Shown: positions 1 through 62,543 of the stretch, piece by piece
How positions within the stretch are numbered: the stretch's first letter is position 1
Layout: each line of letters opens with the position of its first letter
Assembly: GCA_013152795.1 (NCBI GenBank)
Contig: JAADFS010000028.1
Location: forward strand, 1 to 62,543
DNA from: Deferribacteres bacterium
GTDB lineage: Bacteria; Nitrospirota; Thermodesulfovibrionia; UBA6902
DNA length: 62,543 bases
Direction of reading: 5' to 3'
Position numbers and translations under genes: made by a program
Notes under the pieces: model-generated
The model's database searches: none
What the model saw: only the letters and a program-made list of their open reading frames with translations
What the model was told of the DNA's origin: nothing

Positions 1-105
1 TTGATCTTGTCAGGATCAATAATCGCCTTCTTGTAATTAGGCAGTTTTGACACCAGCAACTCCTCATTCTGCAATACTCAAGGCCATAATAATACGCCCT
101 GGTCT

Positions 106-2004
106 TTAATAATCCACCTCTACCGTTATGGATGTATCACACCCGAAAATATCTACCACCTTGACACAGGCGGTATATTTCCCTTTTTTCGGATATTTAT
201 CAAATTCATAATCTGAAACAGTGGGAAGGGAACGGTTTTTTCTTGTGCGGTATGCCTGCCAGTGATGCTCAAAGGGTTGTCCATCCTGGTAGTCGAAGTC
301 CACTGCCCAGAAGTCTATAAAGTCGAATCCGCTTTTTATTGCCCTTTCCTTGAGGGCTTCAAGTTCTTTGCTCGGAACCTCTGCAAGGGATGGAACAAAC
401 TTGGTCAGTTTAATATCAACGACTTTCTTGCCACTTACAGTCTTGTAAACAGGCTCCGCCTCAAGCACGGCAACTTCAAGGAACGGAGGCGGAGATGTCC
501 TGTTTTTTTCCATAATTTCACGTGGAATCGGAATAAGCTTAATTTTGATACCATGAGCATGTTCTATCTCAAGGCATACGAGCCTCAGGTCCATCTCAAA
601 CTCCCATGCAAGGCAATGCAGCTCCCTGGCCCCTGCCTCTTTTGCCGCTCCGGCAACAGCCCTTAATTCATCACGGGTAAAAAGCCCGTCTATGCTGTCA
701 ACATGACACAGGGCCGAACCTTTTCTGCCATGGATAAGCGGTGAGTTTGAGTTCTGCAGGACCTCTGCCCTGTAAAATCCAAGAACAACCTTCCGGTGCT
801 CCTCATCTGCACCTTTTAGCCTTTCCTTCTGCCACCACTGCCTTTCATACCTGCCGAGATTATAGACATCAAAGGCACGGTATGGTTTGCCTTCTTCATA
901 CAGTTTTCTCTGAACCTCAATCATCCGTTTTCGTGTGGTATGGATTGCAAACCTTCCAAGGTCTGCCATTATCCACCGCCTTCCGAGCCTTTCCGCAACC
1001 GCACCTGTAGTGCCTGAACCACAGAAGAAATCAGCCACAAGATTGCCTTCGTTGGAAGAGGCTTTTATAACGCGTTCAAGAAGGGCTTCTGGTTTTTGGG
1101 TCTGGAAGCCAACAAGTTCATTTCTGGATATTTGGCCGCCTGCAGGAATGTCAGGCCACCAATCTTCTGGAATTTTACCTTTGTTATATTCCCCCAAGAT
1201 ACGCTCGTCACGTTTTCTATTAGCATAAATACCACCTTTTCCTTCAATATATCTTCTGCGTTCCATAAAGCTTTCGCTATACTGCACTCTCACGGCATCT
1301 AAATTGAGAAAATAAGAGTCTGTTTTACTGTAACGCAGAATAATATCGTGTTTGTCTGGAAAATCTTTAACTTTACGAGAAGGACCGGTGTAGGCCCAAA
1401 TTATTTCGTTTCTGAAATTTTCGTTTCCTAAAACTTCATTTAGCATTAGCCTTAAATAACTATTAACTCGCCAGTCTATATGAACATAAATAGTCCCCGT
1501 CTCACTTAACAGCTCCTTCATCAGCACCAGCCGTTCATACATCATGTGCAAATAACTGTCCGTACCCTTCCCCCACATATCCCGATAAGCCACCATTTCA
1601 AGGGTTGACTGGTCTTTCCCTATCGTTTCCTTGCCTTCTCCGACAGGGATGTTCATTGTGAAATCAGCGCCTACATCAAAGGGTGGGTCAATGTATATAA
1701 TGTCGATCTTGCCTTTGAAGTCTTTCAGAAGGCTCGCCATGACGAGCTTGTTGTCGCCCCAGATGAGCATGTTTCTGAAATCATCCTTGTGGGCCTTTTC
1801 ATGATCAAAGAGGCCGAGAGGCTTTAATCTGCTTGCAGGCTCATCAATCGTCTCAATTTTCTGCATCGGCATGGCACATCCGGCAATATCAACCTCCCGC
1901 CTGTTGCCATACTCATCATACTTCCCTTCCCAGATAAGCTCCGTTTTCCGTGAGCTTAAAGGGTGGGGGTTGTCAGGGCCGTATATGTTTTTTTCATTGA
2001 GCAT
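106..2004 (-). CDS. DNA amino-methyltransferase (N6-adenine or N4-cytosine), beta-class motif order
   Basis: 632-aa ORF. Catalytic IYIDPPFD (motif IV) lies upstream of SAM-binding FFCGSGTTGAV (motif I). Long C-terminal extension of unknown role. Confidence 0.85.
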   Translation of the reverse strand: MLNEKNIYGPDNPHPLSSRKTELIWEGKYDEYGNRREVDIAGCAMPMQKIETIDEPASRLKPLGLFDHEKAHKDDFRNMLIWGDNKLVMASLLKDFKGKIDIIYIDPPFDVGADFTMNIPVGEGKETIGKDQSTLEMVAYRDMWGKGTDSYLHMMYERLVLMKELLSETGTIYVHIDWRVNSYLRLMLNEVLGNENFRNEIIWAYTGPSRKVKDFPDKHDIILRYSKTDSYFLNLDAVRVQYSESFMERRRYIEGKGGIYANRKRDERILGEYNKGKIPEDWWPDIPAGGQISRNELVGFQTQKPEALLERVIKASSNEGNLVADFFCGSGTTGAVAERLGRRWIMADLGRFAIHTTRKRMIEVQRKLYEEGKPYRAFDVYNLGRYERQWWQKERLKGADEEHRKVVLGFYRAEVLQNSNSPLIHGRKGSALCHVDSIDGLFTRDELRAVAGAAKEAGARELHCLAWEFEMDLRLVCLEIEHAHGIKIKLIPIPREIMEKNRTSPPPFLEVAVLEAEPVYKTVSGKKVVDIKLTKFVPSLAEVPSKELEALKERAIKSGFDFIDFWAVDFDYQDGQPFEHHWQAYRTRKNRSLPTVSDYEFDKYPKKGKYTACVKVVDIFGCDTSITVEVDY

Positions 2005-2018
2005 TTTTGTTCTTCCTT

Positions 2019-2828
2019 TTAAGTCTTATGTTGGTACGGTTGTAAAATTGTGGCGTTTTCTGTCAACTGAATGTCAACGGCCTTCGCGTTCACATAACCT
2101 AAGATAGAAAATGACTGTCTAAAGAATGCCAGAAACACCGCAGCCTTTAAGTTGTCGGTTACACCAAACCTATAAAAAAACTGTTCAGAAAGATCCATAT
2201 TTGAGCGCTCGAGATTTGGGAATCCGCTTGCGAGTGGTGCCAATTCTCCTGGAATCTCACCATTTTCAACTTGAAGATTAGAGTACCAACGAATGGCAAT
2301 TCCTCCCTCTCTGGGAAGGATTTTGTTTGTATGTTTATAATACAGGGCCATGAATAATTTTCGACCGAAATTTGCAACTGCACTGCTTACAAGTGGCCCT
2401 TTGACAGAAAGAAAAGGCAAATCTGATAAAGCTAATCCTTCAGGTGTCTGTATATTGTATTTTTTAAGAGTATCTTGTGCTTGATCTGTACTAACTCTCA
2501 TCTCTTCTAATAAGCCAGGATTGTTATGAGCAACAGCTCGGACACGTTCAGAAAATTCTTTTTTCTTGTCGGCATTATCGGCTTCTGGATATAGCCGGGA
2601 AAGCATTGCAACCACTTGCTCATCATGGCGTGAAATCCTGTTGCATGGCTTACATGCTGGAAATTCATATCCCTCCGGCCACTGTCGTTGGTCGAAAAGC
2701 ACCCGCGCTGGGATATGGTCAGTTTCCATTGATGGTGTCTCACCTCCACAGAAACAACAAAGGGGATGCCTTTGTAAAAACTGTTTTCTATGTTGTTTTC
2801 TTGCGCCCATAGTTCGAATATATTCCAT
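2019..2828 (-). CDS. HNH-motif protein, candidate nuclease partner of the adjacent methylase
   Basis: 269-aa ORF. N-terminus has CCFCGG..DHIPAR..CKPCN (CxxC / DH / CxxCN layout typical of HNH). Same strand as the methylase start, 14-nt gap. Confidence 0.5.
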   Translation of the reverse strand: MEYIRTMGARKQHRKQFLQRHPLCCFCGGETPSMETDHIPARVLFDQRQWPEGYEFPACKPCNRISRHDEQVVAMLSRLYPEADNADKKKEFSERVRAVAHNNPGLLEEMRVSTDQAQDTLKKYNIQTPEGLALSDLPFLSVKGPLVSSAVANFGRKLFMALYYKHTNKILPREGGIAIRWYSNLQVENGEIPGELAPLASGFPNLERSNMDLSEQFFYRFGVTDNLKAAVFLAFFRQSFSILGYVNAKAVDIQLTENATILQPYQHKT

Positions 2829-3078
2829 CTAGTAGAAGTATCATAATTGAATTGACATCATAGAACCAATATACATGGCCTGAATGTCTTACCCACACCT
2901 TATCCCTCTCCCTTGAAGGAGGAGGGGAGGGGTTGGAGGGGCGTCATCTTGACTATTTTGAGACAATTTATAATTATACAACTTCTGTTTAATACGTGAA
3001 CCCTTCCAATTTAGAAGTGTTGCCGATTCCGAATAAATTTCGAACACGTTCGAAAGAAACATTACGTAAAATCAAAAT

Positions 3079-3717
3079 TTAAAAATTAATATTTATCATT
3101 TTTAAAAGGTCTATACTAATATTCTGTATCGGCTTTAAACGTGATAATACAAACAATAAAGAAAGCACTATAATTCCCAGAATGATATACTTTTTATTTT
3201 TTGTGCCGTGCAACCAAAACCATTTTAAATTTTGAAGTATTACAGGAGGCTTTGCTGAAAGCGAATTTGATTTTTCAAGACGAAGTTCTTCCTTTAAAAT
3301 CTCTATTTTATTGCTTATAGAGTCTCTATATTTTCCTTCTTTTTGCTTAAAATCTGAATTAACGCTATCTACTGCTTGATTATCATCTCTTTGAAAACTC
3401 GTTAAGATTCTCGAACGAATTATATCCACTTCTCGGACCATGAAGTCGATTACTTCTTTTTTTAATGTAATGAAATAATCATCTTCATGAACTTTTGTCT
3501 CTTCATTAAAAAGAGCTGTTTTTTCAGTATCAAATAATGCATTAAGCAGTTTCTGAATATAGTTGTCTTGAATCTGAAGAAGATTTCTATAGTAAGCTCC
3601 AGGATTGGACACTCTTATTTCAGCCATAGATGTTGCAAGTTTTGTCTCCTCCTCTTTTCTCTCTTTATTGAGCTGAGATTTCAGCTTTTTTAAATTTAAT
3701 TCTGTGTATTTTTGCAT
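3079..3717 (-). CDS. coiled-coil protein with C-terminal transmembrane helix, unknown function
   Basis: ORF 3079..3792 trimmed to MQKYTEL (ATG 3717), which is preceded by AAGGAAGG. Lys/Glu-rich heptad-like sequence, then YIILGIIVLSLLFVL. Confidence 0.5.
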   Translation of the reverse strand: MQKYTELNLKKLKSQLNKERKEEETKLATSMAEIRVSNPGAYYRNLLQIQDNYIQKLLNALFDTEKTALFNEETKVHEDDYFITLKKEVIDFMVREVDIIRSRILTSFQRDDNQAVDSVNSDFKQKEGKYRDSISNKIEILKEELRLEKSNSLSAKPPVILQNLKWFWLHGTKNKKYIILGIIVLSLLFVLSRLKPIQNISIDLLKMININF

Positions 3718-3822
3718 TGAGATGCCTTCCTTAATTTTTCGGTATCTTCTTTCTGCCAAATGCAACGTAAATTGGAGAGGTCTGGCCCACACGGATTGTT
3801 TCCCACATAGAATACATTTTTC

Positions 3823-4254
3823 TCATTGCTTGCCGTTCCTTTTCACTTTCTTTGATTTATCGATCTCAACCATGGCCGTAATATTGAATGGAGGCAGAAG
3901 GAGAGGAGGGATATTGGCTTTCATGGTTGTATTGCCTATGACCTCACGGACGAAAGGGAATAAATGCGCGGGGGCATTAACCTTTGAGAATCTTTTAAGT
4001 CCCGCGGGATCCTCTCCTGTAAAAGTGCCCTCAACTGTAACCTTCATTGAAAAGGGACGGTTCCTTGTTTTTGTAAATAATGCTACAGACAGCATGGCGT
4101 TGAGGGTCTTTTTGTCAGGACTGAAGGAGTTCTTTGTCTGGACGTCGATTTCAACAGGCAGGCCGTCTTTTGGCAATTTAAACTTTTTATTTAATTTGAA
4201 AACGAGTTCCGTCAGGGTTACATTAACAAAATTTATCCCGGTGTCAATCCCCAA
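3823..4254 (-). CDS. SecB-like chaperone (third gene of a toxin-antitoxin-chaperone operon)
   Basis: 143 aa. APAHLFPFVREVIGNTTMKANIPPLLLPPFNI resembles E. coli SecB CPNILFPYARECI..FPQLNLAPVNF. Overlaps the antitoxin stop by 11 nt. Confidence 0.7.
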   Translation of the reverse strand: MGIDTGINFVNVTLTELVFKLNKKFKLPKDGLPVEIDVQTKNSFSPDKKTLNAMLSVALFTKTRNRPFSMKVTVEGTFTGEDPAGLKRFSKVNAPAHLFPFVREVIGNTTMKANIPPLLLPPFNITAMVEIDKSKKVKRNGKQ

Positions 4255-4792
4255 TTAAATCCTCCACTTTTACCTTGAATATTTCAGCAAGTTTTTTTAA
4301 CGTGCTGGTCGGAACGTTGTATCCAACCCTCTCCATCCTGCTTATATTGGGCTGTGCAGTCCCGAGCTTTCTTGCAAGAGTTTTCTGGTCCATCCCGTTA
4401 AGGAGCCTGTGATATTTTATGGGACTCATTCTCCCCTGGCTGACAAGTTCCTTCCATTCCTCATTCTGGTCTTTCCAGGCCCTCTCCCAAGCCCTTTTCC
4501 CTTCAGCAGTAGAAGTAAACTCCGCTACTATTTCCTTCAGGGGGATGGCTTCCCCATCCAATGCTGCCTTCAACTCTAATGTCTTGATCTCGTCCTGCAG
4601 GAACTTTACAAGTCTTTTAAGTTTTTTATTCTCGGTTTTTAATTCTCCAATCTGTTTATCCTTAATTGAATCACATGTCTTACATATTTCATCTAACTCA
4701 ACAGGCATTCCCTTTGGGACAGACAAGCTTGGCATTATCCAGGTAAAGCCGGTTTTGCGGGAGTAAGTAATCCGTTCTCTATATGAGCTCAT
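4244..4792 (-). CDS. XRE-family HTH antitoxin (HigA-like) with long N-terminal coiled-coil region
   Basis: C-terminal MDQKTLARKLGTAQPNISRMERG-like helix-turn-helix. Start placed at ATG 4792, which forms an ATGA overlap with the toxin stop. The upstream ATG at 4843 cannot be excluded. Confidence 0.7.
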   Translation of the reverse strand: MSSYRERITYSRKTGFTWIMPSLSVPKGMPVELDEICKTCDSIKDKQIGELKTENKKLKRLVKFLQDEIKTLELKAALDGEAIPLKEIVAEFTSTAEGKRAWERAWKDQNEEWKELVSQGRMSPIKYHRLLNGMDQKTLARKLGTAQPNISRMERVGYNVPTSTLKKLAEIFKVKVEDLIGD

Positions 4793-5163
4793 CGACATTG
4801 CATCCATTGAGTGTAGAGGAGCTTGATCATCTTGTAGTGCCAAGAGTTTTTGTTGTATGTGTCATCATTTCTTGGAACAACACAGTACACACAGACCATG
4901 CCGGACTTTTTAAGAGCATAAAAAATTCTGTAATCCGCTGTATCTACGCACTTAAGCCTATGCACAAAGACCTTCTTTTTCCTTAAATTCTGAACAATCC
5001 CGGAATTGCACTCTTCCGCGTCCGGCAATGGATCAGATCCTAAGGCTGCAATCCTCTGAAGAATACGTCCTGCCTTCCTGCTGTCAAGAATAGTTATCTG
5101 TTTGATAGTGCTCCAAACATTTGAATGCACTTTTACATTGTCCGGCAGGTTTGGTATTCTCAT
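4789..5163 (-). CDS. RelE/ParE/HigB-superfamily toxin
   Basis: 124 aa. HRLKCVDTADYRIFYALKKSGMVCVYCVVPRNDDTY matches the RelE/ParE core pattern (yRiiY..v.il.v.hR..aY). First gene of the three-gene operon. Confidence 0.65.
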   Translation of the reverse strand: MRIPNLPDNVKVHSNVWSTIKQITILDSRKAGRILQRIAALGSDPLPDAEECNSGIVQNLRKKKVFVHRLKCVDTADYRIFYALKKSGMVCVYCVVPRNDDTYNKNSWHYKMIKLLYTQWMQCR

Positions 5164-5768
5164 AGTATATCACTTGTGATATATAAGTCAAGCCCTCCAA
5201 TAATGGCAAAGTTTATCAGAGCAGGATATTTTGAGATACCGTCTATCCTATATTGTGGTTTCAGGATAATTTAATCAATTAAAACACAATATATGGTATT
5301 TGTCAATTAAAAAATGCAGTTTCTTTAATCTTTTGATTTATAAGGAAAATACATGTGAATAAATGGTCGTTGTTCTTGATGAAGTATCTCTTGAGAGAGG
5401 AAAAAGGGTTCCTCGCTATTTTGAGGGGGTAGTGGTTGAATAGTAGACTTGGAAACTGGCAAGTTTATTTTCATGATGACAGATACTGAACTTTTAGATA
5501 AGGCCCCTGGTTTGACACCGCTGTGGCGGGAGCTGTACCACTATGTGGATGAGGTTCAGGAATGACCTGTCCCCCTTTTCTGGACCGACATAAATACGAA
5601 GGTATAAACTTTGAGCAGGAGCATGAAGTTTACAAGAACAAGGTTTACTGAATATGTTTTCAGTCTTGGGGTATAGCATATTCGTATTTATTCCGTTCCA
5701 AAAAGTGGGGGCATATCACATGGAAAAATCCATAGTACCAACTTACACAGTTCGGCGGACATCCCTTC

Positions 5769-6413
5769 TCATTCCGTGTCCCGGCACTCTCCTGTATGCG
5801 GGGCCGTTGAGACCCGATCCCGTTTCCGCATCAGGCATGCCCAGGAGCGGGGAGCCTCCGGCAGCTTTGAATCAAACCGCGTGCTCCTGAGCAGGAGTAT
5901 CTCGAACCACGGCTCCACCGCGGATACAATATCGAGCGCAGAACGCCTCGGCGGGCCTTCCTCCCGCTCCGGTCCGTCGGCGCTGCCCATGAGGCTGAAC
6001 CAGTGACCGCCCGGGCCCAGGCGCCTCCACACGGTTTCGGCCAGCCGCGCCCTCTCCTCGGGGAGATCGAAGGTATGAAAACACCCGCGGTCGAATACGA
6101 ACCCGAAGGGCCCCGGCGGCAGCTCGTCCCTGAGTATGTCCGCAACGATGAATTCGACCTCCACGCCAGCGGCGGATGCCTTCTTGCGTGCCATCCCGAC
6201 CGCAGTCGGCGACAGGTCGACCGCGGTCACCCTGAAGCCCTTCCGGGCCAGCCATATCGCATCGGTGCCGGTTCCTGCGCCGAGCTCGAGGACGGTGCAT
6301 GGAGCGATACCGTACTCGCGTATGACGAGCTCGAGGTTTCGGTCGTGTCTTCCTGTATCCCAGGGCAGGTCGCCGGTCCTGTAACGCTTGTCAAAGTCCC
6401 TTGTCCGTTGCAT
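5769..6413 (-). CDS. class I SAM-dependent methyltransferase
   Basis: VLELGAGTGTDAIWLARKGFRVTAVDLS (motif I plus acidic loop). Start trimmed to MQRTRDF (ATG 6413), preceded by AGGAGG. The longer ORF N-terminus is low-complexity. Confidence 0.8.
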   Translation of the reverse strand: MQRTRDFDKRYRTGDLPWDTGRHDRNLELVIREYGIAPCTVLELGAGTGTDAIWLARKGFRVTAVDLSPTAVGMARKKASAAGVEVEFIVADILRDELPPGPFGFVFDRGCFHTFDLPEERARLAETVWRRLGPGGHWFSLMGSADGPEREEGPPRRSALDIVSAVEPWFEILLLRSTRFDSKLPEAPRSWACLMRKRDRVSTAPHTGECRDTE

Positions 6414-6466
6414 GGTTCCTCCTTTGAAGACCCCGAAGGCTGGGCCGTCTCTTCCGAGGGCGTAGT

Positions 6467-6904
6467 TTAATGCTGAGACCGTATCCCCTTGCTGCGCTTG
6501 ATGACCTCGAGGATGTCGTTGAGCCTGAGGGTCAGCTCCCGCGCCTTCTCCTGGAGCTCCTCGCTCAGGTGGCTCACCTTGTCCGGGTGGCACTTGGAGA
6601 CCTTCTCCCTGTATGCCTTCTTAACTTCCTCCCATGAGGCCCCGGGAGAGACCCCGAGTGTCCTGTATGCCTCTTCCAGGCTGAGTGTTTCCCGGCCCCG
6701 CCGGTAAGGGTCGGAGCCTGGATCTTCACGGGTGCCGCTGTATGAACGCGTTTCCTGTCTCTTCTGTGCGGCCTTCCTGTATGACAGATAATACAATATC
6801 CCCATCGCGACGATGTCGTCGATGAAGCCGGGAAACAGGTCGAGGGGGCTGATGATGTAGATCAGCAAAAGTATCAACCATATGTAGTATGCGGTATTTC
6901 CCAT
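6467..6904 (-). CDS. membrane DUF1232-like plus J-domain (DnaJ-like) protein
   Basis: N-terminal LLLIYIISPLDLFPGFIDDIVAMGILYY. C-terminal YRTLGVSPGASWEEVKKAYREKVSKCHPDK (HPD motif). Confidence 0.75.
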   Translation of the reverse strand: MGNTAYYIWLILLLIYIISPLDLFPGFIDDIVAMGILYYLSYRKAAQKRQETRSYSGTREDPGSDPYRRGRETLSLEEAYRTLGVSPGASWEEVKKAYREKVSKCHPDKVSHLSEELQEKARELTLRLNDILEVIKRSKGIRSQH

Positions 6905-7005
6905 CTGTAACCCCGTCTCTTCCCGCCTCAGACCCGTTGCATGTATTATAAAACATCCCGTTCATGCAGTACATACGGTCCTGTGGGATGAGGGGACGGG
7001 GCTGT

Positions 7006-8178
7006 TCAGGAGGTGTCGGCCTTCCGTTCGTGGAGGCTTTCTGAGACACTCCACTGTATGGGCAGGGAGAACCTGAAGACGGTTCCTTCGTCTTCGGATG
7101 TCGTGAAGCTGACCTCTCCGCCGAGGATCTGCTCTCCGAAGAGCTTCATGGAATATGTTCCGATTCCCCTGCCTGCTCCCTCTTTCGTGGAGAAGTTTCG
7201 TTGAAAGATCCTCAGGGCTGCGTCTTCCGGAATCACCTGTCTGTTCCAGACGTGAAACGTAAGGAGATTGCCGTCTTGTTCCAGCCACACCCTCACCGTG
7301 CCGTTTTCTTCCGTGGCCTCGAGGGCGTTTATGATCATGTTGCAGAGGACACGCAACAGCAGGGACATGTCCGTGTTCAGGGAGATCACCGGATAGGAGG
7401 GAGAGAACTGCAGGGTCTTCTTTTGTGCTACTGGATGGCTGATGAAGGAGGTGCGGAGCTCTTCCATTATCCGCTCCGTCGAGATCCTGTGTATGAGAGG
7501 ATGATAGGTGTATCTTTCAGTCTGGGACAGGCTCCTCTGTATCTCCACCTCTTTTTGCAGCCGCAGTGCCGACTGGTGTATCATCTTAACGAGGTCCGAC
7601 TGGCCGTTGTCGGCCCTGAGCATCTCGCTTGCACCCACCAGCGCACACAACATGTTGTTTATGTCGTGAAAGAACGTCCTCTCAAGTGCGGCCCGCTGCT
7701 GCTGTATGCTGATATCCTGAAGGAAGAGGAGGAGGAACCTGTTGCCGGAGATATCCAGGGGATGCGCCCGGACAAGAAGCGCGATGTCGACGTGCCTGCC
7801 TCCCCGGACAGCCGTCAGTGCACAGATCCTTTCGGCGGGTTTGTCATGCCCGAGTGCCGCAACAGTTGCTATCGCCGCTCCGCAGGTGGAACAGAACTTG
7901 GTGGTGCCGCAGCCTGCCGGTTCGTCGTCTGCATGGATACACTGCAGCACCTCTCCTATCCGCAGTCCAAGGACTCCGGATGGATCGTTGAACCCGATCA
8001 TCCTCAGGAAAGAGTCGTTCATCGCAATGATCTGACGGTGCTCGTCGAGGATGACTATCAGTCCGCTGATCGAGTGGAGCAGCCCGGACATTACGGCGTT
8101 CTTGTTGACTATCTCGATCTCCTTGACGAGATCCTCGTCTTCCGTACGCTCGGCCGGAGCAAAGTAGGAGTCCATCAT
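7006..8178 (-). CDS. PAS-domain sensor histidine kinase (no cognate response regulator in window)
   Basis: H-box FFHDINNML. N/G boxes NALEAT and GRGIGTYSMKLF. PAS-like N-terminus carries CGTTKFCSTC. Confidence 0.85.
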   Translation of the reverse strand: MMDSYFAPAERTEDEDLVKEIEIVNKNAVMSGLLHSISGLIVILDEHRQIIAMNDSFLRMIGFNDPSGVLGLRIGEVLQCIHADDEPAGCGTTKFCSTCGAAIATVAALGHDKPAERICALTAVRGGRHVDIALLVRAHPLDISGNRFLLLFLQDISIQQQRAALERTFFHDINNMLCALVGASEMLRADNGQSDLVKMIHQSALRLQKEVEIQRSLSQTERYTYHPLIHRISTERIMEELRTSFISHPVAQKKTLQFSPSYPVISLNTDMSLLLRVLCNMIINALEATEENGTVRVWLEQDGNLLTFHVWNRQVIPEDAALRIFQRNFSTKEGAGRGIGTYSMKLFGEQILGGEVSFTTSEDEGTVFRFSLPIQWSVSESLHERKADTS

Positions 8179-8589
8179 TCATACCCTGACTGTGTCATGC
8201 CTGTTTCAGTTGCAGAGGCTTTCGGGTGGGATCCTGTGCTGCACGGGTTGTCCCGCGCTCGGCCGGCAGACGATACCGCCGGCAGTGCCTTTTTCATCCC
8301 CCCTCGGCCCGACCATGGCCCGTTCGTGCAGTCTGTGTCATCTTCTGGATGACCCTGCGCCTATCCATACCATATCACAGAAGACTCCAAAAGACAAGCG
8401 TTTCATTCAGTTTCAGCAGCAGGTGCGTCGTTGCAGGGAGGATGGCTGCTCCGGCCGGCCGTTTGCAAATGAAGGCTCGGTGGGAGTATGATATGCCGAG
8501 AGGCCTTTCAAGCGGACCTTTGGAGCAGCCGTTTCCCGCTGCCGGGTCTCGATCGGAATATATTCAGCAACAGGCGGTGGTGCCGGTCA

Positions 8590-9402
8590 ATGAGGTCTTT
8601 GAATATCGTCGCGGTGTGCAGGATGCCTGATAAGATGGACGATGCTGCTGCGGTCCTCGGCGGGATCGTCGACCTCACTGCATACGAGGCGGCTTCACGC
8701 CTGCGCGTCAGCAGGGGAGTTCCGGTTGTCGTTGCAGTATATCCCGACCCTTCAACTGCTGAAGATGCGGCCGGCCGGCTCGAGTCGGCAGGATTCGTCA
8801 CGGTTGTACTGAAGGATGACGGGATAGAGTCCGAAGACCAACGGTTCATAGTGCGGAAGTTTTCCTTCGAGGATACACGGCTCAGTGTTGAATCGAGAGA
8901 CGGGGACAAAATGTCGGTTGACTACGGGCGCTTCGATTTCATGCTGCGAGGCACGTGCATTACGCGATCTGCGAGGACGAGGGTCGAGAAGGGAAGGAAG
9001 TTCAGCTTGGGGCGAGCCGTCATTTCAGGCGGGCTCGTAATGAGCAGGTCCACGAAGAGGCATCATGTGGACACCTCGGAAAGCCGTGAAGGGTTTGTTC
9101 ACCTGTATGCGGATGATCTCATCATGGTGTTCAGGGAGTCTTCTCTGGTCTATTCATCACTCGGTTCCCTTATGAAGCCTGCACGGCCGGCAAACTTCGC
9201 CGTTGTTGTCGACGAGCTGAGACGTCGCTGCCGGAATGTTTCTTTCAGCGACTCACTCCTGGCCAGGTCGGCTCAGGCTCAGATACTCGGTCCGCTGTTC
9301 AGTCCGGAAGAAGACCTTGATATAGCGATATCCCTCGTCACCGGTGCTGCACGCGAGTCCACCTGCCACCGACCTCTGCCGGGAAACAGGGGCAGGGGAT
9401 GA
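8590..9402 (+). CDS. hypothetical protein
   Basis: Long GC-rich ORF 8488..9402. Start at ATG 8590 (MRSLNIV) is a guess. No motif recognised. Confidence 0.35.
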   Translation: MRSLNIVAVCRMPDKMDDAAAVLGGIVDLTAYEAASRLRVSRGVPVVVAVYPDPSTAEDAAGRLESAGFVTVVLKDDGIESEDQRFIVRKFSFEDTRLSVESRDGDKMSVDYGRFDFMLRGTCITRSARTRVEKGRKFSLGRAVISGGLVMSRSTKRHHVDTSESREGFVHLYADDLIMVFRESSLVYSSLGSLMKPARPANFAVVVDELRRRCRNVSFSDSLLARSAQAQILGPLFSPEEDLDIAISLVTGAARESTCHRPLPGNRGRG

Positions 9403-9471
9403 GCCGGAAGGCCCGTCCCCTGGCGCGCTGATGACCGGTACGTATAGCTGTGTGGAGCGCAGGCCTCGGGC

Positions 9472-10068
9472 TTACCAGTGATATCCGGCTGTCACGCCGT
9501 AGTGTAAGCCGCCGGCTTCCACATCGGTATTGAAGAGTGTAACTTCAGCCCTCGAGTATCGGAACTCGACACCGATGTTGAAGTTTCCGGACAGTACAAG
9601 GTATGCCCCTCCTCCAATCCATATGCCGATTCCGCTGTCGTCGTCGGTGACCTTGACTCCCGAGGCGGCAGCCTCCAGTTTCGCGTTTACCAGGGCCAGA
9701 CCTCCGCCGACAAAGGGACGAACCAGTGAAGGCAGTTCCCAGATCTTGCGGACCCCGAAGTACAATTCGGACGTATTCCCCTCGATGTCGACGCCCATGA
9801 CATTGTCGTCGTCGGAACTGAACAGGTAGCCGATCGTGCCGCTGACCGGCCAGTCGTCCTGCTTGAAGTCGACCCCGATGCCGATCTCGGTCTGTTCATC
9901 GAGTGGATTCCAGTCGTCTTCATCCAGGCTTTTGACTCCTATCAGCAGGTTTGCATTGCCGGACCATCCGTCCGCATCCAGGGCATAGGCGTTCGGGCCC
10001 ATCGTGCCGACGATGACCATCAAGAACACAAATGTACGGAACAAGCTGCTGAACTCAATCCCTCTCAT
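9472..10068 (-). CDS. outer-membrane beta-barrel protein (OmpW/OmpA-like small porin family)
   Basis: Start trimmed to MRGIEFSS (ATG 10068, AGGAGGAAGA upstream). Signal peptide ends AYA. Alternating beta-strand pattern; C-terminal GVTAGYHW ends in an aromatic residue. Confidence 0.7.
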   Translation of the reverse strand: MRGIEFSSLFRTFVFLMVIVGTMGPNAYALDADGWSGNANLLIGVKSLDEDDWNPLDEQTEIGIGVDFKQDDWPVSGTIGYLFSSDDDNVMGVDIEGNTSELYFGVRKIWELPSLVRPFVGGGLALVNAKLEAAASGVKVTDDDSGIGIWIGGGAYLVLSGNFNIGVEFRYSRAEVTLFNTDVEAGGLHYGVTAGYHW

Positions 10069-10249
10069 TGTCTTCCTCCTTTTCTTCGTCTGCGGGTTCA
10101 ACGTTCTTATACTAAGCACGGGGGGCCGGAAAGTCAAGACGCCGGCCGTGACGCCGGAGCCCCGGCTGCTGCTCGTGTTGCCATCCTCGGCAGTATGTGC
10201 TATCTTGGTCGTAGGCGGTGCCGGTCTGCAGAGGAGACGGAGTGGAGTC

Positions 10250-10846
10250 GTGTCCAGGATACTTGCCATAAATGGTTCATACCGCAGCAACGGAATAACC
10301 GACCAGTCTGTAAATGCACTGACCGAGGCTGCCGAGGCGGCGGGGGCAGTGACCGAGACCGTCCTCCTGCGCCGATACCCCGTGGAATTCTGCCTCAACT
10401 GTCGCCGGTGCACTCAGGAGCCGGGTGATGCGCCCGGCGAGTGCGTGCTGAACGACGGCATGCAGGAGCTGATCGACCGGATGGAGCTGGCAGACGGCTA
10501 CATCTTTGCATCCCCCACAAATTTCGGTACGGTCACGGCCGTCTTCAAGCGGTTCATGGAGAGACTGATCGTTTATGCCTATTGGCCGTGGGACATGAGA
10601 AGTCCGAGTCTCAGGAAGGCCAAGCTCCGGAAGAAGAAAGCCGTGCTCGTCTCCTCATGTGCTGCTCCCGGGATCATCGGACGCCTCTTTCACGAGACTC
10701 ACAGGCAGCTGAGGATGACTGCACAAGTGACAGGTGCCCGTACGGTCGGCACACTGTTTACGGGATTGACCGGGAGGGAGCAGGCCCCGGTGCTGCCCGA
10801 GCGTGCGTGTACAAGGATCGTCTCGCTGGCGGAAAGGCTGATTTGA
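10250..10846 (+). CDS. flavodoxin-like fold / NADPH-dependent FMN reductase family protein
   Basis: ILAINGSYRSNG..., IFASPTNFGTVTAVFKRFMERL. Start uncertain: GTG 10250 chosen after GGAG-rich sequence. Confidence 0.6.
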   Translation: MSRILAINGSYRSNGITDQSVNALTEAAEAAGAVTETVLLRRYPVEFCLNCRRCTQEPGDAPGECVLNDGMQELIDRMELADGYIFASPTNFGTVTAVFKRFMERLIVYAYWPWDMRSPSLRKAKLRKKKAVLVSSCAAPGIIGRLFHETHRQLRMTAQVTGARTVGTLFTGLTGREQAPVLPERACTRIVSLAERLI

Positions 10847-10913
10847 GCCGCGGGTGCCGCTGCGTTCCGGATGAGGCAACCGGTGTCGCCCGGAGGCGCG
10901 TTACCCCCACTCT

Positions 10914-12308
10914 CTATTTCCCGACACAGAACCGGCTGAATATCCGGTTGAGGATATCCTCGGTCGTGGTTTCACCTGCTATCTCTCCAAGCCTGTCGAG
11001 CGCGTCTCTGAGTTCAAAGGCGGTTATTTCGTATGGCAGCCCCTCCACTATGGCGCGGGATGCCCTTGAAATTGCCTCTGCTGCCCCGTCAAGGGCGAGC
11101 TTGTGCCTGAGGTTTGTTATCATCAGACCGTCTGAGGACGAGCCGCTCCTGAAGACCAGGCCCTCTATCTCCCTCTTCAGGGAGTCCATTCCCTGTCCGG
11201 TCCTGGCGGATATCCTGACGATCGGAAGCCCCTCGGGAATGAGGCCCTCGTCGACCGAGCCGGGGAGGTCAGCCTTGTTGAGGACGATGATGCTCTTTCT
11301 GGTGCGTATCTTGTCGATCACGGTGAAGTCTTCATCCTTCAACGGGAGGCTCATGTCGAAGACCGCCAGCACCAGGTCCGCACCGTCGATCGCCCTGAGG
11401 CTTCTCCTGACCCCTTCACTCTCGGCCAGGTCGTGGGTCTCCCTGATGCCTGCCGTATCCATTATCCTCAGCGGCAACCCGTTTATGTTCAGATACTCCT
11501 CTATGACGTCCCTTGTAGTGCCGGGACTCTCCGTTACGATCGCCCGTTCCCTCTCAACGAGGGCGTTCAGGAGGGATGACTTTCCGACATTCGGTCTTCC
11601 GACGATCGCCACCGATAAGCCTTCACGAAAGAACCTTGCCTCTTCGTATGTTGAAGACAACTCACGGAGCCGCCCTGCAAGGGTGTCGGCGCTCCTGCTG
11701 AGCTCCTCTCTTGTATGCAGGTCCAGCTCTTCTTCAGGAAAGTCTATATATGCCTCGATATGGGCGCATATCTCCACGAGGGTCGTCCTTGCGGACGCTA
11801 TCTTTTCGGAGAGCGCGCCGGAGAGCTGTTCCATGGCAAGCTTTCTGGCCCTGTCGGTCTTTGCCCGTATCAGGTCGATGGTCGCTTCTGCCTGGGAGAG
11901 GTCTATCCTCCCGTTCATGAAAGCCCTGAACGTGAACTCACCCGGTCCTGCTATTCGCGCCCCTTCTCTTACCGCGAGTTCGAGGACCCTTCTGAGGGGA
12001 ATCATTCCGCCGTGGCAGTTGATCTCCACAACGTCTTCTTTCGTATATGAGTGGGGAGCCTTCATGACCGACAGCAGCACCTCGTCTATGACGGTGCCGT
12101 CCCTCGGATCAGTGATATGACCGTAGTGCATTGTGTGGGAGCGGAATTCCGTGGGAGTGCCCTTGCGGTGCGGGCTGAACATCATGGAAGCAATACCGAT
12201 TGCATCCTTGCCGCTCAGCCTGACTATGCCTATCCCGCCTTCTCCTGAAGGGGTGGATATGGCGACTATGGTATCTTCGAGGTTCATGGGCATGAAGGGG
12301 TCAGACAT
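10914..12308 (-). CDS. mnmE: tRNA modification GTPase MnmE
   Basis: G-domain GRPNVGKSSLLNAL, DTAGIRE, NKADL. Diagnostic C-terminus FCVGK. ORF N-terminus beyond 12308 is a read-through of tRNA-His. ATG 12293 or 12287 are also possible starts. Confidence 0.9.
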   Translation of the reverse strand: MSDPFMPMNLEDTIVAISTPSGEGGIGIVRLSGKDAIGIASMMFSPHRKGTPTEFRSHTMHYGHITDPRDGTVIDEVLLSVMKAPHSYTKEDVVEINCHGGMIPLRRVLELAVREGARIAGPGEFTFRAFMNGRIDLSQAEATIDLIRAKTDRARKLAMEQLSGALSEKIASARTTLVEICAHIEAYIDFPEEELDLHTREELSRSADTLAGRLRELSSTYEEARFFREGLSVAIVGRPNVGKSSLLNALVERERAIVTESPGTTRDVIEEYLNINGLPLRIMDTAGIRETHDLAESEGVRRSLRAIDGADLVLAVFDMSLPLKDEDFTVIDKIRTRKSIIVLNKADLPGSVDEGLIPEGLPIVRISARTGQGMDSLKREIEGLVFRSGSSSDGLMITNLRHKLALDGAAEAISRASRAIVEGLPYEITAFELRDALDRLGEIAGETTTEDILNRIFSRFCVGK

Positions 12309-12342
12309 GCATGCGGATTTTTCCGGACGGACAGGATAACGA

Positions 12343-12419
12343 TGGGGTGAGCGATGGGACTCGAACCCACAACCACTGGAGCCACAGTCCAGTGCTCTAA
12401 CCATTGAGCTACGCTCACC
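12343..12419 (-). tRNA. tRNA-His (GTG anticodon)
   Basis: Reverse complement GGTGAGCGTAGCTCAATGGTTAGAGCACTGGACTGTGGCTCCAGTGGTTGTGGGTTCGAGTCCCATCGCTCACCCCA folds as a cloverleaf. Has the extra G-1, loop CTGTGGC and an encoded CCA. Confidence 0.9.
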
Positions 12420-12479
12420 ATTGTAACTATCGTCGTATACTTATTTTATCAGAAACAGCCCCTGTTATGCCATCTGTTC

Positions 12480-12526
12480 TGGCGCGCCTGGGAGGATTCG
12501 AACCCCCGACCCACTGATTAGAAGTC
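12480..12526 (-). pseudogene. 3' fragment of tRNA-Arg (TCT anticodon); prophage attachment-site remnant
   Basis: Reverse complement ..GACTTCTAATCAGTGGGTCGGGGGTTCGAATCCTCCCAGGCGCGCCA contains the anticodon loop, 3' anticodon stem, T-arm, acceptor 3' strand and CCA. It closely resembles E. coli argU. No D-arm or 5' acceptor strand is present; sequence beyond 12526 is integrase-proximal phage DNA. Confidence 0.8.
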
Positions 12527-12557
12527 CTGCGTCCAACATCAATAAAAACATTTGAAA

Positions 12558-13634
12558 TCAACCGGTTATTTCATTTTTCGTGTAGTCATTGTTGACTACA
12601 CTGTTCGGTTTTAAATTCAATCCTGCATTTTCAAGTGCATTTTTTTTATTCTCTAACGCCACATGGGTATAAAATTCCGTTGTTGCAATCTGAGCATGGC
12701 CGAGGATTTCCTGTATTGTGCGCAGGTTGATATCCTTTGCCAGCAGGTGAGTTGCCAGGCTATGGCGGAGCAGGTGCGGATGGATGTGTTTATTAATCCC
12801 TGCTTTTTTCTTTGCCCTCTGTATTGCCCTTCTTATGTCCCTGATCGGCCTTGCACCGTTGACCGGTGAAGGGAAGACCCATTCTGAGCCGGTCGACTTG
12901 AGCAGGTCCTTCAATTCATCGTGCAGCCAATCCGACAAGGGCAGAACATTGGTTTTGTCCCCCTTCCGTCTGACCATTATGGCCCTGGTCTCCCAGTCGA
13001 TGTCTGTTCGTCTCAACATTCTTGCCTCGCTGAACCGAAGGCCGAGGTTGAACATGACAAGGAACATAACACGGTACACCGGGGAATCAGCGGCCGCGAT
13101 GAAGCGGACAGCTTCCTCAAATGTAAGCACCTGTGGAATAGGTCTTTTATATGGCAATTTTTCAATCTTCAATACCTCGGCGGGCCTCAGGTTCATGTTT
13201 TTGTCAGCCCATTTCAGGAAGGCTGCAAAGTAATCGAGCTCTTTGTTGATTGACCTGTTCCCTGCATTTTTCCCGCGGAAATCTTCTTTTCTCTGTTTCT
13301 GGTATAGCTGGAGCAACCTGTTTGTAATGTCATGGATCCGCATGGTTCCGAAGAACGGCACCAGATACCTCTCAAAACATTGCTTCTTGTCCACGAGGGT
13401 TTTCTTTGCCTGGTGCAGACGGACATACTCGAGGTATGCCGGGACCATTGCCTTGATAGGATCATTCAGGGCAACAAGCGGAGATGCTCCGCTCTTTTTC
13501 CGCATCTCTGCCTCAATTTCCCTTGCCTCATTTTCGGTTGTCCCTTCCGGAAGAGTAATACGCCGCCTCTTCCCCTTCCTGCCGTGGGGATAATAATCTA
13601 TGACGTATTTGCCGTTTCGGATACGGATAGACAT
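12558..13634 (-). CDS. phage integrase, tyrosine recombinase
   Basis: GLRFSEARML (Arg), HPHLLRHSLATHLL (HxxR), LGHAQIATTEFYTHV (His/Tyr). Adjacent to the tRNA-Arg fragment. Confidence 0.9.
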   Translation of the reverse strand: MSIRIRNGKYVIDYYPHGRKGKRRRITLPEGTTENEAREIEAEMRKKSGASPLVALNDPIKAMVPAYLEYVRLHQAKKTLVDKKQCFERYLVPFFGTMRIHDITNRLLQLYQKQRKEDFRGKNAGNRSINKELDYFAAFLKWADKNMNLRPAEVLKIEKLPYKRPIPQVLTFEEAVRFIAAADSPVYRVMFLVMFNLGLRFSEARMLRRTDIDWETRAIMVRRKGDKTNVLPLSDWLHDELKDLLKSTGSEWVFPSPVNGARPIRDIRRAIQRAKKKAGINKHIHPHLLRHSLATHLLAKDINLRTIQEILGHAQIATTEFYTHVALENKKNALENAGLNLKPNSVVNNDYTKNEITG

Positions 13635-13678
13635 TACTCAAACCGACACTGGAACCAGCCAGGTAGGCACCTCCATCA

Positions 13679-14287
13679 CTATAATTTAGACAGCAAATCC
13701 TTCTTTTTTTCCTGGAACTCTTGTTCTGTCAAAATGCCTTGTTCTTTCAATTCAGCCAATTTTTTTATCTGCTCCGGGATATCAATATTAGAGTTGGCCT
13801 CTATGGGTGTTGAATGTTTCTTGCCGATATTTTCTTTGACATAATTAACAAACGCATGAACATTTCCCTCGCTTATCCATTTCATGGACACCTTGTTACC
13901 AGATGCAAATAGCGTAATTGTATGCCCCATGAATCCCTTGCTTATATCGATTGAAGATATATTTGAATAAGGAAAAACCTCTAAATCATAACCAAGCATT
14001 TTTTTAGCGTAAAAAACGACTTTCTCGTTAGTCGCCAGGAAGATGCCGCTCCTGATACTCTCTTTACCTAATATTTTTGTTTCATAAGTGCCGAGAACTG
14101 ATGCGATGATTTTTTCGTCCTTATTCAGGTGTTCCGATGAAAGCTGAATAAGTTTTTGATGCTTGGTAAGTTTCTCTGGTTTTTTGTCCGAGTTGGGAGT
14201 TTCAGCAGTCGTTTGAGCTTCCATAGCACTTTTCAGTTTCTCAGCCTTCCATTTCTCATATTCCTCTCTACTTTTCCACTGTGCCAT
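13679..14287 (-). CDS. bacterial PH-domain (YokE-like) plus C-terminal SHOCT-domain protein, lysogeny-side moron
   Basis: GIFLATNEKVVFYAKK..SSIDISKGFMGHTITLFASGNKVSM (bPH-like). KKLAELKEQGILTEQEFQEKKKDLL (SHOCT pattern). Confidence 0.55.
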   Translation of the reverse strand: MAQWKSREEYEKWKAEKLKSAMEAQTTAETPNSDKKPEKLTKHQKLIQLSSEHLNKDEKIIASVLGTYETKILGKESIRSGIFLATNEKVVFYAKKMLGYDLEVFPYSNISSIDISKGFMGHTITLFASGNKVSMKWISEGNVHAFVNYVKENIGKKHSTPIEANSNIDIPEQIKKLAELKEQGILTEQEFQEKKKDLLSKL

Positions 14288-14317
14288 GGGGTTGTCCTCC
14301 TTGCAACAAATGCTGAA

Positions 14318-14962
14318 CTAAACCTTCAAGGGCCTCCATCCCTTGATGACCTTGCCCATGATCTGATAGTGCCTGTTCGGCTTCAGGGTCGGATATTCAG
14401 GATTGTCGCTCACCAGGAACTTTTCCCCGTCTTTTTCCCTGTACCGCTTGATCATGGATTCGCCCCATTCATTGTTGACGATGACAATATCACCGCTCCG
14501 GATTTCTTCGTTCGGCCTGAAGATGACATAGTCCCCATCCCGGAACGTCGGGCTCATGCTGTCACCCTTCACAATGAGTGCATATGCTCCCTTGGGTACC
14601 TCCGGTATATTGATATAGTCAATTATGTCGCTTTCAGGGATGTGTTCAGGAAAACCGGCCGGCACCCTGCCGAGCACGGGGATGCTCTCTGTCAATGAGA
14701 AGGCCCCCGGGATTCCTGATTTCTGAAACATATCTCCTTCGCCGGTTTTTAACCAATGTTCGTCAATTCCATATTTGAGACATATTAACCTGACAATTTC
14801 TTCCGGGATTCTTGTTTTTCCAAGTCTGTAATCCGACAGCCGGTTTTTGTGAATTCCGAGATCTTCGGCCATTTTTTTAGTATTTAAATGAAATTTATCA
14901 ATAACCCTATCTATTCGCTCGCCTATAGATCCCCTTGGCGGTTTATTACGCTTTCTTGGCAT
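14318..14962 (-). CDS. CI/LexA-like repressor (XRE HTH plus S24 peptidase domain)
   Basis: N-terminal HTH KKMAEDLGIHKNRLSDYRLG. C-terminal GDSMSPTFRDGDYVIF..MIKRY Ser/Lys dyad. Confidence 0.85.
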   Translation of the reverse strand: MPRKRNKPPRGSIGERIDRVIDKFHLNTKKMAEDLGIHKNRLSDYRLGKTRIPEEIVRLICLKYGIDEHWLKTGEGDMFQKSGIPGAFSLTESIPVLGRVPAGFPEHIPESDIIDYINIPEVPKGAYALIVKGDSMSPTFRDGDYVIFRPNEEIRSGDIVIVNNEWGESMIKRYREKDGEKFLVSDNPEYPTLKPNRHYQIMGKVIKGWRPLKV

Positions 14963-14966
14963 TGCA

Positions 14967-14987
14967 ATAGACCGTAATATTGTCTAT
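14967..14987. promoter_or_regulatory. candidate operator palindrome ATAGAC-N9-GTCTAT just upstream of the repressor start
   Basis: Perfect 6-bp inverted arms. GTCTAT recurs at 15192-15197. Lies in the divergent immunity intergenic region. Confidence 0.4.
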
Positions 14988-15260
14988 ACTTATAACCATG
15001 ATGGCCCTGAATTCAGCAAACACAAAACCCTCCCTTGGTTGTAATTTCGGCGCCACCGAAATTATACCACAGGGTAGGGATTTTTTCACCCACCACCGCC
15101 CCCTCATCGTGGTGGGCAACTCCCCGGCATGCCGGTCTCTGCCTGCCAGACAGGGCCATCACCTTGACCGTCATGCCGGGGCCTTTTACCTGTCTATCCA
15201 TACAATGATTATATGCCCTTATCTCCATAAGGGCAATTATAAGTTGGCTCGGGGGTTATA

Positions 15261-15722
15261 ATGACTTCTTATGATGCTCTGAACAAGGCCATTGGGGGAA
15301 AAACGAGGGAGCATGCCAAGGCCCTCGGTCTCAGCACAGCCCTGCTGTATAAGTGGCAGGAGCCCTCAACGGATTGGACAGACTCAGGCTCCTACAACCC
15401 CCTCGACCGCATAGAGACGATCATAGAGACAGCGCTCAAACTTGGGCAAGGCAGAAATGATGCCTTTGCTCCTCTTCATTACCTCGCCCGCCGTTTCAAC
15501 CAGATTTTGATTCCTGCCCCCTCAAGTGCTACCTGCCTTAAAGAACTGCAGCAGGCGCTTATGAAGACAATAAAGGAGTTTTCAGACCTCGCGCGGGCCT
15601 CGGCCGCCGCCCTCGAGGACGGCAGGCTCGACCCACGTGAGGCAGAGCAGATAAAAAAGGAAGGCTGGGAGCTCATCGAGCAGGCCTCGGCCTTCGTAAA
15701 GTTAATCGAGGACTATCTATGA
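15261..15722 (+). CDS. phage regulatory protein, CII/CP76-like HTH
   Basis: N-terminal EHAKALGLSTALLYKWQEP HTH-like segment. First gene transcribed divergently from the repressor. Confidence 0.5.
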   Translation: MTSYDALNKAIGGKTREHAKALGLSTALLYKWQEPSTDWTDSGSYNPLDRIETIIETALKLGQGRNDAFAPLHYLARRFNQILIPAPSSATCLKELQQALMKTIKEFSDLARASAAALEDGRLDPREAEQIKKEGWELIEQASAFVKLIEDYL

Positions 15723-15946
15723 ATGATATCCTGGTTCGTCTTCAGATACTGGAGAAGAAAGTAGACAAAATGCTTGAAAAAATGGGCATCGACATTGATG
15801 AGGAGGAAGAGTTCCGGACGGCAATAGACTATGCCGTGAGGACCCTTGATTTTTCACTGATCAAGGCGCATCTCCGCAAAAAAATAGAAAGGGAGGGGAG
15901 ACTCAATGGAAAGAGTAAGCATAGAAGAACTGAAACTTCCAGATGA
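15719..15946 (+). CDS. hypothetical protein
   Basis: ATGA overlap with the upstream stop. Charged, coiled-coil-like 75 aa. Confidence 0.4.
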   Translation: MNDILVRLQILEKKVDKMLEKMGIDIDEEEEFRTAIDYAVRTLDFSLIKAHLRKKIEREGRLNGKSKHRRTETSR

Positions 15947-16160
15947 AATCGCCTTAACCAACAGCTTTCATGTCTTCTGTATCGACGAGATACAACCAAT
16001 ACTCAAAGAAGCTCTGATCAGGAAGCATCCAACCGCTGCATATTGGGATGTTCAGAACAGGACATTCCTTCTGTTTGATGAGGCGCTGAACCTGTTGGAT
16101 GCCTTGACCATTGATGACATCGATCAATTAAAGGAGGGGGACAGATGTTTGACAAGCTGA
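15906..16160 (+). CDS. hypothetical protein
   Basis: ATG preceded by GGGAGGGGAG. 84 aa. Confidence 0.4.
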   Translation: MERVSIEELKLPDEIALTNSFHVFCIDEIQPILKEALIRKHPTAAYWDVQNRTFLLFDEALNLLDALTIDDIDQLKEGDRCLTS

Positions 16161-16648
16161 CAAAAGTGATCGTCCTGATCGCAATTGGATGGATTCTCGG
16201 GTATATGCATCATTTCATGGTGACAAGAGACATCCTTCAGGATTTCAGCAACAGGATCTTGTGGCTTGAGCAGGATATGAGCCTTGCAAACGCAGGGATA
16301 TCTCAGGTCTTCAAGGAAGTCATCACTCTCAATCAAAAATTCAATATCGGGAGTGATTTCAAGGTCACCGGCTATTCGAATGACCCCGGATCAATCAATG
16401 TCCCGCGCTGGCGTGACGGAAGGACTGCCACCGGAGTGAAGGCTACACCCGGGATCTGCGCGGCCGACTGGGATTTGATCCCGGTTGGAACTCTTGTCTG
16501 GATAGATGATTACGGCTGGTGTGAAATCCAGGACAGGGGCGGCAAGGTAAAGGGAAGGCATATCGATCTTTTCTTTGATGATGTGCTTGATGCAAAGAAT
16601 TGGGGTGTGAGAAAGACTGATATAGTCATTGCTGATCTGGAGGAGTAG
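16145..16648 (+). CDS. membrane-anchored 3D-domain (RlpA/MltA-like double-psi barrel) protein
   Basis: N-terminal TM helix VIVLIAIGWILGY. FKVTGYSNDPGS..TATGVKATPGICAADWDLIPVGT..IQDRGGKVKGRHIDLFF matches the 3D-domain pattern. Confidence 0.7.
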   Translation: MFDKLTKVIVLIAIGWILGYMHHFMVTRDILQDFSNRILWLEQDMSLANAGISQVFKEVITLNQKFNIGSDFKVTGYSNDPGSINVPRWRDGRTATGVKATPGICAADWDLIPVGTLVWIDDYGWCEIQDRGGKVKGRHIDLFFDDVLDAKNWGVRKTDIVIADLEE

Positions 16649-16664
16649 CTCCCCCGCCCTCCTG

Positions 16665-16745
16665 ATGCCGTGGGGATAGGGTTCCGGACCCGACAAGGTG
16701 AATGCCTCCACCTTCCCCACGGCATAACCAGAGGCGATTTGGCAA
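16665..16745 (+). ncRNA. structured leader element, copy 1 (see findings)
   Basis: 11-bp outer helix ATGCCGTGGGG/CCCCACGGCAT encloses a 45-nt core identical to 17543-17587. Conserved tail AACCAGAGGC. Confidence 0.5.
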
Positions 16746-16865
16746 GGAGATGCTTTATATCCTGCATATCAAGGATTTTGCTGGTGTAAAGGACATAGTT
16801 GCATACACATGTGTTCTTTCAACAATCAGTGGGCTCTACAGCACATTGCCCCAGGGAGTGAATTG

Positions 16866-17528
16866 ATGAGCACAACCCTTGAATCTGTTGCAGAGAAACA
16901 TACTGATCAGGATATATGTCCCCGCTACCCCGGCAACCCGACCAGGACAGACTTGATGTGCGCCACAAGGCATAAGAAGGCCGTAAGGGATCCGGAGAAG
17001 ATCCTTTATTCGAATTGTGCTGACTGCAATATCGGTAAAGAGGCAGCAATGAAGGATATCAAACCGATCAAATATACAGCCAAGCATACATCGACCGATA
17101 CACATCCCTGTTCGCAGTGTGGCAGGCCTACCCGGGGCAAGTTATGTGCCGGATGTTTGCTCCAGGGCAAGTCAGGCTCTTCCAGGGAGACAAAGGAGAC
17201 AGAAATGCAAAAACAAAAGATCTGCAAGGTTGAAGGATGCGGCAATCCTTTCAAAGCAAGAGGTTATTGTGACAAGCACTATAAAAATGCCGTTAAAACC
17301 GGTGAGATTAAGACTACACCCAGGAATAAAAAGAAGATCAATCCTCAACCGGAGAAGCAGGAAACGTGCAATGCAGAGAATATGACCGCCATGCTTGCCC
17401 AGCTTCTCTATTGCAGCCGGGTTCTCGATTCCGAAATCAACGCCGCCATGCTTCAGAACAGGATCGAGATCAAGAATATATCCGATGTAAGGTTCCGCCT
17501 TGGAGAGATAATGAGAGGGGCTCTATAG
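16866..17528 (+). CDS. Cys-rich (zinc-ribbon-like) hypothetical protein
   Basis: CSQCGRPTRGKLCAGC and CKVEGCGNPFKARGYCDKHY motifs. ATG 16866 preceded by GGGAG; ATG 16809 is an alternative start. Confidence 0.5.
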   Translation: MSTTLESVAEKHTDQDICPRYPGNPTRTDLMCATRHKKAVRDPEKILYSNCADCNIGKEAAMKDIKPIKYTAKHTSTDTHPCSQCGRPTRGKLCAGCLLQGKSGSSRETKETEMQKQKICKVEGCGNPFKARGYCDKHYKNAVKTGEIKTTPRNKKKINPQPEKQETCNAENMTAMLAQLLYCSRVLDSEINAAMLQNRIEIKNISDVRFRLGEIMRGAL

Positions 17529-17536
17529 TCCCATCG

Positions 17537-17623
17537 CCTGCAGGGATAGGGTTCCGGACCCGACAAGGTGAATGCCTCCACCTTCCCTGCAGGACAACCA
17601 GAGGCATATATGGAAAGGAGGCA
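17537..17623 (+). ncRNA. structured leader element, copy 2, immediately 5' of the recombinase/Cas12-like operon
   Basis: 9-bp outer helix CCTGCAGGG/CCCTGCAGG around the same 45-nt core. Loop TGCCTCC (17573-17579) is complementary to the SD GGAGGCA (17617-17623). Confidence 0.5.
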
Positions 17624-17627
17624 TTCC

Positions 17628-18236
17628 ATGACAGCAGAGAGGACATCAACAAGGACAAGGGCCGGAGAGAACTATCTCACCGAGCAGGAAGAGAAAAGGC
17701 TTTTCAGACACCTGAAGGGCCTGAAATCCCGCCAGGCAGAGCGTGACTATGTGCTCCTGAAGCTCTGCCGGCTGACAGGGCTCAGGAGGGCTGAGGCACT
17801 GGCCCTCAATGTGGGGGATGTGATCAACCAGAAGAGAATAATCATCGACGAACGGATCGCGCGCAAGGGGGCCGTGGGGGAAGTCGGCATCCCGGTGGAA
17901 CTGCAAAAAATCATCAAGCGGTTCCTCTGGCTTAAGCGCACCTGGCGCGAAAGCCTTGATGACGAGGCCCCTCTGTTCGTGAGCAAGAGGGGCAACAGGC
18001 TCTCTCTGAGGGCCTTCAACGACCTGATGGACAAGTGGTGCAGATCGGCGGGGATCCCGCGCTATACTCCGCACGCCCTACGTCACACAAAGGCGCACAG
18101 GATACTTGAGAAGTCGGACAACCCTCCAAAGGCCCTGGTATATGTCAACAATCAACTGAGGCACAAGTCCTACAACTCGACACTCGTATACACCCTCCCT
18201 ACAAAGGAAGAGAGGGAGAAGGTGGCAGGGCTGTAA
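17628..18236 (+). CDS. minimal tyrosine recombinase (catalytic domain only)
   Basis: GLRRAEALAL (Arg), HALRHTKAH (HxxR), LRHKSYNSTLVYT (His/Tyr). About 200 aa with no N-terminal SAM-like core-binding domain. ATG 17628 preceded by AAGGAGG. Confidence 0.8.
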   Translation: MTAERTSTRTRAGENYLTEQEEKRLFRHLKGLKSRQAERDYVLLKLCRLTGLRRAEALALNVGDVINQKRIIIDERIARKGAVGEVGIPVELQKIIKRFLWLKRTWRESLDDEAPLFVSKRGNRLSLRAFNDLMDKWCRSAGIPRYTPHALRHTKAHRILEKSDNPPKALVYVNNQLRHKSYNSTLVYTLPTKEEREKVAGL

Positions 18237-18237
18237 C

Positions 18238-19761
18238 ATGGCGAACCATTTCAACAAGGGAGTCGTGTTCGGAAAACTGGCGGGGCTTGAACGGAAGAAA
18301 TCCGAAGGGGGCAAACCCTACATCCAGATATACCTCGAATGCCCGAACGATCTCCACGGGGATGCAAAGGTTTACGGCCGGATGTGGGGAGAAGACAGGG
18401 TCAATGCCTTCATGGCCGGGCTGAACAGAGACGGCAAGCTCCTCATGGGGACCGGGCTCAGGCTTGAAGGATTTTTCAGCCAATACGACGCAGAGGACGG
18501 TCTCTACTGGGCCAATGCGGCACATCTCAAGGACAAGTTCATGAATGCCTACTTCTCGTCTCTGAGGCATGGCAGGAAACTTCACTTCCATGCCTTTGAC
18601 GGCAACCTCAGGTTTGAGCATGTCTTCACATCCGGGGGGATCCCGGCTGAGAAGATCTTCACCGACAATCCAAGGCAGAAACGTATCAGGATAACTCCTA
18701 TTTCCCGGGATATCTACCAGGACAGGCAGCGGGGCATTATCTCTCAGCGGGAGATGAAACGAAAGGCGCGCACCGAGGCGTTGATAACGCTTGCAGGCCT
18801 CCAGATGAGGTTCCGGACCATATTGCACCGGCCGGTGCCGGAGGGGAGCATCCTCAAGAAAGCCGTCATCAAGCGGATCAGGACCGGGAGGTACAACTAC
18901 AGGTGGACTCTCTCGCTGACCGTAGAGGTCCCGCCGGATGATTCGATGCCCGCAGGACAGGCACCCGCCGGCAAGACGGCAGGGCTCGACGTCGGTTACA
19001 GGATGATCGACGGCCGCCTGCGTGTTGGCTATCTGGCTGGAGATGCCGGACAGATGGAGATATACCTGCCCGGCCGGATAATGGAGCGGTTCATCCATGT
19101 GCAGGAGCTGCAACAGAAGAGCGACGCCCTGCTTGAGGAGATGAAGGCACGCCTGGTCGAGATGCTCCCCGAGGGGCTCCCAGCGGAGCTGAAAGCAAAC
19201 TGGCATATGGCAAGGCACGGAAGGCTCAGAAAGATTATCCGTTGGCTTGCGGATAACAGCCCTGAACATATAGCCCTCAGGGAACTGCGGAAATGGGAGC
19301 GGCAGGATGCAGCGATACAGAATGAGAAGGAGGGACTCAGGAGGCGTGCAATCAGGCAGAGGCAATGGTTCTACTACAACCTCGCGCACAGGCTGGCCGG
19401 AGAGTATGGGACCCTTGTGATCGAATCTCTCAAGCCCGGCGACCTGCAGAGGAAGACCCAGCTTGATGACGACCGGACACTGCCCCGGAGAGCGTCTTTC
19501 TATCGAGGTATCGCTGCCGTTGGTGCTTTGCTCGACATTATTCAGGATGTCGGACGCCGAAAGGGCATGACGGTCCACAAGGTTGATCCCGCATACACCA
19601 CGTTGACCTGCCATGTCTGTGGTCATGTGGTAGAACCCGTTGACAGGGCCAGCCTGCTCTGGTGCTGCGACGGCTGCGGATCCGAGTGGGACCAGGACTA
19701 TAACGCTGCGTATAACCTCTATATGAGTGGAAGGGAGAGCAAAGAGGCAAAAGTTGCATAA
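18238..19761 (+). CDS. TnpB/Cas12-like RuvC nuclease, putative compact type V CRISPR effector
   Basis: 507 aa. RuvC-I TAGLDVGY (D251), RuvC-II TLVIESL (E396), RuvC-III WDQDYNAAYNL (D486/D488). Zinc ribbon CHVCGH..CCDGCG. DPAYTTLTC linker as in TnpB. Followed 47 nt later by a CRISPR array. Confidence 0.8.
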   Translation: MANHFNKGVVFGKLAGLERKKSEGGKPYIQIYLECPNDLHGDAKVYGRMWGEDRVNAFMAGLNRDGKLLMGTGLRLEGFFSQYDAEDGLYWANAAHLKDKFMNAYFSSLRHGRKLHFHAFDGNLRFEHVFTSGGIPAEKIFTDNPRQKRIRITPISRDIYQDRQRGIISQREMKRKARTEALITLAGLQMRFRTILHRPVPEGSILKKAVIKRIRTGRYNYRWTLSLTVEVPPDDSMPAGQAPAGKTAGLDVGYRMIDGRLRVGYLAGDAGQMEIYLPGRIMERFIHVQELQQKSDALLEEMKARLVEMLPEGLPAELKANWHMARHGRLRKIIRWLADNSPEHIALRELRKWERQDAAIQNEKEGLRRRAIRQRQWFYYNLAHRLAGEYGTLVIESLKPGDLQRKTQLDDDRTLPRRASFYRGIAAVGALLDIIQDVGRRKGMTVHKVDPAYTTLTCHVCGHVVEPVDRASLLWCCDGCGSEWDQDYNAAYNLYMSGRESKEAKVA

Positions 19762-19808
19762 CCCCGGCTTTAATATGCTGAAAAGAAACAGGAAAAGAGA
19801 GGGGTGCA

Positions 19809-20111
19809 GTAGGAAAACTGGGTCCAGGTCAGGAAGCCTGGAACAGGGACAATCCCTGAGGGGATAGGAAGGCGGGCCTGTAGGAAAACTGGGTCCAGGT
19901 CAGGAAGCCTGGAACTCCGGATGGTGATAAATTTTTCCATGTTTAAGTAGGAAAACTGGGTCCAGGTCAGGAAGCCTGGAACTGGGGATCAACGGGTTTC
20001 TTGCCGCCGCTTTCTTGGTAGGAAAACTGGGTCCAGGTCAGGAAGCCTGGAACTGGCGTTCAGGATAGCAAGTCCGTCCGCGATGCTGGGTAGGAAAACT
20101 GGGTCCGGAAC
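19809..20111 (+). CRISPR. CRISPR array: 4 identical 36-nt repeats, 1 truncated terminal repeat, 4 spacers
   Basis: Repeat GTAGGAAAACTGGGTCCAGGTCAGGAAGCCTGGAAC at 19809, 19880, 19947 and 20018. Spacers of 35, 31, 35 and 36 nt, all different. Terminal unit 20090-20111 is GTAGGAAAACTGGGTCC+GGAAC. Confidence 0.9.
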
Positions 20112-20198
20112 GACCAAGTTCACCGGTGAGCGGTAGCGAGTTCGGTGCAGCGCATTGTTGGGCCTGATGGCCTTAATCTAAATACAGGAGGTTACGCT

Positions 20199-20387
20199 AT
20201 GAAACTGAGGAACATTCTTATCATTCAGGCTATTATCGTTCTGTTCATTGGTATAGGCTGGGTGAAAAATCTTATTAAACTCGCACATTGTGATTTTGAG
20301 GCCCCATATCAGGCTGAGGTTATCTATGCCGCTGGCTTGATTCCACCTGTGGGGGCTATAACCGGCTGGCTTGACCTTGGGAAGTGA
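20199..20387 (+). CDS. small membrane protein
   Basis: ATG 20199 preceded by CAGGAGG. Two hydrophobic helices (ILIIQAIIVLFIGIGWV, IYAAGLIPPVGAITGWL). Confidence 0.45.
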   Translation: MKLRNILIIQAIIVLFIGIGWVKNLIKLAHCDFEAPYQAEVIYAAGLIPPVGAITGWLDLGK

Positions 20388-20395
20388 GGTGAATC

Positions 20396-20737
20396 ATGAA
20401 AAACAAAGGCTTTACTTTCATCGAACTTCTTATCATCCTCGCAATGGCCGGGATTGTTGCGACCATGTTCTTTGGCTTGGTCGTAAATAATCGTGGGGCA
20501 ACCGAGCGCAGGGCCTTCGCCGGGGCAGTGAAATTTGCAACCGGCAACAATATTACAGTCAAGCGCATTTCATGTGCCGGAGATTCAAACCGTGACGGAT
20601 ATGGCACTTGTGCCATTTCCACGGAAGATAATCAGCGTATAATGCTCCAGTGCCCGACAGATTATTTTGACGTTGAATGGTTCGGAGCAAGCGGCTGTAA
20701 AGAGGTTTTCCAGGATTTCAATTTTACGATTAGATGA
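20396..20737 (+). CDS. type IV pilin-like / pseudopilin protein with prepilin N-terminal methylation motif
   Basis: MKNKGFTFIELLIILAMAGIVA is the canonical G|FTxxE prepilin signal. Four Cys in the C-terminal part. Confidence 0.7.
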   Translation: MKNKGFTFIELLIILAMAGIVATMFFGLVVNNRGATERRAFAGAVKFATGNNITVKRISCAGDSNRDGYGTCAISTEDNQRIMLQCPTDYFDVEWFGASGCKEVFQDFNFTIR

Positions 20738-20765
20738 GGATAGGCTCAACCTTCAAGGAGTAGAT

Positions 20766-21107
20766 GTGGAATATAACTGGCACAGAGAAGTCATTGACAA
20801 GGCAACCAGGGCCATATCGCGGCACGCGCAGAAGCTGTACGACGAGGGCCTTGATCTCAGCGGATGGTTCTCTTTCTTTGAGAAGAATCATCCAGAGGTC
20901 TTCAGCAAGTATCTGAAGATACCCGAAAGGCTCAACAGGGCGAAGGCTAAAAACTCCATGTCGGAGTTCAAAAAGATAGCAAAAGAATACCAGGACACCG
21001 AGATATGGGCAATCAACCAGTTCGCAGAACACCTTGAGAAGGAAAAAACCAAGGCCCTTGAGGCCATGAGGGAAAAACGGAGAGATCCGCAGGAGGTGCT
21101 TATATGA
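20766..21107 (+). CDS. hypothetical protein
   Basis: GTG 20766 preceded by AAGGAG. The longer ORF from 20667 overlaps the pilin-like gene. Confidence 0.4.
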   Translation: MEYNWHREVIDKATRAISRHAQKLYDEGLDLSGWFSFFEKNHPEVFSKYLKIPERLNRAKAKNSMSEFKKIAKEYQDTEIWAINQFAEHLEKEKTKALEAMREKRRDPQEVLI

Positions 21108-21448
21108 CACATGAGGAGTTCAACGAGGTCCTCGAAGCACGATTCGAGAAAAGCCGCATGGTACTTGCAAAAAAGGCCGGAGAATACGCCCGGGGCGACC
21201 GGCTCAGCAACTTCAAGAAGGCTGCCGGTGCACTCCAGTGCACTCCGCACAAGGCCCTTGTCGGCATGTGGATGAAGCACATCATCAGCATCATCGACAT
21301 GGTCGACGACATGGAGAAAGGTAAGGACACATCTTACATTATATGGGATGAAAAGATCGGCGATGCAATCAATTACCTGATACTGCTTGATGGATTGGTC
21401 TGTGAGGGCCTTGGCGTCAAACCAACTCAAGAGGTTGAGAATGTTTGA
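21104..21448 (+). CDS. DUF1599-like (nucleotide-modification-associated domain 1) protein
   Basis: GDRLSNFKKAA..ALVGMWMKHIISIIDMV resembles the DUF1599 pattern as recalled. ATGA overlap with the upstream stop. Confidence 0.45.
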   Translation: MTHEEFNEVLEARFEKSRMVLAKKAGEYARGDRLSNFKKAAGALQCTPHKALVGMWMKHIISIIDMVDDMEKGKDTSYIIWDEKIGDAINYLILLDGLVCEGLGVKPTQEVENV

Positions 21449-22349
21449 TCGCATTGAAAAAGGCCTCTGGTGGGACAGGGCTTGGACTCTTGTGGAAGGA
21501 TGCACCAAGGTAAGCCCTGCCTGCCGGAACTGCTGGGCCGAGAGAGATGCATGGCGGAAGTCTCATCAGAAAAATGAAAAAATCAGCAGGCGGTATGAGG
21601 ATCTCCTGGATGAAAACGGACACTGGACCGGCAGGATCCGCTTGATGGAGAATTTCGACATTCCTTGCCTGATCAAGAAGATCAGAAGACCTACGGTCTT
21701 TGCAATCTGGAATGACCTGTTTCATGAGAATGTGCCCAGACTATACATTGAACACGCTCTCATTGTAATGGCGCTTCTTAAGAAACATGTCTTTCTGGTC
21801 CTGACTAAAAGAATCGACAGAGCAAAAAAGATTTTGGATACCCCTGCGCCGAATATCTGGTTCGGAGTCACAGCGGAGAATCAGGAACAGGCAAACAGGC
21901 GGATACCAACACTCATGCAGATACGAGCAGCAAAGCGGTTCGTTTCCATTGAGCCTATGCTGGGGCCCGTAATTTTAGAGAAATGGCTTGCGGACAGAAA
22001 ACTGGATTGGGTCATCCTCGGCGGTGAGACAGGCAAAAATGCCCGGCCCATGCATCCCGGTTGGGCGCGCAAGGTCCGGGACGACTGCCAGGCGGCGGGG
22101 GTGCCGTTTTTCTTTAAGCAATGGGGGGAGTGGTTGCCTGATCGCCAACTCTTCAATCACCCTCAAGGCCCGGGGGGGAAACTGATGCTTACCTTAGAGC
22201 ATAATTCACCCAAGGCGATTGCTACACGGCAAAAGCTACAAATCACAACAATTTGCCATCATGGATTTACTACCACCTTTGCCCATGTCGGCAAGAAGGC
22301 TGCTGGCGCGTTGCTTGATGGCAGGGAATGGCGCGAGGTGCCGGAGTGA
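21441..22349 (+). CDS. phage Gp37/Gp68 family protein (DUF5131)
   Basis: N-terminal WDRAWTLVEGCTKVSPACRNCWAE matches the family signature W.p..GC...S.gC..CyA. ATG 21441 overlaps the upstream stop. Confidence 0.65.
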   Translation: MFDRIEKGLWWDRAWTLVEGCTKVSPACRNCWAERDAWRKSHQKNEKISRRYEDLLDENGHWTGRIRLMENFDIPCLIKKIRRPTVFAIWNDLFHENVPRLYIEHALIVMALLKKHVFLVLTKRIDRAKKILDTPAPNIWFGVTAENQEQANRRIPTLMQIRAAKRFVSIEPMLGPVILEKWLADRKLDWVILGGETGKNARPMHPGWARKVRDDCQAAGVPFFFKQWGEWLPDRQLFNHPQGPGGKLMLTLEHNSPKAIATRQKLQITTICHHGFTTTFAHVGKKAAGALLDGREWREVPE

Positions 22350-22351
22350 AA

Positions 22352-22534
22352 ATGATTGAAGAGAAACTTGCCGAGGCTGAAAGAAAAGCTTGGGATGCCC
22401 TCGGCAGATACAAGTTCTTGATGTTCGGATATTGGGCGGCTATATGGGTGCATATGAATTCAATGTCACCTGCCAAAAGGAGCAATCCTTTCAATCGTCT
22501 GGTGCAGATGGCAAGGGAGGCAAAGAGACAATGA
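22352..22534 (+). CDS. hypothetical small protein
   Basis: ATG 22352 after GGAG. 60 aa. Ends in an ATGA overlap with the next gene. Confidence 0.35.
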   Translation: MIEEKLAEAERKAWDALGRYKFLMFGYWAAIWVHMNSMSPAKRSNPFNRLVQMAREAKRQ

Positions 22535-23103
22535 CTGAGCGTCCTATAATTATGACAACTTCTATGGTGCGGGGCATTCTTTTCGGGCGAAAAACGCAGA
22601 CAAGGAGACTGGCAAGGCGGAGAACATGCCCCTATGGAGCCCCTGGCGACCGGCTGTGGGTAAGAGAGACGTGGGCCCACCACAAGGCATGCAACCGTGC
22701 CGAGCATGATCACGATACAGGGTGTCTTTTGTACAAGGCAGACCATATTGAAAATGTCTGGAACGATAAAACTCGCTGGATACATATATGGTATGAGAAA
22801 AAGCCCTCTATTCATATGCCTCGGTGGGCATCGAGGATACTTCTTGAAATAGTCAGCGTCAGGGCAGAAAGAATTCAGGATATAAGTATTGAGGATATTC
22901 ACGCAGAGGGTATTGATAGATGGGAAGACTTTGAAGGTGGAAAACATCTATCAGTTTATCAGGCTCAAGGGGCCTTTAAAAATTTTTGGAATTCACTCTA
23001 CGCCAAGAGTGGGTACGGATGGGATGCAAATCCAGTGGTATGGAGGATAGAGTTCAGAGTATTACACGACTTGTGCCGTGCAGGTCTGCCGCTTATGAAA
23101 TGA
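22531..23103 (+). CDS. ASCH-like domain protein
   Basis: MTERPIIMTTSMVRGILFGRKTQTRR..GDRLWVRETW is the pattern common to phage ASCH-type proteins. Confidence 0.45.
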   Translation: MTERPIIMTTSMVRGILFGRKTQTRRLARRRTCPYGAPGDRLWVRETWAHHKACNRAEHDHDTGCLLYKADHIENVWNDKTRWIHIWYEKKPSIHMPRWASRILLEIVSVRAERIQDISIEDIHAEGIDRWEDFEGGKHLSVYQAQGAFKNFWNSLYAKSGYGWDANPVVWRIEFRVLHDLCRAGLPLMK

Positions 23104-23136
23104 AAGGATGGATCTTTATGTGGCTGGAAACGGGCC

Positions 23137-24861
23137 GTGCTTATCGCACGGACTGTTATGGACATAAGGACAGATCGTGCGCAGACGTCCATCCTCGACG
23201 CCGTAATTGCACGTCCAGGCATCGGGAACGTCGGAGACGCTCTCGTTTGGGATCAATTCGAAATATTTGCAATCAGGATAGGTATTCATAAAAAAAGTAT
23301 AGCAAAAAGGAGAAGTATTATCAAGGAACTCATAGTCGACAACTTTGCAGGAGGTGGCGGGGCTTCGGTAGGCATAGAGGCTGCGCTCGGGCGACCGGTG
23401 GACATTGCGGTCAATCATGACCCGGTTGCCATTGCCATGCACAAGGCAAACCATCCGCGCACGCGGCATCTGAACGAAAATATCTGGGACGTTGATCCGG
23501 TCGATATTTGCGCCGGCCGGCCTGTCGGTCTCGCATGGTTCAGCCCGGACTGTACTCACTTCAGCAAGGCCAAGGGCGGACGGCCGGTCAATAAGAAGAT
23601 ACGGGGCCTCGCCTGGGTGGTTCTCAAGTGGGCCGCTACCGTGCGGCCGCGGATAATCATACTCGAGAATGTCGAGGAGTTCGTCACCTGGGGACCACTC
23701 GTAAAGAAAGAGGACGGCAACCACTACCCCTGCCCGAAGCGCAAGGGTCAGACCTTCAAGGTCTTCGTGAACGCCCTCAAAAAGCACGGTTATGACGTCA
23801 ACTGGCGGGAGCTTCGGGCCTGTGACTACGGGGCCCCGACCATAAGAAAACGTCTCTTCCTGATAGCCCGCTGCGACGGGCAGGCCATAACCTGGCCTGA
23901 GCCCACGCACGGGGACCCGAAAAGCAAGGCGGTCAGGATAGGACGGTTGAAGCCCTGGCGGACGGCCGCAGAGTGCATTGACTGGTCTATCCCATGCCCC
24001 TCGATATTTATGACCAGGGAAGAGGCCAGGGCATACGGCGTCAAGCGGCCACTGGCCGAGGCGACCATGAGGCGCATAGCAAGGGGCATCAAGCGGTATG
24101 TCCTGGATGCGGCGGAGCCATTTATCGTGCCAATAGCTCATTATAATGGCCGAGATACCATTCATGGCATAAATGATCCATTCAGGACCGTTACCGCCAA
24201 CCCCAGGGGAGGGTCATTCAGCTTGGTGATGCCTTCTCTCATGCACCTGACCCATCATGGAAAGCAGACCCTTGTCTCTGCTTTCCTCGCCAAGCATTAT
24301 GGTGGGGTCGTTGGTACCAGTATGGACAGCCCCATAAGCACGGTAACGAGCAAAGATCACCATTCGCTCGTCACCGCCCACATCATAAAGCTATATGGCA
24401 CGAATACCGGTCATGCTTGTAATGAACCCCTTCATACGGTCACGGCTGGGGGTTTTCATCTCGGCGAGGTATGGGCCTTCCTCATGAAGTATTACGGCAC
24501 GGACCAGGACCCTCAACTCCGCAAGCCCTTGCATACGGTCACTACAAAGGACCGTTTCGGTCTCGTTACGGTCCATGGGGAGGAATACCGGATAGTGGAC
24601 ATAGGCATGAGGATGCTTACACCGAGGGAACTTTTCCGGGCGCAGGGGTTCCCGGACAGCTACATCATTGACATAGGGCACGACCCAAGGGAACTCTTCC
24701 GGGACAAGCCCCTCACGAAGACCCAGCAGGTTGCCCTGTGCGGCAACTCTGTATGCCCCGACTTGGCGAAAATCCTCGTCGAGTCGAATTATGAAGCAGG
24801 CAATGGAATCCTTTCAGAAAAATGCGATACAACAGGGATGTCTACACTCCAACCCACCTGA
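23137..24861 (+). CDS. DNA (cytosine-5)-methyltransferase with expanded target-recognition region
   Basis: Motif I DNFAGGGGAS, motif IV FSPDCTHFSKA, motif VI IILENV, motif X CGNSVCP. Four tandem ~32-aa modules between motifs VIII and IX. Exact start uncertain. Confidence 0.88.
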   Translation: MLIARTVMDIRTDRAQTSILDAVIARPGIGNVGDALVWDQFEIFAIRIGIHKKSIAKRRSIIKELIVDNFAGGGGASVGIEAALGRPVDIAVNHDPVAIAMHKANHPRTRHLNENIWDVDPVDICAGRPVGLAWFSPDCTHFSKAKGGRPVNKKIRGLAWVVLKWAATVRPRIIILENVEEFVTWGPLVKKEDGNHYPCPKRKGQTFKVFVNALKKHGYDVNWRELRACDYGAPTIRKRLFLIARCDGQAITWPEPTHGDPKSKAVRIGRLKPWRTAAECIDWSIPCPSIFMTREEARAYGVKRPLAEATMRRIARGIKRYVLDAAEPFIVPIAHYNGRDTIHGINDPFRTVTANPRGGSFSLVMPSLMHLTHHGKQTLVSAFLAKHYGGVVGTSMDSPISTVTSKDHHSLVTAHIIKLYGTNTGHACNEPLHTVTAGGFHLGEVWAFLMKYYGTDQDPQLRKPLHTVTTKDRFGLVTVHGEEYRIVDIGMRMLTPRELFRAQGFPDSYIIDIGHDPRELFRDKPLTKTQQVALCGNSVCPDLAKILVESNYEAGNGILSEKCDTTGMSTLQPT

Positions 24862-24942
24862 GAAATCGTCTCAGAGAGGCTCTCAGGCGGCCGGTTTTTG
24901 GGGGATAATGAGTAAATCCAACAATATTAAAAAGGAGGTATC

Positions 24943-25209
24943 ATGATTAACCTGGGAGACAAAGTCAAAGACATTGTAACTGGATTTGAAGGGGTAGTAA
25001 CTTGCAGATGTGAATATCTGAACGGTTGTGTCCGTGTTGAAGTGCAACTAGATAAGCTCAAGGATGGCAAACCGATTGGTTCTCTCTGGATTGATACACA
25101 ACAACTGATCGTTGTCAAAGCGGGCAAGGTCAATATTAAATCTGTTAAGAATGATGACCCTCCTGGTGGACCCGGAAGCATTCCCACTTCATTCAGTCAG
25201 CCAGATTAA
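24943..25209 (+). CDS. hypothetical protein
   Basis: ATG preceded by AAAGGAGG. 88 aa. Confidence 0.45.
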   Translation: MINLGDKVKDIVTGFEGVVTCRCEYLNGCVRVEVQLDKLKDGKPIGSLWIDTQQLIVVKAGKVNIKSVKNDDPPGGPGSIPTSFSQPD

Positions 25210-25230
25210 TTCTCAGGAGGTTAAGTAATT

Positions 25231-25527
25231 ATGGATATGCCGATATTACGATTTGAGCTTGAAGGGCTGAAGCGCTCTTTTATGGCTGTACTCAATGACT
25301 ACAACAAAGAACTTGAGCAAATGGTGCAGAAAGCGATGAATGAATATTGTACCCCAGAGAACCTGGAATCAATTATTAATGCCAAAGCTGCAAGTATCAT
25401 TCGCATGATTATTGAAGAAGAGATGGAGCGTTTTTGCTTGGATAGCGAGGAAATCCGCGAGGCGATCCGAAATGCTGTTATAGCACAGCCTTCTTCATTC
25501 AATCAGAAGGAGACTAATCAGGATTGA
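25231..25527 (+). CDS. hypothetical protein
   Basis: ATG preceded by CAGGAGG. 98 aa, acidic. Confidence 0.45.
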   Translation: MDMPILRFELEGLKRSFMAVLNDYNKELEQMVQKAMNEYCTPENLESIINAKAASIIRMIIEEEMERFCLDSEEIREAIRNAVIAQPSSFNQKETNQD

Positions 25528-28502
25528 ACGATTTCGAACGGGTAAAAGACGCCATAGACCTGCTGAACCTGATAGAGGCAGAGACAGGACTCAAGATGAA
25601 GGGACACCATCTTGAGGAGTGCCCCTTCTGTGGCGGCCACGACTGTTTTTCCATCAAGCCGGACGAGCAGTTCTTCAAATGCTTCCAGTGCGACCGGTCA
25701 GGAGATGTTTACACGTTTCTGACTGAATACAAGGGGATTGAAATCCCCGAAGCACTTCGTCAGGCCGCCGAATTTGCACGCATCAACCTCACCTTCAGTG
25801 AAAAAAAGAAGCGCCGTCTTACGAAAAAGGACCGCATTTTCCTCGATGCCGCTGAATACTACCATCAACAGTTACATGCAAACGGCGGCAGCAAATATTT
25901 CGTCGAGCAGAGAAAGCATTCCAAAGAGGCCCTCTCAAGGATGAAGGTCGGCTGGTCAAACGGTCAGCTCAGCCGCTGGCTCCTTGAGAAGGGCTACACG
26001 AGGGAGGAGATTCTTGAAAGCGGCCTTGCAAGGGAGAAGGACGGCTCACTGGTTGATTTCTTCTCCCCGGGCCTTGCCATATTCCCTCACTTCCATGACG
26101 GCAAGGTCCTGCACATCACCATGAAGGACCCCAAAAAGGAAAAGAGATATCAACTCCCATCAAAGGTCAGGGCAAAGGACTGGGTCTTCTACAACCAGTC
26201 AGCCCTATACAGATACAAGGAACTCATAATCGTTGAGGGGGAAAATGATCTCCTGAGCGTGATGGGCGCGGGGGTGAGCCACGTTGTTGGCCTCATCGGC
26301 CAGGTCTCGAAAGACCAGATCAAAGCCCTCCAGAAACACATGAAGGGCCGGCACCTCTACCTCTGGCTTGACAAGGATGAGGGGGGCATAAAGCAGACAC
26401 GCCAGATATGTGAGGCCCTCAGGGGCCATGACTATAATCTAAGGGTCGTTGTCCATCCCGGAGAAGCCAAGGACCCTGACGAATTCATCAAGAGCCTTCC
26501 GGAAAAGGACAGGCGCAAGACCATCAGGATGCTCCAGGAAGAGGCCCTCATGCCGGTAGCCTGGGAGATAGCACTCATCTCCAGGGTAGACGGCTTTGAA
26601 AACAGATTAAAGGCACTGAAAAGCCGGGGAGTTTTTCGCGCCGTGGCTGAAATGGTTGAGAGCGAAAAGCTCATCTACATCGAAAAACTGAAGGCCCTCG
26701 GACTGACTGAAAAGGCGATCCTTGAAGAAATAGATCTGAGCCGGGAACTGCTGCAGACGATCAAGACATATTTTGCATCCCTGGACAACAAGAGAGATGC
26801 CGATCCAAACGTCATTGCCTCGATGATCTTCAAATATTTCAATGAGCATGGCCGGTTCTTTTTCGACAAGATGGATAATGTCTATCTTCTCTATCAGCAT
26901 CGCATCTATACCGTTGGAAACAACCGGCCCTTCAACGCCCTCATGAAGAAGACCACTATCCTGCTGCCGACCAAGGAACCCGGCCGGTCCGTCTGGGAGA
27001 GTCTGGCCTCGGACGCCTACAACAACGGCCGCCAGATCGACCTTGCATCTTGGATACACACTGACAGAAACACCGATACGATCTACGTGAACCTGAATTC
27101 ACCGAACAACATGATTCTGAAGATATCCGCGAAGGGCATCGAAGAGATCCCGAACGGACTGAACAAGGACGGGATCCTGCTGAAATCCTCGAGGAAGATT
27201 CTGCCGGTGAATTTCCTGCCTGATTCTGACATGGCCGAAGGGCTCAGGTTCCTGAAAGAACTCGTTTTCGACAATCTCACCTGTGAACCGGAACAGCGAT
27301 ATCTCATCATCTGCTGGCTGATGAGTGCATTCCTTCTGGACTTCACACCCTACATGGCATTGATGAAATTCTCCGGAGCCAGCAGTTCAGGAAAAACCAC
27401 AGCTGCCAGGCTCCTTTCTCTCCTGATTTACGGTAGCGATCACCTCGGGGACCCTTCAGCGGCGGCAGCCTATGCCGTGGCGAGTCAAAATCCACTGCTG
27501 ATCATCGACAACCTCGAGCATGACGATTTCACGAAGAGCATCCTCAAATTCCTGCTACTCAGCGCCACGAAAGGAGGCAAGGAGAAACGCACCGCAGGCA
27601 CAGAATCCGAGACCACCGAGGAACAGCCCAAGGCCCTGGTACTGATCACGGCAATTGAGCCGTTCACCAAGCCGGAGCTGATCAACAGGACCTATGACAT
27701 AGATTTCAGATTCAGGTTCAAGAGCGATGATTTTGTTGAGGACGAGGTCATCAGAGAGATTATCAAGCGCCGTGACCTCATGCTCAGCGCAATCATCAAG
27801 TTCCTTCACGGCGAGGTGCTTCCAAATCTCCGTGAACGGAAGGACTATATCAATATCCTCAAGAAGGAATACCGGAATCACTCAAAAAACAGGACCGATG
27901 AGTTCCTGTCTCTCCTAATGGTCATGCTCAACAGGCTCCTAAATTACATCCCATATTATGACGAGGATCACTCTCTTCATGGTGTTGAGACCGGCGAGAA
28001 GGAGATCCGTAAGCGGTGGATTGAATACCAGGACGCCAAGGCAAAGGACACTGAGGTGACCAGCAACAATATCCTGAAGCTCCTGGACGGTCTCGTCCGC
28101 GAGTACCTGATCAAGATGAAAGACAGCAAGCTTGAGCCGGAACCTCACTCATCTCATGCTGATCCGGTGTTTGTATACATTCACCCTGAGTACATGCTCG
28201 AAGTGGTAAAAACCCAGCCACAGGTTGAAGAGGACGAAAACGGGGAGCCTTACACGATCACCTATGTGGAATTCATTGCAACATCCAGTGAGATCTGCCA
28301 GGCCTTTGACCGGTTCTGCAGGAACAACGGCCTCCGTAATCCATACGAGAAGGCCAGTGTCTTCTCAGCCCGGCTGAGTAACGACAAACATCTCCTCAGA
28401 AAAGGTGGCTGGGAGATCATCTCTGCACCCGGCAAGGAGCCATATTTCAAGATTATCAAGGGACAGAGATACTGGAAATTCAGGAAGACGATAGCAAAAT
28501 AG
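25524..28502 (+). CDS. DNA primase (CHC2 zinc finger plus TOPRIM) fused to a P-loop NTPase/helicase
   Basis: CPFCGGHDCFSIK..FKCFQC (CHC2). IIVEGENDLLS (TOPRIM). FSGASSSGKTT (Walker A). LLIIDNLE (Walker B). Confidence 0.85.
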   Translation: MNDFERVKDAIDLLNLIEAETGLKMKGHHLEECPFCGGHDCFSIKPDEQFFKCFQCDRSGDVYTFLTEYKGIEIPEALRQAAEFARINLTFSEKKKRRLTKKDRIFLDAAEYYHQQLHANGGSKYFVEQRKHSKEALSRMKVGWSNGQLSRWLLEKGYTREEILESGLAREKDGSLVDFFSPGLAIFPHFHDGKVLHITMKDPKKEKRYQLPSKVRAKDWVFYNQSALYRYKELIIVEGENDLLSVMGAGVSHVVGLIGQVSKDQIKALQKHMKGRHLYLWLDKDEGGIKQTRQICEALRGHDYNLRVVVHPGEAKDPDEFIKSLPEKDRRKTIRMLQEEALMPVAWEIALISRVDGFENRLKALKSRGVFRAVAEMVESEKLIYIEKLKALGLTEKAILEEIDLSRELLQTIKTYFASLDNKRDADPNVIASMIFKYFNEHGRFFFDKMDNVYLLYQHRIYTVGNNRPFNALMKKTTILLPTKEPGRSVWESLASDAYNNGRQIDLASWIHTDRNTDTIYVNLNSPNNMILKISAKGIEEIPNGLNKDGILLKSSRKILPVNFLPDSDMAEGLRFLKELVFDNLTCEPEQRYLIICWLMSAFLLDFTPYMALMKFSGASSSGKTTAARLLSLLIYGSDHLGDPSAAAAYAVASQNPLLIIDNLEHDDFTKSILKFLLLSATKGGKEKRTAGTESETTEEQPKALVLITAIEPFTKPELINRTYDIDFRFRFKSDDFVEDEVIREIIKRRDLMLSAIIKFLHGEVLPNLRERKDYINILKKEYRNHSKNRTDEFLSLLMVMLNRLLNYIPYYDEDHSLHGVETGEKEIRKRWIEYQDAKAKDTEVTSNNILKLLDGLVREYLIKMKDSKLEPEPHSSHADPVFVYIHPEYMLEVVKTQPQVEEDENGEPYTITYVEFIATSSEICQAFDRFCRNNGLRNPYEKASVFSARLSNDKHLLRKGGWEIISAPGKEPYFKIIKGQRYWKFRKTIAK

Positions 28503-28523
28503 CAAAGCGAGGGATGAACAGAT

Positions 28524-28769
28524 ATGCAATTATTGCTTGACATGCTGCCTCAATCTTACTGGGAAGACATCGCGAAACTCTACAGGGCCCGCTATGCAAC
28601 CAGATTCACCGATGAAGAGATCATCAGAAAGGCAAAAGAGGTTTATGTCTTGTTCCAGAAACGGCCTGATGGCGGGACTCACCACCGGCCCGGTGATATG
28701 CCGAGAGGCCGGTGGTTTCTTTCAAGAATATTTGATGCCCTTGATCATGGGTTAGAGGGGTGCAGTTGA
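28524..28769 (+). CDS. hypothetical protein
   Basis: 81-aa ORF in the operon. No motif recognised. Confidence 0.4.
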   Translation: MQLLLDMLPQSYWEDIAKLYRARYATRFTDEEIIRKAKEVYVLFQKRPDGGTHHRPGDMPRGRWFLSRIFDALDHGLEGCS

Positions 28770-28770
28770 C

Positions 28771-29220
28771 ATGAAAGTAGTTATTTTTGGAAGTAGAACT
28801 TTAATCAGTCAAAAATATAAAGAAAACATCAAAAAAGAAATTGAGGCTCTTGGTATTGAAAGAATTAAAGAGCTGAGGACCTCAGGTGGAATAAAAGGTA
28901 TCTGTCACCTGGCTATTGAGGCGGCCAGAGATTTATACCTACCAATAAAATTGTATTGGCCAAATCCAAAATATCGTCAAGGAATGTTTCACAGGCGATC
29001 TGTCCAGATTTTAACTGGCGCAGATTTTTGTCTTTTATTCCATGATGGAAAAAGCAAAGGAACACTTAACGAATTAAATTTGGCTAAGAAAATGGGGATA
29101 CCCTTTAAATACTTTTTCATGAAAATTGATTTTGATGTAAACGACTTATTAATAGACTCTATCAATTCAATAGAATTAGAAAGTTTATTAGATGATGATT
29201 TTGATCTAAACATTATTTGA
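28771..29220 (+). CDS. SLOG/DUF2493-like Rossmann-fold protein
   Basis: MKVVIFGSRTL.., GGIKGICHLAIEAA.., ADFCLLFHDGKSKGTLNE pattern. Markedly AT-rich relative to neighbouring genes. Confidence 0.4.
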   Translation: MKVVIFGSRTLISQKYKENIKKEIEALGIERIKELRTSGGIKGICHLAIEAARDLYLPIKLYWPNPKYRQGMFHRRSVQILTGADFCLLFHDGKSKGTLNELNLAKKMGIPFKYFFMKIDFDVNDLLIDSINSIELESLLDDDFDLNII

Positions 29221-29714
29221 AGGGGTTGCAGTTGATATGAATATGGTGCAGTTCATTTATGATTTTCATCCACCAAGTGTTACTAAAGGTAACAAATTTG
29301 ACGTTTTTTCTTTTTTTTACCACTCGGGGAAAGTTTGGGGGCATGTTTCAGAATCAACTGCACCACTGCACCACCGAGTTAGTATTTATTATTTATTTAA
29401 AGAAAATAAAAGAAAATCAAAGAAAAAGCGGTGGTGCAATCTGAGTGCAACCGTGGTGCAGTATGGTGCAATGTTGGTGCACCCGAAACCTTCTAAAAAT
29501 GGATTGCACCACGATTTTTTGTTTAAAAATCAAGATGTTATCCGGGATGGTGCAGTGGTGCAGTTAAAAAAATGCCCTATAGACTGTCAAGATGAAGGTC
29601 AACTGCACCACGACATGTTTTTGAGGGCTTTGATCATGAAAACCGGCGATATTTGCTGAAAATCGGGATTTTATCTTTTTGTTGCGGAGGGTTTTGCCTG
29701 TTTAAGGGTGCAGT
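29221..29714. repeat. iteron cluster (GGTGCA[G/A]T) with AT-rich spacer; candidate phage replication origin
   Basis: At least 12 copies on both strands. Forward: 29245, 29433, 29455, 29465, 29476, 29549, 29557, 29707. Reverse: 29357, 29365, 29503, 29602. Includes three tandem pairs. A/T-rich run at 29381-29428. Confidence 0.65.
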
Positions 29715-30418
29715 TGTCCTTCTTGCGGCTTCTGGCCCTTCTTTCTGAAAAATGCCTTCTCCGCGGTTCTTTTTTCAGTTTGAAGATAGTTATAAGATTG
29801 TTGTTGGTATTAGGTTTTAGGTTGATATCTGTTTTTTCTCTGTGCCGGCAGGGAAAGGACAAGGCCGATAACGAACCGAAAAAAGCGAAATTACAGAACT
29901 GCATAAAATGATAAAAAGTGCGATAACAGAGATTAATCAGATATCTAAAGTCAATAAAATTAATAGGTTTGTGGATTACAGTTTTATTAAAAGTGCGATA
30001 AGAGGTTAAATGTGAGGGTTTTTGATTGTCTCAGGTGGTGTGTGAAGGGGACCCCCCCTATCAAAAATTGGGTATAAGGTGTAGTGCCGTGACTCCATAG
30101 GTTTCTGTAAATTGGTAGACATCGAAAAAGGTTTTCTATGGTTTGTAAGAGGTTTGATGTATGGTGATAATCAGTTTAAAAGGTGGGGGGTCTGGGGGGA
30201 GGCCGAAACTTCAAGCGCTGCTGGAGGTGTCTGATGTATGAATACGAGATAGTAGCGATCTATTTCGCTCGGAAAAGGATGAGAAGGCTTATGGAGGTTA
30301 TTGAACGCAAGGTATGCATTGCTATTGAAGAGATGAGATTGAAAAACAGTTTTTGGGAGGCTTATGTGCCTGGCCTTGGCTGGAGGAAGGTAAGCGATCT
30401 GTTGGAGGGGAAATACAA

Positions 30419-31393
30419 GTGAGGCAGTATATCAAGCACTGGGTAGAACATGAAAAAATCCATAAGGGCCGCCAGGCAAGTGGGGTGGAGCGGTACCGGA
30501 GGACCGTTGAGATGTTTCTCGAGTGGCTTGAGGTGAATGACATACCTCTGGAGCCCGGTAAGGTCTCAAGGTCGGATATAGATGCGTTCATGAAGTGGTT
30601 GTTCTATCAGAAAGGCAATATCAGGAATTCCTCCAGGGCAAATAAGCTGGCCGCTGTCAGATCCTTTTTCCGGTTCCTGGTATACATCGGGATAGTACAT
30701 GAGGATCCTACAAGCGGGATCCCTACTCCGCGGTTTTCCCCGAAGCTCCCTGTCAAGTTCACAACCGAGGAGCTCCGGTATATCTTCTCAATGCCTGATA
30801 CGAACACAGAGATGGGCATAAGGGATCTGGCAATGCTCATGACCCTCTACGGGGCCGGGCTCAGGGTATCAGAGCTCTGCAGCCTCCGAATGGGGGATGT
30901 GATAGACAATGGCGGATACATCAGGCTGAATATCATGGGCAAGGGCGGAAAGAGCAGGACGGTGACACTCAGAACAAACCCGTCAAAGGTGCTCAGGCAG
31001 TGGCTGACAATCAGGATGGCACAGGGAGCCGGGCTTGATGACATGGTATTCGTGAGACTACATGGAGGCAACCTGGAGGGCCTGTCTCCGGTAGCGGTCA
31101 ATAATGTCCTGAAAAAATATGCCCTGAAGGTGGGCATAAGGTCCTCTGATGCCTTTGTACATAAATTGAGGGCCACCTTTGCCACCGACCTTTACGATGC
31201 CGGCCGCGACAGGTGTCTGTATTGTGGCCATGCGGTGGAGAAGGTGGATATCTTTGAGATCATGCATCTGATGGGGCATAGCGATCCTAAGACAACAATG
31301 AGATACATTGCAATATCAGAGAAGGTGCTGAAGAAAACCGCCATACCGGACAGGCGTTGGAAAGAACTACTCGAAGGGAGGGCTGATGGGTAA
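30419..31393 (+). CDS. XerC/XerD-like tyrosine recombinase (full length, with N-terminal SAM-like domain)
   Basis: GLRVSELCSL (Arg), HKLRATFAT (HxxR), LMGHSDPKTTMRYI (His/Tyr). GTG 30419 preceded by GGAGGGG; ATG 30353 is an alternative start. Confidence 0.85.
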   Translation: MRQYIKHWVEHEKIHKGRQASGVERYRRTVEMFLEWLEVNDIPLEPGKVSRSDIDAFMKWLFYQKGNIRNSSRANKLAAVRSFFRFLVYIGIVHEDPTSGIPTPRFSPKLPVKFTTEELRYIFSMPDTNTEMGIRDLAMLMTLYGAGLRVSELCSLRMGDVIDNGGYIRLNIMGKGGKSRTVTLRTNPSKVLRQWLTIRMAQGAGLDDMVFVRLHGGNLEGLSPVAVNNVLKKYALKVGIRSSDAFVHKLRATFATDLYDAGRDRCLYCGHAVEKVDIFEIMHLMGHSDPKTTMRYIAISEKVLKKTAIPDRRWKELLEGRADG

Positions 31394-31841
31394 ACGATAC
31401 AGCCTTGAAATTTGGGAATCAATGAGAAGGGTGCTTATACGGCATATTGGATTTGAAGACCTCGCTGAAGATATCTATCTCGAGACGATACGAATTTTCG
31501 GCGAAGGCAGCCGGCTCAAGATGCCGAAGTATGAGGAGGGCCCTGGGGGAGAGATTTATTTCTGGAACCCGCATCGGTGCCTGCACAGCATGAGGGCCTG
31601 CAATCAGCTACTTGCATACCTGCGGAAAAAACTTGGAGAACAGACAGGAGACAGAATTTTCAACGCCATAGTTGTTGAGTTAGGCCAGGGCAGAAGGATT
31701 ACCGTTCCAACAATCCGGAGCATCCTTATACAGAGGCGGAATGAATATATCAGGAAGCAATTCCGGGGGTTCAATCATAAGGAACTGGCGATCCTGTATG
31801 GATTGTCGGAAAGGCAGGTGAGGCGAATTGTTAACAATTAA
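31386..31841 (+). CDS. Mor-like transcriptional activator (C-terminal HTH)
   Basis: C-terminus RRNEYIRKQFRGFNHKELAILYGLSERQVRRIV resembles the Mu Mor/C family HTH. Confidence 0.55.
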   Translation: MGKRYSLEIWESMRRVLIRHIGFEDLAEDIYLETIRIFGEGSRLKMPKYEEGPGGEIYFWNPHRCLHSMRACNQLLAYLRKKLGEQTGDRIFNAIVVELGQGRRITVPTIRSILIQRRNEYIRKQFRGFNHKELAILYGLSERQVRRIVNN

Positions 31842-31864
31842 GAAAACCTTATTCAGGAGGACAA

Positions 31865-32623
31865 ATGGACAAAAAAACAGTGCAAGACATCCTCAAAGAC
31901 TGGCTGAAGCAACGAGGCTTTGACGGCCTTGCTGGCACTGAATGTGGTTGCGCGCTTGATAATCTCTGCGCATGCGGCGAGTATGTTCTTGCGTGTGAGC
32001 CTGCCAGGTACCGGAACTGTTCAGATTGTGAGTTCGGTATGGTTGAGTGCTCATACCGGGAAACTTATGATGCTAAAGGATGTTTCTATCCTGTTAAGGA
32101 AACGATTAACAGTCAACCGTCAGGCAAGATCATTATCTGCAGTTTCGACGAGAGATATCTGCCAGAGAGGAAGCACAACTCGGCAGGATGGGATTGCAAG
32201 GCATACCTTAAAGTCCCTAAGGATAATGATCCTATTCTTACTCCAATAGCTATTACTCCAAAAAGAGATTCTCTTATACTACCAGGTGCTCGACTCTTTG
32301 TCCCGTTGGGTTTCAGGATGGCCATGCCTCTGGACTGCCATGCGGATATAAGACCTCGCAGCGGCTTGGCGTTTCAACATGGTGTCACGGTCCTGAACTC
32401 TCCCGGCCTTGTGGACCCTGATTACCGGGGGATAGTTTCCACGATATTGATCAACCATAGCGTGGATCAGTTTGTCGTTAAGGATGGGAACCGTATTTGC
32501 CAGATGGTTTTCAGCAAAGATTATCCTGTTGAATTAATTGTTGATTCGGATCATTTTAAAAACTTTGACCAGGCTTATCCCACCGAGCGGGGAGAGGGAG
32601 GGTTTGGGAGTACGGGGAGATGA
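31865..32623 (+). CDS. dut: dUTP diphosphatase with ~100-aa Cys-rich N-terminal extension
   Basis: dUTPase motifs AGWD, RPRSGLA, GLVDPDYRG, RICQMVF and RGEGGFGSTG. N-terminal CGC..CACGEY..C..C..C. Confidence 0.85.
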   Translation: MDKKTVQDILKDWLKQRGFDGLAGTECGCALDNLCACGEYVLACEPARYRNCSDCEFGMVECSYRETYDAKGCFYPVKETINSQPSGKIIICSFDERYLPERKHNSAGWDCKAYLKVPKDNDPILTPIAITPKRDSLILPGARLFVPLGFRMAMPLDCHADIRPRSGLAFQHGVTVLNSPGLVDPDYRGIVSTILINHSVDQFVVKDGNRICQMVFSKDYPVELIVDSDHFKNFDQAYPTERGEGGFGSTGR

Positions 32624-32669
32624 TAGTAACAAAATAAGGAATAACTATAAACATATAAAAATATTTTGC

Positions 32670-32698
32670 TTGACAATGTAAAGCAATTGTGATAAGCT
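32670..32698 (+). promoter_or_regulatory. sigma70-like promoter (TTGACA-17 nt-TAAGCT) for the RHH/DUF4258/DUF2283 module
   Basis: Perfect -35, 17-nt spacer, TAnnnT -10. The ATG at 32705 lies 6 nt after the -10 with no SD, which suggests a leaderless transcript. Confidence 0.4.
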
Positions 32699-32704
32699 TA
32701 AAGC

Positions 32705-32854
32705 ATGAAGGAGAACAAGACGGCACAAGTAATGATACGGCTGACACAAAAAGAGAAGCAGATATTGAAGGAAGAGGCTCAGAAGAGGGGCATATCCATT
32801 ACCGCCTTGATCAGGATTATATTGTATGAAAAAATCCCAAGGCTTAGAGGGTAA
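32705..32854 (+). CDS. ribbon-helix-helix (CopG/MobC-like) small protein
   Basis: 49 aa, not in the ORF track: MKENKTAQVMIRLTQKEKQILKEEAQKRGISITALIRIIL. This is a typical RHH beta-alpha-alpha pattern. Confidence 0.55.
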   Translation: MKENKTAQVMIRLTQKEKQILKEEAQKRGISITALIRIILYEKIPRLRG

Positions 32855-32855
32855 A

Positions 32856-33131
32856 ATGATAATCACAAAACACTTGAAGCATAGAATGAAAGAAAGAGGA
32901 ATTACCCAGGATGAAGTGATGATGACACTTCAGAATGGATGGGATGCAGAGGATGTTCAGGAAGGCACGATAGGCAAAGTCTATGTTTTTGAGTATAATA
33001 GATATTGGAAGGACAAGTTTTATCCTGAAAAGGAAGTCTCGGTATATTTCAAGTATGAAGGGGATACAAAGATACTGATAACTGCCAAGGCAAGATATGG
33101 CAGTGGTTTCCCCAGAGGAGGCAAAAAGTGA
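32856..33131 (+). CDS. DUF4258-like protein (putative toxin)
   Basis: MIITKHLKHRMKERGITQDEVMMTL matches the DUF4258 N-terminal pattern. Start is 1 nt after the RHH stop. Confidence 0.5.
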   Translation: MIITKHLKHRMKERGITQDEVMMTLQNGWDAEDVQEGTIGKVYVFEYNRYWKDKFYPEKEVSVYFKYEGDTKILITAKARYGSGFPRGGKK

Positions 33132-33340
33132 AGATAGAATACGATTATCAGGCCGATGCATTATACATATACTTCTGCGAATCTGGCAAGAAGGTAACAG
33201 AGACGGTTACTGTAAAGCCAGGTGTGCATGTAGACTTTGACGAGGATGGCAGAATTATGGGGCTTGAAGTCCTGTCTGCGTCAAAGGTGATTGACAAGAA
33301 GGTTATTGAGCTTGCTTTGCCGGAAGTTATATCAGCATAA
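33128..33340 (+). CDS. DUF2283-like protein
   Basis: KIEYDYQADALYIYF....GVHVDFDEDGRIMGLEVLSAS matches the DUF2283 pattern. GTGA overlap; GAGGAGG SD. Confidence 0.55.
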   Translation: MKIEYDYQADALYIYFCESGKKVTETVTVKPGVHVDFDEDGRIMGLEVLSASKVIDKKVIELALPEVISA

Positions 33341-33429
33341 CTATAGCTGTCTTTGACAGCCTTATTACCGGTCTCCTGACCGGTCCCGGATCCCCAGACC
33401 GGGAAAGGTGCAGGAGAAAGGAGGATTCC

Positions 33430-33615
33430 ATGAAACACGCTTTAGAAATTACCGAGAGAGATTTGAGAAAAGCTATGGTAGTAGCAAATGGCGAAGAATT
33501 GAAAGTTTTGAAGGAAGCTCTCGAATATAACCGAACGAGTCCTCAATGGCAGTGGGCCTCGGATATCTATAACAGGCTCGCAGCCAAATACGACTTATAT
33601 AAGTTTGACGATTGA
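33430..33615 (+). CDS. hypothetical protein
   Basis: ATG preceded by AAAGGAGG. 61 aa. Confidence 0.4.
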   Translation: MKHALEITERDLRKAMVVANGEELKVLKEALEYNRTSPQWQWASDIYNRLAAKYDLYKFDD

Positions 33616-33623
33616 TTTACCAA

Positions 33624-33657
33624 ATGGCCCTGGGGAAACCCAGGGGCCATTTTTTTA
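33624..33657 (+). terminator. rho-independent terminator
   Basis: ATGGCCCTGGG-GAAA-CCCAGGGGCCAT stem (one bulge) followed by TTTTTTT. Confidence 0.75.
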
Positions 33658-33670
33658 GTGGGAGGTACAT

Positions 33671-33970
33671 ATGATCGAACTTTACTGTAGCGCCGATCCT
33701 GAAAAAATCGGTATAATAACAGATGGAAAATTGAAACCTGAGAGACTGCAAGCACACATACAATCATGTGATGCTTGCAGACAAATGATCAATTTCTACG
33801 CCGAGGCCCACGAAGATTTGCGCTATCAAGATATCTATCTTGCAATCATTCATGTCAAGCAATCAATCACACTCATGGAGCAGACTAAAAGTGCATTCAA
33901 ATCCAAACTCATCGCACAAGCACGAGATGAGGCCGAGAAGGCGATCAATATACTTGAAGACATCATATAA
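33671..33970 (+). CDS. small protein with HxxxCxxC (ZAS-type anti-sigma-like) motif
   Basis: HIQSCDAC motif. GGGAGG SD. 99 aa. Confidence 0.4.
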   Translation: MIELYCSADPEKIGIITDGKLKPERLQAHIQSCDACRQMINFYAEAHEDLRYQDIYLAIIHVKQSITLMEQTKSAFKSKLIAQARDEAEKAINILEDII

Positions 33971-33982
33971 GAAAATAAAAAC

Positions 33983-34002
33983 TGACATAAACTGACACGA
34001 AA
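33983..34002 (+). promoter_or_regulatory. late-operon box A, copy 1 (TGACATAAACTGACACGAAA)
   Basis: 20-nt sequence identical to 38923-38942. Contains a direct repeat ACTGACA-N3-ACTGACA. Sits upstream of the terminase genes. Confidence 0.45.
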
Positions 34003-34108
34003 CCATAGACCTCCAGGTGCCTCTATGATATGATTTCTCGTAGAGGCACGGAATGCCAGATGTGGTTGGAAAGACCGCACCGGGCTTTTTGTCTTCTGGA
34101 GGTCGGCA

Positions 34109-34984
34109 CTGGCGGAAAACGGTCACAATGAAACTTTATCATTAGAGAAGCTTCTCAGAAAGCTCAAGGTCAACGTAGCTCAAAAACTCGTTGGCGGAGA
34201 TACCGGTCTTGCCTCTGAGCTTGAACGCATACATGACCTTGAGCGCCGGCTTGCACTTGAGAAGGCAAGGCAGTCCGAAGCTGACCAGGTCGCCTCTGAA
34301 GCCCCCGGAACAGACTCCACCCTTGAGCGGCTCAAGGTAAGGCGTCGCAAATACACCCTCTCTGAAGCAGCCCTCCAGGCAAGACAGGAAAATGCCCGTA
34401 AATCAACAGGTCCCACAACTCCCGAAGGCAAGGCCGTCAGTGCCCGCAACGCCTGGAAGCATGGCAAATATGCCCGGTCTTTCGTTATGCGTTACATGAG
34501 GCCCTGCAAGTCCACCTGTCCGCAGTATCCCTGCAGCATCGTTGAAGAGGGGAGAACTGCTCCTGGAGGGGAGTGCCTTGAAAAGGAGCATGTGGTTGAG
34601 GCTTTCAACGCAATACTGAAGGCAGCCCTCAATCAGCAATTCGATGAGTTCAACGCCCTTGCAGCCCTCGAGGTTGCAAAGAACATAGAGATAGTGAGGA
34701 AGCTTCAGGAGGCGGTGCTTGATGATGGCGTCGTTGTCTATTCTGAGAAGGTCGATAAAGACGGAAACGTCATCGGCAAGGAACTCAAGCCCCATCCCGC
34801 CCTTCTGGCCCTTCCAAAGCTTATAGCAGACCTCGGCCTTACGCCGCAGGAGATGATGATCACACCCCGGCAGCTTGCCCGGGCGGGCAGGGAGGACGAC
34901 GGCATCAAGAGTATTGCCGACCTTATGAGCGCGATTGGAACTAACCTGAAGGGCAAGAAGGATGAAGATGACAGCAGTGGCTGA
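34109..34984 (+). CDS. terminase small subunit-like protein (start codon uncertain)
   Basis: C-terminal LALPKLIADLGLTPQEMMITPRQL resembles small terminases. The frame is open and protein-like back to 34034 (NARKSTGPTTPEGKAVSARNAWKHGKYA). The first ATG is at 34487, but a CTG at 34109 is preceded by GGAGG. Confidence 0.5.
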   Translation: MAENGHNETLSLEKLLRKLKVNVAQKLVGGDTGLASELERIHDLERRLALEKARQSEADQVASEAPGTDSTLERLKVRRRKYTLSEAALQARQENARKSTGPTTPEGKAVSARNAWKHGKYARSFVMRYMRPCKSTCPQYPCSIVEEGRTAPGGECLEKEHVVEAFNAILKAALNQQFDEFNALAALEVAKNIEIVRKLQEAVLDDGVVVYSEKVDKDGNVIGKELKPHPALLALPKLIADLGLTPQEMMITPRQLARAGREDDGIKSIADLMSAIGTNLKGKKDEDDSSG

Positions 34985-36803
34985 TATGGAACCCCTGAAA
35001 ATCGATGATCTCAAAAAAGGGATCCTTGTCCCCGAGAAGGACTTCGAGAGGTTCCTTCAGCGGTTCGATTGGACATGGCACCAGATAAGCCGCGGCGAAT
35101 TTCCTGCTCCCTTCAGCAGCCTTGACGAGTTCCAGCTCGCCTGTATCTGTGCGGATCCGGTATTATGGACAACTGCCTTTTTGAGGGAACCTGAAGACCC
35201 GGACCATAAAGAACCATATGCCCTATGGGACTACCAGAAGGAATCCCTCAGATATCCTGGACATACGATACATAAATGCGGCGCAGAGGTCGGTAAGACA
35301 AGGGAAATCGTCGCTTACGCTCTCTGGAAGGCATATACTACCCGGAATGGATCTGCTCTGATCGGGGCACCACAACAGACTCATCTTGATGAAATCATTG
35401 AGGCAATATATGATCAGATGCTATGGAATCTTGATCTCAAAAGCGCCCTTGTCAGATGGAAAAAGCATCCGCACCATGCCTTCTATTTCTCAAACCGATT
35501 CAAAGTAGACTTCAGACCCTCCGGGCATGACGGGGAGGCCTACAGGGGAGTCCATGCAAGAACCTTTGCAATCAAGGACGAGGCGGTTAAGGATAAAAAC
35601 AAAAAGCAATGGTCAGAGTTCTGGCGGGCAATCAAGCCGGGATGTATTGCAAAGATATACTCTGTGCCCGACGGAGACCGTTCTTGCGAATTCCACAAGC
35701 TGGCACAGAGGGCAAAGAGCACCAAGAAAGAAGAGGAGGTGCAGATTGAATCATTCCAGGATGTTTCACGCCATGTCAAAAATATTAAGTTCAAGCTTTT
35801 CCACTGGCCGAAAACCATCATGCCGGCTCCTTACTGGTCGGAGGAGCGCCGGAAGTTCTATATCGAACAGTACGGTGGAGAGGATTCTCCGGAATACAGG
35901 CACAATGTCCTCGGAGAGGACGGCGATCCAGAGAATACTGTCTTCCCGTGGCATCAGTTCAAACTCTGCATAAAGGATATCCCCGAGTACAGGGGGGTCA
36001 AGGTACTTGTTGACTCCTCGCACGGAGAGGTCAGGGTTACCGGCTACAAATGCGAATATGTCCCCGGAGAGGATGGCCCGGTGCCGAGAGAAGTAATACT
36101 GCTGGATACGACATTCAGTGTCTCTGAATTCTTTGAGCTGGATGACAGCGGCGAATCAGAGTTCAAGAGATTCATCAGGAATTTCTATATCAGCATGCCG
36201 GGGCTCAAGCGTGGCGGTGGTGATTTCGGGTTCAGCTCTGATCCGACGGAGATAATCGTCAAGCTCATACTCGGCAGAAGGGAGCGCACAGTTGCGAGGC
36301 TCCAGCTCAGGCATGTCACTTACGACCAGCAGTGCCAGGCCCTTGATGCAATCGACGATATTTACGGGCCTGATATTATCTGGGGTACCGACTTCGGCAA
36401 TGCCGGCTCTGCTGTGGCTCACGACCTTCAGGGGCTGCAGATATATGAGCAGAAGGGATATGACGAAAGACTCAGGGGATTCATGTTTGAGTCCACGACT
36501 GAGAATGTGAATGAAGACGGGGAGCCGATCATTGATTCCAAGACCGGCAAGCCCGCCAGGATCACACTGAAGGAGCTGTCAACGGATATTCTCGTCAAAA
36601 AGATGCAGCGCCAGGAGCTGGAGTATCCCCCTGATCCGGATTTTGCATTCTTCTATCCGAATCATACCTGCCGACAGGGGAGCAAACACAGGATCTACAA
36701 AAAAGAAGACGACCATCTTATTGATGCAGACAGGGTGCAGGTACTTGCTCATCTACTCTATGAACCGGTTGAGGATCTCTTTTCAGTGGGGGCAGGGTAT
36801 TGA
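34962..36803 (+). CDS. terminase large subunit
   Basis: Walker A KCGAEVGKT. Size and position upstream of the portal gene. ATG 34986 is an alternative start. Confidence 0.75.
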   Translation: MKMTAVADMEPLKIDDLKKGILVPEKDFERFLQRFDWTWHQISRGEFPAPFSSLDEFQLACICADPVLWTTAFLREPEDPDHKEPYALWDYQKESLRYPGHTIHKCGAEVGKTREIVAYALWKAYTTRNGSALIGAPQQTHLDEIIEAIYDQMLWNLDLKSALVRWKKHPHHAFYFSNRFKVDFRPSGHDGEAYRGVHARTFAIKDEAVKDKNKKQWSEFWRAIKPGCIAKIYSVPDGDRSCEFHKLAQRAKSTKKEEEVQIESFQDVSRHVKNIKFKLFHWPKTIMPAPYWSEERRKFYIEQYGGEDSPEYRHNVLGEDGDPENTVFPWHQFKLCIKDIPEYRGVKVLVDSSHGEVRVTGYKCEYVPGEDGPVPREVILLDTTFSVSEFFELDDSGESEFKRFIRNFYISMPGLKRGGGDFGFSSDPTEIIVKLILGRRERTVARLQLRHVTYDQQCQALDAIDDIYGPDIIWGTDFGNAGSAVAHDLQGLQIYEQKGYDERLRGFMFESTTENVNEDGEPIIDSKTGKPARITLKELSTDILVKKMQRQELEYPPDPDFAFFYPNHTCRQGSKHRIYKKEDDHLIDADRVQVLAHLLYEPVEDLFSVGAGY

Positions 36804-38854
36804 GAATATTCGGATTCGAGATAAAGAAAGCGACACCGACAGCGGTTTTCAGGTCCCAGCTTAGACCCTCCAACGGCCAGGGACCATATACCCGGTATTT
36901 CAGAAACTGGGTCCCCCGGAAAGTAGAGACAGATTTCTACGAGGTATTACGCGAGGCGATCCCGATTATTGATGCAGCTATATGGAGACTCGTGTCTCTT
37001 GACGGGCATATTGTTGTCAAGGGCAATAATGAAGCCATGGTTGACGAGATAAGGGACTGGATGGAGGATGTGAAAGTCAATGATATGCAGAAGGGGCTTC
37101 AATCCTTCCACCAAAACATTACGAACGAGGCCTTTGAGCAGGGATTCGGCCTCGGGGAGTTCATCACGGATAGTAAACGCACAAACATTATCCAGCTCCG
37201 GGTGGCTGACTCAAAGACCATAAAATTCGCCCGCAAAAATTCCAGTATAGAGATATACCAAAAAGCAGATGGAGACCTCGACTGGAGACTCTTGAAACCT
37301 GACAACCTCCTCTACTTTTCGGTCAATAATGAAAACCAGAACCCATACGGAACATCGATCATGCGGTCGATGGAATTCGTCTCAAAGATTCTGGTGACGA
37401 TGCATAATTCTTTGCTGAATGTTTGGGAGCGGTTCGGGGACCCTTCTTTTCAGATTACCTACAAGGCGGGTAAGCGCACCCTCGGCGCTGATACGCTTGA
37501 GCAGAGGCGGCAGAAGATAGCAGAAGAGTTTGATACTTCTGTGAGGAAGAAAAGAGAAGGACAATCCATGGATTTCGTCTCCGTAATAGACAAGGACTCT
37601 GATTTTGAGATAAAGGTCATCGGGGCAGAGGGGCAGGTACTCGAGATGGAGGTTCCGGCCCGGCACGTGCTGGAACAGATCGTATCCAAGACAGGGCTGC
37701 CGCCCTGGATGCTCGGACTCCACTGGTCCACGACGGAGAGAATGGCCGACAAAGAGGTGACCATGCTCCTGCAGGATGTGACAACCCGGCAGGCGGCAAA
37801 ATTGCCGTTTTTCGAGCGCTTGATCAGCACACAGCTCCTGCTGATGGGCAGGACCTGGAAACGTGGCGACTGGTGGATAGAGTTCGAAACCGCCAACCTG
37901 CATGACATCGAGAAACAGGCCCGCGCGAGGTTCCTGAACGCCCAGGCGGATATGTATTACCTGAATGCAGGGATACCGATAGATGAAATACCCAAAAAGA
38001 GCCAGCGGGCAGAAGTAAGCAAGAAGGGGCAGAAGTCACATGGTGGATCGGAATCATGTGGATGTCAGAAGGTACACCATGAGGGCTGCAAGGAACTTAG
38101 AAGACCTTTTGACTGGCCGGATCTGGACAAGGCAGAGCACGATTACGAAAATGAGTTGAAGTACGACTGGTCGGAGCTGAGAGACAAGGTATTCATGATT
38201 CTTGGGTTTGATACCGAGGTTGACCTCGGCAAGCAGGAGATACCGGCAGAGGAGGCATTCAGGTATACGGAAGAGCAGAGGGCTGCAATCATGAAGGCCC
38301 TGAGAGACTGGGTCGATGAATACGATCCAGCAAAGTTTGAGGACTCTGCTGTCAAATTCTACTACGACCTTGCCTATTCTCTCGGCCTCATACAGGCAGC
38401 AATTATGGTAGGGGCAGAGAGACCGATCCTTGACATCATCAGAAACAGCGAGATACTCAAGGAGCTGTATGCTACCGGCTTTGAGCTTGTAAAGAATAGG
38501 GCAACGCTTCACATTGTGAACAAGATTCTCCCTGAACTCGACGCCATGGTCATTGTTGGAACAAATCCGAAAATTGTGGCACAGAGGCTGAAGCAGCTTT
38601 TCGGCAATGCAAATTCTGACTGGGAACGCCTGGCCCGCTCAGAGCTTGCCATGGCTGCAGAGAAGGCAAAGCTCGATGAGTGGAAGGAGTGGAAAGTAAG
38701 GATGGTGGAGTTCACTCCTGCACCTGATGCGTGCCCGATCTGCATGGCCCTGGAAGGAGACTATGAGATCGAAAATGTGCCGGTGCCTGTTGAGGATACC
38801 CATCCCAGGTGCAGATGTTCAACGAGGCCCTCGGAAAGTGAGGTTGAGGGATGA
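36800..38854 (+). CDS. portal protein fused to a Mu F / SPP1 gp7-like head-morphogenesis domain
   Basis: 684 aa. The C-terminal part ends with the gp7/MuF signature CPICMALEGDY..THPRCRCS. TTG start overlaps the terminase stop. Confidence 0.7.
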   Translation: MRIFGFEIKKATPTAVFRSQLRPSNGQGPYTRYFRNWVPRKVETDFYEVLREAIPIIDAAIWRLVSLDGHIVVKGNNEAMVDEIRDWMEDVKVNDMQKGLQSFHQNITNEAFEQGFGLGEFITDSKRTNIIQLRVADSKTIKFARKNSSIEIYQKADGDLDWRLLKPDNLLYFSVNNENQNPYGTSIMRSMEFVSKILVTMHNSLLNVWERFGDPSFQITYKAGKRTLGADTLEQRRQKIAEEFDTSVRKKREGQSMDFVSVIDKDSDFEIKVIGAEGQVLEMEVPARHVLEQIVSKTGLPPWMLGLHWSTTERMADKEVTMLLQDVTTRQAAKLPFFERLISTQLLLMGRTWKRGDWWIEFETANLHDIEKQARARFLNAQADMYYLNAGIPIDEIPKKSQRAEVSKKGQKSHGGSESCGCQKVHHEGCKELRRPFDWPDLDKAEHDYENELKYDWSELRDKVFMILGFDTEVDLGKQEIPAEEAFRYTEEQRAAIMKALRDWVDEYDPAKFEDSAVKFYYDLAYSLGLIQAAIMVGAERPILDIIRNSEILKELYATGFELVKNRATLHIVNKILPELDAMVIVGTNPKIVAQRLKQLFGNANSDWERLARSELAMAAEKAKLDEWKEWKVRMVEFTPAPDACPICMALEGDYEIENVPVPVEDTHPRCRCSTRPSESEVEG

Positions 38855-38925
38855 ACGTGAGATGTCCATATTGTGGAGAGATTTATGAACCGGATTTCGG
38901 GTTATGCCCAAGATGCAGAAATTGA
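38851..38925 (+). CDS. 24-aa zinc-ribbon micro-ORF
   Basis: MNVRCPYCGEIYEPDFGLCPRCRN (CxxC..CxxC). ATGA overlap with the portal stop. Not in the ORF track. Confidence 0.3.
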   Translation: MNVRCPYCGEIYEPDFGLCPRCRN

Positions 38926-38942
38926 CATAAACTGACACGAAA
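38923..38942 (+). promoter_or_regulatory. late-operon box A, copy 2
   Basis: Identical 20-mer, here preceded by T so that it reads TTGACA. Sits upstream of the head-gene cluster. Confidence 0.45.
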
Positions 38943-39023
38943 GTATCGAATTTTCAGACTATATCTGCTATAAATTAAGCAATACCGGGCTTTTTTGTTT
39001 CAGAAAAAATGATGGAGGTGAAT

Positions 39024-39326
39024 ATGAAATCAAGAGATATGAAGGCAGAAGATGCGAAGATCAAAATCCTGGAACTGACGACTCCAGATGAGATCCTCTT
39101 CTTCATCGAAGGAGACAACCGTAAGGGGGTGATCACGACGGCTGACGAGCGTCTGAAGGAGCTTGGTCATAACGGCCTCAAGCACGGCCAGACAGCAAAG
39201 TTTACGGATACGGAAAAAGATTTCAAGGGCTCCGGGGTTGAGGGAAAGAAGGAGGCAGAAGAGAAGGACCATGTCACCTGTGAGGATGTGATTGAGAGAC
39301 TCAGGGCCAAGGGCGTAAAGATATGA
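39024..39326 (+). CDS. hypothetical protein
   Basis: ATG 39024 preceded by GGAGGTG. About 100 aa, acidic. Confidence 0.45.
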   Translation: MKSRDMKAEDAKIKILELTTPDEILFFIEGDNRKGVITTADERLKELGHNGLKHGQTAKFTDTEKDFKGSGVEGKKEAEEKDHVTCEDVIERLRAKGVKI

Positions 39327-40399
39327 AAAAGATATACAGGAAGATACAGGTCCTCAAGGCTGCAGACATGGGGGCGGAAATATCCCCTGAGATGCTTGCG
39401 AAGATCAATGCGTATACATTGAAGGAACTCTCTGCTGAAGATGTATATGTCAGAAAGTTTCTTCTCGCCCATAATGCCATCGACAGGGACAACGAGCGTT
39501 TCCCTGAGGCATTGATAGATGAGTTCGCAGATACCCTGCCGGGCAAGGGTTTTCTCATAGGCCACGAGCGGCCCGGCCCTGGGAGGGGACTGTTCTTTGA
39601 CGCCGCTACAGAGGAGATGCCCCCGGAAAGGTTTGTCGAGCTTACAGGTGAGACACCGAGATTACCGGCTGGGGTAGAGACCGTCAAGGTCCTCTGGGGC
39701 TGGATGTATCTGTTGAGAGAAGCTTTCAACGAGGAGATCATGGCGAACCTGGACGCCGGCATATACCGGCATGTGTCGATAGGTTTCAGGGCTGCTGATC
39801 TTAACGCAGTCAAGGCAGATCCGAACGGAGCAGTTCTGTACTGGGAATATGTACCGCCGGGCGAGGCCACAGAGGGGTCGTTAGTCTGGCTCGGGGCTCA
39901 ACCAGGCGCAACAGCCCAGAAGGCACAGAAGACAGAGTCCGGGGATATAGATACCGAGAAAAAAGGAGGTAAGGAGATGAATGAATTTCTGAAAAGATTG
40001 TCATTGAAGCTCGGCAAGACGTTCTCTGAAGATAACGCCGAAGACGAGATCATGGCGATTTTCAATGAGAAGGATGCGAAGCTCAAAGAGCTTGAAAACA
40101 AGGTAGCCGAGCTTGAACCTCTCGCTGCAGATGGCAGGGCCTACAGGAAGGAGCTCGTCGATTCCTATGTCACTCTCAGGACCAAGCTTGAGGAGCTGCC
40201 CGCGGATGACGAGAACAGACAGAAACAGGCCCGCGAGATTGCCGCCGGCTTTCCTGTCGAGTTTCTGAAGTCAGAAGTTGAAGTGCTTCAGAAGCGAGTC
40301 GAGGAGAAATTCCCCGATGAGGGCCAGTTGAAGGGCGGGGATCCAGACAATCGGGACAAGAATGCAAAGACAAATCCACTCGTGCCTGACGATGATTGA
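39323..40399 (+). CDS. putative prohead protease / scaffold protein
   Basis: Call is by position (between portal and capsid), size, and the coiled-coil Glu/Lys-rich C-terminal half. No catalytic motif identified. Confidence 0.4.
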   Translation: MKKIYRKIQVLKAADMGAEISPEMLAKINAYTLKELSAEDVYVRKFLLAHNAIDRDNERFPEALIDEFADTLPGKGFLIGHERPGPGRGLFFDAATEEMPPERFVELTGETPRLPAGVETVKVLWGWMYLLREAFNEEIMANLDAGIYRHVSIGFRAADLNAVKADPNGAVLYWEYVPPGEATEGSLVWLGAQPGATAQKAQKTESGDIDTEKKGGKEMNEFLKRLSLKLGKTFSEDNAEDEIMAIFNEKDAKLKELENKVAELEPLAADGRAYRKELVDSYVTLRTKLEELPADDENRQKQAREIAAGFPVEFLKSEVEVLQKRVEEKFPDEGQLKGGDPDNRDKNAKTNPLVPDDD

Positions 40400-40447
40400 T
40401 GATCGCTGAGACGGATCAGAAAATCAAATAAAGAAGGAGGTTAAAGG

Positions 40448-41017
40448 ATGGCTACAGCAACCATCATAGATACAATACAGAATGTGAGAACGTTGGCATA
40501 TACGCACGACTCTGCCGTAGCAAAGGGAGATGTCATCGTCGTAAACGGCCAGGTCCTCATTGCAGTCAATGACGCAGACGCGAATGCCGAAAACGTATAT
40601 GCATACCAGGGCAAGGCGGAGTTTCCGAAAGAGGCGAACCTTGCTGTTTCCCCCGGGGAGATTTGCTACTGGGATGAATCCGCAGGAGTTATGACGAAAA
40701 CCCAGGGAGGCAATACCAGGGCCGGGACGTGCATAGAGGCATCCGCTGCATCTGATACCACTTTGCTGGTGCTCCTTGAGCCGAACAGGACGAAGATCCG
40801 CAAGGTAAGTGTCACTGTAGCTGCAGGGACGACAGCAGGATCAAGCGCTGCTGATACGGCACTTGTTGGAGCTGAGGTGATCGGAATATATCCGACCGGC
40901 AACCAGGACCAGCTTGTTGACAACGTGGCTGTGAATGCCGACGGAAGCATCACGGTCACTCTTGCTGCAGCGGCTACGGCAGACAATACGTTCAGCGTTG
41001 CCTGCCTGAGCGTGTAA
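40448..41017 (+). CDS. DUF2190-like head decoration-type protein
   Basis: AKGDVIVVNGQVLIAVND..YQGKAEFPKE..PGEICYWDESAG..GTCIEAS..LLVLL matches the DUF2190 pattern. Confidence 0.5.
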   Translation: MATATIIDTIQNVRTLAYTHDSAVAKGDVIVVNGQVLIAVNDADANAENVYAYQGKAEFPKEANLAVSPGEICYWDESAGVMTKTQGGNTRAGTCIEASAASDTTLLVLLEPNRTKIRKVSVTVAAGTTAGSSAADTALVGAEVIGIYPTGNQDQLVDNVAVNADGSITVTLAAAATADNTFSVACLSV

Positions 41018-41050
41018 CGATTCCAGAAACGACAAGGAGGTAGAAAGAAG

Positions 41051-42142
41051 ATGAATAGAGGATTACAGACATTCGGGATATGGGGGTTGATGGTCCTCGC
41101 CTCAATACTCGCCCTTGCAGTGCTCGGCACTCCTTCACAGGGGGCCGGGATGGCATCAGTGGCTTTCGCCTGGATGCCACTTGCAGGAGTAATCTACGGC
41201 AGGAAGATATTTGATTGGTCGAAGATCAACGACATCGAACATATCGACGACAAGAAGGAGATGATCGTAGATGCGGCAAATACGTTCATGCAGAAGATCA
41301 ATCAGCAGAAAGTTGCAGGGGCAAAGATATCAGGGGCTGACCCGAACCTGCAGGGGGCTATACCTGTCGTTCTTGTTATGTCCGATACGGTGAAAAACCC
41401 GGACCGGGGGTATGAACTCCTGTTCGATGAAGTGGACATGAGGGAAAGCACGAGTGACACCTTCGAGGTGCTGGATGTCTCCGGTGGTGTGACCTTCTAC
41501 CAGCAGAACCCGGGCGAAGAGGCAAAGATGTCCAAAATACCGTCGAGCGATAAGACAAACGTCGGGTTCCTGAGGTTCACCGGCGGCCTGAACATTCTCG
41601 ACGACTGGCTCCGCTTCAACAAATACTACCTGATTGACGAGCTCTTCGAGGATACGATCAGGCGTTGGTGGGGCAAGAAGGCAACGCTGTTCTACGGATT
41701 GCTCTCTAACCTTACCGGCATTGACGAGCCTTTCGATACCGACGATGTTCTCACGATCAACAACGCCTGTGCCAGCATCCTCACAGATCTTGAAAAGATA
41801 GGATTTGACGTGGATGAAAACGAACAGTTCGTTATCACCTGCAATCCGAGACTCAGGGGCAGGATCTTCAAGGCTATTGCTTCGAGCTTCGTGAACCCGA
41901 ATCAGAACAACAACCAGATCATCTACAACATCAGCGCTGTTGTCAGCTCGACGAAGGTTGCAAACACGAGCTACTATGTCTCTCTCCCCGGCAGAAAGAA
42001 CAAGCGCGGGGAATGGGAGGACTTCAATGCGCGTCCTGCACAGAGAGACGAGCGTATCCTCGGGGCCGCCCATGTCTGGACGGGGGCCTACAACGGCATA
42101 ATCGCACAAAAGAAACAGCACAGGAGATGCGCACTGAGCTAA
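41051..42142 (+). CDS. putative major capsid protein
   Basis: Call is by position after the decoration-like gene, size (363 aa) and a strong AAGGAGG SD. No sequence motif confirmed. N-terminus is unusually hydrophobic. Confidence 0.5.
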   Translation: MNRGLQTFGIWGLMVLASILALAVLGTPSQGAGMASVAFAWMPLAGVIYGRKIFDWSKINDIEHIDDKKEMIVDAANTFMQKINQQKVAGAKISGADPNLQGAIPVVLVMSDTVKNPDRGYELLFDEVDMRESTSDTFEVLDVSGGVTFYQQNPGEEAKMSKIPSSDKTNVGFLRFTGGLNILDDWLRFNKYYLIDELFEDTIRRWWGKKATLFYGLLSNLTGIDEPFDTDDVLTINNACASILTDLEKIGFDVDENEQFVITCNPRLRGRIFKAIASSFVNPNQNNNQIIYNISAVVSSTKVANTSYYVSLPGRKNKRGEWEDFNARPAQRDERILGAAHVWTGAYNGIIAQKKQHRRCALS

Positions 42143-42145
42143 GAG

Positions 42146-42583
42146 ATGGCACGGGTGACAGTTGAAAATATCAAGGACCTCGGTTTCACTTTTCAGATGT
42201 TCGGGCTGGACAACGAGTCCAGCCTCGAACTCTACATTCAAGACATCATTGACGATGCCGGTGCCATCCTCGAGGGTGTCATAGGTTCGACAACTTACAA
42301 TTCAGCCTCGAGTCCTACTGCCGGCTACGTCAAGCGGGCTGAAAAATGCCTTGTTGCCTCTGAGCTCCTACAGCGACGCATCAACAGGGTCCTGAACAAC
42401 GTAACAGCCTCGGATGACAAGATCAGCACAAGGAACGAAGAGCAGCAGATGCAGCGGTACCAAGACGAGGCGGAAAAGCTGATCAGTCTACTCACAGGGG
42501 ATACAGACTACAGCTTCGGCATTGTCAAGACATCGCATTTCGAGGAAACATCAGGGCCTGGAGGGCTTGAAGTCTCAGGTTAA
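42146..42583 (+). CDS. head-tail connector-like protein
   Basis: Call is by position only. 145 aa. Confidence 0.4.
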   Translation: MARVTVENIKDLGFTFQMFGLDNESSLELYIQDIIDDAGAILEGVIGSTTYNSASSPTAGYVKRAEKCLVASELLQRRINRVLNNVTASDDKISTRNEEQQMQRYQDEAEKLISLLTGDTDYSFGIVKTSHFEETSGPGGLEVSG

Positions 42584-42589
42584 GGGGAT

Positions 42590-43069
42590 ATGCTCAATCT
42601 CAATGTAACCATAGAGGGAGACAAGGTGATCATAGAAGGTCTCGATAAAATCGCGGACCATATGCCCGATGCAGTCCAGCGCGGCCTTTTGAGGGTTGTC
42701 AAAGGAATCCACCGCATGGCATACGAGTTCCTTTCCGGTCCCGGATTGGAAGCAAAGGGAGCGGCGTTAGCCGGCGGATACCCTGTCCCTGTCCGTACCG
42801 GGCATCTCAGGCGGATGCTCGACTGGCTGGGGCCCGGCGAGACAAAGACAGCAGGCGATCATACCTTCACGGCCGGTCCGATGGAGGCAATGGTATACAA
42901 CTCGGCAGAATATGCGATGGTCATCCATGAAGGACGTGGCTCCTCCGAGAAGTATGGGAGGAGGCCGTATCTCGAGGATGCCCTTGATGCATTCAACCAG
43001 GGCGACAGGATACGGAATACCATTGCGGAGGAGATAGACGAGGAGGTCAGGAGAAGTGGGCTTTCTTGA
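42590..43069 (+). CDS. HK97 gp10-family head-tail joining protein
   Basis: VPVRTGHLRRML and NSAEYAMVIHEG resemble the gp10-family tG.Lr.s / YA..vE.G motifs. Confidence 0.5.
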   Translation: MLNLNVTIEGDKVIIEGLDKIADHMPDAVQRGLLRVVKGIHRMAYEFLSGPGLEAKGAALAGGYPVPVRTGHLRRMLDWLGPGETKTAGDHTFTAGPMEAMVYNSAEYAMVIHEGRGSSEKYGRRPYLEDALDAFNQGDRIRNTIAEEIDEEVRRSGLS

Positions 43070-43490
43070 CAGGTTCAATGCAATTGCCGTGAGGATTGAG
43101 AACAATCGATCCCTTCAGCAGTTTTGCATGGATAATTTCGGGCAGGCATTGAAGGTTGAGAAGGTTTTCAGGTGGCGCAAGGAGATCCCGATTACTGATC
43201 TGCCGATCGCCCTGGTCACCCGGCCATATGTGAGGCGGTCGTTTGAGGGAATGGTACCGAAGAAGGAACAGGGCATCTCTGTGTATGCCGGGTTCCGGAT
43301 GGAAGATCAAGATAAGGCCGTGGCATTGTCGATCGAGTTTGAGGAGCTGCTTGAGGATGCGATATGCCGCAAGACATCACATCCGGATGACCGGCCGATG
43401 GGTATTATGCCGGCTGATTCGACAAACGATGAGGGCAAATTCCATCCGGTATATTTTCTTGTGATGGAAGTGCTCGTGAGAGACAGATAG
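43056..43490 (+). CDS. hypothetical structural protein
   Basis: GTG start overlaps the upstream gene. 144 aa. Confidence 0.4.
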   Translation: MGFLDRFNAIAVRIENNRSLQQFCMDNFGQALKVEKVFRWRKEIPITDLPIALVTRPYVRRSFEGMVPKKEQGISVYAGFRMEDQDKAVALSIEFEELLEDAICRKTSHPDDRPMGIMPADSTNDEGKFHPVYFLVMEVLVRDR

Positions 43491-43498
43491 GAGGATGA

Positions 43499-43774
43499 AT
43501 GGACGAACCGCGCATGATAACAGCTATCGCCGGTTTTTTTGGCGCCATTGTCGGAGCCATAGGCAGTTTCTTCGGCCTGAAGTATAGGGTGGACCGTATG
43601 GAGAAGGATTTCGATTCTCACAAGAAAATCGCAATTACAGCTCCATCATGTGACAAGTGCCTTGCAGGCACAACATCGAGATTGTCGACCCTGGAAAGAT
43701 TCATGGCCGACATCCATAAAAAGCAGGACCAGACGATAGCGAAACTGAACCAGATAATCGGAAAACTGCAATAA
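43499..43774 (+). CDS. single-pass membrane protein (holin/spanin candidate)
   Basis: TM helix ITAIAGFFGAIVGAIGSFFGL, then coiled coil. Immediately upstream of the endolysin gene. Confidence 0.45.
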   Translation: MDEPRMITAIAGFFGAIVGAIGSFFGLKYRVDRMEKDFDSHKKIAITAPSCDKCLAGTTSRLSTLERFMADIHKKQDQTIAKLNQIIGKLQ

Positions 43775-43788
43775 TCCCCGGGGGTGAA

Positions 43789-44274
43789 ATGGCACGTTTC
43801 GAAGAAGCCGTTACAAAGACACTGCAGTTTGAAGGTGGATACTCAAATAACCCTCTCGACCGCGGGGGGGAAACAAGGTTCGGCATATCGAAGAGGTGGC
43901 ATCCGGATGTCGACATCAAGAACCTGACAATAGAGAGGGCAAAAGAGATCTACCGGCGTGAGTACTGGGATAAACTCAACCTTGACTTAGTTGAAAACCA
44001 ACGCATTGCAGAGGAGATTTTCGATACAGCAGTCAACACAAGCCCGAGAAAGGCAGGCAGGTTCCTTCAAGAGGCATTGAATCTGCTTGAAGACTCCGGC
44101 CTGGTCGAGGACGGAATAATCGGCGAGAAGACGCTCGCTGCAGTAAACAATTATCCGTATCCGGATGCGCTCTTGAAAGCATTGAACGGGTTTCAGTTCA
44201 TGCATTACTTGCAGACAATTGAAAAAGATGAAAGTCAAAGGATATTCATCCGGGGATGGCTGAAGAGGGTATAG
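43789..44274 (+). CDS. endolysin, glycoside hydrolase family 108 (N-acetylmuramidase) type
   Basis: EGGYSNNPLDRGGETRFGIS is the GH108 signature. C-terminal peptidoglycan-binding-like region. Confidence 0.8.
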   Translation: MARFEEAVTKTLQFEGGYSNNPLDRGGETRFGISKRWHPDVDIKNLTIERAKEIYRREYWDKLNLDLVENQRIAEEIFDTAVNTSPRKAGRFLQEALNLLEDSGLVEDGIIGEKTLAAVNNYPYPDALLKALNGFQFMHYLQTIEKDESQRIFIRGWLKRV

Positions 44275-44509
44275 CAGTTATCTGGCCGTTGCTTCGTTAC
44301 ATGTTTGCTGATGCCTTTGTTGAGGGCAGGCGTGGAAGAAATCAAGTTGTCCTCAAGGCAGGGGTCAGCGCTCGTATCCCGAACTCATGGTGTGCTGTTT
44401 CTGGATGTCTTGTACGCAAGAACTTATTCAGTGACAAAGAATATCAGCTTGAAGCACGTGCGGAAGTATGCCAGACCATGTGCCACTGGAGACAGTGGCA
44501 GAAGGAGCA

Positions 44510-45172
44510 ATGCAGATGACCTGGAAAAAGATAGGCAATTTCCTGCTCGAGAACGGAGTCAAGAGGCTTGGCGGGTTCCTCCTGAATCCTGCCGGGGAAA
44601 CTGTCGACCTGATTGCGGACCTGATCGGCGGCAAGCTCGGGGAGGACGATCCAGAGAAGGTATATGAGATACTCAGGAAGGATAAGGATGCCTTGGTCAA
44701 GCTCAAGGAACTCGAGATGTCTCACGAGACCGAACTCGAACGCCTCGCCATACAGGACAGGGCAAACAGGCTTGCAGCCGATACAGCAAGACTGCAATCC
44801 GTCAACCAGACAATGCAGGCCGAGACACAAGCTAAGTGGAAATGGTCTGCATTCTGGAGGCCCCTGTGGGGAGTTCTGTCGGCGATTGCCTTCTTTGTGC
44901 AGATGGTGGGGATCATGATAATTCTCAGCATTCTGGTCTATAAGGTGCTTGCAGGGGAAGTAGATAACATTTCTCAGATTCTGACCGCTGTCTCAACAGT
45001 ATTGTCCGCCATATTTCCGATGTGGGGCATTGCCGGGGCGGTACTTGGGGTCACGGCCTGGCATCGCGGGAAAATGCAGAGGGCCATGGTCGAAGCCCCC
45101 GGCCGCGGTCTGACTGGCCCGGCCGGGAAGCTTGAGTCCATCATAAGAAAGACGATCGATAAGGGAAAGTAA
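44510..45172 (+). CDS. three-TM holin-like protein (GTA-type holin family)
   Basis: N-terminal soluble coiled coil, FWRPLWG motif, then three hydrophobic helices. GAAGGAG SD. ATG 44516 is an alternative start. Confidence 0.55.
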   Translation: MQMTWKKIGNFLLENGVKRLGGFLLNPAGETVDLIADLIGGKLGEDDPEKVYEILRKDKDALVKLKELEMSHETELERLAIQDRANRLAADTARLQSVNQTMQAETQAKWKWSAFWRPLWGVLSAIAFFVQMVGIMIILSILVYKVLAGEVDNISQILTAVSTVLSAIFPMWGIAGAVLGVTAWHRGKMQRAMVEAPGRGLTGPAGKLESIIRKTIDKGK

Positions 45173-45546
45173 TGCCAGAGAAGATAAGCTGGAGACAAAA
45201 GATCAATCCGATCTGGTGGTTCGGCAACATCGACGACCCGGAGCCACCGGACTGGTTTGAACCGACGCAGCTCAACTATGAAAGACGGCGGGGTTGGCGA
45301 TTCCGTAATCCATTCCATAATTTTTTCTGGTATGTACTGGGGATTGCGGATAAGGAATTCACCGCCCATGGAAAAGCCACGGAGAATGTATTTGTAGACG
45401 GATTGAACTATACCTTTCTGAAGACAAAGCACTTGCCGGTGTGCTTTCCGTTCATCTCATATCGCGGGCTGGGAATCAAGTTTTACGTAGGCTGGAGGCC
45501 TGACAGCGGGGCTTTCGGCCTGAAATTGACGATCGACAGGAGGTAA
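45172..45546 (+). CDS. hypothetical protein
   Basis: TAATG overlap. Trp-rich, 124 aa. Confidence 0.4.
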   Translation: MPEKISWRQKINPIWWFGNIDDPEPPDWFEPTQLNYERRRGWRFRNPFHNFFWYVLGIADKEFTAHGKATENVFVDGLNYTFLKTKHLPVCFPFISYRGLGIKFYVGWRPDSGAFGLKLTIDRR

Positions 45547-45547
45547 C

Positions 45548-46072
45548 ATGAGAAAGTTTATTCTTGTATGCATGATTGTGTTGTCATTCCTTTTGGTGAG
45601 CTGCGGCATGATAGGTTCATATTCAGTGGAGGTGGCCACAGAGTTGACCGCTGAGACAGATCTCGTGGGGATTCCGGGGGCAGAGACTTCAACGGAGTTT
45701 GTAGACGTTGTGGTCACCGAGAACACGATCCAGGACCTGACCGTGAAGAGCATAGCTTATGAAATCACGAGAAATGATGGCGGAAGTGGGGAGATAAACC
45801 TATCCATCACTGACGTTGGTGAGGAATGCGACATGGATATCCCGCTCGCTACGATTCGGATTGTTTCAGGAGAAACAACAGACGGTCCGGTCCCCCTGCC
45901 GGCAGGCTTCCTGATAGACAAGCTGAACGAACGGATCGATACTGGATACAGACTGTGCTTTGAGATTGTGCAGGACATTGCTTCCGACAATGTAACGGCT
46001 GGGGATATAAACCCTATCGACATACATATCAAATTGCCCGTGTATGTCAGTGCGAGTCTTGAGGCAGCATAG
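45548..46072 (+). CDS. lipoprotein (outer spanin candidate or surface moron)
   Basis: MRKFILVCMIVLSFLLVSC lipobox. AGGAGG SD. Confidence 0.55.
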   Translation: MRKFILVCMIVLSFLLVSCGMIGSYSVEVATELTAETDLVGIPGAETSTEFVDVVVTENTIQDLTVKSIAYEITRNDGGSGEINLSITDVGEECDMDIPLATIRIVSGETTDGPVPLPAGFLIDKLNERIDTGYRLCFEIVQDIASDNVTAGDINPIDIHIKLPVYVSASLEAA

Positions 46073-46085
46073 AAAGGTCAAAACG

Positions 46086-46523
46086 ATGGCAATCACAGGC
46101 ACTGAGAGGACAAGACGGCCGGAGAGAGGCGGAGTGGATATAGTCGTCGAGTTTTCAGGAGACGTGAAGACCACGAAGACATTCCACTTCGCGGCCCCAA
46201 ACCCCTCCAAGGCGGAAATAGACGCCCGCATCCAGAAGGCCGCGGCAAGGATGCAGTACAGGCTCAATCCCCTCAATGAGCTTGAGGTCGAGGGAGCTGA
46301 TGTGAGACTGCTCTTGCAGGGCATAGTGAAATATATCAGGAGCAAGCCGGATGTGACGTTTCAGCAGCTCATCGTGACGATTAACGCGAAGCATCCTGAG
46401 CTGAACTGGAAGCCTGAAAAACTCCTGCAGCACATCATCCGCCGTGCCGGGAAGAATATGACCTTCCAGGAGTTCAAGACGATCTGCATCGGCAGGAAAT
46501 TCTACGGGGTGGACGATGGCTGA
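46086..46523 (+). CDS. hypothetical protein
   Basis: ORF 46044..46523 trimmed to ATG 46086. Confidence 0.35.
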   Translation: MAITGTERTRRPERGGVDIVVEFSGDVKTTKTFHFAAPNPSKAEIDARIQKAAARMQYRLNPLNELEVEGADVRLLLQGIVKYIRSKPDVTFQQLIVTINAKHPELNWKPEKLLQHIIRRAGKNMTFQEFKTICIGRKFYGVDDG

Positions 46524-48501
46524 CTATTTTGTCGACAGCACAAGAGGCGACGATACGAACGGCACGGGAGCCTGGAAAGCGGCTTTGACGGGTACCATCA
46601 CCATGACGAACGGCTCCACCGCGGTCTCCGCGGTAGGCGGGGCCTTCACCTCCGAGCTCTGGGCCGGGGCGTGGATATGCCTCGATGCGGACGAGACTTC
46701 GGACGTCTGGGCGCAGGTGAGCAGCATCACAGACGATAACAATCTCGTGCTTGTCAGCAATTACACTGGCGCAGGCGGCTCGGGTCCGGCGAGCAAGCTT
46801 GCGAACTGGAAGACTGTTGAGCATGCAGATGAGGCCGGCGGCTTGGCCGCAGGCGATATTGTGTGGCTGCGCAGAGGGGGTAGCGAATACCCCGTAAGTG
46901 ACATTGCTCCTACAGGAGATGGCACAGGAGCATCTCCAATTCAGAGAATCGGGTGGCCGAGGGCTGCTAAAACCCTCACGGGGAACTGGGTCAACGGGTA
47001 TCCCTGCGTGTGGGGCCTGTCGATAGTTGCGAACAGGAGCGAGCACCAGACGCGCCGAATCAGGCTCGACGCGGACGGGAAGTGGTACATGATCACCCAC
47101 ATCGGGCAGGAGCTGGCCTATGACGGCCAGTCGGCGGATTTCGTCGTCGGTGAGACCGTCACCGGAAGCGCAAGCGGTGCCACCGGTGTGATCGTGTATG
47201 ACGACGATCAGGGGACCTCCGGGACCCTGATTCTCCAGAACGTCCAAGGGACGTTCGTGGACAACGAAACAATCACCAGCACGAGCGGCTCCGCAACAGC
47301 AAACATCCCCTCCGGCACGGTGGGATGCTTTATTATTGATCGGAAGTTTTCCGGCACGAGTACTTCTGCCGGGGCTTCGACCATGCAGGAAGATGATGAT
47401 TATTCCACGCGCCCCGATATAGGCTCATTGCGCACCATCTGGGACGCAGATGGGGATGCTCCGTATGTGATTGACTTTGCAGGCGGTGCGTACAACATAT
47501 ATTTCAATGCTGACAATTACAATATCTTGAAGAATCTTGAGTTCAAGGATACTGCAGACGGTGCTGGGCACGTAATGTTTGCATATTCGGCAGCAGGTGC
47601 AATCATAGGGTGTCTGTTCAAGACCACCTATTCTGCACGCTGCATAGGACAAACTACTGACTATCTGTATCTTGAAAGGGTCACAGCAGAGAACGATGGG
47701 GTTACGGCATATTACACTCGCGATGGGATAGGCGTGGGTGCCAAAGGGGTACTATATGCGAAGGATGTGGCTGTGTACAATTGCGGCGGATATGGACTTG
47801 ATGTCAACGGGGGCACAGCTATCCTCGAAAACGTGAACATTGGCGTTGAAGGCGCCAACCAGGATGCAGACATAGCAATATATTACTCCGGGCAGGTCTT
47901 CGGAAGAGATGTGCAACTGGGAGGAACGAATGGGTATGTTGAAGATGCTTCTTACGTTTCGCCCAGAAAGCTTGTATCGATAGAAAACTTCCAAAAGGAG
48001 CTCGGCAGGCAGAAACAATGGTTCCGCGGCGGAGAGATCCACAATGTCGATGTGGGCGACACCAATGCCCCCTCCGTCGCCGATCCTACCGGCAAGACCA
48101 CCGATTTGATGGAAATCCTCCCCAACGTCAGCGGATTCGATTTCATCGAGGAGTGGGCCGTCGATATCTTCACGGGGGAAGAAGACGGGGTCAACGGGGC
48201 GAGGACGTACACCTTATACATCCAGAACAACACCGGGAATACCCTCAACGCCTCAACGGCGAAAGACGATCTATGGCTGGTGGCGGAGTACGTGTCGCAA
48301 TACTCTGCGAATGACGCATACACAGTCGAGCGCGTCTTTTCTGCGGAGACTCTCATCGCACAGCGTGCGGACGCAACCGATTGGGATTCGTTGTCAGTGA
48401 CTATCAATGCGGCTGTTGCATCGAAGGTCCGCCTCAAACTCTACATCTCGACATATTCCGCTACCGGCGGAATATACGTAGGTGGATTGGCGGTGTCCTG
48501 A
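46516..48501 (+). CDS. beta-helix-like (pectate-lyase fold) structural protein, tailspike/depolymerase candidate
   Basis: N-terminal ADYFVDSTRGDDTNGTG pattern typical of right-handed beta-helix proteins. Gly/Thr/Asn-rich repeats. Confidence 0.45.
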   Translation: MADYFVDSTRGDDTNGTGAWKAALTGTITMTNGSTAVSAVGGAFTSELWAGAWICLDADETSDVWAQVSSITDDNNLVLVSNYTGAGGSGPASKLANWKTVEHADEAGGLAAGDIVWLRRGGSEYPVSDIAPTGDGTGASPIQRIGWPRAAKTLTGNWVNGYPCVWGLSIVANRSEHQTRRIRLDADGKWYMITHIGQELAYDGQSADFVVGETVTGSASGATGVIVYDDDQGTSGTLILQNVQGTFVDNETITSTSGSATANIPSGTVGCFIIDRKFSGTSTSAGASTMQEDDDYSTRPDIGSLRTIWDADGDAPYVIDFAGGAYNIYFNADNYNILKNLEFKDTADGAGHVMFAYSAAGAIIGCLFKTTYSARCIGQTTDYLYLERVTAENDGVTAYYTRDGIGVGAKGVLYAKDVAVYNCGGYGLDVNGGTAILENVNIGVEGANQDADIAIYYSGQVFGRDVQLGGTNGYVEDASYVSPRKLVSIENFQKELGRQKQWFRGGEIHNVDVGDTNAPSVADPTGKTTDLMEILPNVSGFDFIEEWAVDIFTGEEDGVNGARTYTLYIQNNTGNTLNASTAKDDLWLVAEYVSQYSANDAYTVERVFSAETLIAQRADATDWDSLSVTINAAVASKVRLKLYISTYSATGGIYVGGLAVS

Positions 48502-48656
48502 TGGCGATTCAGACTGGCTGGAGTTACGGTGAGTACAAGGTGAAAATAATCAGTGCAGCTCCGGAAGAGTCGTGGTCGTATGGAGAATATGGGTTTTTCT
48601 GGGAAGAAGCGGCCACAACAGGACCGACAATAACACAGTCAATAGTGGGGAGATGA
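48501..48656 (+). CDS. small protein ending in GPTITQSIVGR
   Basis: TGATG overlap. 51 aa. Internal duplication WSYGEY..WSYGEY. Confidence 0.35.
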   Translation: MAIQTGWSYGEYKVKIISAAPEESWSYGEYGFFWEEAATTGPTITQSIVGR

Positions 48657-48866
48657 ATGGGCAGACTGGTGATGAAATGTAAATGTGGTGAGCTTGTAGA
48701 CCTGGGATACAATGTGCAGGCAATCCCAAGACTGGCAGTTTGCGCCAAGTGCGCGAAGCTCAAGAATGCAAAGATCAGGAGGGATGTGATCCGACGTGGA
48801 GGGGTGAAAGGCAACCTTTCCTTGAGAAACGGGATCAATATCATATTTGGAGGTCACAATGGATAG
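48657..48866 (+). CDS. small zinc-ribbon-like protein
   Basis: CKCGE..CAKCAK. 69 aa. Confidence 0.35.
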   Translation: MGRLVMKCKCGELVDLGYNVQAIPRLAVCAKCAKLKNAKIRRDVIRRGGVKGNLSLRNGINIIFGGHNG

Positions 48867-49128
48867 ATGGAAAACTCTCAATGAAGTTCCGAAAGTTTTC
48901 AGAATTCTTGACGGTGGAAGGCTTTCGGTCGAGCAGTGCAACCTGATATACAAGGATCTCGCATCGAAATATATCAGAACCAGGGCGGATGGAAGGAGGG
49001 ATTTCGACTATTCAAAGGCGAGGGAAGAGTTCAAGAGGAGATACGAGAAAAAGAAGCTGGGAAACACATTCGTGTGGATCACAAAGGGTGGGAACGGCAG
49101 TACGTCATCTGTTGAGGGAGGTGAATAA
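48859..49128 (+). CDS. hypothetical protein
   Basis: ATG 48859 preceded by GGAGG. Confidence 0.4.
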   Translation: MDRWKTLNEVPKVFRILDGGRLSVEQCNLIYKDLASKYIRTRADGRRDFDYSKAREEFKRRYEKKKLGNTFVWITKGGNGSTSSVEGGE

Positions 49129-50018
49129 TGGGACTCTTGCTGCTTAATGGTGCTGGTACGGATTCAACCGATCCGATCCTGAAAGGACTCGGGTTTGATT
49201 TCATCATATCCCCGGAAAGCATGGATGTAGCCGACGTCAATGATGTCGGTATCGATAATGCTACCGGATTCCCGATCACAAACTCGGTTTTGACATCGCT
49301 GCACCCGGCTGAAACGGTCATTGAAAAGGGGACCGCAGGATCCTATGATGATACGTTGAAGCAACTGGCAATAGGAAGCACAACCGGGTTGGCTGCAGGA
49401 GATTTCATATATCTCTCACATGCAGCCATTACAGACGGGATATACGAGATTGCCTCGGTTGTTGATGCCACGAATGTCACGCTTGTCTCCGACCCTTTTT
49501 CAGGCGGTGGAAACCAGACTGCGATCTCATACCAGGTTGCATGGGCATATGCCGGGGTAGCCGGAACGGCACCGTCTGTTCTTGACGGCGTGTCGTATTA
49601 CAAATCCGATCTTGACGATGGCCTCACGTCTACGCAGACAGAGGACACGAACTATATCGCAAGTCCACCTGCAGGGGCGAGTTATATCGCTATCGACGGA
49701 AAGAGCTATACGGGACAGACTACGAACGACCCGAGTCCGACCCTGGTAATTCTGAGTGGCTGGACAAACAAGGGTGGCGTTACACACGTTGAGCTGTCCG
49801 GAACCGATGCTTTCTGGGATGCCGGTCTGACCGACCAGGCAGAGAAGGACATTGCGACCGCAGAGGCCGGAGGCCTATACCTGAGTTCCGGAGATGGACT
49901 CAAATCGTTCAATATCATTTTAAAATCAGCATCCGGAGGGGTTCAGGTAAGTGTTGCATGTGATATAACACTTGATACATCAGGACCCACCATTACGCAT
50001 TCGGTGGTCGGAAGGTAA
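49128..50018 (+). CDS. hypothetical structural protein ending in GPTITHSVVGR
   Basis: GGAGGTG SD. 296 aa, Gly/Thr/Ser/Asp-rich. Confidence 0.45.
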   Translation: MGLLLLNGAGTDSTDPILKGLGFDFIISPESMDVADVNDVGIDNATGFPITNSVLTSLHPAETVIEKGTAGSYDDTLKQLAIGSTTGLAAGDFIYLSHAAITDGIYEIASVVDATNVTLVSDPFSGGGNQTAISYQVAWAYAGVAGTAPSVLDGVSYYKSDLDDGLTSTQTEDTNYIASPPAGASYIAIDGKSYTGQTTNDPSPTLVILSGWTNKGGVTHVELSGTDAFWDAGLTDQAEKDIATAEAGGLYLSSGDGLKSFNIILKSASGGVQVSVACDITLDTSGPTITHSVVGR

Positions 50019-50515
50019 TGGCTACAGAGGCGATAAAAAAGACATACCTTGACCTTGTGATAGACTCTGACGAGGAGTTGGGAATACTCGACTCCTCGTA
50101 CATAGAGGATTATTATGGCATCGACGGCCAATTGACATTGCACCATCAGGATACAGCGCAGGAATTCGATATAGTGATGGCTCCGGTCGATGGGGGAGGC
50201 CCCTATCCGAATGATCACTTCGAAGGCACAAGGGATGCAACGGTGATGCCCCTTGGTATATATGAGGTCAGAGGCAGGGTCAGGGATACTGTCGGGAACT
50301 ATACAATCCTGACCGCATTCCAGAACCCGAACGGAAACGAGCGGGTCCTTGAGTTGTTATTTTCGCTGGTAGAGAGCCTCGGAGTGGTCTACGCGAAAAT
50401 CAGTGGGTTGAAATCCTATGTAGACGTGCTGATAAAAGCAAAACAATACTTGAGAAACCCCGAGGTAAGCATGAGTTCATATTTTGACATTACAGCAATT
50501 TCAAGAGGGCTGTAG
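50018..50515 (+). CDS. hypothetical structural protein
   Basis: TAATG overlap. 165 aa. Confidence 0.4.
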   Translation: MATEAIKKTYLDLVIDSDEELGILDSSYIEDYYGIDGQLTLHHQDTAQEFDIVMAPVDGGGPYPNDHFEGTRDATVMPLGIYEVRGRVRDTVGNYTILTAFQNPNGNERVLELLFSLVESLGVVYAKISGLKSYVDVLIKAKQYLRNPEVSMSSYFDITAISRGL

Positions 50516-50812
50516 ATGGCTACTTACGACAGAGGCACTCCTGTACTGATAGAGGCTGAGTTCAAAAGAAATGAACCCTTCGGAGGCCCTGCGTATTTCG
50601 ATCCGACATCACCCAAGGTGACCGTTACTGCTCCGGATGGCACTGTTATGGTCGACGGAGCCGCCATGACGAAGCAGGAGACAGGGAAATGGTATCACAT
50701 ATTCCAGACGGACATTTCATGGGAAAAAGGTCCGTACAATGTCAAGATTACCTGCAGTGACGGGACTTACAATGATGTGACTGTCGCGAGAGGGATATTC
50801 AGGTTGCTGTAA
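50516..50812 (+). CDS. hypothetical structural protein
   Basis: 98 aa, beta-rich pattern. Confidence 0.4.
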   Translation: MATYDRGTPVLIEAEFKRNEPFGGPAYFDPTSPKVTVTAPDGTVMVDGAAMTKQETGKWYHIFQTDISWEKGPYNVKITCSDGTYNDVTVARGIFRLL

Positions 50813-50825
50813 TACGAGGCACACG

Positions 50826-50866
50826 ATGCCAGAGCCTATAGTGGCTGGGCCAGGCATTTTATTTTC
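50826..50866 (+). terminator. candidate rho-independent terminator between neck and tail modules
   Basis: ATGCC..AGCC-tatagt-GGCT..GGCAT imperfect hairpin followed by TTTTATTTT. Confidence 0.45.
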
Positions 50867-50891
50867 AACCAAAAATCTACGGAGGTGAAAG

Positions 50892-51626
50892 ATGGGAAAG
50901 TCATACACAATAGGTAAAGGAAAACTCCTTTTCAGGCCTGAAGGTGAGCAGGGGTACAAGGACCTGGGCAACTGCCCGGACTTCAAGGTCACCGTTGCAA
51001 CCGAAAAGAAGGAGCATTACTCGGACAGGTCAGGGATATCCGTCAAGGATGCCGAGATCGTGACGAAGCAGACTGCATCTGGAGGGTTCACGCTCGATGA
51101 GCCGAACATCGACAACCTGAACATGTTTGTGATGGGAGCCGGGACTGTTACGACCCAGCAGGCTGCCGGATCCGCAACCGATCAGGCTGTCACTGCATTG
51201 CTCGACCGTTGGGTCGCCCTCGGCAAGGTCAATGTCTCAAGCGTTGTCGTGACAGACAACAGTGGCACTACCACGTATGTTAAGGGCACCGATTATGAGC
51301 TTGACGCAAGTGCAGGGCTCATAATGGCCCTGTCGAGTGGATCAATTACTGACGGGGAATCCCTGCTCGTTGATTTCACTTACCCGGACGCCACAATCAA
51401 GCAGGTCAATGCTGCAACGGCTACAACGGTCAAGGGGCACATATACTTTGTGGGAGACCCTCCTGTCGGAAAGATCCTCGACGTCAAGGGCTATATCAGC
51501 CTTGCCCCGAATGGAGAGCTCTCTCTGATAGGCGAGGACTGGATGCAGTATGAATTCGAGATGGAGTTCCTCTCTCATGCTGACTATGATGGTCTCTTTG
51601 AGATCGTCGAAAGAGGTGAGGTCTGA
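50892..51626 (+). CDS. major tail (tube) protein candidate
   Basis: Call is by position directly upstream of the frameshifted chaperone pair and tape measure gene. GGAGGTG SD. Confidence 0.55.
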   Translation: MGKSYTIGKGKLLFRPEGEQGYKDLGNCPDFKVTVATEKKEHYSDRSGISVKDAEIVTKQTASGGFTLDEPNIDNLNMFVMGAGTVTTQQAAGSATDQAVTALLDRWVALGKVNVSSVVVTDNSGTTTYVKGTDYELDASAGLIMALSSGSITDGESLLVDFTYPDATIKQVNAATATTVKGHIYFVGDPPVGKILDVKGYISLAPNGELSLIGEDWMQYEFEMEFLSHADYDGLFEIVERGEV

Positions 51627-52063
51627 TGAGCGACGAGTTGAAGGTCCTTCTGCCTGATGAGATGTACATACTCGAGACTGGGGAACAGGTCACTGTCAGG
51701 CCTGTTCCCTTCGGCAAACTGAATATCTTCTCCGAGGCAGTGGCATCACTGATGCTGAAAATTTCTGATCTTGGCCTTGAGCTCAGAGATATCAAGAATT
51801 GGAAGACCCTCTTTGACGTCGCCTTCGAGGAGATGCTCAATATCATGGGCCTGGTGCTCGAAAAGCCCCGGGAATGGTTTGACACGATATCCATCAATGA
51901 TGGCATAGGCCTCTTGGCCATCATTGTCGAGCAGAACTTCAGGGAGGAGACTAAAAAAAACATCCTCAAGGTCGTAGAGAAATTGAGCTCAACATGGCAG
52001 ACGTCATCCAGATACTCATCTCGGCAGGACACAGCTGGGAAGAGATCAAGAACTACACGGTAG
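51626..52063 (+). CDS. tail assembly chaperone (G-like)
   Basis: Sits between the tube and tape measure genes. Contains the slippery A AAA AAC at 51955-51961. Confidence 0.6.
   Translation: MSDELKVLLPDEMYILETGEQVTVRPVPFGKLNIFSEAVASLMLKISDLGLELRDIKNWKTLFDVAFEEMLNIMGLVLEKPREWFDTISINDGIGLLAIIVEQNFREETKKNILKVVEKLSSTWQTSSRYSSRQDTAGKRSRTTR
51955..51961 (+). other. programmed -1 ribosomal frameshift site (A AAA AAC)
   Basis: Run of 8 A at 51953-51960, in phase with the 51626 frame. The -1 frame is open from 51961 through 52260. Confidence 0.55.
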
Positions 52064-52260
52064 GGCAGATCGAGCTGTTTGCCGAAAGCGTCATGCGGGT
52101 TGAGAACATGAAATTGTCCAGCCTGACGTGGGCTGTTCATGTTGCCGCCCAGGGTGGCCATAAGGACGTGAAGAACTATACGGACAACCTGAAACCCGGC
52201 AAGGAGCTTGGAAGAGATGACTTGCTGCGAGATTTCAAGAGGACAGGAAATACAAAATGA
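51994..52260 (+). CDS. -1 frame extension of the tail assembly chaperone (GT-like product)
   Basis: ORF lies in the -1 frame relative to 51626..52063 and overlaps its 3' end. No convincing independent SD. Confidence 0.5.
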   Translation: MADVIQILISAGHSWEEIKNYTVGQIELFAESVMRVENMKLSSLTWAVHVAAQGGHKDVKNYTDNLKPGKELGRDDLLRDFKRTGNTK

Positions 52261-52398
52261 TGATGACAGGCCATATGAGTAAGGCAAGCAGGTGGCCTGC
52301 AGGACGGAAGATGACGGTTACAGGCAGGGCAATTAGCCTGGCAAACAATTGACAAAGGTAGATGATGAATAAAAATATCAACACCGACTGGAGCATGA

Positions 52399-55300
52399 AT
52401 GACCTCCATTGTTAATTTAATTATATCCGCACAGGACAAAGCGAGTCAAATTGTCCGGAAGACAGAGAACGGCATCAAGAAACTCTCTGGTGCTTCGAAG
52501 GCATATCACGACACACTTCAGGGCCTGAACGGGACTGCAGACAAGTTCATGCAGAACATGCAGCGTATAGCTGCTGTTGTGGGTATAGCCGGAGTTGCAC
52601 GGTCTTTTGTCGAGATCAATTCAAGCGCTGAGAAGACAAAACTGATGCTCCAGGGGCTCCTGGGATCTACTGAAGCGGCAGCAGAGGCGTTTGAATGGAT
52701 ACTCGATATCTCAACTAAACTGCCTTTTTCAATTGATGCGCTCAAGGATTCCTACATCAAGCTGCAGGTGGCAGGACTGGATCCCATGAGCGGATCACTC
52801 AAGACCCTGTCTGATGCGATCGCTTCATTTGGAGGGACCGATGAGGACCTGAAACTTGCGTCCATTGCGATACAGCAGATGGCAGGCAAGGGTGTCGTCT
52901 CAATGGAAGAACTGAGGCAACAGCTCGGGGAAAGGATACCTACCGCGATCAAGGCCATGGCAGAGGGAATGGGAATGTCCATGGGCCAGCTCACAAAGGA
53001 GATTGAGAAGGGAAATATCAGTGCCACCAGGGGCATCAATGCCATGATGAGCAAGCTGGAAGAATGGTATGGCGGCCGGGGCAAGGAAATGATGAATTCA
53101 TGGGCTGGGCTCATGTCAAATTTGAGGGTGGCATGGGAGAGGTTTGCCTTGTTCATCGGTGAGACAGGGGTTTTTGAAAAACTCAAAAGCATCATCGATG
53201 GCGTACTTGGAAAGCTTGATGAGATGAAACAAAGTGGGAACCTGAAGGCCTGGGGAGAAAGAATTGCTGGCACAATCGGAAGATTGGTTGACATGTTTGT
53301 GCGGCTTGGAGCGGTCATAGTAAGAGTAATCGATATTTTTGGACCCTTTCTCCCGGTACTAATCGAGATGTTTGTGTATTTCAAGATGACGAAGGTCATT
53401 CTCGGGGGAATTATCGGGCTGCCGTTGAGTATAGGCAGGGAATTGATGGCATTAAAAAAAGCTGCAACTGTTTTGATGGGTACCGGGATTGCTCAATATT
53501 TCAAGAATCTGGGCATGGTTATGACTACATTACCCGCAAAGATCATTGCAATAGATAATAGTTTGGGCGGGCTGGCAAAGAAAGCCGGGCTGATAACTGC
53601 TGCCTTCACTTTTGGTTGGCAGTTCGGAAAATGGCTCGGTGGATTCGAGGTTGTGCGCAAGTGGACTGAGGTGGCAATGACCTATCTGGATGAATTTTTC
53701 ATCTGGTACCGCATCAAACAGCTTGAACTGTGGAAACTGACAAAAAAGGTCTTCACCCTCGGCGCCGCGGACACTACTGCTACAGACAGGCAGATAGCGG
53801 CTTTGAACAGGCACAGGGAAATCCTTGCCCTGGTGCGGAAAGATATTCTCAAGGGCAAGGATGCACAGGAAAAGCTCGGAAAAGAGACGGAGAAGTCGAC
53901 AAGGGCGATAGAAAATCAGAGCAGGCAGGTTGAGAAGCAGAAAAAAACATACGAAGAACTGATGGATTCAATTGAGGAGGGCTCCTCACAATACATTGCG
54001 ATCAAAAGCAGGGAACTTTCCACCTTCAAGGCCAATATCGACTATGAGATCGCATTGGAAAAACAGAAATATGAACAGGGGAAGATATCCCTTGAGGAGT
54101 TCCTGAAGTTCAGGCAGAGCAGGCAGCAGGCATATACTGAGGAGATGATCAGGCTCAAGGAGATGGAGATCGAGGCCCTCAAGGAGGCCCCGGATGTTGA
54201 CCCCGTCAAAGTAAAGGCTATTGAGGAGGAGATCAAGCAGATCAAGATACAATCCGCCCAGGACCAGTTGAAGATCCAGCAAGAGCTTGCCCAGGGCATC
54301 AAAAAAGAGCATGAGGATGCCTTCACAAACTGGAAGTCACTCCAGGAACTCAGGCTTGATACCCTGAAAAACCAGTTTGACCTTGAGAATACACTCGATG
54401 ATGAGGCGGCCAAGCAGGGCCTCTTGAGACAGTCGGAAGTGCTTGAGCGTAAACTTCAGAGAACAAAAGAGTTCTATGAGGCCCGGATCAAACTTGCCAC
54501 TGAAGCACTTCAGAAGATAGCAGAGATTGAAGGAACTGACAGCGAAGGATACAAGAAGGCCTATGCCGAACGTCTGAGACTACAGCAGGAACTCGAGATC
54601 CAGGTTATCAGGTCGGAGGCCCAGATCAATGAAGCAAGGGTTAATGAGGAGATAGAGGCACAGAAACTCGTAGCTGATCTGACTGATGACCGCATCAGGC
54701 TTGCTGAGATAGAGAAGGCTGAAAAACTGCAAAAGTTGAAGGAATATCACGAGCAGGGACTTATAAGTGCAATCGAATATTCTCATGCTGTTATAGCTCT
54801 TGAGAAAAAGATTACGGACAGTTTTAGCTCTGAGCTCAGAGAGAGGTCGGAGCAGTTGACGGTATGGGCCGGCATCATATCAGAGAGGACGCGCAGGATG
54901 TATGATGCCATCGGCGGACTCGTGATGAATTCCTTCGAAGATGTCAAGCAGTATTTCGGTTCTGCCAGCGATGCCCTTGCAATTACTGTTTCAGAGGTTC
55001 GTGCGCAGATAGAGGGGTTCCTGAATGCAATCAACAGGGGCACAGCTGAGACATTCTGGAAGGCAGAGCTCTTCGGCCGCAAAATGGTCGACATGGTCGG
55101 GACAAACATCTATGACTGGGCCAGCCGGGTCGCGGAGTATATCCAGTACGTCAAGGGCTTGATGGATGACCTCAGGGACACCATAGAGGACTATCGGAAA
55201 CAACTGCTCCGGCTCAGGGGAGACCGTGTCGGCCTCGTTGAAATATGGTACCAGGAACAGCTTGAAAAGCTGAAGAGTAAGTTCAAGGACCTTGCAGATT

Positions 55301-55659
55301 CGCCTGAATACAGGCAGGCGATTGACCTGCTGCGGAAACTGTACGAGGAGAAGCTTAAAAAGGCAGAGGAGTCAATGAGTAAAGAGGAAAACCGGTGGGA
55401 GAAGTATGCCGGCGTTATTACAACAACAGCAGAGAATATGGCCGGCAAGGTCAAGAGCTCAGTGGCCGGCATTGCATCTATCAACCTGTCAGCTATTTCC
55501 GGATCCTTGTCTCCGGAAGTGCGCGTTCAACGAGACATAAAGCTTGATTCCGTGTTCAAGATACAGACTTTCGACTCTGAAACAACAAGGCGTTGGCTCA
55601 GGGATATCGTATTCCCGGAATGGGAAAAACAACTCAGGCTGAAAGGGATCAGGTTATGA
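52399..55659 (+). CDS. tail tape measure protein
   Basis: 1086 aa. Long coiled-coil regions plus a central hydrophobic segment. Canonical position. Confidence 0.85.
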   Translation: MTSIVNLIISAQDKASQIVRKTENGIKKLSGASKAYHDTLQGLNGTADKFMQNMQRIAAVVGIAGVARSFVEINSSAEKTKLMLQGLLGSTEAAAEAFEWILDISTKLPFSIDALKDSYIKLQVAGLDPMSGSLKTLSDAIASFGGTDEDLKLASIAIQQMAGKGVVSMEELRQQLGERIPTAIKAMAEGMGMSMGQLTKEIEKGNISATRGINAMMSKLEEWYGGRGKEMMNSWAGLMSNLRVAWERFALFIGETGVFEKLKSIIDGVLGKLDEMKQSGNLKAWGERIAGTIGRLVDMFVRLGAVIVRVIDIFGPFLPVLIEMFVYFKMTKVILGGIIGLPLSIGRELMALKKAATVLMGTGIAQYFKNLGMVMTTLPAKIIAIDNSLGGLAKKAGLITAAFTFGWQFGKWLGGFEVVRKWTEVAMTYLDEFFIWYRIKQLELWKLTKKVFTLGAADTTATDRQIAALNRHREILALVRKDILKGKDAQEKLGKETEKSTRAIENQSRQVEKQKKTYEELMDSIEEGSSQYIAIKSRELSTFKANIDYEIALEKQKYEQGKISLEEFLKFRQSRQQAYTEEMIRLKEMEIEALKEAPDVDPVKVKAIEEEIKQIKIQSAQDQLKIQQELAQGIKKEHEDAFTNWKSLQELRLDTLKNQFDLENTLDDEAAKQGLLRQSEVLERKLQRTKEFYEARIKLATEALQKIAEIEGTDSEGYKKAYAERLRLQQELEIQVIRSEAQINEARVNEEIEAQKLVADLTDDRIRLAEIEKAEKLQKLKEYHEQGLISAIEYSHAVIALEKKITDSFSSELRERSEQLTVWAGIISERTRRMYDAIGGLVMNSFEDVKQYFGSASDALAITVSEVRAQIEGFLNAINRGTAETFWKAELFGRKMVDMVGTNIYDWASRVAEYIQYVKGLMDDLRDTIEDYRKQLLRLRGDRVGLVEIWYQEQLEKLKSKFKDLADSPEYRQAIDLLRKLYEEKLKKAEESMSKEENRWEKYAGVITTTAENMAGKVKSSVAGIASINLSAISGSLSPEVRVQRDIKLDSVFKIQTFDSETTRRWLRDIVFPEWEKQLRLKGIRL

Positions 55660-58600
55660 GCGGTCAGCAGGCATATATCTACCAGGAGTATAACAAGGTT
55701 GTTGACGCAGCTATTACGAGTAATGTTTCCCCCAGTTCCCGTGCACCGCTTGTGTATCCTCTCAGAAAACAGGGCAACGGTAACATACGGCTCTACGGAA
55801 ACTATAGCGGGGACAAGGATGCCCGTTATGAGGTTAAGATCCTCGATTCAATATTGCAGGATCCTGTCGTGTCAGCTCCGGTCTTCCGCGGTGCCGGCAC
55901 AGGCAAGATCTCTGATATTGCTGTCTCAAACCTTGAGGCTCAAAAGATCCGTATCCTGTGCCTCTCTACCGGCACTGAGAGCAGGAAGGCGGAAATAGAG
56001 CTTGAGGGTTACAGGTTCAGGGCGAAAGAGGCCGGGGCATCCGGGAACGCAATATACCTTCTAATCGATGATTCATCACTCGTCTTTACAGCGAGTGATT
56101 ATTCCGTCATCAAGCCCCTGAAGGTTGGAGATACTGCTCTGGAAGGACAGGAGTGGGATTTCGACACAAAGGTCCTGCAAGGCGAGTTTGTCCCAGAGGA
56201 TGCTCACAGGCTGGCCTTCGGTCAGGACAGGCTCCATATATACACGCAGTACAAGAAGTTTGAGGAGGGAGTCTGGAAATATTACTTCATCCTGCCTATT
56301 CAGTATGAAGTGAAGGCGGGGGAGAGAGTATACTTCGTCTCCGGTGGCAGGACCATCACCGTCACTGACGGCGCTACAACCGAAGAGTATACGGACATTG
56401 TGACCATAGCCGATTTCTGGCAGAAGGTTAAGGCATCATCCGGATTGATAGAACCGGTCGACTCATCCATTGATACATCACGCAGTATTACGAGTCCGGC
56501 GGTAAGAGAGTTTTCAACGAAAACCGAGGCATACTTCATGCCTCCATACCGGGATGAGAAATCATCTGAATATGCCGGGGACCTTCAGGACATAGAGGTC
56601 AGCAACGATAAAGCAAAGACAGAGTTGATCCGGATCACCTGTATTTCCAATGCCTACGTTGGAGATGAGGTTTGGGAGGTCAAGGGCTCATCGAGCGGGG
56701 ACCTTGGGCAAGTGAGAACAGGAGAGTATGCATACCTGGGGCCTGTCGGCTTCAGAATTCCGCAAAAATTGCCTAAGAACTGGGGGGAGGTGAACGAAAA
56801 CTGGAGCTACAAGATTGATTATGCCCCCAGGGATGCAGGGGTCGATCCTCCGGCAATATGTTTTTCGCTGCGCATGGGGATAAACTCAGTTCCGCAAACA
56901 CTCGAGCTGACATACAAGAAAAAACCGCCGGAATGTTATTGTCCCCCCGTTGGGTTTTCGGATAAATGCCTCGGATTTGAAGAGAAAGGAGGTGAGACAG
57001 GAATGGCATACATTGTTCAGGACCTGAGCTTCTGGACAGACGTGGTCATCAACCGCATGGCAGAGAAGTGGCAGGAGCAGGAGCCGTATCTTGCAGGGTC
57101 TTCCAGTGAAGCATACGAAAAACAGTTCTTGAAACTGATCGACAGAAATGTAGAGATCTTCAAGGGCCTCGCTCAAAGAATAATGAATCTGCCTGAGGAG
57201 GATGCATCAGCCCTTCAAGCAATGGTGGATCAGTATAAGACGCTTGTAAACTCCCAGACCGTGCTGGTAATGCTAAATTCATCTTTCACCCAGTATGCCT
57301 GGGCATCATGGGATGGATCAAAGTGGATATACGACACACAGCCATCAAGCAAATACAGCTATCTCAAGGATGCGACATTCGATACCGATCTGTACCAGAC
57401 ACTTGCAGATGCGATCCTCAACTATGAGCAGACCTATGGCGTAAAAAAAAATAATGTCATTGGTATCGGTACTTGCTACCAGGATACCGATGATGATTAT
57501 TACTGGGAGATCAGTGGTAGTAAGGCATATCTGCCTGCATACACGGATGTGCCTTACTATTCAACTGTCCAGTCAGGTAATGATTACATCAACACAAAGG
57601 AGTTTGCCCTTCTTGTCTCAATTCCTTGCGGGGGCACGCTTGTCGAGGGTGACAAGATAACAGTGGAAATCGGAGGGGTGGTATATGAGAAGACATATCA
57701 GGTAGGAGATATAACATATCTGCCGACAGTAGCAAGGCAGAACCTTAACCTTACCGGTGGGCGGGACGGGGATGATACATACACCTGGGAAGTTTCAGGA
57801 GAGATAGACAAATTCCCTGACTATCTTCTCGACAGAAAAACACCAGCGCGGTACATCACCCCGCAACTATCCTTTCAGATCGAAGACGGTATAGTGCCCT
57901 TTGATGTCGGTGACGTTTTTGAGTTCACCATTGAGGGGGGACGCTGGATCTGGCGTAAGGATGGGGGAGCGTGGTCATCTCCACTCGACATCAAGAAAGA
58001 GGCTCAGACATTTGATAGCGGCCTGCAGATAGCCTTTGATTTCGGGGTGAGTCCGTCGTTCATTCAGAATGATACCTGGGAAGTGCTCTGTATCCAGGAA
58101 AACAAGGCGAGCAACCTGGCTACCCCGGGCCGCACAAGGCGGAAAGGACCCGGTGATGTTACGTTCGCCTTCAGCTCTCAGGTTACGATCGATACCCTGG
58201 TGATTGACATGCACGATATCGGCACTGATATTGTCTTCAAGGCCTCAAATGTGTCTGATTTCAGCGTTATTGAATACTCTGAAACGATCTCGCCGACCTC
58301 TCTTATCTGCAGACTTTTTGGGACGCCCATCACAGCACAATATTTCAGGCTGGAAATCTCTGGGGAAACATCAATCGGGTATGTCTTTCTCGGCACAAGG
58401 ATGCAACTCAGCCTCGATGCGGACAGCATCAGGCCGATGCGTCAATACAATATGTCCAGACAGGAGGCAAAAGAGCCCTTCAGTCTCCTGAAGTATGCCA
58501 GAAAGGGGTACATGATAGACTACAGTTCTTTCATATACAATGCCGATTTTGAGGCCCTTGAACAGATGATCGACTATCTGAAGACCAACAATGACATGCC

Positions 58601-58754
58601 TTTCTATTTCGTGGCGAACATCAGTTACCCGGAGGATTGCATCCGGGCATATATCGATACTGACAACATTGAGGTCGAGAGCCCTGTAGATATCAATGCT
58701 CCCAAGGCGAACAGATTGTTCAGCCTCAAGCTTCCAGTCATAGGTGTTCAGTAA
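55656..58754 (+). CDS. large distal tail / baseplate-hub-like protein
   Basis: ATGA overlap with the tape measure stop. 1032 aa. No motif recognised. Confidence 0.5.
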   Translation: MSGQQAYIYQEYNKVVDAAITSNVSPSSRAPLVYPLRKQGNGNIRLYGNYSGDKDARYEVKILDSILQDPVVSAPVFRGAGTGKISDIAVSNLEAQKIRILCLSTGTESRKAEIELEGYRFRAKEAGASGNAIYLLIDDSSLVFTASDYSVIKPLKVGDTALEGQEWDFDTKVLQGEFVPEDAHRLAFGQDRLHIYTQYKKFEEGVWKYYFILPIQYEVKAGERVYFVSGGRTITVTDGATTEEYTDIVTIADFWQKVKASSGLIEPVDSSIDTSRSITSPAVREFSTKTEAYFMPPYRDEKSSEYAGDLQDIEVSNDKAKTELIRITCISNAYVGDEVWEVKGSSSGDLGQVRTGEYAYLGPVGFRIPQKLPKNWGEVNENWSYKIDYAPRDAGVDPPAICFSLRMGINSVPQTLELTYKKKPPECYCPPVGFSDKCLGFEEKGGETGMAYIVQDLSFWTDVVINRMAEKWQEQEPYLAGSSSEAYEKQFLKLIDRNVEIFKGLAQRIMNLPEEDASALQAMVDQYKTLVNSQTVLVMLNSSFTQYAWASWDGSKWIYDTQPSSKYSYLKDATFDTDLYQTLADAILNYEQTYGVKKNNVIGIGTCYQDTDDDYYWEISGSKAYLPAYTDVPYYSTVQSGNDYINTKEFALLVSIPCGGTLVEGDKITVEIGGVVYEKTYQVGDITYLPTVARQNLNLTGGRDGDDTYTWEVSGEIDKFPDYLLDRKTPARYITPQLSFQIEDGIVPFDVGDVFEFTIEGGRWIWRKDGGAWSSPLDIKKEAQTFDSGLQIAFDFGVSPSFIQNDTWEVLCIQENKASNLATPGRTRRKGPGDVTFAFSSQVTIDTLVIDMHDIGTDIVFKASNVSDFSVIEYSETISPTSLICRLFGTPITAQYFRLEISGETSIGYVFLGTRMQLSLDADSIRPMRQYNMSRQEAKEPFSLLKYARKGYMIDYSSFIYNADFEALEQMIDYLKTNNDMPFYFVANISYPEDCIRAYIDTDNIEVESPVDINAPKANRLFSLKLPVIGVQ

Positions 58755-59110
58755 TGTTGAACGTCAGCATTGACAGCTTAAACGCGATTGAAGAGGGCAT
58801 CAACCCAGCATACAAGGTCGTCGTATATTTTCAGGAGCCGGAAACATACACAGAGGATGATTATCTTCTCAATGCAGGCGACTTGAGCACAAGCATGTCA
58901 GAGGACGGCGGTTACGAGGTTGCAAACACATCCGTAACACTGAGGAATCAAGAGTATTACTTCTCGAGGCGTCTGGCAAAAGAGTTGCCTGACAACAAAC
59001 TTGTTGAGATATTCATGAATACGGGATTCGAGGATATCCTCCTGTTCAGGGGGGTTGTATACGACTGGCAATTGACCGAGACTGAATTAACTCTAAACAT
59101 TAACGCGTAG
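58754..59110 (+). CDS. hypothetical tail protein
   Basis: TAATG overlap. 118 aa. Confidence 0.4.
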   Translation: MLNVSIDSLNAIEEGINPAYKVVVYFQEPETYTEDDYLLNAGDLSTSMSEDGGYEVANTSVTLRNQEYYFSRRLAKELPDNKLVEIFMNTGFEDILLFRGVVYDWQLTETELTLNINA

Positions 59111-59120
59111 GAGGTTTGAA

Positions 59121-59744
59121 ATGGCTGAAATTTTTGGAGTCAAAGGATATGACGGGGTGGGTTGGAACATCGATATCACAAGCACGGATCGTGTCGGGTT
59201 CAATGCTGCGAACTTCGGCGAATCCATCTCAGTGGGGACGTTTCAGGACAGCACACACAAGACTGACAGCACCATGTCTACAGACCTTTGCAGTCCTGAC
59301 CATATCCGCAATTGCAAGTACATCTCTCCAACAGAGGTATCTCTGATGGGGGGAGCCGCGGTTACCCTTGATACAACAAACGTGGGGCAGAATGATTGCA
59401 CGCTTCAGTGGTCATACCAGGACGACACGGTCAATACCGCCCTGTCAAACGTGAGGTTCTTTTTCTATGATGCTGTGGATCCCGCCAATGCTCCTGCCGG
59501 AGTCATAGCCGTCGCCTTTGAGCACGACGGGGCCGCAATCAACAAGGACAGGGTGTCAGACACACCTGGAGACGGAGGAGCCTGGGACAGTTCGAAAGGA
59601 ATCGGAGGTAACGCAAATGCCCTGATCTGTTCCGATCAGGCATCTGCTTCCATACACAATTTCTATATCGGCATCTCCCTCTCACCCACATCAAAGGGGC
59701 TGAAGACGGCGGTCAGGGCAAGACTTGAATTCGATGCTCAATAA
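59121..59744 (+). CDS. hypothetical tail protein
   Basis: AGGAGG SD. 207 aa. Confidence 0.45.
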   Translation: MAEIFGVKGYDGVGWNIDITSTDRVGFNAANFGESISVGTFQDSTHKTDSTMSTDLCSPDHIRNCKYISPTEVSLMGGAAVTLDTTNVGQNDCTLQWSYQDDTVNTALSNVRFFFYDAVDPANAPAGVIAVAFEHDGAAINKDRVSDTPGDGGAWDSSKGIGGNANALICSDQASASIHNFYIGISLSPTSKGLKTAVRARLEFDAQ

Positions 59745-59758
59745 CAGGAGGAGGATAC

Positions 59759-60076
59759 ATGACGACTCATGACTGGTTTGCCCGTCTGAAGAACGGGCAG
59801 GTGATCTGTGGCAAGACTGTAGGCTCGTTCGCAAACATCAAATCCCTCGAAATGGATGACCTGTGGGTGAACTTTCGTGGTAACAGATATGCTGCACCAA
59901 GGAAGGGGAGTGAAAAGCCCCTGAGATTCGATTTTTTCGTCTCCATGGCCATGGAGCCTGAAGGAATACAGGCCAAGGCATACAAACTCATCTCATTATA
60001 TCCGGATTGCAGGCTGACACGACTTGTGTTCCCTGATGGACGGACAGAAATAAGGCGGGAAGCTAAAAGAGGTTGA
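59759..60076 (+). CDS. hypothetical protein
   Basis: AGGAGGAGG SD. 105 aa. Confidence 0.4.
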   Translation: MTTHDWFARLKNGQVICGKTVGSFANIKSLEMDDLWVNFRGNRYAAPRKGSEKPLRFDFFVSMAMEPEGIQAKAYKLISLYPDCRLTRLVFPDGRTEIRREAKRG

Positions 60077-60080
60077 GTAG

Positions 60081-61103
60081 ATGGCACTTGTGATAATGGA
60101 GCGGGATGCAATCCTGCACGGGTATACGAGCCTGCAATCGGACAGGGATGCGATACTGCATGGGTACACGACCCTGCAATCGGACAGGGATATCATACTT
60201 GCAGGTCACGAAACTCTGAGCACAGACAGGGATTTCATCCTCGACGCCCACCCGGGGCGTGAAGTAGATACTGTCCTTTCCGGAAAGACACCCCTTGAGC
60301 GCGCTCCCATCCTCGCAGGCAAGACCCACCTTTCACAAAACAGGTATACCGTGCTCAGAGGACTTGACCATGCCATGGCAGAACTGGATTGCATCCTTCA
60401 AGGCCTCGAACATTACATTGACAGAGACTTTATCGTTGCCGTTAAGCCGCAGGAGGAGCGTTCATTCATCCTGCAGGCCCATGAAGATATCCCTGCCGGC
60501 AAGACGAGGCGCCTTACCCTGTTTGATACCCTCAACCTCAGAAGTACGAGTATCTACAGGAATCCCCGGGATATCTCAACTCTTCAGATCGTAATCGGGG
60601 ACCTCTCAAGCAGCAGGGTTCCCTGCACTCCCCTTGATGAATCGGGGACGATATATCACGTCTCTGACAGACCTATTCAGAGCATATCAAAGGTCTATGT
60701 CGAGGGAGAACCCAAAACCTTTGGGTATCGGGCATATACATCCTACCAGGACGAGACCGGTCAATCGATCGCCTGCGTGGTCTTTGACAATCCACAGTAC
60801 GATAAAAGCGTCTCTGTTGCATGTAAGGGCGTTATCGATGTCAAAACTGGAGGTCTGCTTGAAAACCCTGCTGATATCATCAATTATGTGTTTTTGGAGA
60901 TTCAGGGGTATGATGAAAACTCTATAGATTCAGGGGAGATTTCGAGGTTTTACTCCGACTGTCTCAAGGAAGACCTCAAAATAGGATATGTTTTAGATGA
61001 ATCTGTTACCGTGAAGCAGTTCCTTGATGACCTTGCCATGAATATTCACGCAAGGTGGATGATCAGCGATGGCAAATCCGTGATGAGGTTGATGTGGCTG
61101 TAA
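60081..61103 (+). CDS. tail fibre/baseplate protein with N-terminal 14-residue periodic repeats
   Basis: RDAILHGYTSLQSD x2, then RDIILAGHETLSTD, RDFILDAHPGREVD and more degenerate units. C-terminal ENPADIINYVFLE-type domain. Confidence 0.5.
   Translation: MALVIMERDAILHGYTSLQSDRDAILHGYTTLQSDRDIILAGHETLSTDRDFILDAHPGREVDTVLSGKTPLERAPILAGKTHLSQNRYTVLRGLDHAMAELDCILQGLEHYIDRDFIVAVKPQEERSFILQAHEDIPAGKTRRLTLFDTLNLRSTSIYRNPRDISTLQIVIGDLSSSRVPCTPLDESGTIYHVSDRPIQSISKVYVEGEPKTFGYRAYTSYQDETGQSIACVVFDNPQYDKSVSVACKGVIDVKTGGLLENPADIINYVFLEIQGYDENSIDSGEISRFYSDCLKEDLKIGYVLDESVTVKQFLDDLAMNIHARWMISDGKSVMRLMWL
60103..60270 (+). repeat. four tandem 42-nt units (coding 14-aa repeats)
   Basis: GGGAT(G/A/T).. restarts at 60103, 60145, 60187 and 60229. 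The first two units are near-identical at nucleotide level. Confidence 0.7.
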
Positions 61104-62098
61104 GAGATATTGACAGGGATATCATACTTGATGCTCATCCAGGGAGAGAGACAGACTTCATCCTGGGTGCAAAGACATATCTCGATCGTGGAATTGTTTT
61201 GCAAGGCACTACTTCGCGACAATTTTCACGGTATGCTGTCCTTGCCGGGTCGCAACTGAAAAATTCAGATGCCGATATTATTATAGCGGGCAAGAACTTC
61301 TTTGAGCGTGATTATATTCTTTACACGAAATCACAGAACGAGATAGATATCGTTCTGAACGCGGACGATCCTCCTGAAATCTACGTGCGCTATTCCTTTA
61401 GGGAAGATGAAATGGAGGATTTTCTCCTCTCTCCTGCCGGACGTCCGACCAATGAGATCACGATTAATTATGCTTACGATTTCGTCTCCGGCAAGGCGAG
61501 GCAATCTATCACAAAGCATAATCCTGTATCAAAGATATTGTATGGCCAGAACAGAAAGACCCTCAATCTCAGGATGATTCACGGTACCAGGCAGGCTGAG
61601 AAAATCGCAGATGCAATATTGAAGACATCTTCCATTCCCCCTGTGAAGGTATCTTTCATTCATGATCTGAGGAGTTTCCATCTTGAGGTGGGAGATCTCG
61701 TCACAATTACCCATCGCGCTGGCATGGGTGACGATGGATACAAGTCCGTGATCGCGATGATAACTAAAAAGCGGTTCAGCGGGACAGGTATCAGTTATGA
61801 GGCAATCATTAAGCCACAGGGACTTTTCTACAAGTCCGAACTCATGACATTATCTCACGTCTCAGAGGCTGGCAGGGAGGGAGTCACGGTCACATATGAG
61901 CACGGTGTTGCCACGATCACAATCTATGCGGATGTTCAGGGCTACCCTCCTGTTGAGGGTGCCGAAATCACGATATCAGGGGTTACGAAGATTTCGGACA
62001 AAAACGGTCAGGTCCGCTTCAAACTTGAGCCCGGAACTTATACCGCGTCAATCAAGGCCTCAGGCTATGATGACAGCGAGGTAACATTTACGGTATGA
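61094..62098 (+). CDS. paralogous tail protein with the same 14-residue repeat and a C-terminal Ig/carboxypeptidase-regulatory-like domain
   Basis: DRDIILDAHPGRETDFILGAKTYL.. parallels the upstream gene. C-terminus GAEITISGVTKISDKNGQVRFKLEPGTYTASIKASGY. GTG 61094 or GTG 61055 are possible starts. Confidence 0.5.
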   Translation: MAVRDIDRDIILDAHPGRETDFILGAKTYLDRGIVLQGTTSRQFSRYAVLAGSQLKNSDADIIIAGKNFFERDYILYTKSQNEIDIVLNADDPPEIYVRYSFREDEMEDFLLSPAGRPTNEITINYAYDFVSGKARQSITKHNPVSKILYGQNRKTLNLRMIHGTRQAEKIADAILKTSSIPPVKVSFIHDLRSFHLEVGDLVTITHRAGMGDDGYKSVIAMITKKRFSGTGISYEAIIKPQGLFYKSELMTLSHVSEAGREGVTVTYEHGVATITIYADVQGYPPVEGAEITISGVTKISDKNGQVRFKLEPGTYTASIKASGYDDSEVTFTV

Positions 62099-62543
62099 AA
62101 TCTTTGAGATTCGGACTGAAGGCCCTTGAAGAAAAGGCAAAGATAGAGGTTAGACTTAAAAGCAGGTTTGCCCTTGTCCCATCTGAAAAAGAGATCGATA
62201 CGACCGAAAGAGTAAAAAAATCTTATGAATACATCTATATGGGTACAAATTCTGCGCCAGCATATATCATTAAATTCAGTATTGCTGATTTCAAGGAAAC
62301 AGGCACAATAACCACGTCATATAATTATCTCGACACGGTTCTCTATGACAGTAAAAATGGATATCTCTACTTTGCCACATGGCAAAGTCCCCCGGCAATT
62401 TTAAAAGTCAAGATTGCCGATTTTACTATAGTTGATGCAATAATTTTAGACGGATATCAATATATTACAGATGGTGTGATTGATGTTGATGCGGGTTTGG
62501 CGTATTTCGCTTCAGGATTCGATATTATCAAGTTTGATCTGGT
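62095..62543 (+). CDS. partial CDS (3' end outside window), repeat-containing tail-associated protein
   Basis: ATGA overlap with the upstream stop. Open to the window edge. Recurrent YLYFATW / LAYFASG blades suggest a beta-propeller-like repeat. Confidence 0.4.
   Translation, partial: MKSLRFGLKALEEKAKIEVRLKSRFALVPSEKEIDTTERVKKSYEYIYMGTNSAPAYIIKFSIADFKETGTITTSYNYLDTVLYDSKNGYLYFATWQSPPAILKVKIADFTIVDAIILDGYQYITDGVIDVDAGLAYFASGFDIIKFDL

Follow-up and report, generated by a model that had tools for sequence, protein, structure and literature searches.

Two copies of one structured element

The window analysed here, a stretch of 62,543 nucleotides from a Deferribacteres bacterium, carries two copies of a structured element, and the second of them lies directly upstream of a small tyrosine recombinase gene. 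The question is what this element is, and what it might do to the gene that follows it. A preliminary description, made from the sequence alone, had taken it for a cis-regulatory RNA of no recognised class.

The 45-nt core of the element, GGGATAGGGTTCCGGACCCGACAAGGTGAATGCCTCCACCTTCCC, is identical at 16673-16717 and 17543-17587. It occurs exactly twice, no third copy being found when up to 3 mismatches were allowed, and it was matched in none of 100 shuffles. Repeat finding lengthens the core repeat to 63 nt, with 92% identity. The outer helices, ATGCCGTGGGG/CCCCACGGCAT in copy 1 and CCTGCAGGG/CCCTGCAGG in copy 2, differ from each other and are both perfectly paired. Minimum-free-energy folding produced a three-way junction for copy 1 (-33.6 kcal/mol, z-score -4.4) as well as for copy 2 (-29.3 kcal/mol, z-score -4.3). 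The identical core, the distinct self-complementary flanks and the inner two-hairpin layout were all found as first described, and so were the positions given for the tail, the loop TGCCTCC (17573-17579), GAGGCA (17601-17606) and the Shine-Dalgarno (SD) sequence GGAGGCA (17617-17623). The parts of the two copies, and the gene behind copy 2, are the following.

16665..16725, + strand: copy 1, three-way junction (sequence, fold, RF02996, own covariance model R2)
16665-16675 / 16715-16725, + strand: copy 1, P1 (sequence, fold)
16676-16678, + strand: copy 1, J1/2 (AUA)
16679-16691, + strand: copy 1, P2
16692-16694, + strand: copy 1, J2/3 (GAC)
16695-16700 / 16709-16714, + strand: copy 1, P3, with loop AAUGCCUC at 16701-16708
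17537..17593, + strand: copy 2, three-way junction (sequence, fold, RF02996, own covariance model R2)
17537-17545 / 17585-17593, + strand: copy 2, P1
17546-17548, + strand: copy 2, J1/2
17549-17561, + strand: copy 2, P2
17562-17564, + strand: copy 2, J2/3
17565-17570 / 17579-17584, + strand: copy 2, P3, with loop AAUGCCUC at 17571-17578
16726-16735 (copy 1) and 17596-17605 (copy 2), + strand: tail AACCAGAGGC
17628..18236, + strand: small tyrosine recombinase, 202 aa, catalytic domain only (PF00589, 8.8e-22)

The sequence CCTGCAGG forms a direct repeat in copy 2 and an inverted one as well. A mobile element inserted into palindromes was considered and rejected, since copy 1 lacks the direct repeat and the position is fixed and single-copy in other genomes.

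The element belongs to the int-alpA family

An Rfam scan of both copies had been suggested as a check. When short stretches were searched, both copies aligned to the int-alpA model RF02996 over its full length (positions 1-71 of 71), copy 1 with 35.3 bits (E 2.7e-6, 121-nt search) and copy 2 with 32.1 bits (E 1.8e-5), which is 0.5 and 3.7 bits below the curated gathering cut-off of 35.8 bits. Neither a whole-window scan nor a 1.1-kb Rfam scan reported RF02996 at either copy, because the scores fall just under this cut-off; in a normal scan, the Rfam cut-off and speed filters overlook this int-alpA subgroup.

Of the elements in the corresponding place ahead of orthologous recombinases, 8 do pass the cut-off (L055 51.2, L059 50.4, L060 49.9, L040 48.9, L054 45.4, L056 43.8, L023 40.9 and L029 38.9 bits). 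Our own covariance model R2 joins them to the window copies, which score 80.6 (copy 1) and 87.1 bits (copy 2). The window junction residues AUAGGG, CCCGACAAG and CUU align to cUAG, CGAAAAG and CUG of the RF02996 consensus, the junction consensus of the homologues being AUAGGG / CCCGAAAAG / CUU-CUG. Common to the Rfam family and the window copies are a three-stem junction made of P1 (~8-11 bp) and the hairpins P2, which is short, and P3; UAG after P1, CGAAAAG between P2 and P3, and CUG or CUU before P1'; a purine box on the 3' side that can pair with the P3 loop (AgGG with CCuU in RF02996, GAGGC with GCCUC in both window copies); and an adjoining integrase-family gene. The window copies differ by a longer P2 (5 bp), by GACAAG at J2/3 and CUU at J3/1, and by their presence twice within one operon, and the hosts in the present set are prophages of Desulfobacterota, Nitrospirota and 'Deferribacteres' MAGs. 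The PF00589 recombinase starts 35 nt downstream of the end of copy 2, whereas the gene behind copy 1 is an orphan. Adjacency to integrase-family or alpA genes is, as the family name suggests, usual for int-alpA.

We are highly confident that the elements are structured elements of the int-alpA family tied to the recombinase. They are slightly divergent copies of a catalogued, functionally uncharacterised motif, and no new RNA class, so that the earlier statement that no known class could be recognised does not stand. The loose resemblance to guanidine-III noted at the same time had no counterpart either: neither guanidine-III (ykkC-III) nor any other riboswitch family was reported in short-stretch scans of both copies with E up to 10. 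The source of the int-alpA motif is Weinberg et al. 2017 (Nucleic Acids Res 45:10811, PMC5737381). The Rfam entry itself is typed 'Gene; sRNA', with no assigned function, and is not classed as cis-regulatory.

Homologous loci and covariation of the helices

Homologous loci were gathered through an alignment of recombinases, single-protein searches being insufficient: searches for viral-contig loci with the recombinase alone or the Cys-rich protein alone gave no matches. Neither the core nor its halves had an exact DNA match in the viral or the metagenome contigs scanned. Among known phages, nothing matched 14001-22000 by blastn, and the tblastn matches of the recombinase had at most 31% identity. 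The recombinase homologues amount to more than 200 proteins of about 203-208 aa with 55-83% identity, in which the family columns R, K, H, R, H and Y are invariant. With our covariance model, the element was found upstream of the recombinase in 27 genome or metagenome loci and in 13 of 17 viral contigs. In these roughly 40 prophage loci it always lies upstream of the recombinase and on the same strand, and it is single-copy in every locus other than the window.

Collecting homologues and looking for covariation was a second check proposed at the outset, and it bore out a conserved, structured, RNA-type element. In an alignment of 29 homologues, 90.1% of the cells were paired, compared to 67.1% in shuffles, bearing in mind that alignments fitted to a covariance model lean towards the structure of that model. 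Changes on both sides were seen for 19 of 20 base pairs, a number reached by 0 of 500 shuffles, and slid controls gave only 36-56% pairing. All three helices covary, P1 being 98.7% paired. The helices covary freely while the unpaired junction residues are strongly conserved. Wobble pairs in P1 (6 G-U vs 1 A-C) may give weak evidence on the strand, and their asymmetry would be compatible with folded single-stranded DNA; the counts in P2 and P3 are not usable for this purpose because they are confounded by the alignment.

Upstream of the element, the preceding ORF has its stop codon 4-16 nt ahead of P1 in 19 of 29 cases. An own promoter at P1 was rejected, as the -10-like enrichment seen 4-7 nt upstream coincides with these stop codons. 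A promoter-like sequence, TGGAGA-17-TATAGT, is present in the window at 17501-17529.

The P3 loop is complementary to a tail box and to an SD box

Downstream of the junctions, four further features, all absent from the list above, concern pairing of the P3 loop.

16731-16735, + strand: copy 1 tail box GAGGC, complementary to the P3 loop (duplex -9.6 kcal/mol)
17601..17607, + strand: copy 2, proximal tail box GAGGCAU, able to pair over 7 bp with the P3 loop (pseudoknot/decoy; duplex -11.8 kcal/mol)
17610..17630, + strand: P4 hairpin, AUGGAA-AGGAGGCA-UUCCAU (fold -6.0 kcal/mol)
17618-17624, + strand: SD box GAGGCAU in the P4 loop

The start codon of the recombinase, 17628-17630, is partly within the 3' arm of P4. 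The duplex of the copy 2 loop with the SD amounts to -14.3 kcal/mol, and that of a generic 16S anti-SD with the recombinase SD to -11.6 kcal/mol. The proposal of an anti-SD loop was borne out across genomes: in all 24 loci having both boxes, the 5 core positions of the loop pair with the tail box and with the SD box alike. The observed loop pairing was reached by shuffles 251 and 301 times in 20000. In two loci the three segments have changed in a compensatory manner, and loop, tail and SD read ACCUC / GAGGU / GAGGU (L023) and GUCUC / GAGAC / GAGAC (L018); the remaining variants are wobble-compatible. Three loci depart from this pattern. In L049, loop and tail covary (GCCCC / GGGGC) and the SD box stays GAGGC, and in L010 and L032 only 4 bp of the loop pairing remain. 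Because of these, the loop-tail pairing is better supported than the loop-SD pairing. The loop-tail pseudoknot helix is 93.6% paired across the 29 sequences, a figure whose covariation rests on few lineages because loop, tail and SD boxes are mostly invariant. Judged by geometry, coaxial stacking of P1 on P3 would leave the linker, at 5-13 nt, little length to span the distance to the P3 loop.

The hairpin P4 is present with covarying stems in about 20 of the 24 homologous loci; in L012 a GUG start is paired with an upstream CAC. Distal box and P4 are conserved in cis, 13-76 nt downstream. In two loci (L005 and L008), the same leader and P4 stand before a DUF6874 gene, which itself precedes the recombinase. 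An anti-SD with alternative partners and a start codon in a weak hairpin are also found in SD-sequestering leaders and pseudoknot riboswitches, among which a decoy box identical to the SD box, as in the window element, is unusual. As a recombinase leader, copy 2 is complete and canonical.

Copy 1 and the Cys-rich gene

The preliminary description had the element controlling the Cys-rich gene as well, through copy 1. The sequences between copy 1 and copy 2 are as follows.

16736..16865, + strand: region from copy 1 to the likely start of the Cys-rich gene, with AAGGAG and a 38-codon ORF of uncertain reality
16866..17528, + strand: Cys-rich orphan gene between the copies (ATG 16866 after AGGGAG)

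Neither a second GAGGC box nor a canonical SD hairpin was found in 16736..16865, and the copy 1 loop has no good partner there, its pairing at the two candidate starts amounting to -5.7 and -4.7 kcal/mol vs -14.3 for copy 2. On these grounds, joint control of the Cys-rich gene is not supported. The SD-like AAGGAG (16744-16749) and the 38-codon ORF (16750-16866), coupled to the Cys-rich gene by TGATG at 16864-16868, do lie where they had been placed, but the AAGGAG abuts the ATG at 16750 with zero spacer and is for this reason a poor ribosome-binding site for the ORF. The ATG of the Cys-rich gene at 16866, 7 nt after AGGGAG (16853-16858), is a better start. The Cys-rich protein has no Pfam family and no homologue among 5.8 billion proteins; weak matches to PHROG HNH endonucleases were obtained (1e-7 and 5e-6).

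Copy 1 looks like a partial duplicate, a paralogue in which the junction and the decoy box are kept while P4 and the distal SD box have been lost. Either it was left over from a duplication that took place as the orphan Cys-rich gene was acquired, or it serves to provide more of the same anti-SD loop. No terminator was found after either copy.

A possible mechanism in cis

In a widespread family of temperate prophages, the element would act at the mRNA level, as the 5' leader of a small tyrosine recombinase gene that belongs to the early operon. In this leader, the three-stem junction P1-P2-P3 is followed by a short purine box, and the P3 loop, (U)GCCUC, would be an anti-SD sequence with two identical partners. 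Pairing with the proximal decoy box GAGGC(A), directly 3' of P1, would form a pseudoknot and leave the SD free. Pairing with the distal box, which overlaps the SD and sits in the loop of P4, with the start codon in the P4 3' arm, would form a kissing-loop and block 30S binding. The element would in this way set or switch translation of the first gene after it. The balance between the two pairings might be shifted by temperature, by a protein, by a ligand bound at the conserved junction, or by a ribosome that finishes translating the upstream gene 4-16 nt ahead of P1.

Most likely, the element serves to gate translation of the first gene downstream. For the cis mechanism as spelled out above, we would put the chances at about even. 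The statement as a whole, that is an int-alpA-type recombinase leader combined with translational gating in cis, may be held slightly probable. A more elaborate form is possible, although we think it rather doubtful: int-alpA would be a three-state switch, in which the anti-SD loop toggles between the decoy and the SD on the start-codon hairpin upon a signal (a phage protein, a junction ligand, or a ribosome terminating 4-16 nt upstream) and so times the mini tyrosine recombinase in the early operon, the copy with a re-coded P1 supplying the loop in trans.

Alternative explanations

The best surviving alternative, in our eyes unlikely, is a processed, trans-acting sRNA, in which the loop of the excised junction would repress mRNAs with GAGGCA at their ribosome-binding site, copy 1 doubling the dose. 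The precedent is the c4 antisense RNA of phages P1 and P7 (RF01695; a1/b1 and a2/b2 targets; RF03163), the likeness being one of working only. In P1 immI, c4 is a structured RNA from the same transcript as its target, with loops complementary to two sequence sets, one nearby and one over the ribosome-binding site of a downstream gene. It works through two loops and acts in trans after processing, whereas the window element has one loop and a layout that suggests action in cis. RF01695 was not found at the element in short-stretch scans of both copies; it did detect c4 RNAs, separately, in two related prophages (L062 and L057), and use of such RNAs by relatives speaks for a trans role. So do the 'Gene; sRNA' type given by Rfam, the intact junction and loop of copy 1 despite its lack of a cis target, and the compact P1-closed fold (-29 to -34 kcal/mol), which would give a stable processing product. 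Against it are the missing terminators, the invariable position of the element, directly upstream on the same strand of a gene with a matching box and single-copy elsewhere, and the conservation in cis of the distal box and P4. For the element, action in cis is compatible with action in trans.

A little less likely still is a ligand-sensing riboswitch, in which the junction nucleotides (AUAGGG, CCCGAAAAG, CUU/CUG) would make up a binding pocket whose occupancy, by a small molecule or an ion, picks decoy or SD. High conservation of the unpaired junction next to freely covarying helices, and the two alternative partners of the P3 loop, are what such a device would display. However, a conserved junction equally fits protein binding or tertiary folding, the aptamer would be small (about 57 nt), the regulated gene is a prophage recombinase for which the metabolic logic of a ligand is missing, and none of the riboswitch families of Rfam matches the element.

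We consider it quite improbable that the element is a DNA site of the recombinase, either a lox/dif-like resolution site or an attC-like single-stranded site, with the copies bracketing the Cys-rich gene as an excisable cassette. The element always adjoins a tyrosine recombinase gene, and in the window two direct repeats flank an orphan gene with weak HNH-like matches. A passage of Weinberg et al. (PMC5737381) also holds that RNA and single-stranded DNA motifs are indistinguishable by sequence alone. Integron attC sites resemble the element in being structured and strand-specific, with a fold conserved over helix sequence and an associated tyrosine recombinase, and the window matches them in that two copies flank one gene. 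They differ by their R''/R' core sites, GTTRRRY, absent from both strands of both copies, and by their cassette arrays, where the element is single-copy in all other loci, and hence no cassette boundary, and is tied to an SD and a start codon. Integron integrases are expected to carry an extra domain, for which the 202-aa recombinase is too short. Moreover, helix sequences vary freely while the recombinases are 55-83% identical, which is unexpected for sequence-specific binding arms, and SD complementarity with a hairpin covarying at the start codon makes sense only in an mRNA.

The preliminary description had also tied the element to the neighbouring Cas12-like gene. The motif accompanies the recombinase in about 40 loci and a Cas12 gene in none of them. 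The Cas12-like protein has only four remote homologues, and since the loci that encode them (L001-L004) are devoid of the element, the motif is not CRISPR-associated; its link to the Cas12-like gene is incidental. A tracrRNA-like anti-repeat for the adjacent Cas12m-type array, with P2 (GGGUUCCGGACCC) pairing to the repeat flanks GGGUCC...GGAAC, is hardly credible: the reverse complement of P2 does contain GGGTCCGGAAC, the 11 nt with which the truncated terminal repeat 20090-20111 ends, but the same match arose in 16 of 1000 shuffles, uncorrected for the many comparisons made, splits into 6 + 5 nt with full repeats, and involves a P2 sequence that lacks conservation among the homologues, all of which are without a CRISPR locus, and a CRISPR repeat with its own 3' hairpin, so that this match, with the element absent from the effector-homologue loci, is probably due to chance.

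Significance

The analysis thus yields no functional link to the CRISPR effector nearby and no new RNA class. What it brings is a divergent int-alpA subgroup tied to a family of tyrosine recombinases of ~200 aa and to the early operon of temperate prophages, with two conserved parts added downstream of the Rfam model, against which their novelty is judged: a hairpin at the start codon, and an SD box of the same sequence as the tail box. In dozens of genomes, an int-alpA-type motif precedes the small prophage recombinase and probably gates its translation, and a motif with no assigned function gains a testable mechanism.

Genomic context of the two leader copies

The contig is complete in the window and belongs to a MAG labelled Deferribacteres; a prophage occupies it from ~12.3 kb onward. 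A tRNA gene adjoins a 358-aa integrase gene, and this pair is likely the left end of the element-carrying prophage, so that the first ~12.3 kb are probably host DNA. The features of this region are the following:

12346-12418 (-), tRNA
12558-13634 (-), integrase, 358 aa
14318-14962 (-), LexA-like CI repressor
15261-15722, CII-type regulator
16145-16648, 3D-domain protein
16665-16735, leader copy 1
16866-17528, orphan Cys-rich gene
17537-17630, leader copy 2
17628-18236, tyrosine recombinase, 202 aa
18238-19761 (+), Cas12-type gene
19809-20111, small CRISPR array

The 45-nt core of the leader occurs exactly twice in the whole 62.5-kb window (16673-16717 and 17543-17587); no additional copy was found there with up to 3 mismatches, and shuffled sequence gave no match. 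A repeat search delimited a repeat of 63 nt at 92% identity. The outer helix P1 is perfect in both copies and differs in sequence between them (copy 1, 11 bp; copy 2, 9 bp), and the tail AACCAGAGGC is common to the two. Folded alone, each copy forms a three-way junction (-33.6 kcal/mol for copy 1, -29.3 kcal/mol for copy 2, z about -4.3), and none of 200 shuffles folded as stably. The preliminary description had reported the repeated core, the two distinct self-complementary outer helices and the common tail, and had located the loop, tail and SD of copy 2; sequence reading bears all of this out.

The junction is a covarying RNA

In an alignment of 29 sequences, 90.1% of pair cells held standard pairs, compared to 67.1% in shuffles and 36-56% with slid partners, and 19 of the 20 pairs had changed on both sides, a count matched by 0 of 500 shuffles; P1 was paired in 98.7% of cells, with compensatory change in 8 of its 9 pairs, and all 6 pairs of P3 covary, it being understood that the alignment was fitted to the covariance model, which inflates such pairing counts. 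In the raw sequences, the P1 helix is perfect yet different at nearly every locus. The covariation check proposed earlier for collected homologues strongly supports the fold. The original observation was correct and careful, and the element is a real, covarying RNA.

The leader travels with the recombinase

More than 200 proteins (about 203-208 aa, 55-83% identity) form the tight family to which the recombinase belongs; loci of this family were taken from genomes, metagenomes and viral contigs. Plain reading of the 260-nt stretch ahead of each homologue shows the same architecture. A covariance model seeded with the pair of copies in the window and refined in one iteration matched 27 genome or metagenome loci and 13 of 17 viral contigs; every match lies 5′ of the recombinase gene, in the same orientation. 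The element is single-copy at all matched loci except the window, which has two. Gene order is conserved: integrase, CI, CII, leader, recombinase, a 200-aa protein of unknown function ("F1") and primase. At two loci (L005 and L008), leader and P4, the hairpin at the gene start, precede a DUF6874 gene, itself 5′ of the recombinase; from this placement, the leader module appears to serve whichever gene stands first.

A link of the element to a Cas12-like operon, suggested initially, did not hold. The Cas12 gene is absent from the other recombinase/leader loci, and the element is absent from the loci of all four homologues of the Cas12-type protein, all remote, that were found among 5.8 billion proteins. 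The recombinase is the travelling partner.

Bona fide C4 antisense RNA, c4-a1b1 and isrK matches were found 1.6-3.3 kb downstream of the recombinase in two related loci (L062, 6189-6394; L057, 4592-4673). On account of these matches, the prophage family seems to use P1-type RNA immunity modules as well. Elsewhere, locus L023 carries a ~170-nt hairpin (1931-2104) that, on either strand, gives sub-threshold matches to several models of plant microRNA precursors; it is probably a long inverted repeat and has no bearing on the leader.

Two boxes that can pair with the P3 loop

Downstream of P1, the pattern G[AG]G[AG][CT] was searched for. The first box (tail box) lies 5-13 nt past P1, and the second (SD box) 3-5 nt ahead of the start codon, overlapping the SD. 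Five core positions of the P3 loop can pair with either box in 24 of the 24 loci having both, as expected from the earlier proposal of an anti-SD loop with tail and SD as alternative partners. Changes are compensatory in all three segments at L023 (loop ACCUC, tail GAGGU, SD box GAGGU) and L018 (GUCUC, GAGAC, GAGAC), and four other loop/box variants are wobble-compatible. About 1.3-1.5% of partner shuffles equalled the observed pairing, and an automated count gave 93.6% pairing for the loop-tail helix. At L049, loop and tail covary and the SD box does not follow; at L010 and L032, loop pairing is down to 4 bp. Because of these exceptions, loop-tail pairing is better supported than loop-SD pairing.

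Hairpin P4 has the SD box in its loop and the start codon in its 3′ arm in ~20 of 24 loci. Its stems covary: AUGAC/GUCAU, AUGGAA/UUCCAU in the window, CAUAG/CUAUG at L034, and CACGAU/AUCGUG at L012, whose gene starts with GUG.

Copy 1 and the Cys-rich gene

Copy 2 has all parts of the canonical leader. Copy 1 retains the junction and the tail box (loop-tail duplex, -9.6 kcal/mol), and lacks a second box and a canonical P4. The AAGGAG noted previously ahead of its reading frame is present; at 16744-16749, however, it abuts ATG 16750 with no spacer, which weakens the earlier picture, and ATG 16866, 7 nt past AGGGAG, looks the better start for the Cys-rich gene. At neither candidate start does the copy 1 loop meet a good partner (-5.7 and -4.7 kcal/mol). 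Co-control of the Cys-rich gene is therefore unsupported. The gene between the copies is an orphan whose PHROG hits, to HNH endonucleases, are weak; the duplication probably arrived along with its acquisition.

The two copies agree at every position of the 45-nt core and of the 10-nt tail, yet in P1 the outer 6-8 bp have wholly different sequences and pair perfectly in each copy. Gene conversion of the core, descent from two related phages, and selection against mispairing of two copies in one transcript are possible causes of this discrepancy. The copy 2 sequence CCTGCAGG is itself palindromic (SbfI/PstI site).

A possible switch, and alternatives

For copy 2, the calculated energies were -11.8 kcal/mol for the loop-tail box duplex, -14.3 kcal/mol for the loop-SD box duplex, and -11.6 kcal/mol for a generic 16S anti-SD with the copy 2 SD. 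We infer that the P3 loop is an anti-SD sequence, and two-state switching would be the most economical reading. In one state, the P3 loop would pair with the SD box, kissing the loop of P4, and block initiation; in the other, it would form a pseudoknot with the tail box, acting as a decoy, and leave the SD free. A protein or ligand at the conserved junction residues could select the state. Alternatively, a ribosome terminating on the upstream ORF would melt the 5′ strand of P1. In 19 of 29 leader loci, 4-16 nt separate P1 from the stop of a same-strand upstream ORF, a tight spacing which suggests coupling to upstream translation. At three other leader loci, the upstream reading frame is closed by the conserved junction UAG itself.

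The leader could possibly be a processed, trans-acting, c4-like RNA, which is compatible with cis action. It may also be a riboswitch, a possibility for which the conserved junctions are the sole support. A DNA recombination site is disfavoured: the element is single-copy at other loci and has no attC core sites, its helices vary freely although the recombinase is highly conserved, and the ties to SD and start codon are meaningful in mRNA alone.

The Cas12-type gene and the CRISPR array

The ORF at 18238-19761 (+) is of the Cas12m / V-U1 type. PADLOC Cas12u1 matches at 2.6e-58, covering profile positions 131-530 of 533 only, and Cas12m PDB 23vw_A at 5e-44 (query 86-496, chain 156-569). Over its first ~93 residues the ORF is homologous instead to the N-terminal part of the conserved 200-aa gene following the recombinase in related prophages, with identities of up to 53%. 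The ORF is therefore chimeric and without the N-terminal 130-155 residues of Cas12m; either a functional fusion or a decayed effector may be encoded here. No counterpart of the C-terminal half of the 200-aa gene exists in the window.

The array (19809-20111) has four identical 36-nt repeats (GTAGGAAAACTGGGTCCAGGTCAGGAAGCCTGGAAC), then a 22-nt terminal repeat with its internal hairpin deleted, and four spacers of 31-36 nt, with no match elsewhere in the window. Neither cas1 nor cas2 was found among the neighbouring ORFs examined. Arrays lie directly downstream of the effector at two of the four remote-homologue loci (L001, 11972-12593; L002, 5133-5236). The reverse complement of P2 (16679-16691 / 17549-17561) contains GGGTCCGGAAC, identical to the final 11 nt of the truncated repeat that ends the array (20090-20111), as an anti-repeat would; such a match was reached by 16 of 1000 shuffles before multiple-comparison correction, P2 sequence is not conserved in homologues, and the likeness is probably chance. 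Spacer 1 shares GGGGATAGG with copy 1, probably also by chance.

Relation to int-alpA RNA

The preliminary description had recognised no known class. Rfam scans at default settings, of the whole window and of a longer leader region, gave no match at the copies. In homologous loci, Rfam int-alpA (RF02996, cut-off 35.8 bits) scored above cut-off at L040 (48.9 bits), L023 (40.9) and L029 (38.9), and 35.0 at L019; five further viral-contig elements passed at 43.8-51.2 bits. When the window copies were re-scanned singly in 121-nt stretches, where Rfam filters are laxer, RF02996 aligned over its full length, both copies scoring below cut-off (35.3 bits for copy 1, 32.1 for copy 2). The model consensus matches the copies in its P1/P2/P3 layout, its junction residues (UAG, CGAAAAG, CUG) and its 3′ purine box, and the copies therefore appear to be slightly divergent int-alpA members: sub-threshold representatives of a catalogued family and no new class.

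Rfam types int-alpA as an sRNA of unknown function. In the literature searched, the family is mentioned only in the discovery paper (PMC5737381), whose main text does not discuss it, and in the genome-scan table of PMC12370729. For this int-alpA subgroup, the present comparison adds a mechanism concrete enough to test, and an association with a defined gene.

What the first reader, a model, noticed from the sequence alone, without database searches (positions are those of the whole stretch)
17537..20111. Prophage-borne minimal type V-like CRISPR module: structured leader, mini tyrosine recombinase, 507-aa RuvC effector and 4-spacer array, with no adaptation genes
**Seen in sequence.** Four co-oriented, tightly packed parts:
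- A structured leader at 17537-17623.
- A 202-aa tyrosine recombinase at 17628-18236.
- One nucleotide later, a 507-aa ORF with a complete RuvC I/II/III triad and a CxxC..CxxC zinc ribbon in TnpB/Cas12 order.
- 47 nt after its stop, four identical 36-nt repeats plus one truncated repeat, separating four unique 31-36 nt spacers.
- No cas1, cas2, cas4 or other cas-like ORF anywhere in the 62 kb.
- The locus lies in the early/accessory region of an integrated phage.

**Established knowledge.**
- Type V effectors descend from TnpB.
- Adaptation-less phage-encoded type V loci exist (Cas12j/CasPhi, Cas-lambda), but their effectors are roughly 700-800 aa.
- Cas12f effectors are about 400-700 aa and need a tracrRNA.

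**Inference.** This is either a hypercompact phage-encoded RNA-guided nuclease used against competing mobile elements, or, given the coupled recombinase, a guide-linked recombination or mobility module. I do not recognise this gene combination.
Basis: partly seen in the sequence, partly recalled or inferred. Interest (0 to 1): 0.92.

Follow-up and report, generated by a model that had tools for sequence, protein, structure and literature searches.

The report
Truncated Cas12m CRISPR fragment in prophage
This is a piece of a known DNA-binding CRISPR system (type V-M, Cas12m) that landed inside a gene of an integrated phage, so the 507-aa "mini effector" is a fusion of 88 phage-derived residues with a Cas12m lacking its first ~150 residues, and the neighbouring recombinase and RNA structure are ordinary parts of the phage.

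Summary
The sequence features are real: a 202-aa tyrosine recombinase, a 507-aa ORF, four identical 36-nt repeats plus a 17-nt stump, and four unique spacers.

**What the ORF is.** It is not a new hypercompact type V effector. It is Cas12m (subtype V-M, formerly V-U1), a known, adaptation-less, tracrRNA-free, DNA-binding subtype already reported on plasmids and some prophages.

**Why it is only 507 aa.** The ORF is a chimera.
- Residues 1-88 are 88.6% identical to the N-terminus of a 211-aa phage protein. In the closest related phage that protein sits directly after the same recombinase.
- Cas12m homology starts at residue 89 and aligns to about residue 150-160 of full-length Cas12m.
- The missing part includes elements shown experimentally to matter for PAM and DNA binding.
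- The array also ends abruptly inside a repeat.

**Recombinase.** It belongs to a large, well-conserved family of about 205 aa. It occupies the same early-operon position in 10 related loci, none with Cas12m. None of 112 Cas12m-relative loci has it.

**"Leader".** It is a covarying RNA structure with a second copy 870 nt upstream.

**Spacers.** No targets were found.

**Verdict.** A captured, 5'-truncated V-M locus, probably impaired for DNA targeting. Interest is modest.

The parts
16666..16735 (+). Copy 1 of a ~60-nt structured intergenic element (outer stem enclosing two hairpins, plus a conserved 3' flank). It lies upstream of the HNH-like ORF 16809-17528 and is not part of the CRISPR module.
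   Evidence: It is a 63-nt direct repeat of 17543-17605 at 92% identity. It folds at -45.5 kcal/mol, z = -3.5. Five outer-stem pairs carry compensatory changes across three versions. There is no Rfam match.
17536..17621 (+). Copy 2 of the same structured element (stem 17536-17594, conserved flank to 17605), followed by the Shine-Dalgarno sequence AAAGGAGG (17614-17621) of the recombinase gene.
   Evidence: DNA homology to the related phage contig L113 begins exactly here (window 17537-18500 = L113 1861-2835, 80% identity). The same element sits upstream of the recombinase in L113-L116.
17628..18236 (+). 202-aa tyrosine recombinase made of the catalytic domain only. It occupies the same early-operon position throughout a family of related temperate phages.
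   Evidence: PF00589 8.8e-22; PHROG integrase families. More than 200 homologues of about 203-208 aa at 57-83% identity. R53, K80, H149, R152, H179 and Y188 are conserved in at least 97% of 120 members. The gene holds the same position in loci L113-L122, none with Cas12m.
18238..18501 (+). Codons 1-88 of the 507-aa ORF. This is the N-terminal remnant of a conserved 197-213-aa phage protein of unknown function.
   Evidence: 88.6% identical over 88 aa to the start of the 211-aa ORF L113:2573-3208. About 31-33% identical to the starts of the 197-213-aa ORFs in L117, L118 and L120-L122. The C-terminal 123 aa of that protein are absent from the window. dN/dS against L113 is 0.04. No Pfam or PHROG family matches.
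18502..19761 (+). Codons 89-507: a Cas12m (type V-M) effector lacking its first ~150 residues. It keeps the rest of REC1 from the YW motif, the WED core, RuvC with D251/E396/D487, and the TNB zinc ribbon with C458/C461/C477/C480.
   Evidence: PADLOC Cas12u1 2.6e-58, query 84-498 = profile 131-530 of 533. PDB 23vw_A Cas12m 5.1e-44, query 86-496 = chain 156-569. 98 relatives at E<1e-30, all aligning from query residue ~85 onward. Conserved residues are retained.
19762..19808 (+). 47-nt spacer region between the cas12m stop codon and the first repeat (putative array leader).
   Evidence: Direct reading of the sequence. No promoter-like match was called here.
19809..20106 (+). CRISPR array: four identical 36-nt repeats GTAGGAAAACTGGGTCCAGGTCAGGAAGCCTGGAAC, four unique spacers (35, 31, 35, 36 nt), and a fifth repeat cut off after 17 nt.
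   Evidence: The repeat has the same layout as most repeats next to Cas12m relatives: a pseudoknot with a 3-bp stem I, a 6-7-bp stem II, and a terminal AC. There is no anti-repeat nearby. After nt 17 of the last repeat, similarity stops abruptly.
20107..20666 (+). Additional cargo absent from related phages: a 62-aa membrane ORF (20199-20387) and a 113-aa pilin-like ORF with an N-terminal methylation motif (20396-20737). It is not demonstrably part of the CRISPR fragment.
   Evidence: phrog_6006 3.4e-8; PF07963 N_methyl 1.1e-5. No homologue in any fetched locus. The phage backbone resumes at 20667 (ORF 20667-21107 = L113 3247-3684 at 57% aa identity; 21104-21448 = L113 3684-3986 at 80%).

Best explanation
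**What it is.** A fragment of a type V-M (Cas12m) CRISPR-Cas locus has replaced the 3' two-thirds of a conserved early gene of a temperate phage integrated in a Deferribacteres genome. The replacement arose by illegitimate recombination, or by insertion followed by deletion.

**What the fragment contains**
- cas12m from about codon 150 onward.
- The 47-nt gap after the stop codon.
- Four repeat-spacer units.
- 17 nt of a fifth repeat.

**How the junction reads.** The left junction is in frame. The early operon therefore encodes a 507-aa chimera: 88 residues of the phage protein followed by Cas12m residues about 150 to the end.

**What is unrelated.** The mini tyrosine recombinase directly upstream and the structured element in its 5' UTR are backbone features of this phage family. 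They have no link to CRISPR.

**Likely function (inferred).**
- The array is probably co-transcribed with the early operon.
- The retained WED core, RuvC and zinc-ribbon parts may still bind, and perhaps process, the pseudoknotted crRNA.
- The chimera lacks the N-terminal WED strand, the first REC1 helix, the REC2 coiled coil with its arginine cluster, and the PAM-contacting tyrosine.
- Canonical Cas12m action is PAM-dependent, crRNA-guided dsDNA binding that silences competing mobile elements without cutting. That action is most likely weakened or lost here.

**Shown versus inferred.** Shown: the identity of each part, the chimeric junction, and the lack of recombinase linkage. Inferred: the functional state.
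For: **Cas12m identity**
-.

**Chimera**
- Residues 1-88 are 88.6% identical to the start of the 211-aa ORF that follows the recombinase in L113-L116.
- They are about 31-33% identical to the starts of the 197-213-aa ORFs in five further phage loci.
- DNA homology to L113 runs from 17537 to 18500 and stops.
- Cas12m homology starts at L89-Y90-W91.
- The rest of the phage gene is absent from the window.
- The backbone resumes at 20667.

**Missing hallmark N-terminus**
- All full-length relatives carry an N-terminal "RKRDWP...WNxL" module. So do naturally compact relatives of 490-535 aa.
- W91 aligns with Cas12m2 W152.
- The missing part therefore includes the equivalents of M4, H12, R111, R112, R126 and Y141.
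- Y141A strongly affected DNA binding. The R111A/R112A/R126A triple mutant showed reduced DNA binding (PMC10442227).
- It also includes the "Roof", residues 50-124 of GoCas12m (PMC11013384).

**Array**
- The last repeat is cut abruptly after 17 nt.
- The repeat has the pseudoknot layout typical of V-M repeats.

**Recombinase is a phage backbone gene**
-.
- 0 of 112 Cas12m-relative loci carry it.

**Literature**
- V-M systems on plasmids and some prophages; DNA binding without cleavage even for D-E-D orthologues.
Against: **Points that would fit a working protein**
- The fusion is in frame.
- The Cas12m-derived part deviates from family-conserved residues no more than typical relatives do: 4 of 38 conserved columns, 3 of them in the missing N-terminus.
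- D251, E396 and D487 and both CxxC pairs are intact.
- All four repeats are identical.
- The 88 phage-derived codons show dN/dS = 0.04 against L113 even though synonymous sites are near saturation.

These facts fit a very recent event, but they fit a selected, functional chimera equally well.

**Limits of the evidence**
- Only one contig carries the chimera, so there is no population or comparative evidence.
- The AlphaFold model is uninformative for residues 1-242 (pLDDT below 50).
Confidence: 0.72

Rival explanations
1. The chimera is a functional, naturally minimised RNA-guided effector. The phage-derived 88-aa domain substitutes for the missing WED strand and REC elements, or makes them unnecessary. 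The phage uses the four spacers to silence competing mobile elements.
For: - The fusion is in frame and sits inside the early operon.
- Conserved Cas12m residues are retained.
- The repeats are identical.
- dN/dS is 0.04 on the N-terminal 88 codons.
- Natural Cas12m-like proteins of 490-535 aa exist without the coiled coil.
- Phage- and plasmid-borne V-M systems are thought to act in competition between elements.
Against: - Every compact natural relative still keeps the N-terminal "RKRDWP...WNxL" module that is absent here.
- The missing residues include ones whose mutation strongly affected or reduced DNA binding in Cas12m2.
- The array is also truncated inside a repeat, which looks like a scar rather than a design.
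- No protospacer was found anywhere.
- The chimera is a singleton in 5.8 billion protein clusters.
Confidence: 0.2
2. The recombinase and the RNA-guided protein form a coupled, guide-linked recombination or mobility module.
For: Only adjacency: the genes are 1 nt apart and co-oriented.
Against: - The recombinase family occupies the same early-operon position in 10 related loci without any Cas12m.
- No recombinase homologue lies within 6-8 kb of 112 Cas12m relatives.
- In the nearest relative, the gene after the recombinase is the intact 211-aa phage gene, so the adjacency was created by the insertion or deletion event.
Confidence: 0.02
3. An ordinary IS200/IS605 or IS607 TnpB whose "repeats" are duplicated transposon ends.
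For: Weak TnpB-family matches to the C-terminal RuvC/zinc-ribbon part (NCBIfam guided_TnpB 74 bits; PF07282).
Against: - All TnpB models score below their cut-offs: 74 against 100, 52 against 350, 29 against 425.
- The Cas12m matches are far stronger.
- The repeats are regularly spaced 36-mers with unique spacers and a V-M pseudoknot.
- No TnpA-like gene was noticed among the ORFs next to the locus.
Confidence: 0.01
4. Assembly chimera: the MAG contig wrongly joins a phage and an unrelated V-M locus.
For: There is a single contig with no replicate. Junctions fall inside a gene and inside a repeat.
Against: - Phage backbone is present on both sides of the insert and is colinear with L113. Two independent mis-joins would therefore be needed.
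- No shared sequence is evident at the left junction that could cause a mis-join.
- GC3 of the Cas12m part (0.705) equals that of the adjacent phage genes (0.705-0.729).
Confidence: 0.04

Closest known systems
Type V-M CRISPR-Cas, Cas12m (formerly V-U1/C2c4): MmCas12m/Cas12m2, GoCas12m, MsCas12m, PmCas12m; PDB 23vw, 23vu, 8hhl, 8pm4
   Same: - Sequence family: E = 5e-44 to PDB 23vw, 2.6e-58 to the Cas12u1 profile.
- D-E-D triad, as in clades 3 and 4.
- TNB zinc ribbon.
- Array directly downstream with a 36-nt repeat that forms the same pseudoknot.
- No tracrRNA and no adaptation genes.
- Carried on a mobile element.
   Different: - It lacks the first ~150 residues: the WED N-terminal strand, the first REC1 helix, the REC2 coiled coil ("Roof"), the arginine cluster and the Y141 equivalent.
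- It carries 88 residues of an unrelated phage protein in their place.
- The array is cut inside its last repeat.
- Nearest relative is only 47% identical.
Phage-encoded adaptation-less type V systems (Cas12j/CasPhi, Cas-lambda) and phage mini-arrays
   Same: A phage-borne, single-effector type V locus with a short array and no cas1/cas2. Its presumed role is competition between mobile elements.
   Different: CasPhi matches only marginally (E = 0.13-0.19, zinc-ribbon region only). Those effectors are active nucleases of 700-800 aa, whereas Cas12m proteins bind DNA without cutting.
TnpB of IS200/IS605 and IS607, and Cas12f
   Same: Shared RuvC plus zinc-ribbon core (PF07282). Cas12m is thought to be an early derivative of TnpB.
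   Different: All curated TnpB and Cas12f models score below cut-off. There are no transposon ends, no TnpA, no long omega-RNA or tracrRNA. It has a true repeat-spacer array.
Small tyrosine recombinases/invertases such as FimB/FimE and the Xer catalytic domain (for the 202-aa gene)
   Same: The R-K-H-R-H-Y catalytic set, a length of about 200 aa, and hits to XerA/XerC/XerD and to tyrosine-type invertase models.
   Different: All hits are far below the curated cut-offs. The gene defines its own family of about 205 aa, which occupies the same early-operon position in phages that also carry a normal ~360-aa integrase. Its substrate is unknown.

Membership tests
Type V-M CRISPR-Cas (Cas12m) | Effector homologous to Cas12m/V-U1 over WED-RuvC-TNB | tested here: met
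   PADLOC Cas12u1 2.6e-58. PDB Cas12m 23vw_A 5.1e-44 and UnCas12m4a 6.7e-23. 98 relatives at E<1e-30.
Type V-M CRISPR-Cas (Cas12m) | Complete effector architecture, including the N-terminal WED strand, REC1 helix 1 and (usually) the REC2 coiled coil | tested here: not met
   Homology starts at query residue ~85-89 and aligns to residue ~131-160 of profiles and structures. Residues 1-88 are homologous to a phage protein instead. Compact natural relatives keep the "RKRDWP...WNxL" N-terminus.
Type V-M CRISPR-Cas (Cas12m) | Adjacent CRISPR array whose 36-37-nt repeat forms a 3'-proximal pseudoknot handle | tested here: met
   Four identical 36-nt repeats lie 47 nt downstream. The stem I / stem II / terminal AC layout is the same as in repeats of related loci. 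It also matches the pairing described for PmCas12m crRNA.
Type V-M CRISPR-Cas (Cas12m) | No tracrRNA and no adaptation module | tested here: met
   No anti-repeat longer than 8 nt lies within 5 kb. No Cas1, Cas2 or Cas4 is among the visible PADLOC matches of 75 ORFs, but only the top 25 of 98 families are shown, so a weak Cas2 cannot be strictly excluded.
Type V-M CRISPR-Cas (Cas12m) | RuvC triad of a described Cas12m clade | tested here: met
   D251/E396/D487. 120 of 154 aligned family members are D-E-D. Clades 3 and 4 are D-E-D/NED/DND (PMC10442227).
Type V-M CRISPR-Cas (Cas12m) | crRNA-guided, PAM-dependent dsDNA binding without cleavage | not testable with these tools
   Known for characterised orthologues. 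It is doubtful here because PAM- and NTS-contacting elements are missing.
IS200/IS605 or IS607 TnpB | Score above the curated family cut-off; transposon ends and TnpA nearby | tested here: not met
   guided_TnpB 74.2 against 100; IS607_TnpB 52 against 350; IS200_TnpB 28.6 against 425. No TnpA-like ORF was noticed next to the locus. The repeats are a spaced array, not transposon ends.
Cas12f (V-F) | Score above cut-off; tracrRNA | tested here: not met
   NCBIfam Cas12f2 36 bits against 450. PDB Cas12f matches cover only the zinc ribbon. No anti-repeat.
Recombinase-coupled RNA-guided module (hypothetical) | Conserved co-occurrence of the recombinase with the Cas12m-like gene | tested here: not met
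   0 of 112 Cas12m-relative loci have a homologue of the recombinase. 0 of 10 recombinase-family loci have Cas12m.
Tyrosine recombinase superfamily (202-aa gene) | Catalytic R-K-H-R-H/W-Y residues | tested here: met
   R53, K80, H149, R152, H179 and Y188 are conserved in at least 97% of 120 family members. PF00589 8.8e-22.

The most novel reading that the evidence does not exclude
The in-frame chimera is a selected, working protein. In this reading it is a natural Cas12m whose N-terminal WED strand and REC1/REC2 elements have been swapped for an unrelated 88-aa phage domain, and it still uses the crRNAs. That would define a ~420-aa functional Cas12m core. It could also give a new mode of action, for example crRNA sequestration or processing, ssDNA or replication-fork targeting, or recruitment of Cas12m to the phage replication machinery through the phage domain. 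The very low dN/dS of the phage-derived part and the undecayed Cas12m part do not exclude this.
Probability: 0.15. Interest if true: 0.7.

Novelty: new member of a known kind. Interest (0 to 1): 0.3.

Why it matters
As pitched, this would have been a new hypercompact phage nuclease, or a guide-linked recombinase, and either would be a major find. The evidence shows instead a known subtype (V-M/Cas12m) on a prophage, which the literature already reports. The small size comes from truncation and fusion, and the recombinase is an unrelated neighbour.

What remains of value:
- A clean natural example of how CRISPR fragments are captured and scarred inside phage genomes. It also warns against calling "miniature effectors" from ORF length and catalytic motifs alone.
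- A natural N-terminal deletion and swap of Cas12m. It could be tested cheaply to map the minimal crRNA-binding core, which is relevant to efforts to shrink Cas12m for delivery.
- Two uncharacterised phage features seen along the way: a covarying ~60-nt 5'-UTR RNA structure, and a widespread family of ~205-aa catalytic-domain-only tyrosine recombinases in phage early operons.

Tried and rejected
**Spacer targets: none found**
- No match in the window at up to 8 mismatches, and only chance-level short matches by blastn-short.
- None in GenBank phages or PLSDB plasmids.
- No exact 19-nt seed of any spacer in IMG/VR.
- None in the 122 fetched loci.

**Searches for closer relatives that found nothing**
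- Repeat sequence in IMG/VR: no match.
- Structured-element core in IMG/VR: no match.
- Rfam: no family for the element, at gathering or at E up to 10.
- The search for related loci with the recombinase in IMG/VR: nothing.
- GenBank phages hold only about 30%-identical integrases and only distant TnpB-like matches to the effector.
- A second word-indexed protein search with a family alignment added nothing, because candidates were swamped.
- Exact-sequence look-ups of the window's own proteins were not on record.

**Structure**
- The AlphaFold2 model from a 5-sequence alignment is confident for most of residues 243-501 (short dips near 310-330 and 400-420). It is not confident for residues 1-242, so it could not show whether the phage domain packs against the WED core. 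It was not used for a fold search.
- A closer-relative alignment could not be submitted because of tool restrictions.

**Family searches**
- Pfam and PHROG searches on the 88-aa N-terminus and on the full 211/213-aa phage proteins found no family. An SSB/OB-like impression from reading the sequence is therefore not claimed.

**Readings considered and rejected**
- Integron-like attC reading of the two element copies. They are direct repeats flanking the HNH-like ORF, but there is no evidence of cassette behaviour. The element is absent from most phages that carry the recombinase.
- Hammerhead or other known ribozyme: no conserved core and no Rfam hit.


Full report
**1. Observation.**
- The region contains a 202-aa ORF (17628-18236) and a 507-aa ORF (18238-19761) that starts one base after the first ORF's stop.
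- 47 nt downstream lie four identical copies of GTAGGAAAACTGGGTCCAGGTCAGGAAGCCTGGAAC at 19809, 19880, 19947 and 20018. Shuffled sequence gives 0 expected matches.
- A fifth copy stops after 17 nt (20090-20106).
- The spacers are unique and are 35, 31, 35 and 36 nt long.
- The element upstream of the first ORF folds into an outer stem enclosing two hairpins.
- The sequence-level description is therefore correct.

**2. Setting.**
- The window is a whole 62,543-bp contig of a Deferribacteres MAG.
- Positions about 6-12 kb carry host-type genes, a histidine kinase and an outer-membrane beta-barrel protein.
- tRNA-His lies at 12343-12418.
- To its right come an integrase, a CI-like repressor and a rightward early operon with a CII-like activator. 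Further on are a DNA methyltransferase, a ~1000-aa primase, terminase, portal and tape-measure genes.
- "Integrated phage, early region" is correct.

**3. The 507-aa ORF is Cas12m (type V-M, formerly V-U1).**
- PADLOC's Cas12u1 profile matches at 2.6e-58.
- The best solved structure is a "CRISPR-associated DNA-binding protein Cas12m" (23vw_A, 5.1e-44). Next come UnCas12m4a and, more weakly, Cas12m2.
- With a family profile, Cas12m2 and 8pm4 also align end to end.
- An exhaustive HMMER search finds 98 representatives at E<1e-30. The nearest is 47% identical.
- TnpB and Cas12f models are all far below their cut-offs.
- The triad is D251/E396/D487, as in 120 of 154 aligned relatives.
- Cas12m clades 3 and 4 are of the D-E-D type (PMC10442227).

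**4. What is known about V-M.**
- V-M systems are strongly enriched on plasmids and are "also encoded by some prophages" (PMC11656645).
- They use a single ~50-60-nt crRNA and no tracrRNA.
- Orthologues with D-E-D, H-D-D and N-D-D triads all bind dsDNA in a PAM-dependent way without cutting it. They protect by blocking transcription or replication (PMC11013384).
- Relatives of the window protein occur on 17 IMG/VR viral contigs.
- A phage-borne, adaptation-less V-M locus is therefore an already known kind of thing.

**5. The array is a genuine V-M array.**
- Of the 112 related loci fetched, 46 have arrays detectable by a simple k-mer scan.
- Where a full-length repeat was recovered it is typically 36-37 nt, and the arrays listed lie shortly after the cas12m match.
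- Those repeats and the window repeat share one layout:
  - an 8-9-nt tail;
  - a 3-nt stem I;
  - a 2-nt linker;
  - a 6-7-bp stem II whose loop begins with the 3' strand of stem I;
  - a terminal AC.
- The layout matches the pairing described for PmCas12m crRNA.
- This fixes transcription on the + strand.
- No anti-repeat is present.

**6. The recombinase is not part of the module.**
- It belongs to a family of more than 200 proteins, almost all 203-208 aa and 57-83% identical to it.
- Its catalytic set R53-K80-H149-R152-H179-Y188 is essentially invariant.
- In every context retrieved (L113-L122 and one gene list without DNA), it sits in the same place in related temperate phages. The order is integrase, HTH repressor, CII/CP76-like activator, small ORFs, mini-recombinase, small ORFs, a 197-213-aa ORF, and where the contig extends far enough a ~1000-aa primase or a DUF5131-plus-methylase module.
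- None of these loci has a Cas12m.
- Conversely, tblastn with the recombinase finds nothing within 6-8 kb of the Cas12m gene in 112 related loci.

**7. The key finding: the 507-aa ORF is a chimera.**
- In the nearest relative (L113-L116, recombinase 83% identical) the gene after the recombinase is a 211-aa ORF.
- Its first 88 residues are 88.6% identical to residues 1-88 of the window ORF.
- More distant phages (L117, L118, L120-L122) have 197-213-aa homologues that match the same 80-odd residues at about 31-33%.
- At DNA level, window 17537-18500 aligns with L113 1861-2835 at 80% identity and then stops dead.
- The protein junction reads ...FFSQYDAEDG(88)|LYWANAAHL...
- From L89 onward the sequence is Cas12m, aligned to about residue 150-160 of full-length proteins.
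- The C-terminal 123 residues of the phage protein are nowhere in the window.
- The phage backbone resumes at 20667.
- At the other end, the fifth repeat loses all similarity after nt 17. The captured V-M piece (18501-20106) is therefore truncated at both ends.
- Between 20107 and 20666 lie two small ORFs, one membrane and one pilin-like. They are absent from relatives.

**8. What the truncation removes.**
- Full-length relatives begin with "M.RKK.RDWP....YW.KP...P.....EA.KMN.LWN.LVE", followed by a long coiled coil.
- Naturally compact relatives of 490-535 aa drop the coiled coil but keep that N-terminal module.
- Aligning Cas12m2 to the family profile puts the window's W91 at Cas12m2 W152.
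- The missing part therefore contains the equivalents of:
  - M4 and H12, the WED contacts to the heteroduplex and the crRNA;
  - the REC2 "Roof";
  - the arginine cluster R111/R112/R126;
  - the PAM-contacting Y141.
- Y141A strongly affected DNA binding, and the triple arginine mutant reduced it (PMC10442227; PMC11013384).
- Inference: the retained WED core, RuvC and TNB may still hold the crRNA, but PAM-dependent dsDNA binding is probably compromised.

**9. Is the chimera decaying?** Not visibly.
- The Cas12m-derived part departs from family-conserved residues at only one position within the retained region, which is no worse than typical relatives.
- The four repeats are identical.
- The 88 phage-derived codons show dS about 1.6, dN 0.066 and dN/dS 0.04 against L113. 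They are even more constrained than the recombinase, at 0.09.
- GC3 of the Cas12m part (0.705) equals that of the neighbouring phage genes.
- These data mean one of two things. Either the event is very recent relative to the split from L113, or the fusion is under selection. They cannot tell the two apart.
- An in-frame junction has a one-in-three chance under neutrality.
- I put about 0.2 on a functional RNA-guided chimera. I put about 0.7 on a recent, impaired fragment.

**10. The "structured leader".**
- A second copy lies at 16666-16735, upstream of an HNH-like ORF. A third version sits upstream of the recombinase in L113-L116.
- The 45-nt core is identical in the two window copies.
- The outer stem differs by compensatory changes: five pairs have both sides changed and none is broken within the stem proper. 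That is good evidence for a conserved fold.
- Each copy is followed about 20 nt later by a Shine-Dalgarno sequence and a start codon.
- There is no Rfam match. The element is absent from the more distant phages that carry the recombinase.
- It is a lineage-specific phage 5'-UTR element of unknown function, not a CRISPR leader.

**11. Spacers.**
- No protospacer was found in the window, in the fetched loci, in GenBank phages, in PLSDB plasmids or in IMG/VR as exact seeds.
- The targets remain unknown. That is common for environmental arrays and gives no information about function.

**12. Verdict.**
- It is not a new gene combination and not a hypercompact nuclease. It is a 5'-truncated, phage-fused copy of a known DNA-binding effector with a truncated array, lying by accident next to a phage backbone recombinase.
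- Novelty: a new (and damaged, or at least rearranged) member of a known kind.
- The residual interest lies in three things: the unexcluded possibility that the chimera works, the uncharacterised RNA element, and the uncharacterised mini-recombinase family.

Noticed in passing
window 16666-16735 and 17536-17605; L113:1860-1925: A ~60-nt RNA-like structure (outer stem enclosing two hairpins) in the 5' UTR of two consecutive early genes. The 45-nt core is identical in both window copies, and the outer stem has 4-5 compensatory base-pair changes. There is no Rfam family. It is found only in this phage lineage.
   Followed up: partly
window 17628-18236; loci L113-L122: A large, highly conserved family (57-83% identity, about 205 aa) of catalytic-domain-only tyrosine recombinases. 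It holds a fixed position in the early operon of temperate phages that also encode a normal ~360-aa integrase. Its substrate and role are unknown.
   Followed up: partly
L113:2573-3208, L117:5732-6373, L120:4138-4752, L121:6047-6640 (remnant at window 18238-18501): A conserved 197-213-aa phage protein with no Pfam or PHROG family. It lies downstream of the mini-recombinase in the same early operon, upstream of the primase where one is present. The window phage has lost its C-terminal 123 residues, so the prophage may be replication-defective.
   Followed up: partly
window 20199-20387 and 20396-20737: Two small cargo ORFs absent from related phages: a 62-aa membrane protein (phrog_6006) and a 113-aa protein with a type IV pilin-like N-terminal methylation motif (PF07963).
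   Followed up: partly
window 16809-17528: A cysteine-rich 239-aa ORF with weak HNH-endonuclease PHROG matches, flanked by the two copies of the structured element. A 37%-identical homologue sits at the same position in L113.
   Followed up: partly
window 33979-34009 and 38919-38949: A 31-nt direct repeat (AAACTGACATAAACTGACACGAAA...). One copy lies about 1 kb upstream of the terminase gene and the other just after the portal gene. It could be a late-gene regulatory site.
   Followed up: no
window 60098-60181, 60183-60250, 61112-61137: A 42-nt tandem duplication followed by related 26-nt repeats in the distal tail region.
   Followed up: no
representative-search hits P0016, P0031, P0064, P0070, P0082, P0093, P0095, P0146: Naturally compact Cas12m-like proteins of 490-535 aa that lack the REC2 coiled coil but keep the canonical N-terminal module. 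Some have non-DED triads, for example EKD in P0016.
   Followed up: partly
window 106-2004 and 23137-24861: Two DNA methyltransferase genes. One is at the host-side contig end (N6_N4_Mtase). The other is in the phage early region (PHROG 116). One window ORF, not identified by the tool output, gives a very strong type III methyltransferase match in PADLOC (1.8e-246).
   Followed up: no

Follow-up and report, generated by a model that had tools for sequence, protein, structure and literature searches.

The closest described relatives of the locus considered here are the type V-M systems, earlier named V-U1 or c2c4, whose effector Cas12m is distinguished by crRNA-guided binding of dsDNA with silencing in the absence of cleavage, and by the self-processing of its pre-crRNA. 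Members include TtCas12m2 (PDB entry 8HHL), GoCas12m (8PM4), MmCas12m, PmCas12m and the protein of PDB entry 23vw. The biochemically characterized versions display the RuvC triads H-D-D or N-D-D, and PmCas12m stays active upon removal of residues 2–13. In V-M systems the effector is the sole cas gene and the array is short; they are found on plasmids and in some prophages (PMC10691335; PMC11656645).

We analyzed a stretch of 62,543 nucleotides (the window; contig JAADFS010000028.1 of assembly GCA_013152795.1, Deferribacteres bacterium), the relevant features of which are collected in Table 1. The effector gene is a continuous frame with no internal stop, confirming the preliminary description of one gene rather than two. 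Its product matches the PADLOC Cas12u1 model with E = 2.6e-58 over residues 84–498, and a PDB sequence search recovered the Cas12m entries 23vw (5e-44, residues 86–496) and 23vu (7e-23). The AF2 model, with pLDDT values mostly in the range 85–96 across the core, has Cas12m2 8HHL as its best Foldseek match (E = 6e-22, TMq 0.69). An exhaustive phmmer search with the full-length protein yielded 3870 relatives; the nearest of these, which are of the long, REC2-containing type, reach 47% identity in the Cas12m core, and 17 of 17 nearly invariant positions of the family are kept in the query. NCBIfam guided_TnpB was matched at 1e-20, with TnpB models scoring far below their cut-offs, and the PDB match to Cas-phi was weak (E about 0.1–0.2). 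This homology, together with the CRISPR array downstream, identifies the 507-aa protein by its sequence as a Cas12m, i.e., a type V-M (formerly V-U1) effector. Thus, the preliminary reading of a compact RuvC/zinc-ribbon RNA-guided effector is upheld by PADLOC, PDB, Foldseek, the triad and the TNB domain, but the implied novelty of its family is not, as the first three of these place it in the known Cas12m family. Closer relatives of the whole protein were found neither in viral, genome nor metagenome contigs, and the exact protein had no entry in the assembly index.

The sequence and fold shared with Cas12m span residues ~86–497 and comprise the WED, RuvC and TNB zinc-ribbon elements. As in Cas12m, the RuvC domain is split into motifs I–III, with the zinc ribbon inserted ahead of RuvC-III. 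The aspartate of GLDVG and the glutamate of VIESL occupy the positions previously given for them, and the proposed zinc-ribbon cysteines (Cys458, Cys461, Cys476, Cys477 and Cys480) are all present, with C458, C461 and C477 being invariant in the homologue alignment. The third catalytic position needed correction: the DQD motif is indeed there, but it corresponds to residues 485–487, and the catalytic residue preceding NAA is D487 rather than D486 or D488. In contrast to the H-D-D or N-D-D triads of the characterized members, that of the query is an intact D-E-D. The TnpB proteins of IS200/IS605 and IS607 elements (e.g., ISDra2 TnpB, 8H1J) share with it the RuvC and zinc-ribbon core, a comparable size and the lack of REC2. 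However, where TnpB has an omega RNA that overlaps the 3' end of its gene, the query has a CRISPR array; it lacks TnpA or transposon ends, and its similarity to Cas12m is far stronger in PADLOC, PDB and Foldseek comparisons.

Table 1. Features of the cas12m locus and its surroundings (positions within the window).
Feature	Position	Strand	Evidence or remark
tRNA-His	12343-12418		Only Rfam match in the scan
Integrase	12558-13634		Prophage context
Small tyrosine recombinase, catalytic domain only	17568..18236	+	Pfam Phage_integrase 1.2e-21; stop 1 nt before cas12m ATG
cas12m gene, type V-M CRISPR effector, 507 aa	18238..19761	+	Continuous ORF; PADLOC/PDB/Foldseek/phmmer
Non-canonical Gly-rich N-terminal segment, residues 1-85	18238..18492	+	No homologue, profile mismatch, coding-like codon usage
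Cas12m-homologous core: last REC1 helix (GLYW motif, W91), WED, RuvC, TNB	18493..19728	+	tblastx, AF2, alignment
RuvC-I Asp251 (GLDVG)	18988..18990	+	Column D in 123/149 homologues (N 13, E 7, H 3)
RuvC-II Glu396 (VIESL)	19423..19425	+	Column E in 124/149 homologues
TNB zinc ribbon, C458-x2-C461 ... C477-x2-C480	19609..19677	+	Pfam Cas12f1-like_TNB 5.7e-16, residues 431-494
RuvC-III Asp487 (WDQDYNAA)	19696..19698	+	Column D in 145/149 homologues
Short purine-rich leader, stop codon to first repeat	19762..19808	+	Sequence
CRISPR array, four identical 36-nt repeats GTAGGAAAACTGGGTCCAGGTCAGGAAGCCTGGAAC at 19809, 19880, 19947, 20018	19809..20111	+	0 matches expected by chance

A prophage inserted at the tRNA-His gene carries the cas12m locus in its early region, and also encodes a CI-like repressor, a CII-like regulator, a primase and a Mu-like portal. 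Like other V-M systems, the locus resides on a mobile element and has no cas1 or cas2 nearby: neither Pfam nor PADLOC detected cas1, cas2, cas4 or any other cas gene among the neighboring ORFs from 13.7 to 24.9 kb. A tracrRNA-type requirement is likewise not expected. The adjacency of the small recombinase and Cas12m is not conserved in 15 homologue loci, and no relatives of this recombinase were recovered from IMG/VR.

The array, which the preliminary description had overlooked, begins 48 nt downstream of cas12m in the same orientation, again as in type V-M with its 36-nt repeats. Its spacers, located between and after the four repeats, are 35, 31, 35 and 36 nt long, and a degenerate terminal repeat (20090–20111) lacks 14 internal nucleotides. 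The repeat can form a hairpin of 7 bp at its 3' side together with a 3-bp pseudoknot, and ends in an AC tail, as much as is reached by just 22 of 20000 shuffles; the pairs were counted by script, with MAFFT having left the four repeats out of structural register. The same geometry is seen in the arrays beside the homologues L002, L009 and L010, matches the hairpin/pseudoknot crRNA handle of type V-M and agrees with the scaffold of two helices reported for the PmCas12m crRNA. The spacers have no match in the window, share no exact 20-mer with IMG/VR and gave no blastn match in GenBank phages or PLSDB plasmids; no closer relatives of the repeat were found in viral, genome and metagenome contigs, and promoter and terminator scans returned background levels. 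The compact type V systems of phages, namely Cas-phi (Cas12j) and viral Cas12m-like loci such as L002 of IMG/VR, have in common with this locus a virus-borne single effector, a short array, the absence of adaptation genes and a presumed role in competition between mobile elements. It differs from Cas-phi in belonging to another effector family and in being carried by a temperate prophage rather than a jumbo phage.

Taken as a whole, the locus is probably a type V-M CRISPR-Cas12m system, consisting of the effector and a four-spacer mini-array carried as accessory prophage cargo, in which the effector's N-terminus has been replaced by an orphan coding segment fused in frame. By analogy with characterized Cas12m systems, the array would be transcribed in the same direction as cas12m, and the effector would bind the repeat-derived handle with its pseudoknot. 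The crRNA would then direct it to PAM-flanked dsDNA of competing phages or plasmids, which would be blocked through tight binding and a transcriptional or replication roadblock. DNA cleavage is also possible because the RuvC triad is an intact D-E-D. The fusion itself would most likely have arisen by recombination or deletion beside the adjacent small recombinase gene, which is the likely neighborhood of the rearrangement.

The evidence for the replacement comes from the N-terminal boundary of homology. The best 150 of the 3870 homologues align only from about residue 67–88 of the query in phmmer, a fuzzy boundary, and they do not keep its N-terminal part; the tblastx match to the locus of the closest homologue begins exactly at nt 18493. 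The N-termini of these 150 are of the canonical RKRDWP..VYKFW..WNxLVE type. Profiles built from 21 short and 97 long Cas12m N-termini give query residues 1–85 scores of -2.5 and -3.5 bits, which 2000 shuffled sequences match, and the query's is the sole N-terminus of 136 below 26 bits. An hhalign comparison with the canonical split-WED/REC N-terminus gave 0.1%, against 97.3% for the positive control; its best placement, which is not significant, is an A-K-x-x-x-R-x-W string (residues 43–50) resembling the family's helix-1 motif. The first ~80 residues are accordingly unrelated to WED strand 1, REC1 helix 1 and the REC2 coiled coil, the last of which usually forms part of the canonical segment and bears the NTS-binding arginines; all of these are absent from the query. 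Thus, the comparisons show an orphan module apparently taking the place of the canonical segment (WED strand 1, REC1 helix 1 and REC2). The exchange is estimated to take out about 75–150 canonical residues. With the module being a replacement and not an addition, the protein is shorter than its relatives by about 50–100 aa (507 aa versus about 560–600). The earlier idea of an N-terminal module added to a TnpB-size core, therefore, was correct regarding an N-terminus abnormal for the family, but not regarding its addition to a full core. The scenario of an ordinary split WED as in all TnpB proteins fails on the same hhalign and profile results.

Could the canonical N-terminus instead have diverged beyond recognition, with no swap at all? 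At 85 aa, the segment is close in length to the N-termini (72–79 aa) of a natural REC2-less subgroup of short Cas12m-like proteins (e.g., P0016, P0038 and P0064, 490–560 aa), the AF2 helices at 52–60 and 77–86 ahead of the REC1 helix at 91–111 could mimic a three-helix REC1, and the helix-1-like string recalls the expected motif. That subgroup also resembles the query in overall length and in having arrays (L012, L014) with a 3' hairpin and an AAC/AC tail that start at the gene end. However, it retains the RKRDWP..VYKFW..WNxLVE N-terminus, which the query does not, and is only ~30% identical to the query core, as opposed to the 47% reached by the long-type, REC2-containing relatives. Moreover, an N-terminus scoring like shuffled sequence sits on a core that is 47% identical to its nearest relative, whereas 135 of 135 other N-termini reach at least 26 bits, even where core identity is as low as 22–30%. 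Divergence is rejected at the sequence level on the basis of the profiles, the 136-member comparison and hhalign, and as an account of the locus we regard it as unlikely. A frameshift joining two genes is similarly dismissed, with no remnant of a canonical N-terminus in any frame of 16600–18700, and an internal duplication of the WED strands was also rejected.

Residues 1 to ~80 are a genuine coding segment. In-frame codon usage over residues 1–85 (0.345 bit/codon) equals that of genuine genes, GC by codon position equals that of the remaining gene, and composition is homogeneous across the recombinase, the N-terminus and the core. The cas12m ATG follows 1 nt past the recombinase stop, with a purine-rich SD-like stretch upstream. 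The window holds no paralogue of the N-terminus, no collection searched contains a second copy of it or of the junction, and tblastn against phages and plasmids gave no match beyond chance. The label "orphan" is provisional because the large protein database was searched with the N-terminus alone by means of a word index, which would miss relatives below roughly 45–50% identity. The contig stems from a metagenome-assembled genome and the junction is unique, as would be expected of an assembly chimera of two unrelated sequences joined near nt 18470–18493. Yet the reading frame is preserved at the join, neither codon usage nor GC by codon position shifts across it, no repeat that could mislead an assembler occurs there, and both flanks belong to one coherent prophage, making such an artifact very improbable.

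The preliminary description had read this N-terminus as following the OB-fold pattern of bacterial SSBs. The string on which it relied is present, at residues 6–88 rather than 5–90, but its fit to the pattern does not rise above chance. Neither residues 1–110 nor 1–91 match any model in Pfam (including PF00436), NCBIfam or PHROGs, all of which hold SSB/OB families, so the HMMER-type check suggested earlier is negative. A PDB phmmer search with the segment gave just a weak DivIVA match (E = 0.03). In Smith–Waterman comparisons with four SSB OB domains, the E. coli protein scored z = 3.0 in the wrong register (query 5–34 against SSB 55–81) and the others z = 0.4–1.5; a custom SSB HMM scored the segment no better than 2000 shuffles, and hhalign returned a probability of 0.4%. 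The SSB profile comprises four sequences, of which the E. coli one was verified, because a search with E. coli SSB yielded only near-identical enterobacterial SSBs. With these approaches uniformly negative, SSB homology was rejected, and residues 1 to ~80 are not detectably SSB-like.

What the segment shares with the SSB OB domain (PF00436) is a loose visual pattern of alternating hydrophobics and glycines and early predicted β-strands. It differs in having no significant sequence or profile similarity, no confident five-stranded barrel, no tetramerization or acidic-tail features, and in being part of an effector instead of a free protein. The AlphaFold check proposed earlier did reveal three consistent strands (13–21, 27–34 and 44–50) in two independent AF2 runs, but at low pLDDT (50–73), followed by an uncertain region; across the segment pLDDT spans 25–73. 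The run with an alignment adds the helices noted above, of which 52–60 completes the order in which an OB fold (b1-b2-b3-alpha-b4-b5) starts; the single-sequence model was of insufficient quality. A true OB fold of the SSB type over residues 1 to ~90, acting as a functional addition that binds single-stranded nucleic acid, would draw on this order, and an ssDNA binder would make functional sense where the replaced segment includes the displaced-strand pocket of Cas12m2. Against it, strands 4–5 are predicted inconsistently, with pLDDT below 50 for residues 64–88, the library, PDB and alignment comparisons are negative, at chance or out of register, and the module is a replacement rather than an addition; we hold this reading to be improbable. 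Scarcely better placed is the idea that the module is a functional β-rich, possibly OB-like nucleic-acid binder that took over the role of the lost REC2/Arg-rich pocket in holding either the non-target strand once displaced or the duplex on the PAM-distal side. A remoter variant would have it link the effector with the small tyrosine recombinase to which it is translationally coupled. Were such a module to have assumed the REC2 role, this 507-aa Cas12m, its D-E-D triad intact, would have a REC lobe built in a new way.

In Cas12m2, the segment replaced here touches the heteroduplex on its PAM-distal side and contributes to the Arg-rich pocket that takes up the displaced strand, and a REC2 insertion has been proposed as a requirement for Cas12 enzymes to serve CRISPR immunity (Omura et al. 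2023, PMC10442227). Given these functions of the missing part, the hybrid may bind DNA differently or less well than canonical Cas12m. A possible, albeit less favored, alternative is a rearrangement product that no longer works, in which deletion or recombination beside the recombinase gene fused the 5' part of an unrelated gene to a 5'-truncated cas12m, with the locus now decaying but yet to acquire stops. The hybrid is a singleton, for which reason conservation cannot vouch for its function, and its breakpoint lies inside the gene, beside a recombinase. Further, Cas12m2 depends functionally on the part lost here, a loosely syntenic locus (its 3D-domain gene being 57% identical) has a full-length cas12m, and the window, IMG/VR, GenBank phages and PLSDB yielded no spacer targets. 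Conversely, no stop interrupts the frame, translation start is coupled to the gene upstream, the nearly invariant residues and the triad are all intact, the four repeats are identical, and the homogeneous composition from recombinase to core makes a very recent import less likely; these counterpoints are not decisive if the event was recent.

Efforts are under way to turn Cas12m into a compact platform for base and epigenome editing that binds DNA and does not cut it, and size is the limiting factor. The locus offers a natural 507-aa version in which an unrelated module of ~80 residues stands where the REC2 coiled coil and the initial part of REC1 would be. If active, the hybrid would show this part of the REC lobe to be exchangeable, which would be useful for engineering, and would bear on the REC2-insertion proposal of Omura et al. 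2023; if inactive, it would be a snapshot of a prophage-borne CRISPR locus broken by rearrangement. The claim of an SSB fusion fails in either case. Some degree of N-terminal variation is tolerated in the family, as illustrated by the existence of the REC2-less subgroup with its arrays.

The cas12m gene is a single open frame of 507 amino-acid codons with zero internal stops, as the preliminary description had held. The motifs it named are likewise in place, namely GLDVG (D251), VIESL (E396) and the cysteines at 458, 461, 476, 477 and 480, as is the DQD motif (WDQDYNAA); only the numbering of the latter aspartates as 486/488 needs correction, with DQD occupying residues 485–487 and the RuvC-III aspartate being D487 (nt 19696–19698). 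While the sole Pfam match is the Cas12f1-like TNB zinc ribbon, the PADLOC Cas12u1 model matches residues 84–498 (2.6e-58), and, among solved structures, sequence similarity is highest to two Cas12m entries (23vw, 5e-44; 23vu, 7e-23). Further, a Foldseek search with an AlphaFold model that drew on 23 homologues (mean pLDDT 81; 85–96 for most of the core) recovered Cas12m2 (8HHL, E=6e-22, TMq 0.69) and GoCas12m (8PM4), with Cas12f and TnpB ranking far behind. The protein thus belongs to Cas12m, the effector family of type V-M (previously called V-U1). When 149 relatives are aligned, the catalytic columns are dominated by D (123/149), E (124/149) and D (145/149); thus, the D-E-D triad of this protein is the usual state among its near relatives. 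In contrast, the biochemically characterised members, which bind DNA and do not cut it, feature H-D-D or N-D-D (PMC10442227; bioRxiv 10.64898/2026.03.26.714355; PMC11013384). A 475-aa open frame antisense to the gene is most likely a by-product of its high third-position GC and no gene.

The unusual feature lies in residues 1–85 (nt 18238–18492; hereafter, the segment). Searched exhaustively with phmmer, 1.84 billion representative proteins yielded 3870 relatives, and all of the best 150 align only from residue ~67–88 of the query onward, leaving none among them that shares the N-terminal extension. This point equals residue ~140–160 of the relatives, or ~70–90 in a shorter subgroup. The relatives' own N-termini are mutually related (RKRDWP..VYKFW..P....WNxLVE, mostly followed by a long coiled coil), and the equivalent region of Cas12m2 holds WED strand 1, REC1 helix 1 and the inserted REC2 (PMC10442227). 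Against profile HMMs of this canonical N-terminus, made from 21 short and 97 long versions, the segment scored −2.5 and −3.5 bits, respectively, equal to its shuffles (n=2000), whereas every other N-terminus of the family (n=136, including the query) scored at least 26 bits. Likewise, hhalign gave 0.1% probability for the segment versus 97.3% for a control pairing a short-type N-terminus with the long-type profile. These results speak against the segment being simply the canonical split WED, one of two deflationary readings considered at the outset. The other, a frameshift uniting two genes, is ruled out, since no remnant of the canonical N-terminus was found in any frame of 16600–18700. The segment is therefore a replacement and not the addition originally proposed; at 507 aa versus 560–588 aa in its closest relatives, the protein is shorter rather than extended. 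It matches neither another region of the protein nor another gene of the window, ruling out both kinds of duplication.

The preliminary description had read the segment as SSB/OB-fold-like. However, residues 1–110 or 1–91 alone found zero matches, SSB/OB families included, in Pfam, NCBIfam and PHROGs. In Smith–Waterman comparisons (1000 shuffles each), the OB domain of E. coli SSB reached z=3.0, with query residues 5–34 on SSB 55–81, a register differing from the one proposed, and three other SSB OB domains reached only z=0.4–1.5. With an SSB HMM, the segment's score fell short of the average for its own shuffles, and hhalign gave 0.4% probability. With all comparisons negative or out of register, the resemblance to the SSB pattern seen by eye is no better than chance: the N-terminus is indeed unusual, but not an SSB by these tests. 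A PDB search returned only a weak match to DivIVA (E=0.03), whose N-terminal domain shares PNDxH...ED.VN.F with residues 35–84 (18340–18489), probably by chance. A word-index search of 5.8 billion proteins found zero matches to the segment, and tblastn against phage and plasmid records none beyond chance.

The segment is genuine coding sequence. Its in-frame codon-usage score (0.345 bit/codon) compares with 0.29 ± 0.10 for 85-codon windows of confident prophage genes, and no off-frame window attains it. GC by codon position is 0.59/0.35/0.71 in the segment and 0.59/0.42/0.71 in the remainder of the gene. The ATG, preceded by a purine-rich stretch, lies one base past the stop of the small tyrosine recombinase gene. 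We modelled the protein with AlphaFold from the single sequence and from an alignment with homologues trimmed off residues 1–83, so that nothing was imposed on that part. Both runs predicted strands at 13–21, 27–34 and 44–50; beyond residue 50 they differ, with strands at 55–62 and 68–70 or helices at 52–60 and 77–86. The pLDDT is 62–73 for the first hairpin, ~50–60 to residue 60 and <50 for 64–88. Either the first part of an OB fold or a small sheet combined with REC1-like helices fits these models, which prove neither.

The canonical N-terminus is complete in the nearest relative, P0006 (47% identity); none closer was found in the collections scanned. The P0006 gene also lies downstream of a 3D-domain gene, 57% identical to that of the window, but an SMC-like ATPase occupies the interval that holds the Cys-rich ORF and recombinase here. 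In tblastx, similarity between the window and the P0006 locus starts exactly at nt 18493, though a weak FFS motif at residues 79–81 suggests that the true boundary may be nearer 75–79. The recombinase–Cas12m pairing is absent from the other 15 homologue loci. GC is evenly elevated over both genes (0.55–0.63 at 17550–19650 versus 0.44–0.52 in the flanks), which suggests that they were acquired as one block. We infer an in-frame fusion in this lineage by recombination or deletion.

A CRISPR array, missed in the preliminary description, starts 48 nt past the cas12m stop. The 14-base deletion in its terminal repeat removes the hairpin and retains both ends. Arrays also lie directly 3′ of the homologue's gene in three further loci (L002, on a viral contig of 202 kb; L009; L010), and all four share one repeat geometry: a 3–4-nt 5′ arm, two unpaired bases, a 5–7-bp hairpin with the complement of the 5′ arm at the start of its loop, and AC at the 3′ end. 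The identity of the paired bases varies from locus to locus, and only 22/20000 shuffles of the window repeat attain this geometry, which agrees with the two-helix scaffold of the PmCas12m crRNA (bioRxiv 10.64898/2026.03.26.714355). Thus, the array fits the Cas12m family. No spacer has a detectable target match in the window, IMG/VR, GenBank phages or PLSDB plasmids. The L002 array (7442–8193; IMG/VR, jumbo-phage-sized contig) has 11 repeats and follows a distant Cas12m-like gene.

By homology, crRNAs should be made from the array and the effector loaded with them should bind PAM-flanked DNA; it may also cut, as its D-E-D is intact. The part lost here is important in Cas12m2, where REC2 touches the PAM-distal heteroduplex and forms with REC1 an arginine pocket for the displaced strand (PMC10442227). 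A natural REC2-less subgroup retaining arrays at the gene end (L012, L014) and the activity of PmCas12m lacking residues 2–13 show tolerance for some variation at the N-terminus, though neither bears on loss of the first REC1 helix. We place the odds that the protein is active at roughly even, leaning slightly towards function: the open frame, the retention of all near-invariant family residues and the identical repeats speak for it, and the singleton architecture and targetless spacers against. The REC2-less proteins are Cas12m-like, about 490–560 aa long, with a canonical N-terminus; their arrays (L012, 2165–2276; L014, 3176–3359) start at or overlap the stop codon, with repeats ending in a 3′ hairpin and AAC as in the window, and bear on the published view that the REC2 insertion is required for CRISPR function.

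The gene order, with tRNA-His, integrase, repressor, regulator, primase and portal, places the locus within the early region of a prophage. NCBI lists the source as a metagenome-assembled genome of Deferribacteres, and the whole 62.5-kb contig forms the window. No cas1 or cas2 was found near the locus. Type V-M systems have short arrays, lack other cas genes, are enriched on plasmids and occur in some prophages (PMC10691335; PMC11656645), making this short prophage array without cas1/cas2 typical. Hence both the family and the type of setting are known, and this member stands out by one unusual, so far unique feature, other than the one first thought.

Features of the window
Feature	Position	Strand	Remark
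Methylase, N6/N4 type	106-2004		second methylase
mnmE	10914-12404		host gene, just outside prophage left end
Prophage left end	12343-15722
tRNA-His	12343-12418
Full-length integrase	12558-13634	-	prophage left end
bPH/SHOCT protein			prophage left end
CI-like S24 repressor	14318-14962	-
CII-like regulator	15261-15722	+	divergent
3D-domain protein	16361-16642		beyond CII-like regulator
Primase, Mu-like portal			after tRNA-His
63-nt direct repeat	16673-16735, 17543-17605		92% identity, 870 nt apart
Cys-rich ORF	16809-17528		239 aa
Small tyrosine recombinase	17568-18236	+	called GTG start
cas12m	18238-19761	+	507 aa
Antisense open frame	18199-19626	-	475 aa
Four identical 36-nt repeats	19809, 19880, 19947, 20018		GTAGGAAAACTGGGTCCAGGTCAGGAAGCCTGGAAC
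Spacers			35, 31, 35, 36 nt
Degenerate fifth (terminal) repeat	20090-20111		AGGTCAGGAAGCCT; full repeat without 14 internal bases
Small membrane protein; prepilin-type protein	20145-20737		80 aa; 113 aa
DUF5131-like protein	within 21387-24861		PDC-M41B, PDC-M30B
C5 cytosine methyltransferase	23137-24861

The 63-nt direct repeat flanks the Cys-rich ORF, and its second copy overlaps the called start of the recombinase; it has zero Rfam matches and may represent paired recombination sites or the duplication of a regulatory or RNA element. The two proteins encoded right after the array, the small membrane protein and one bearing a prepilin-type N-terminal methylation motif, are not what an early prophage region would be expected to carry. 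The DUF5131-like protein matches PADLOC candidate-defence models (6e-53) and lies close to the C5 cytosine methyltransferase.
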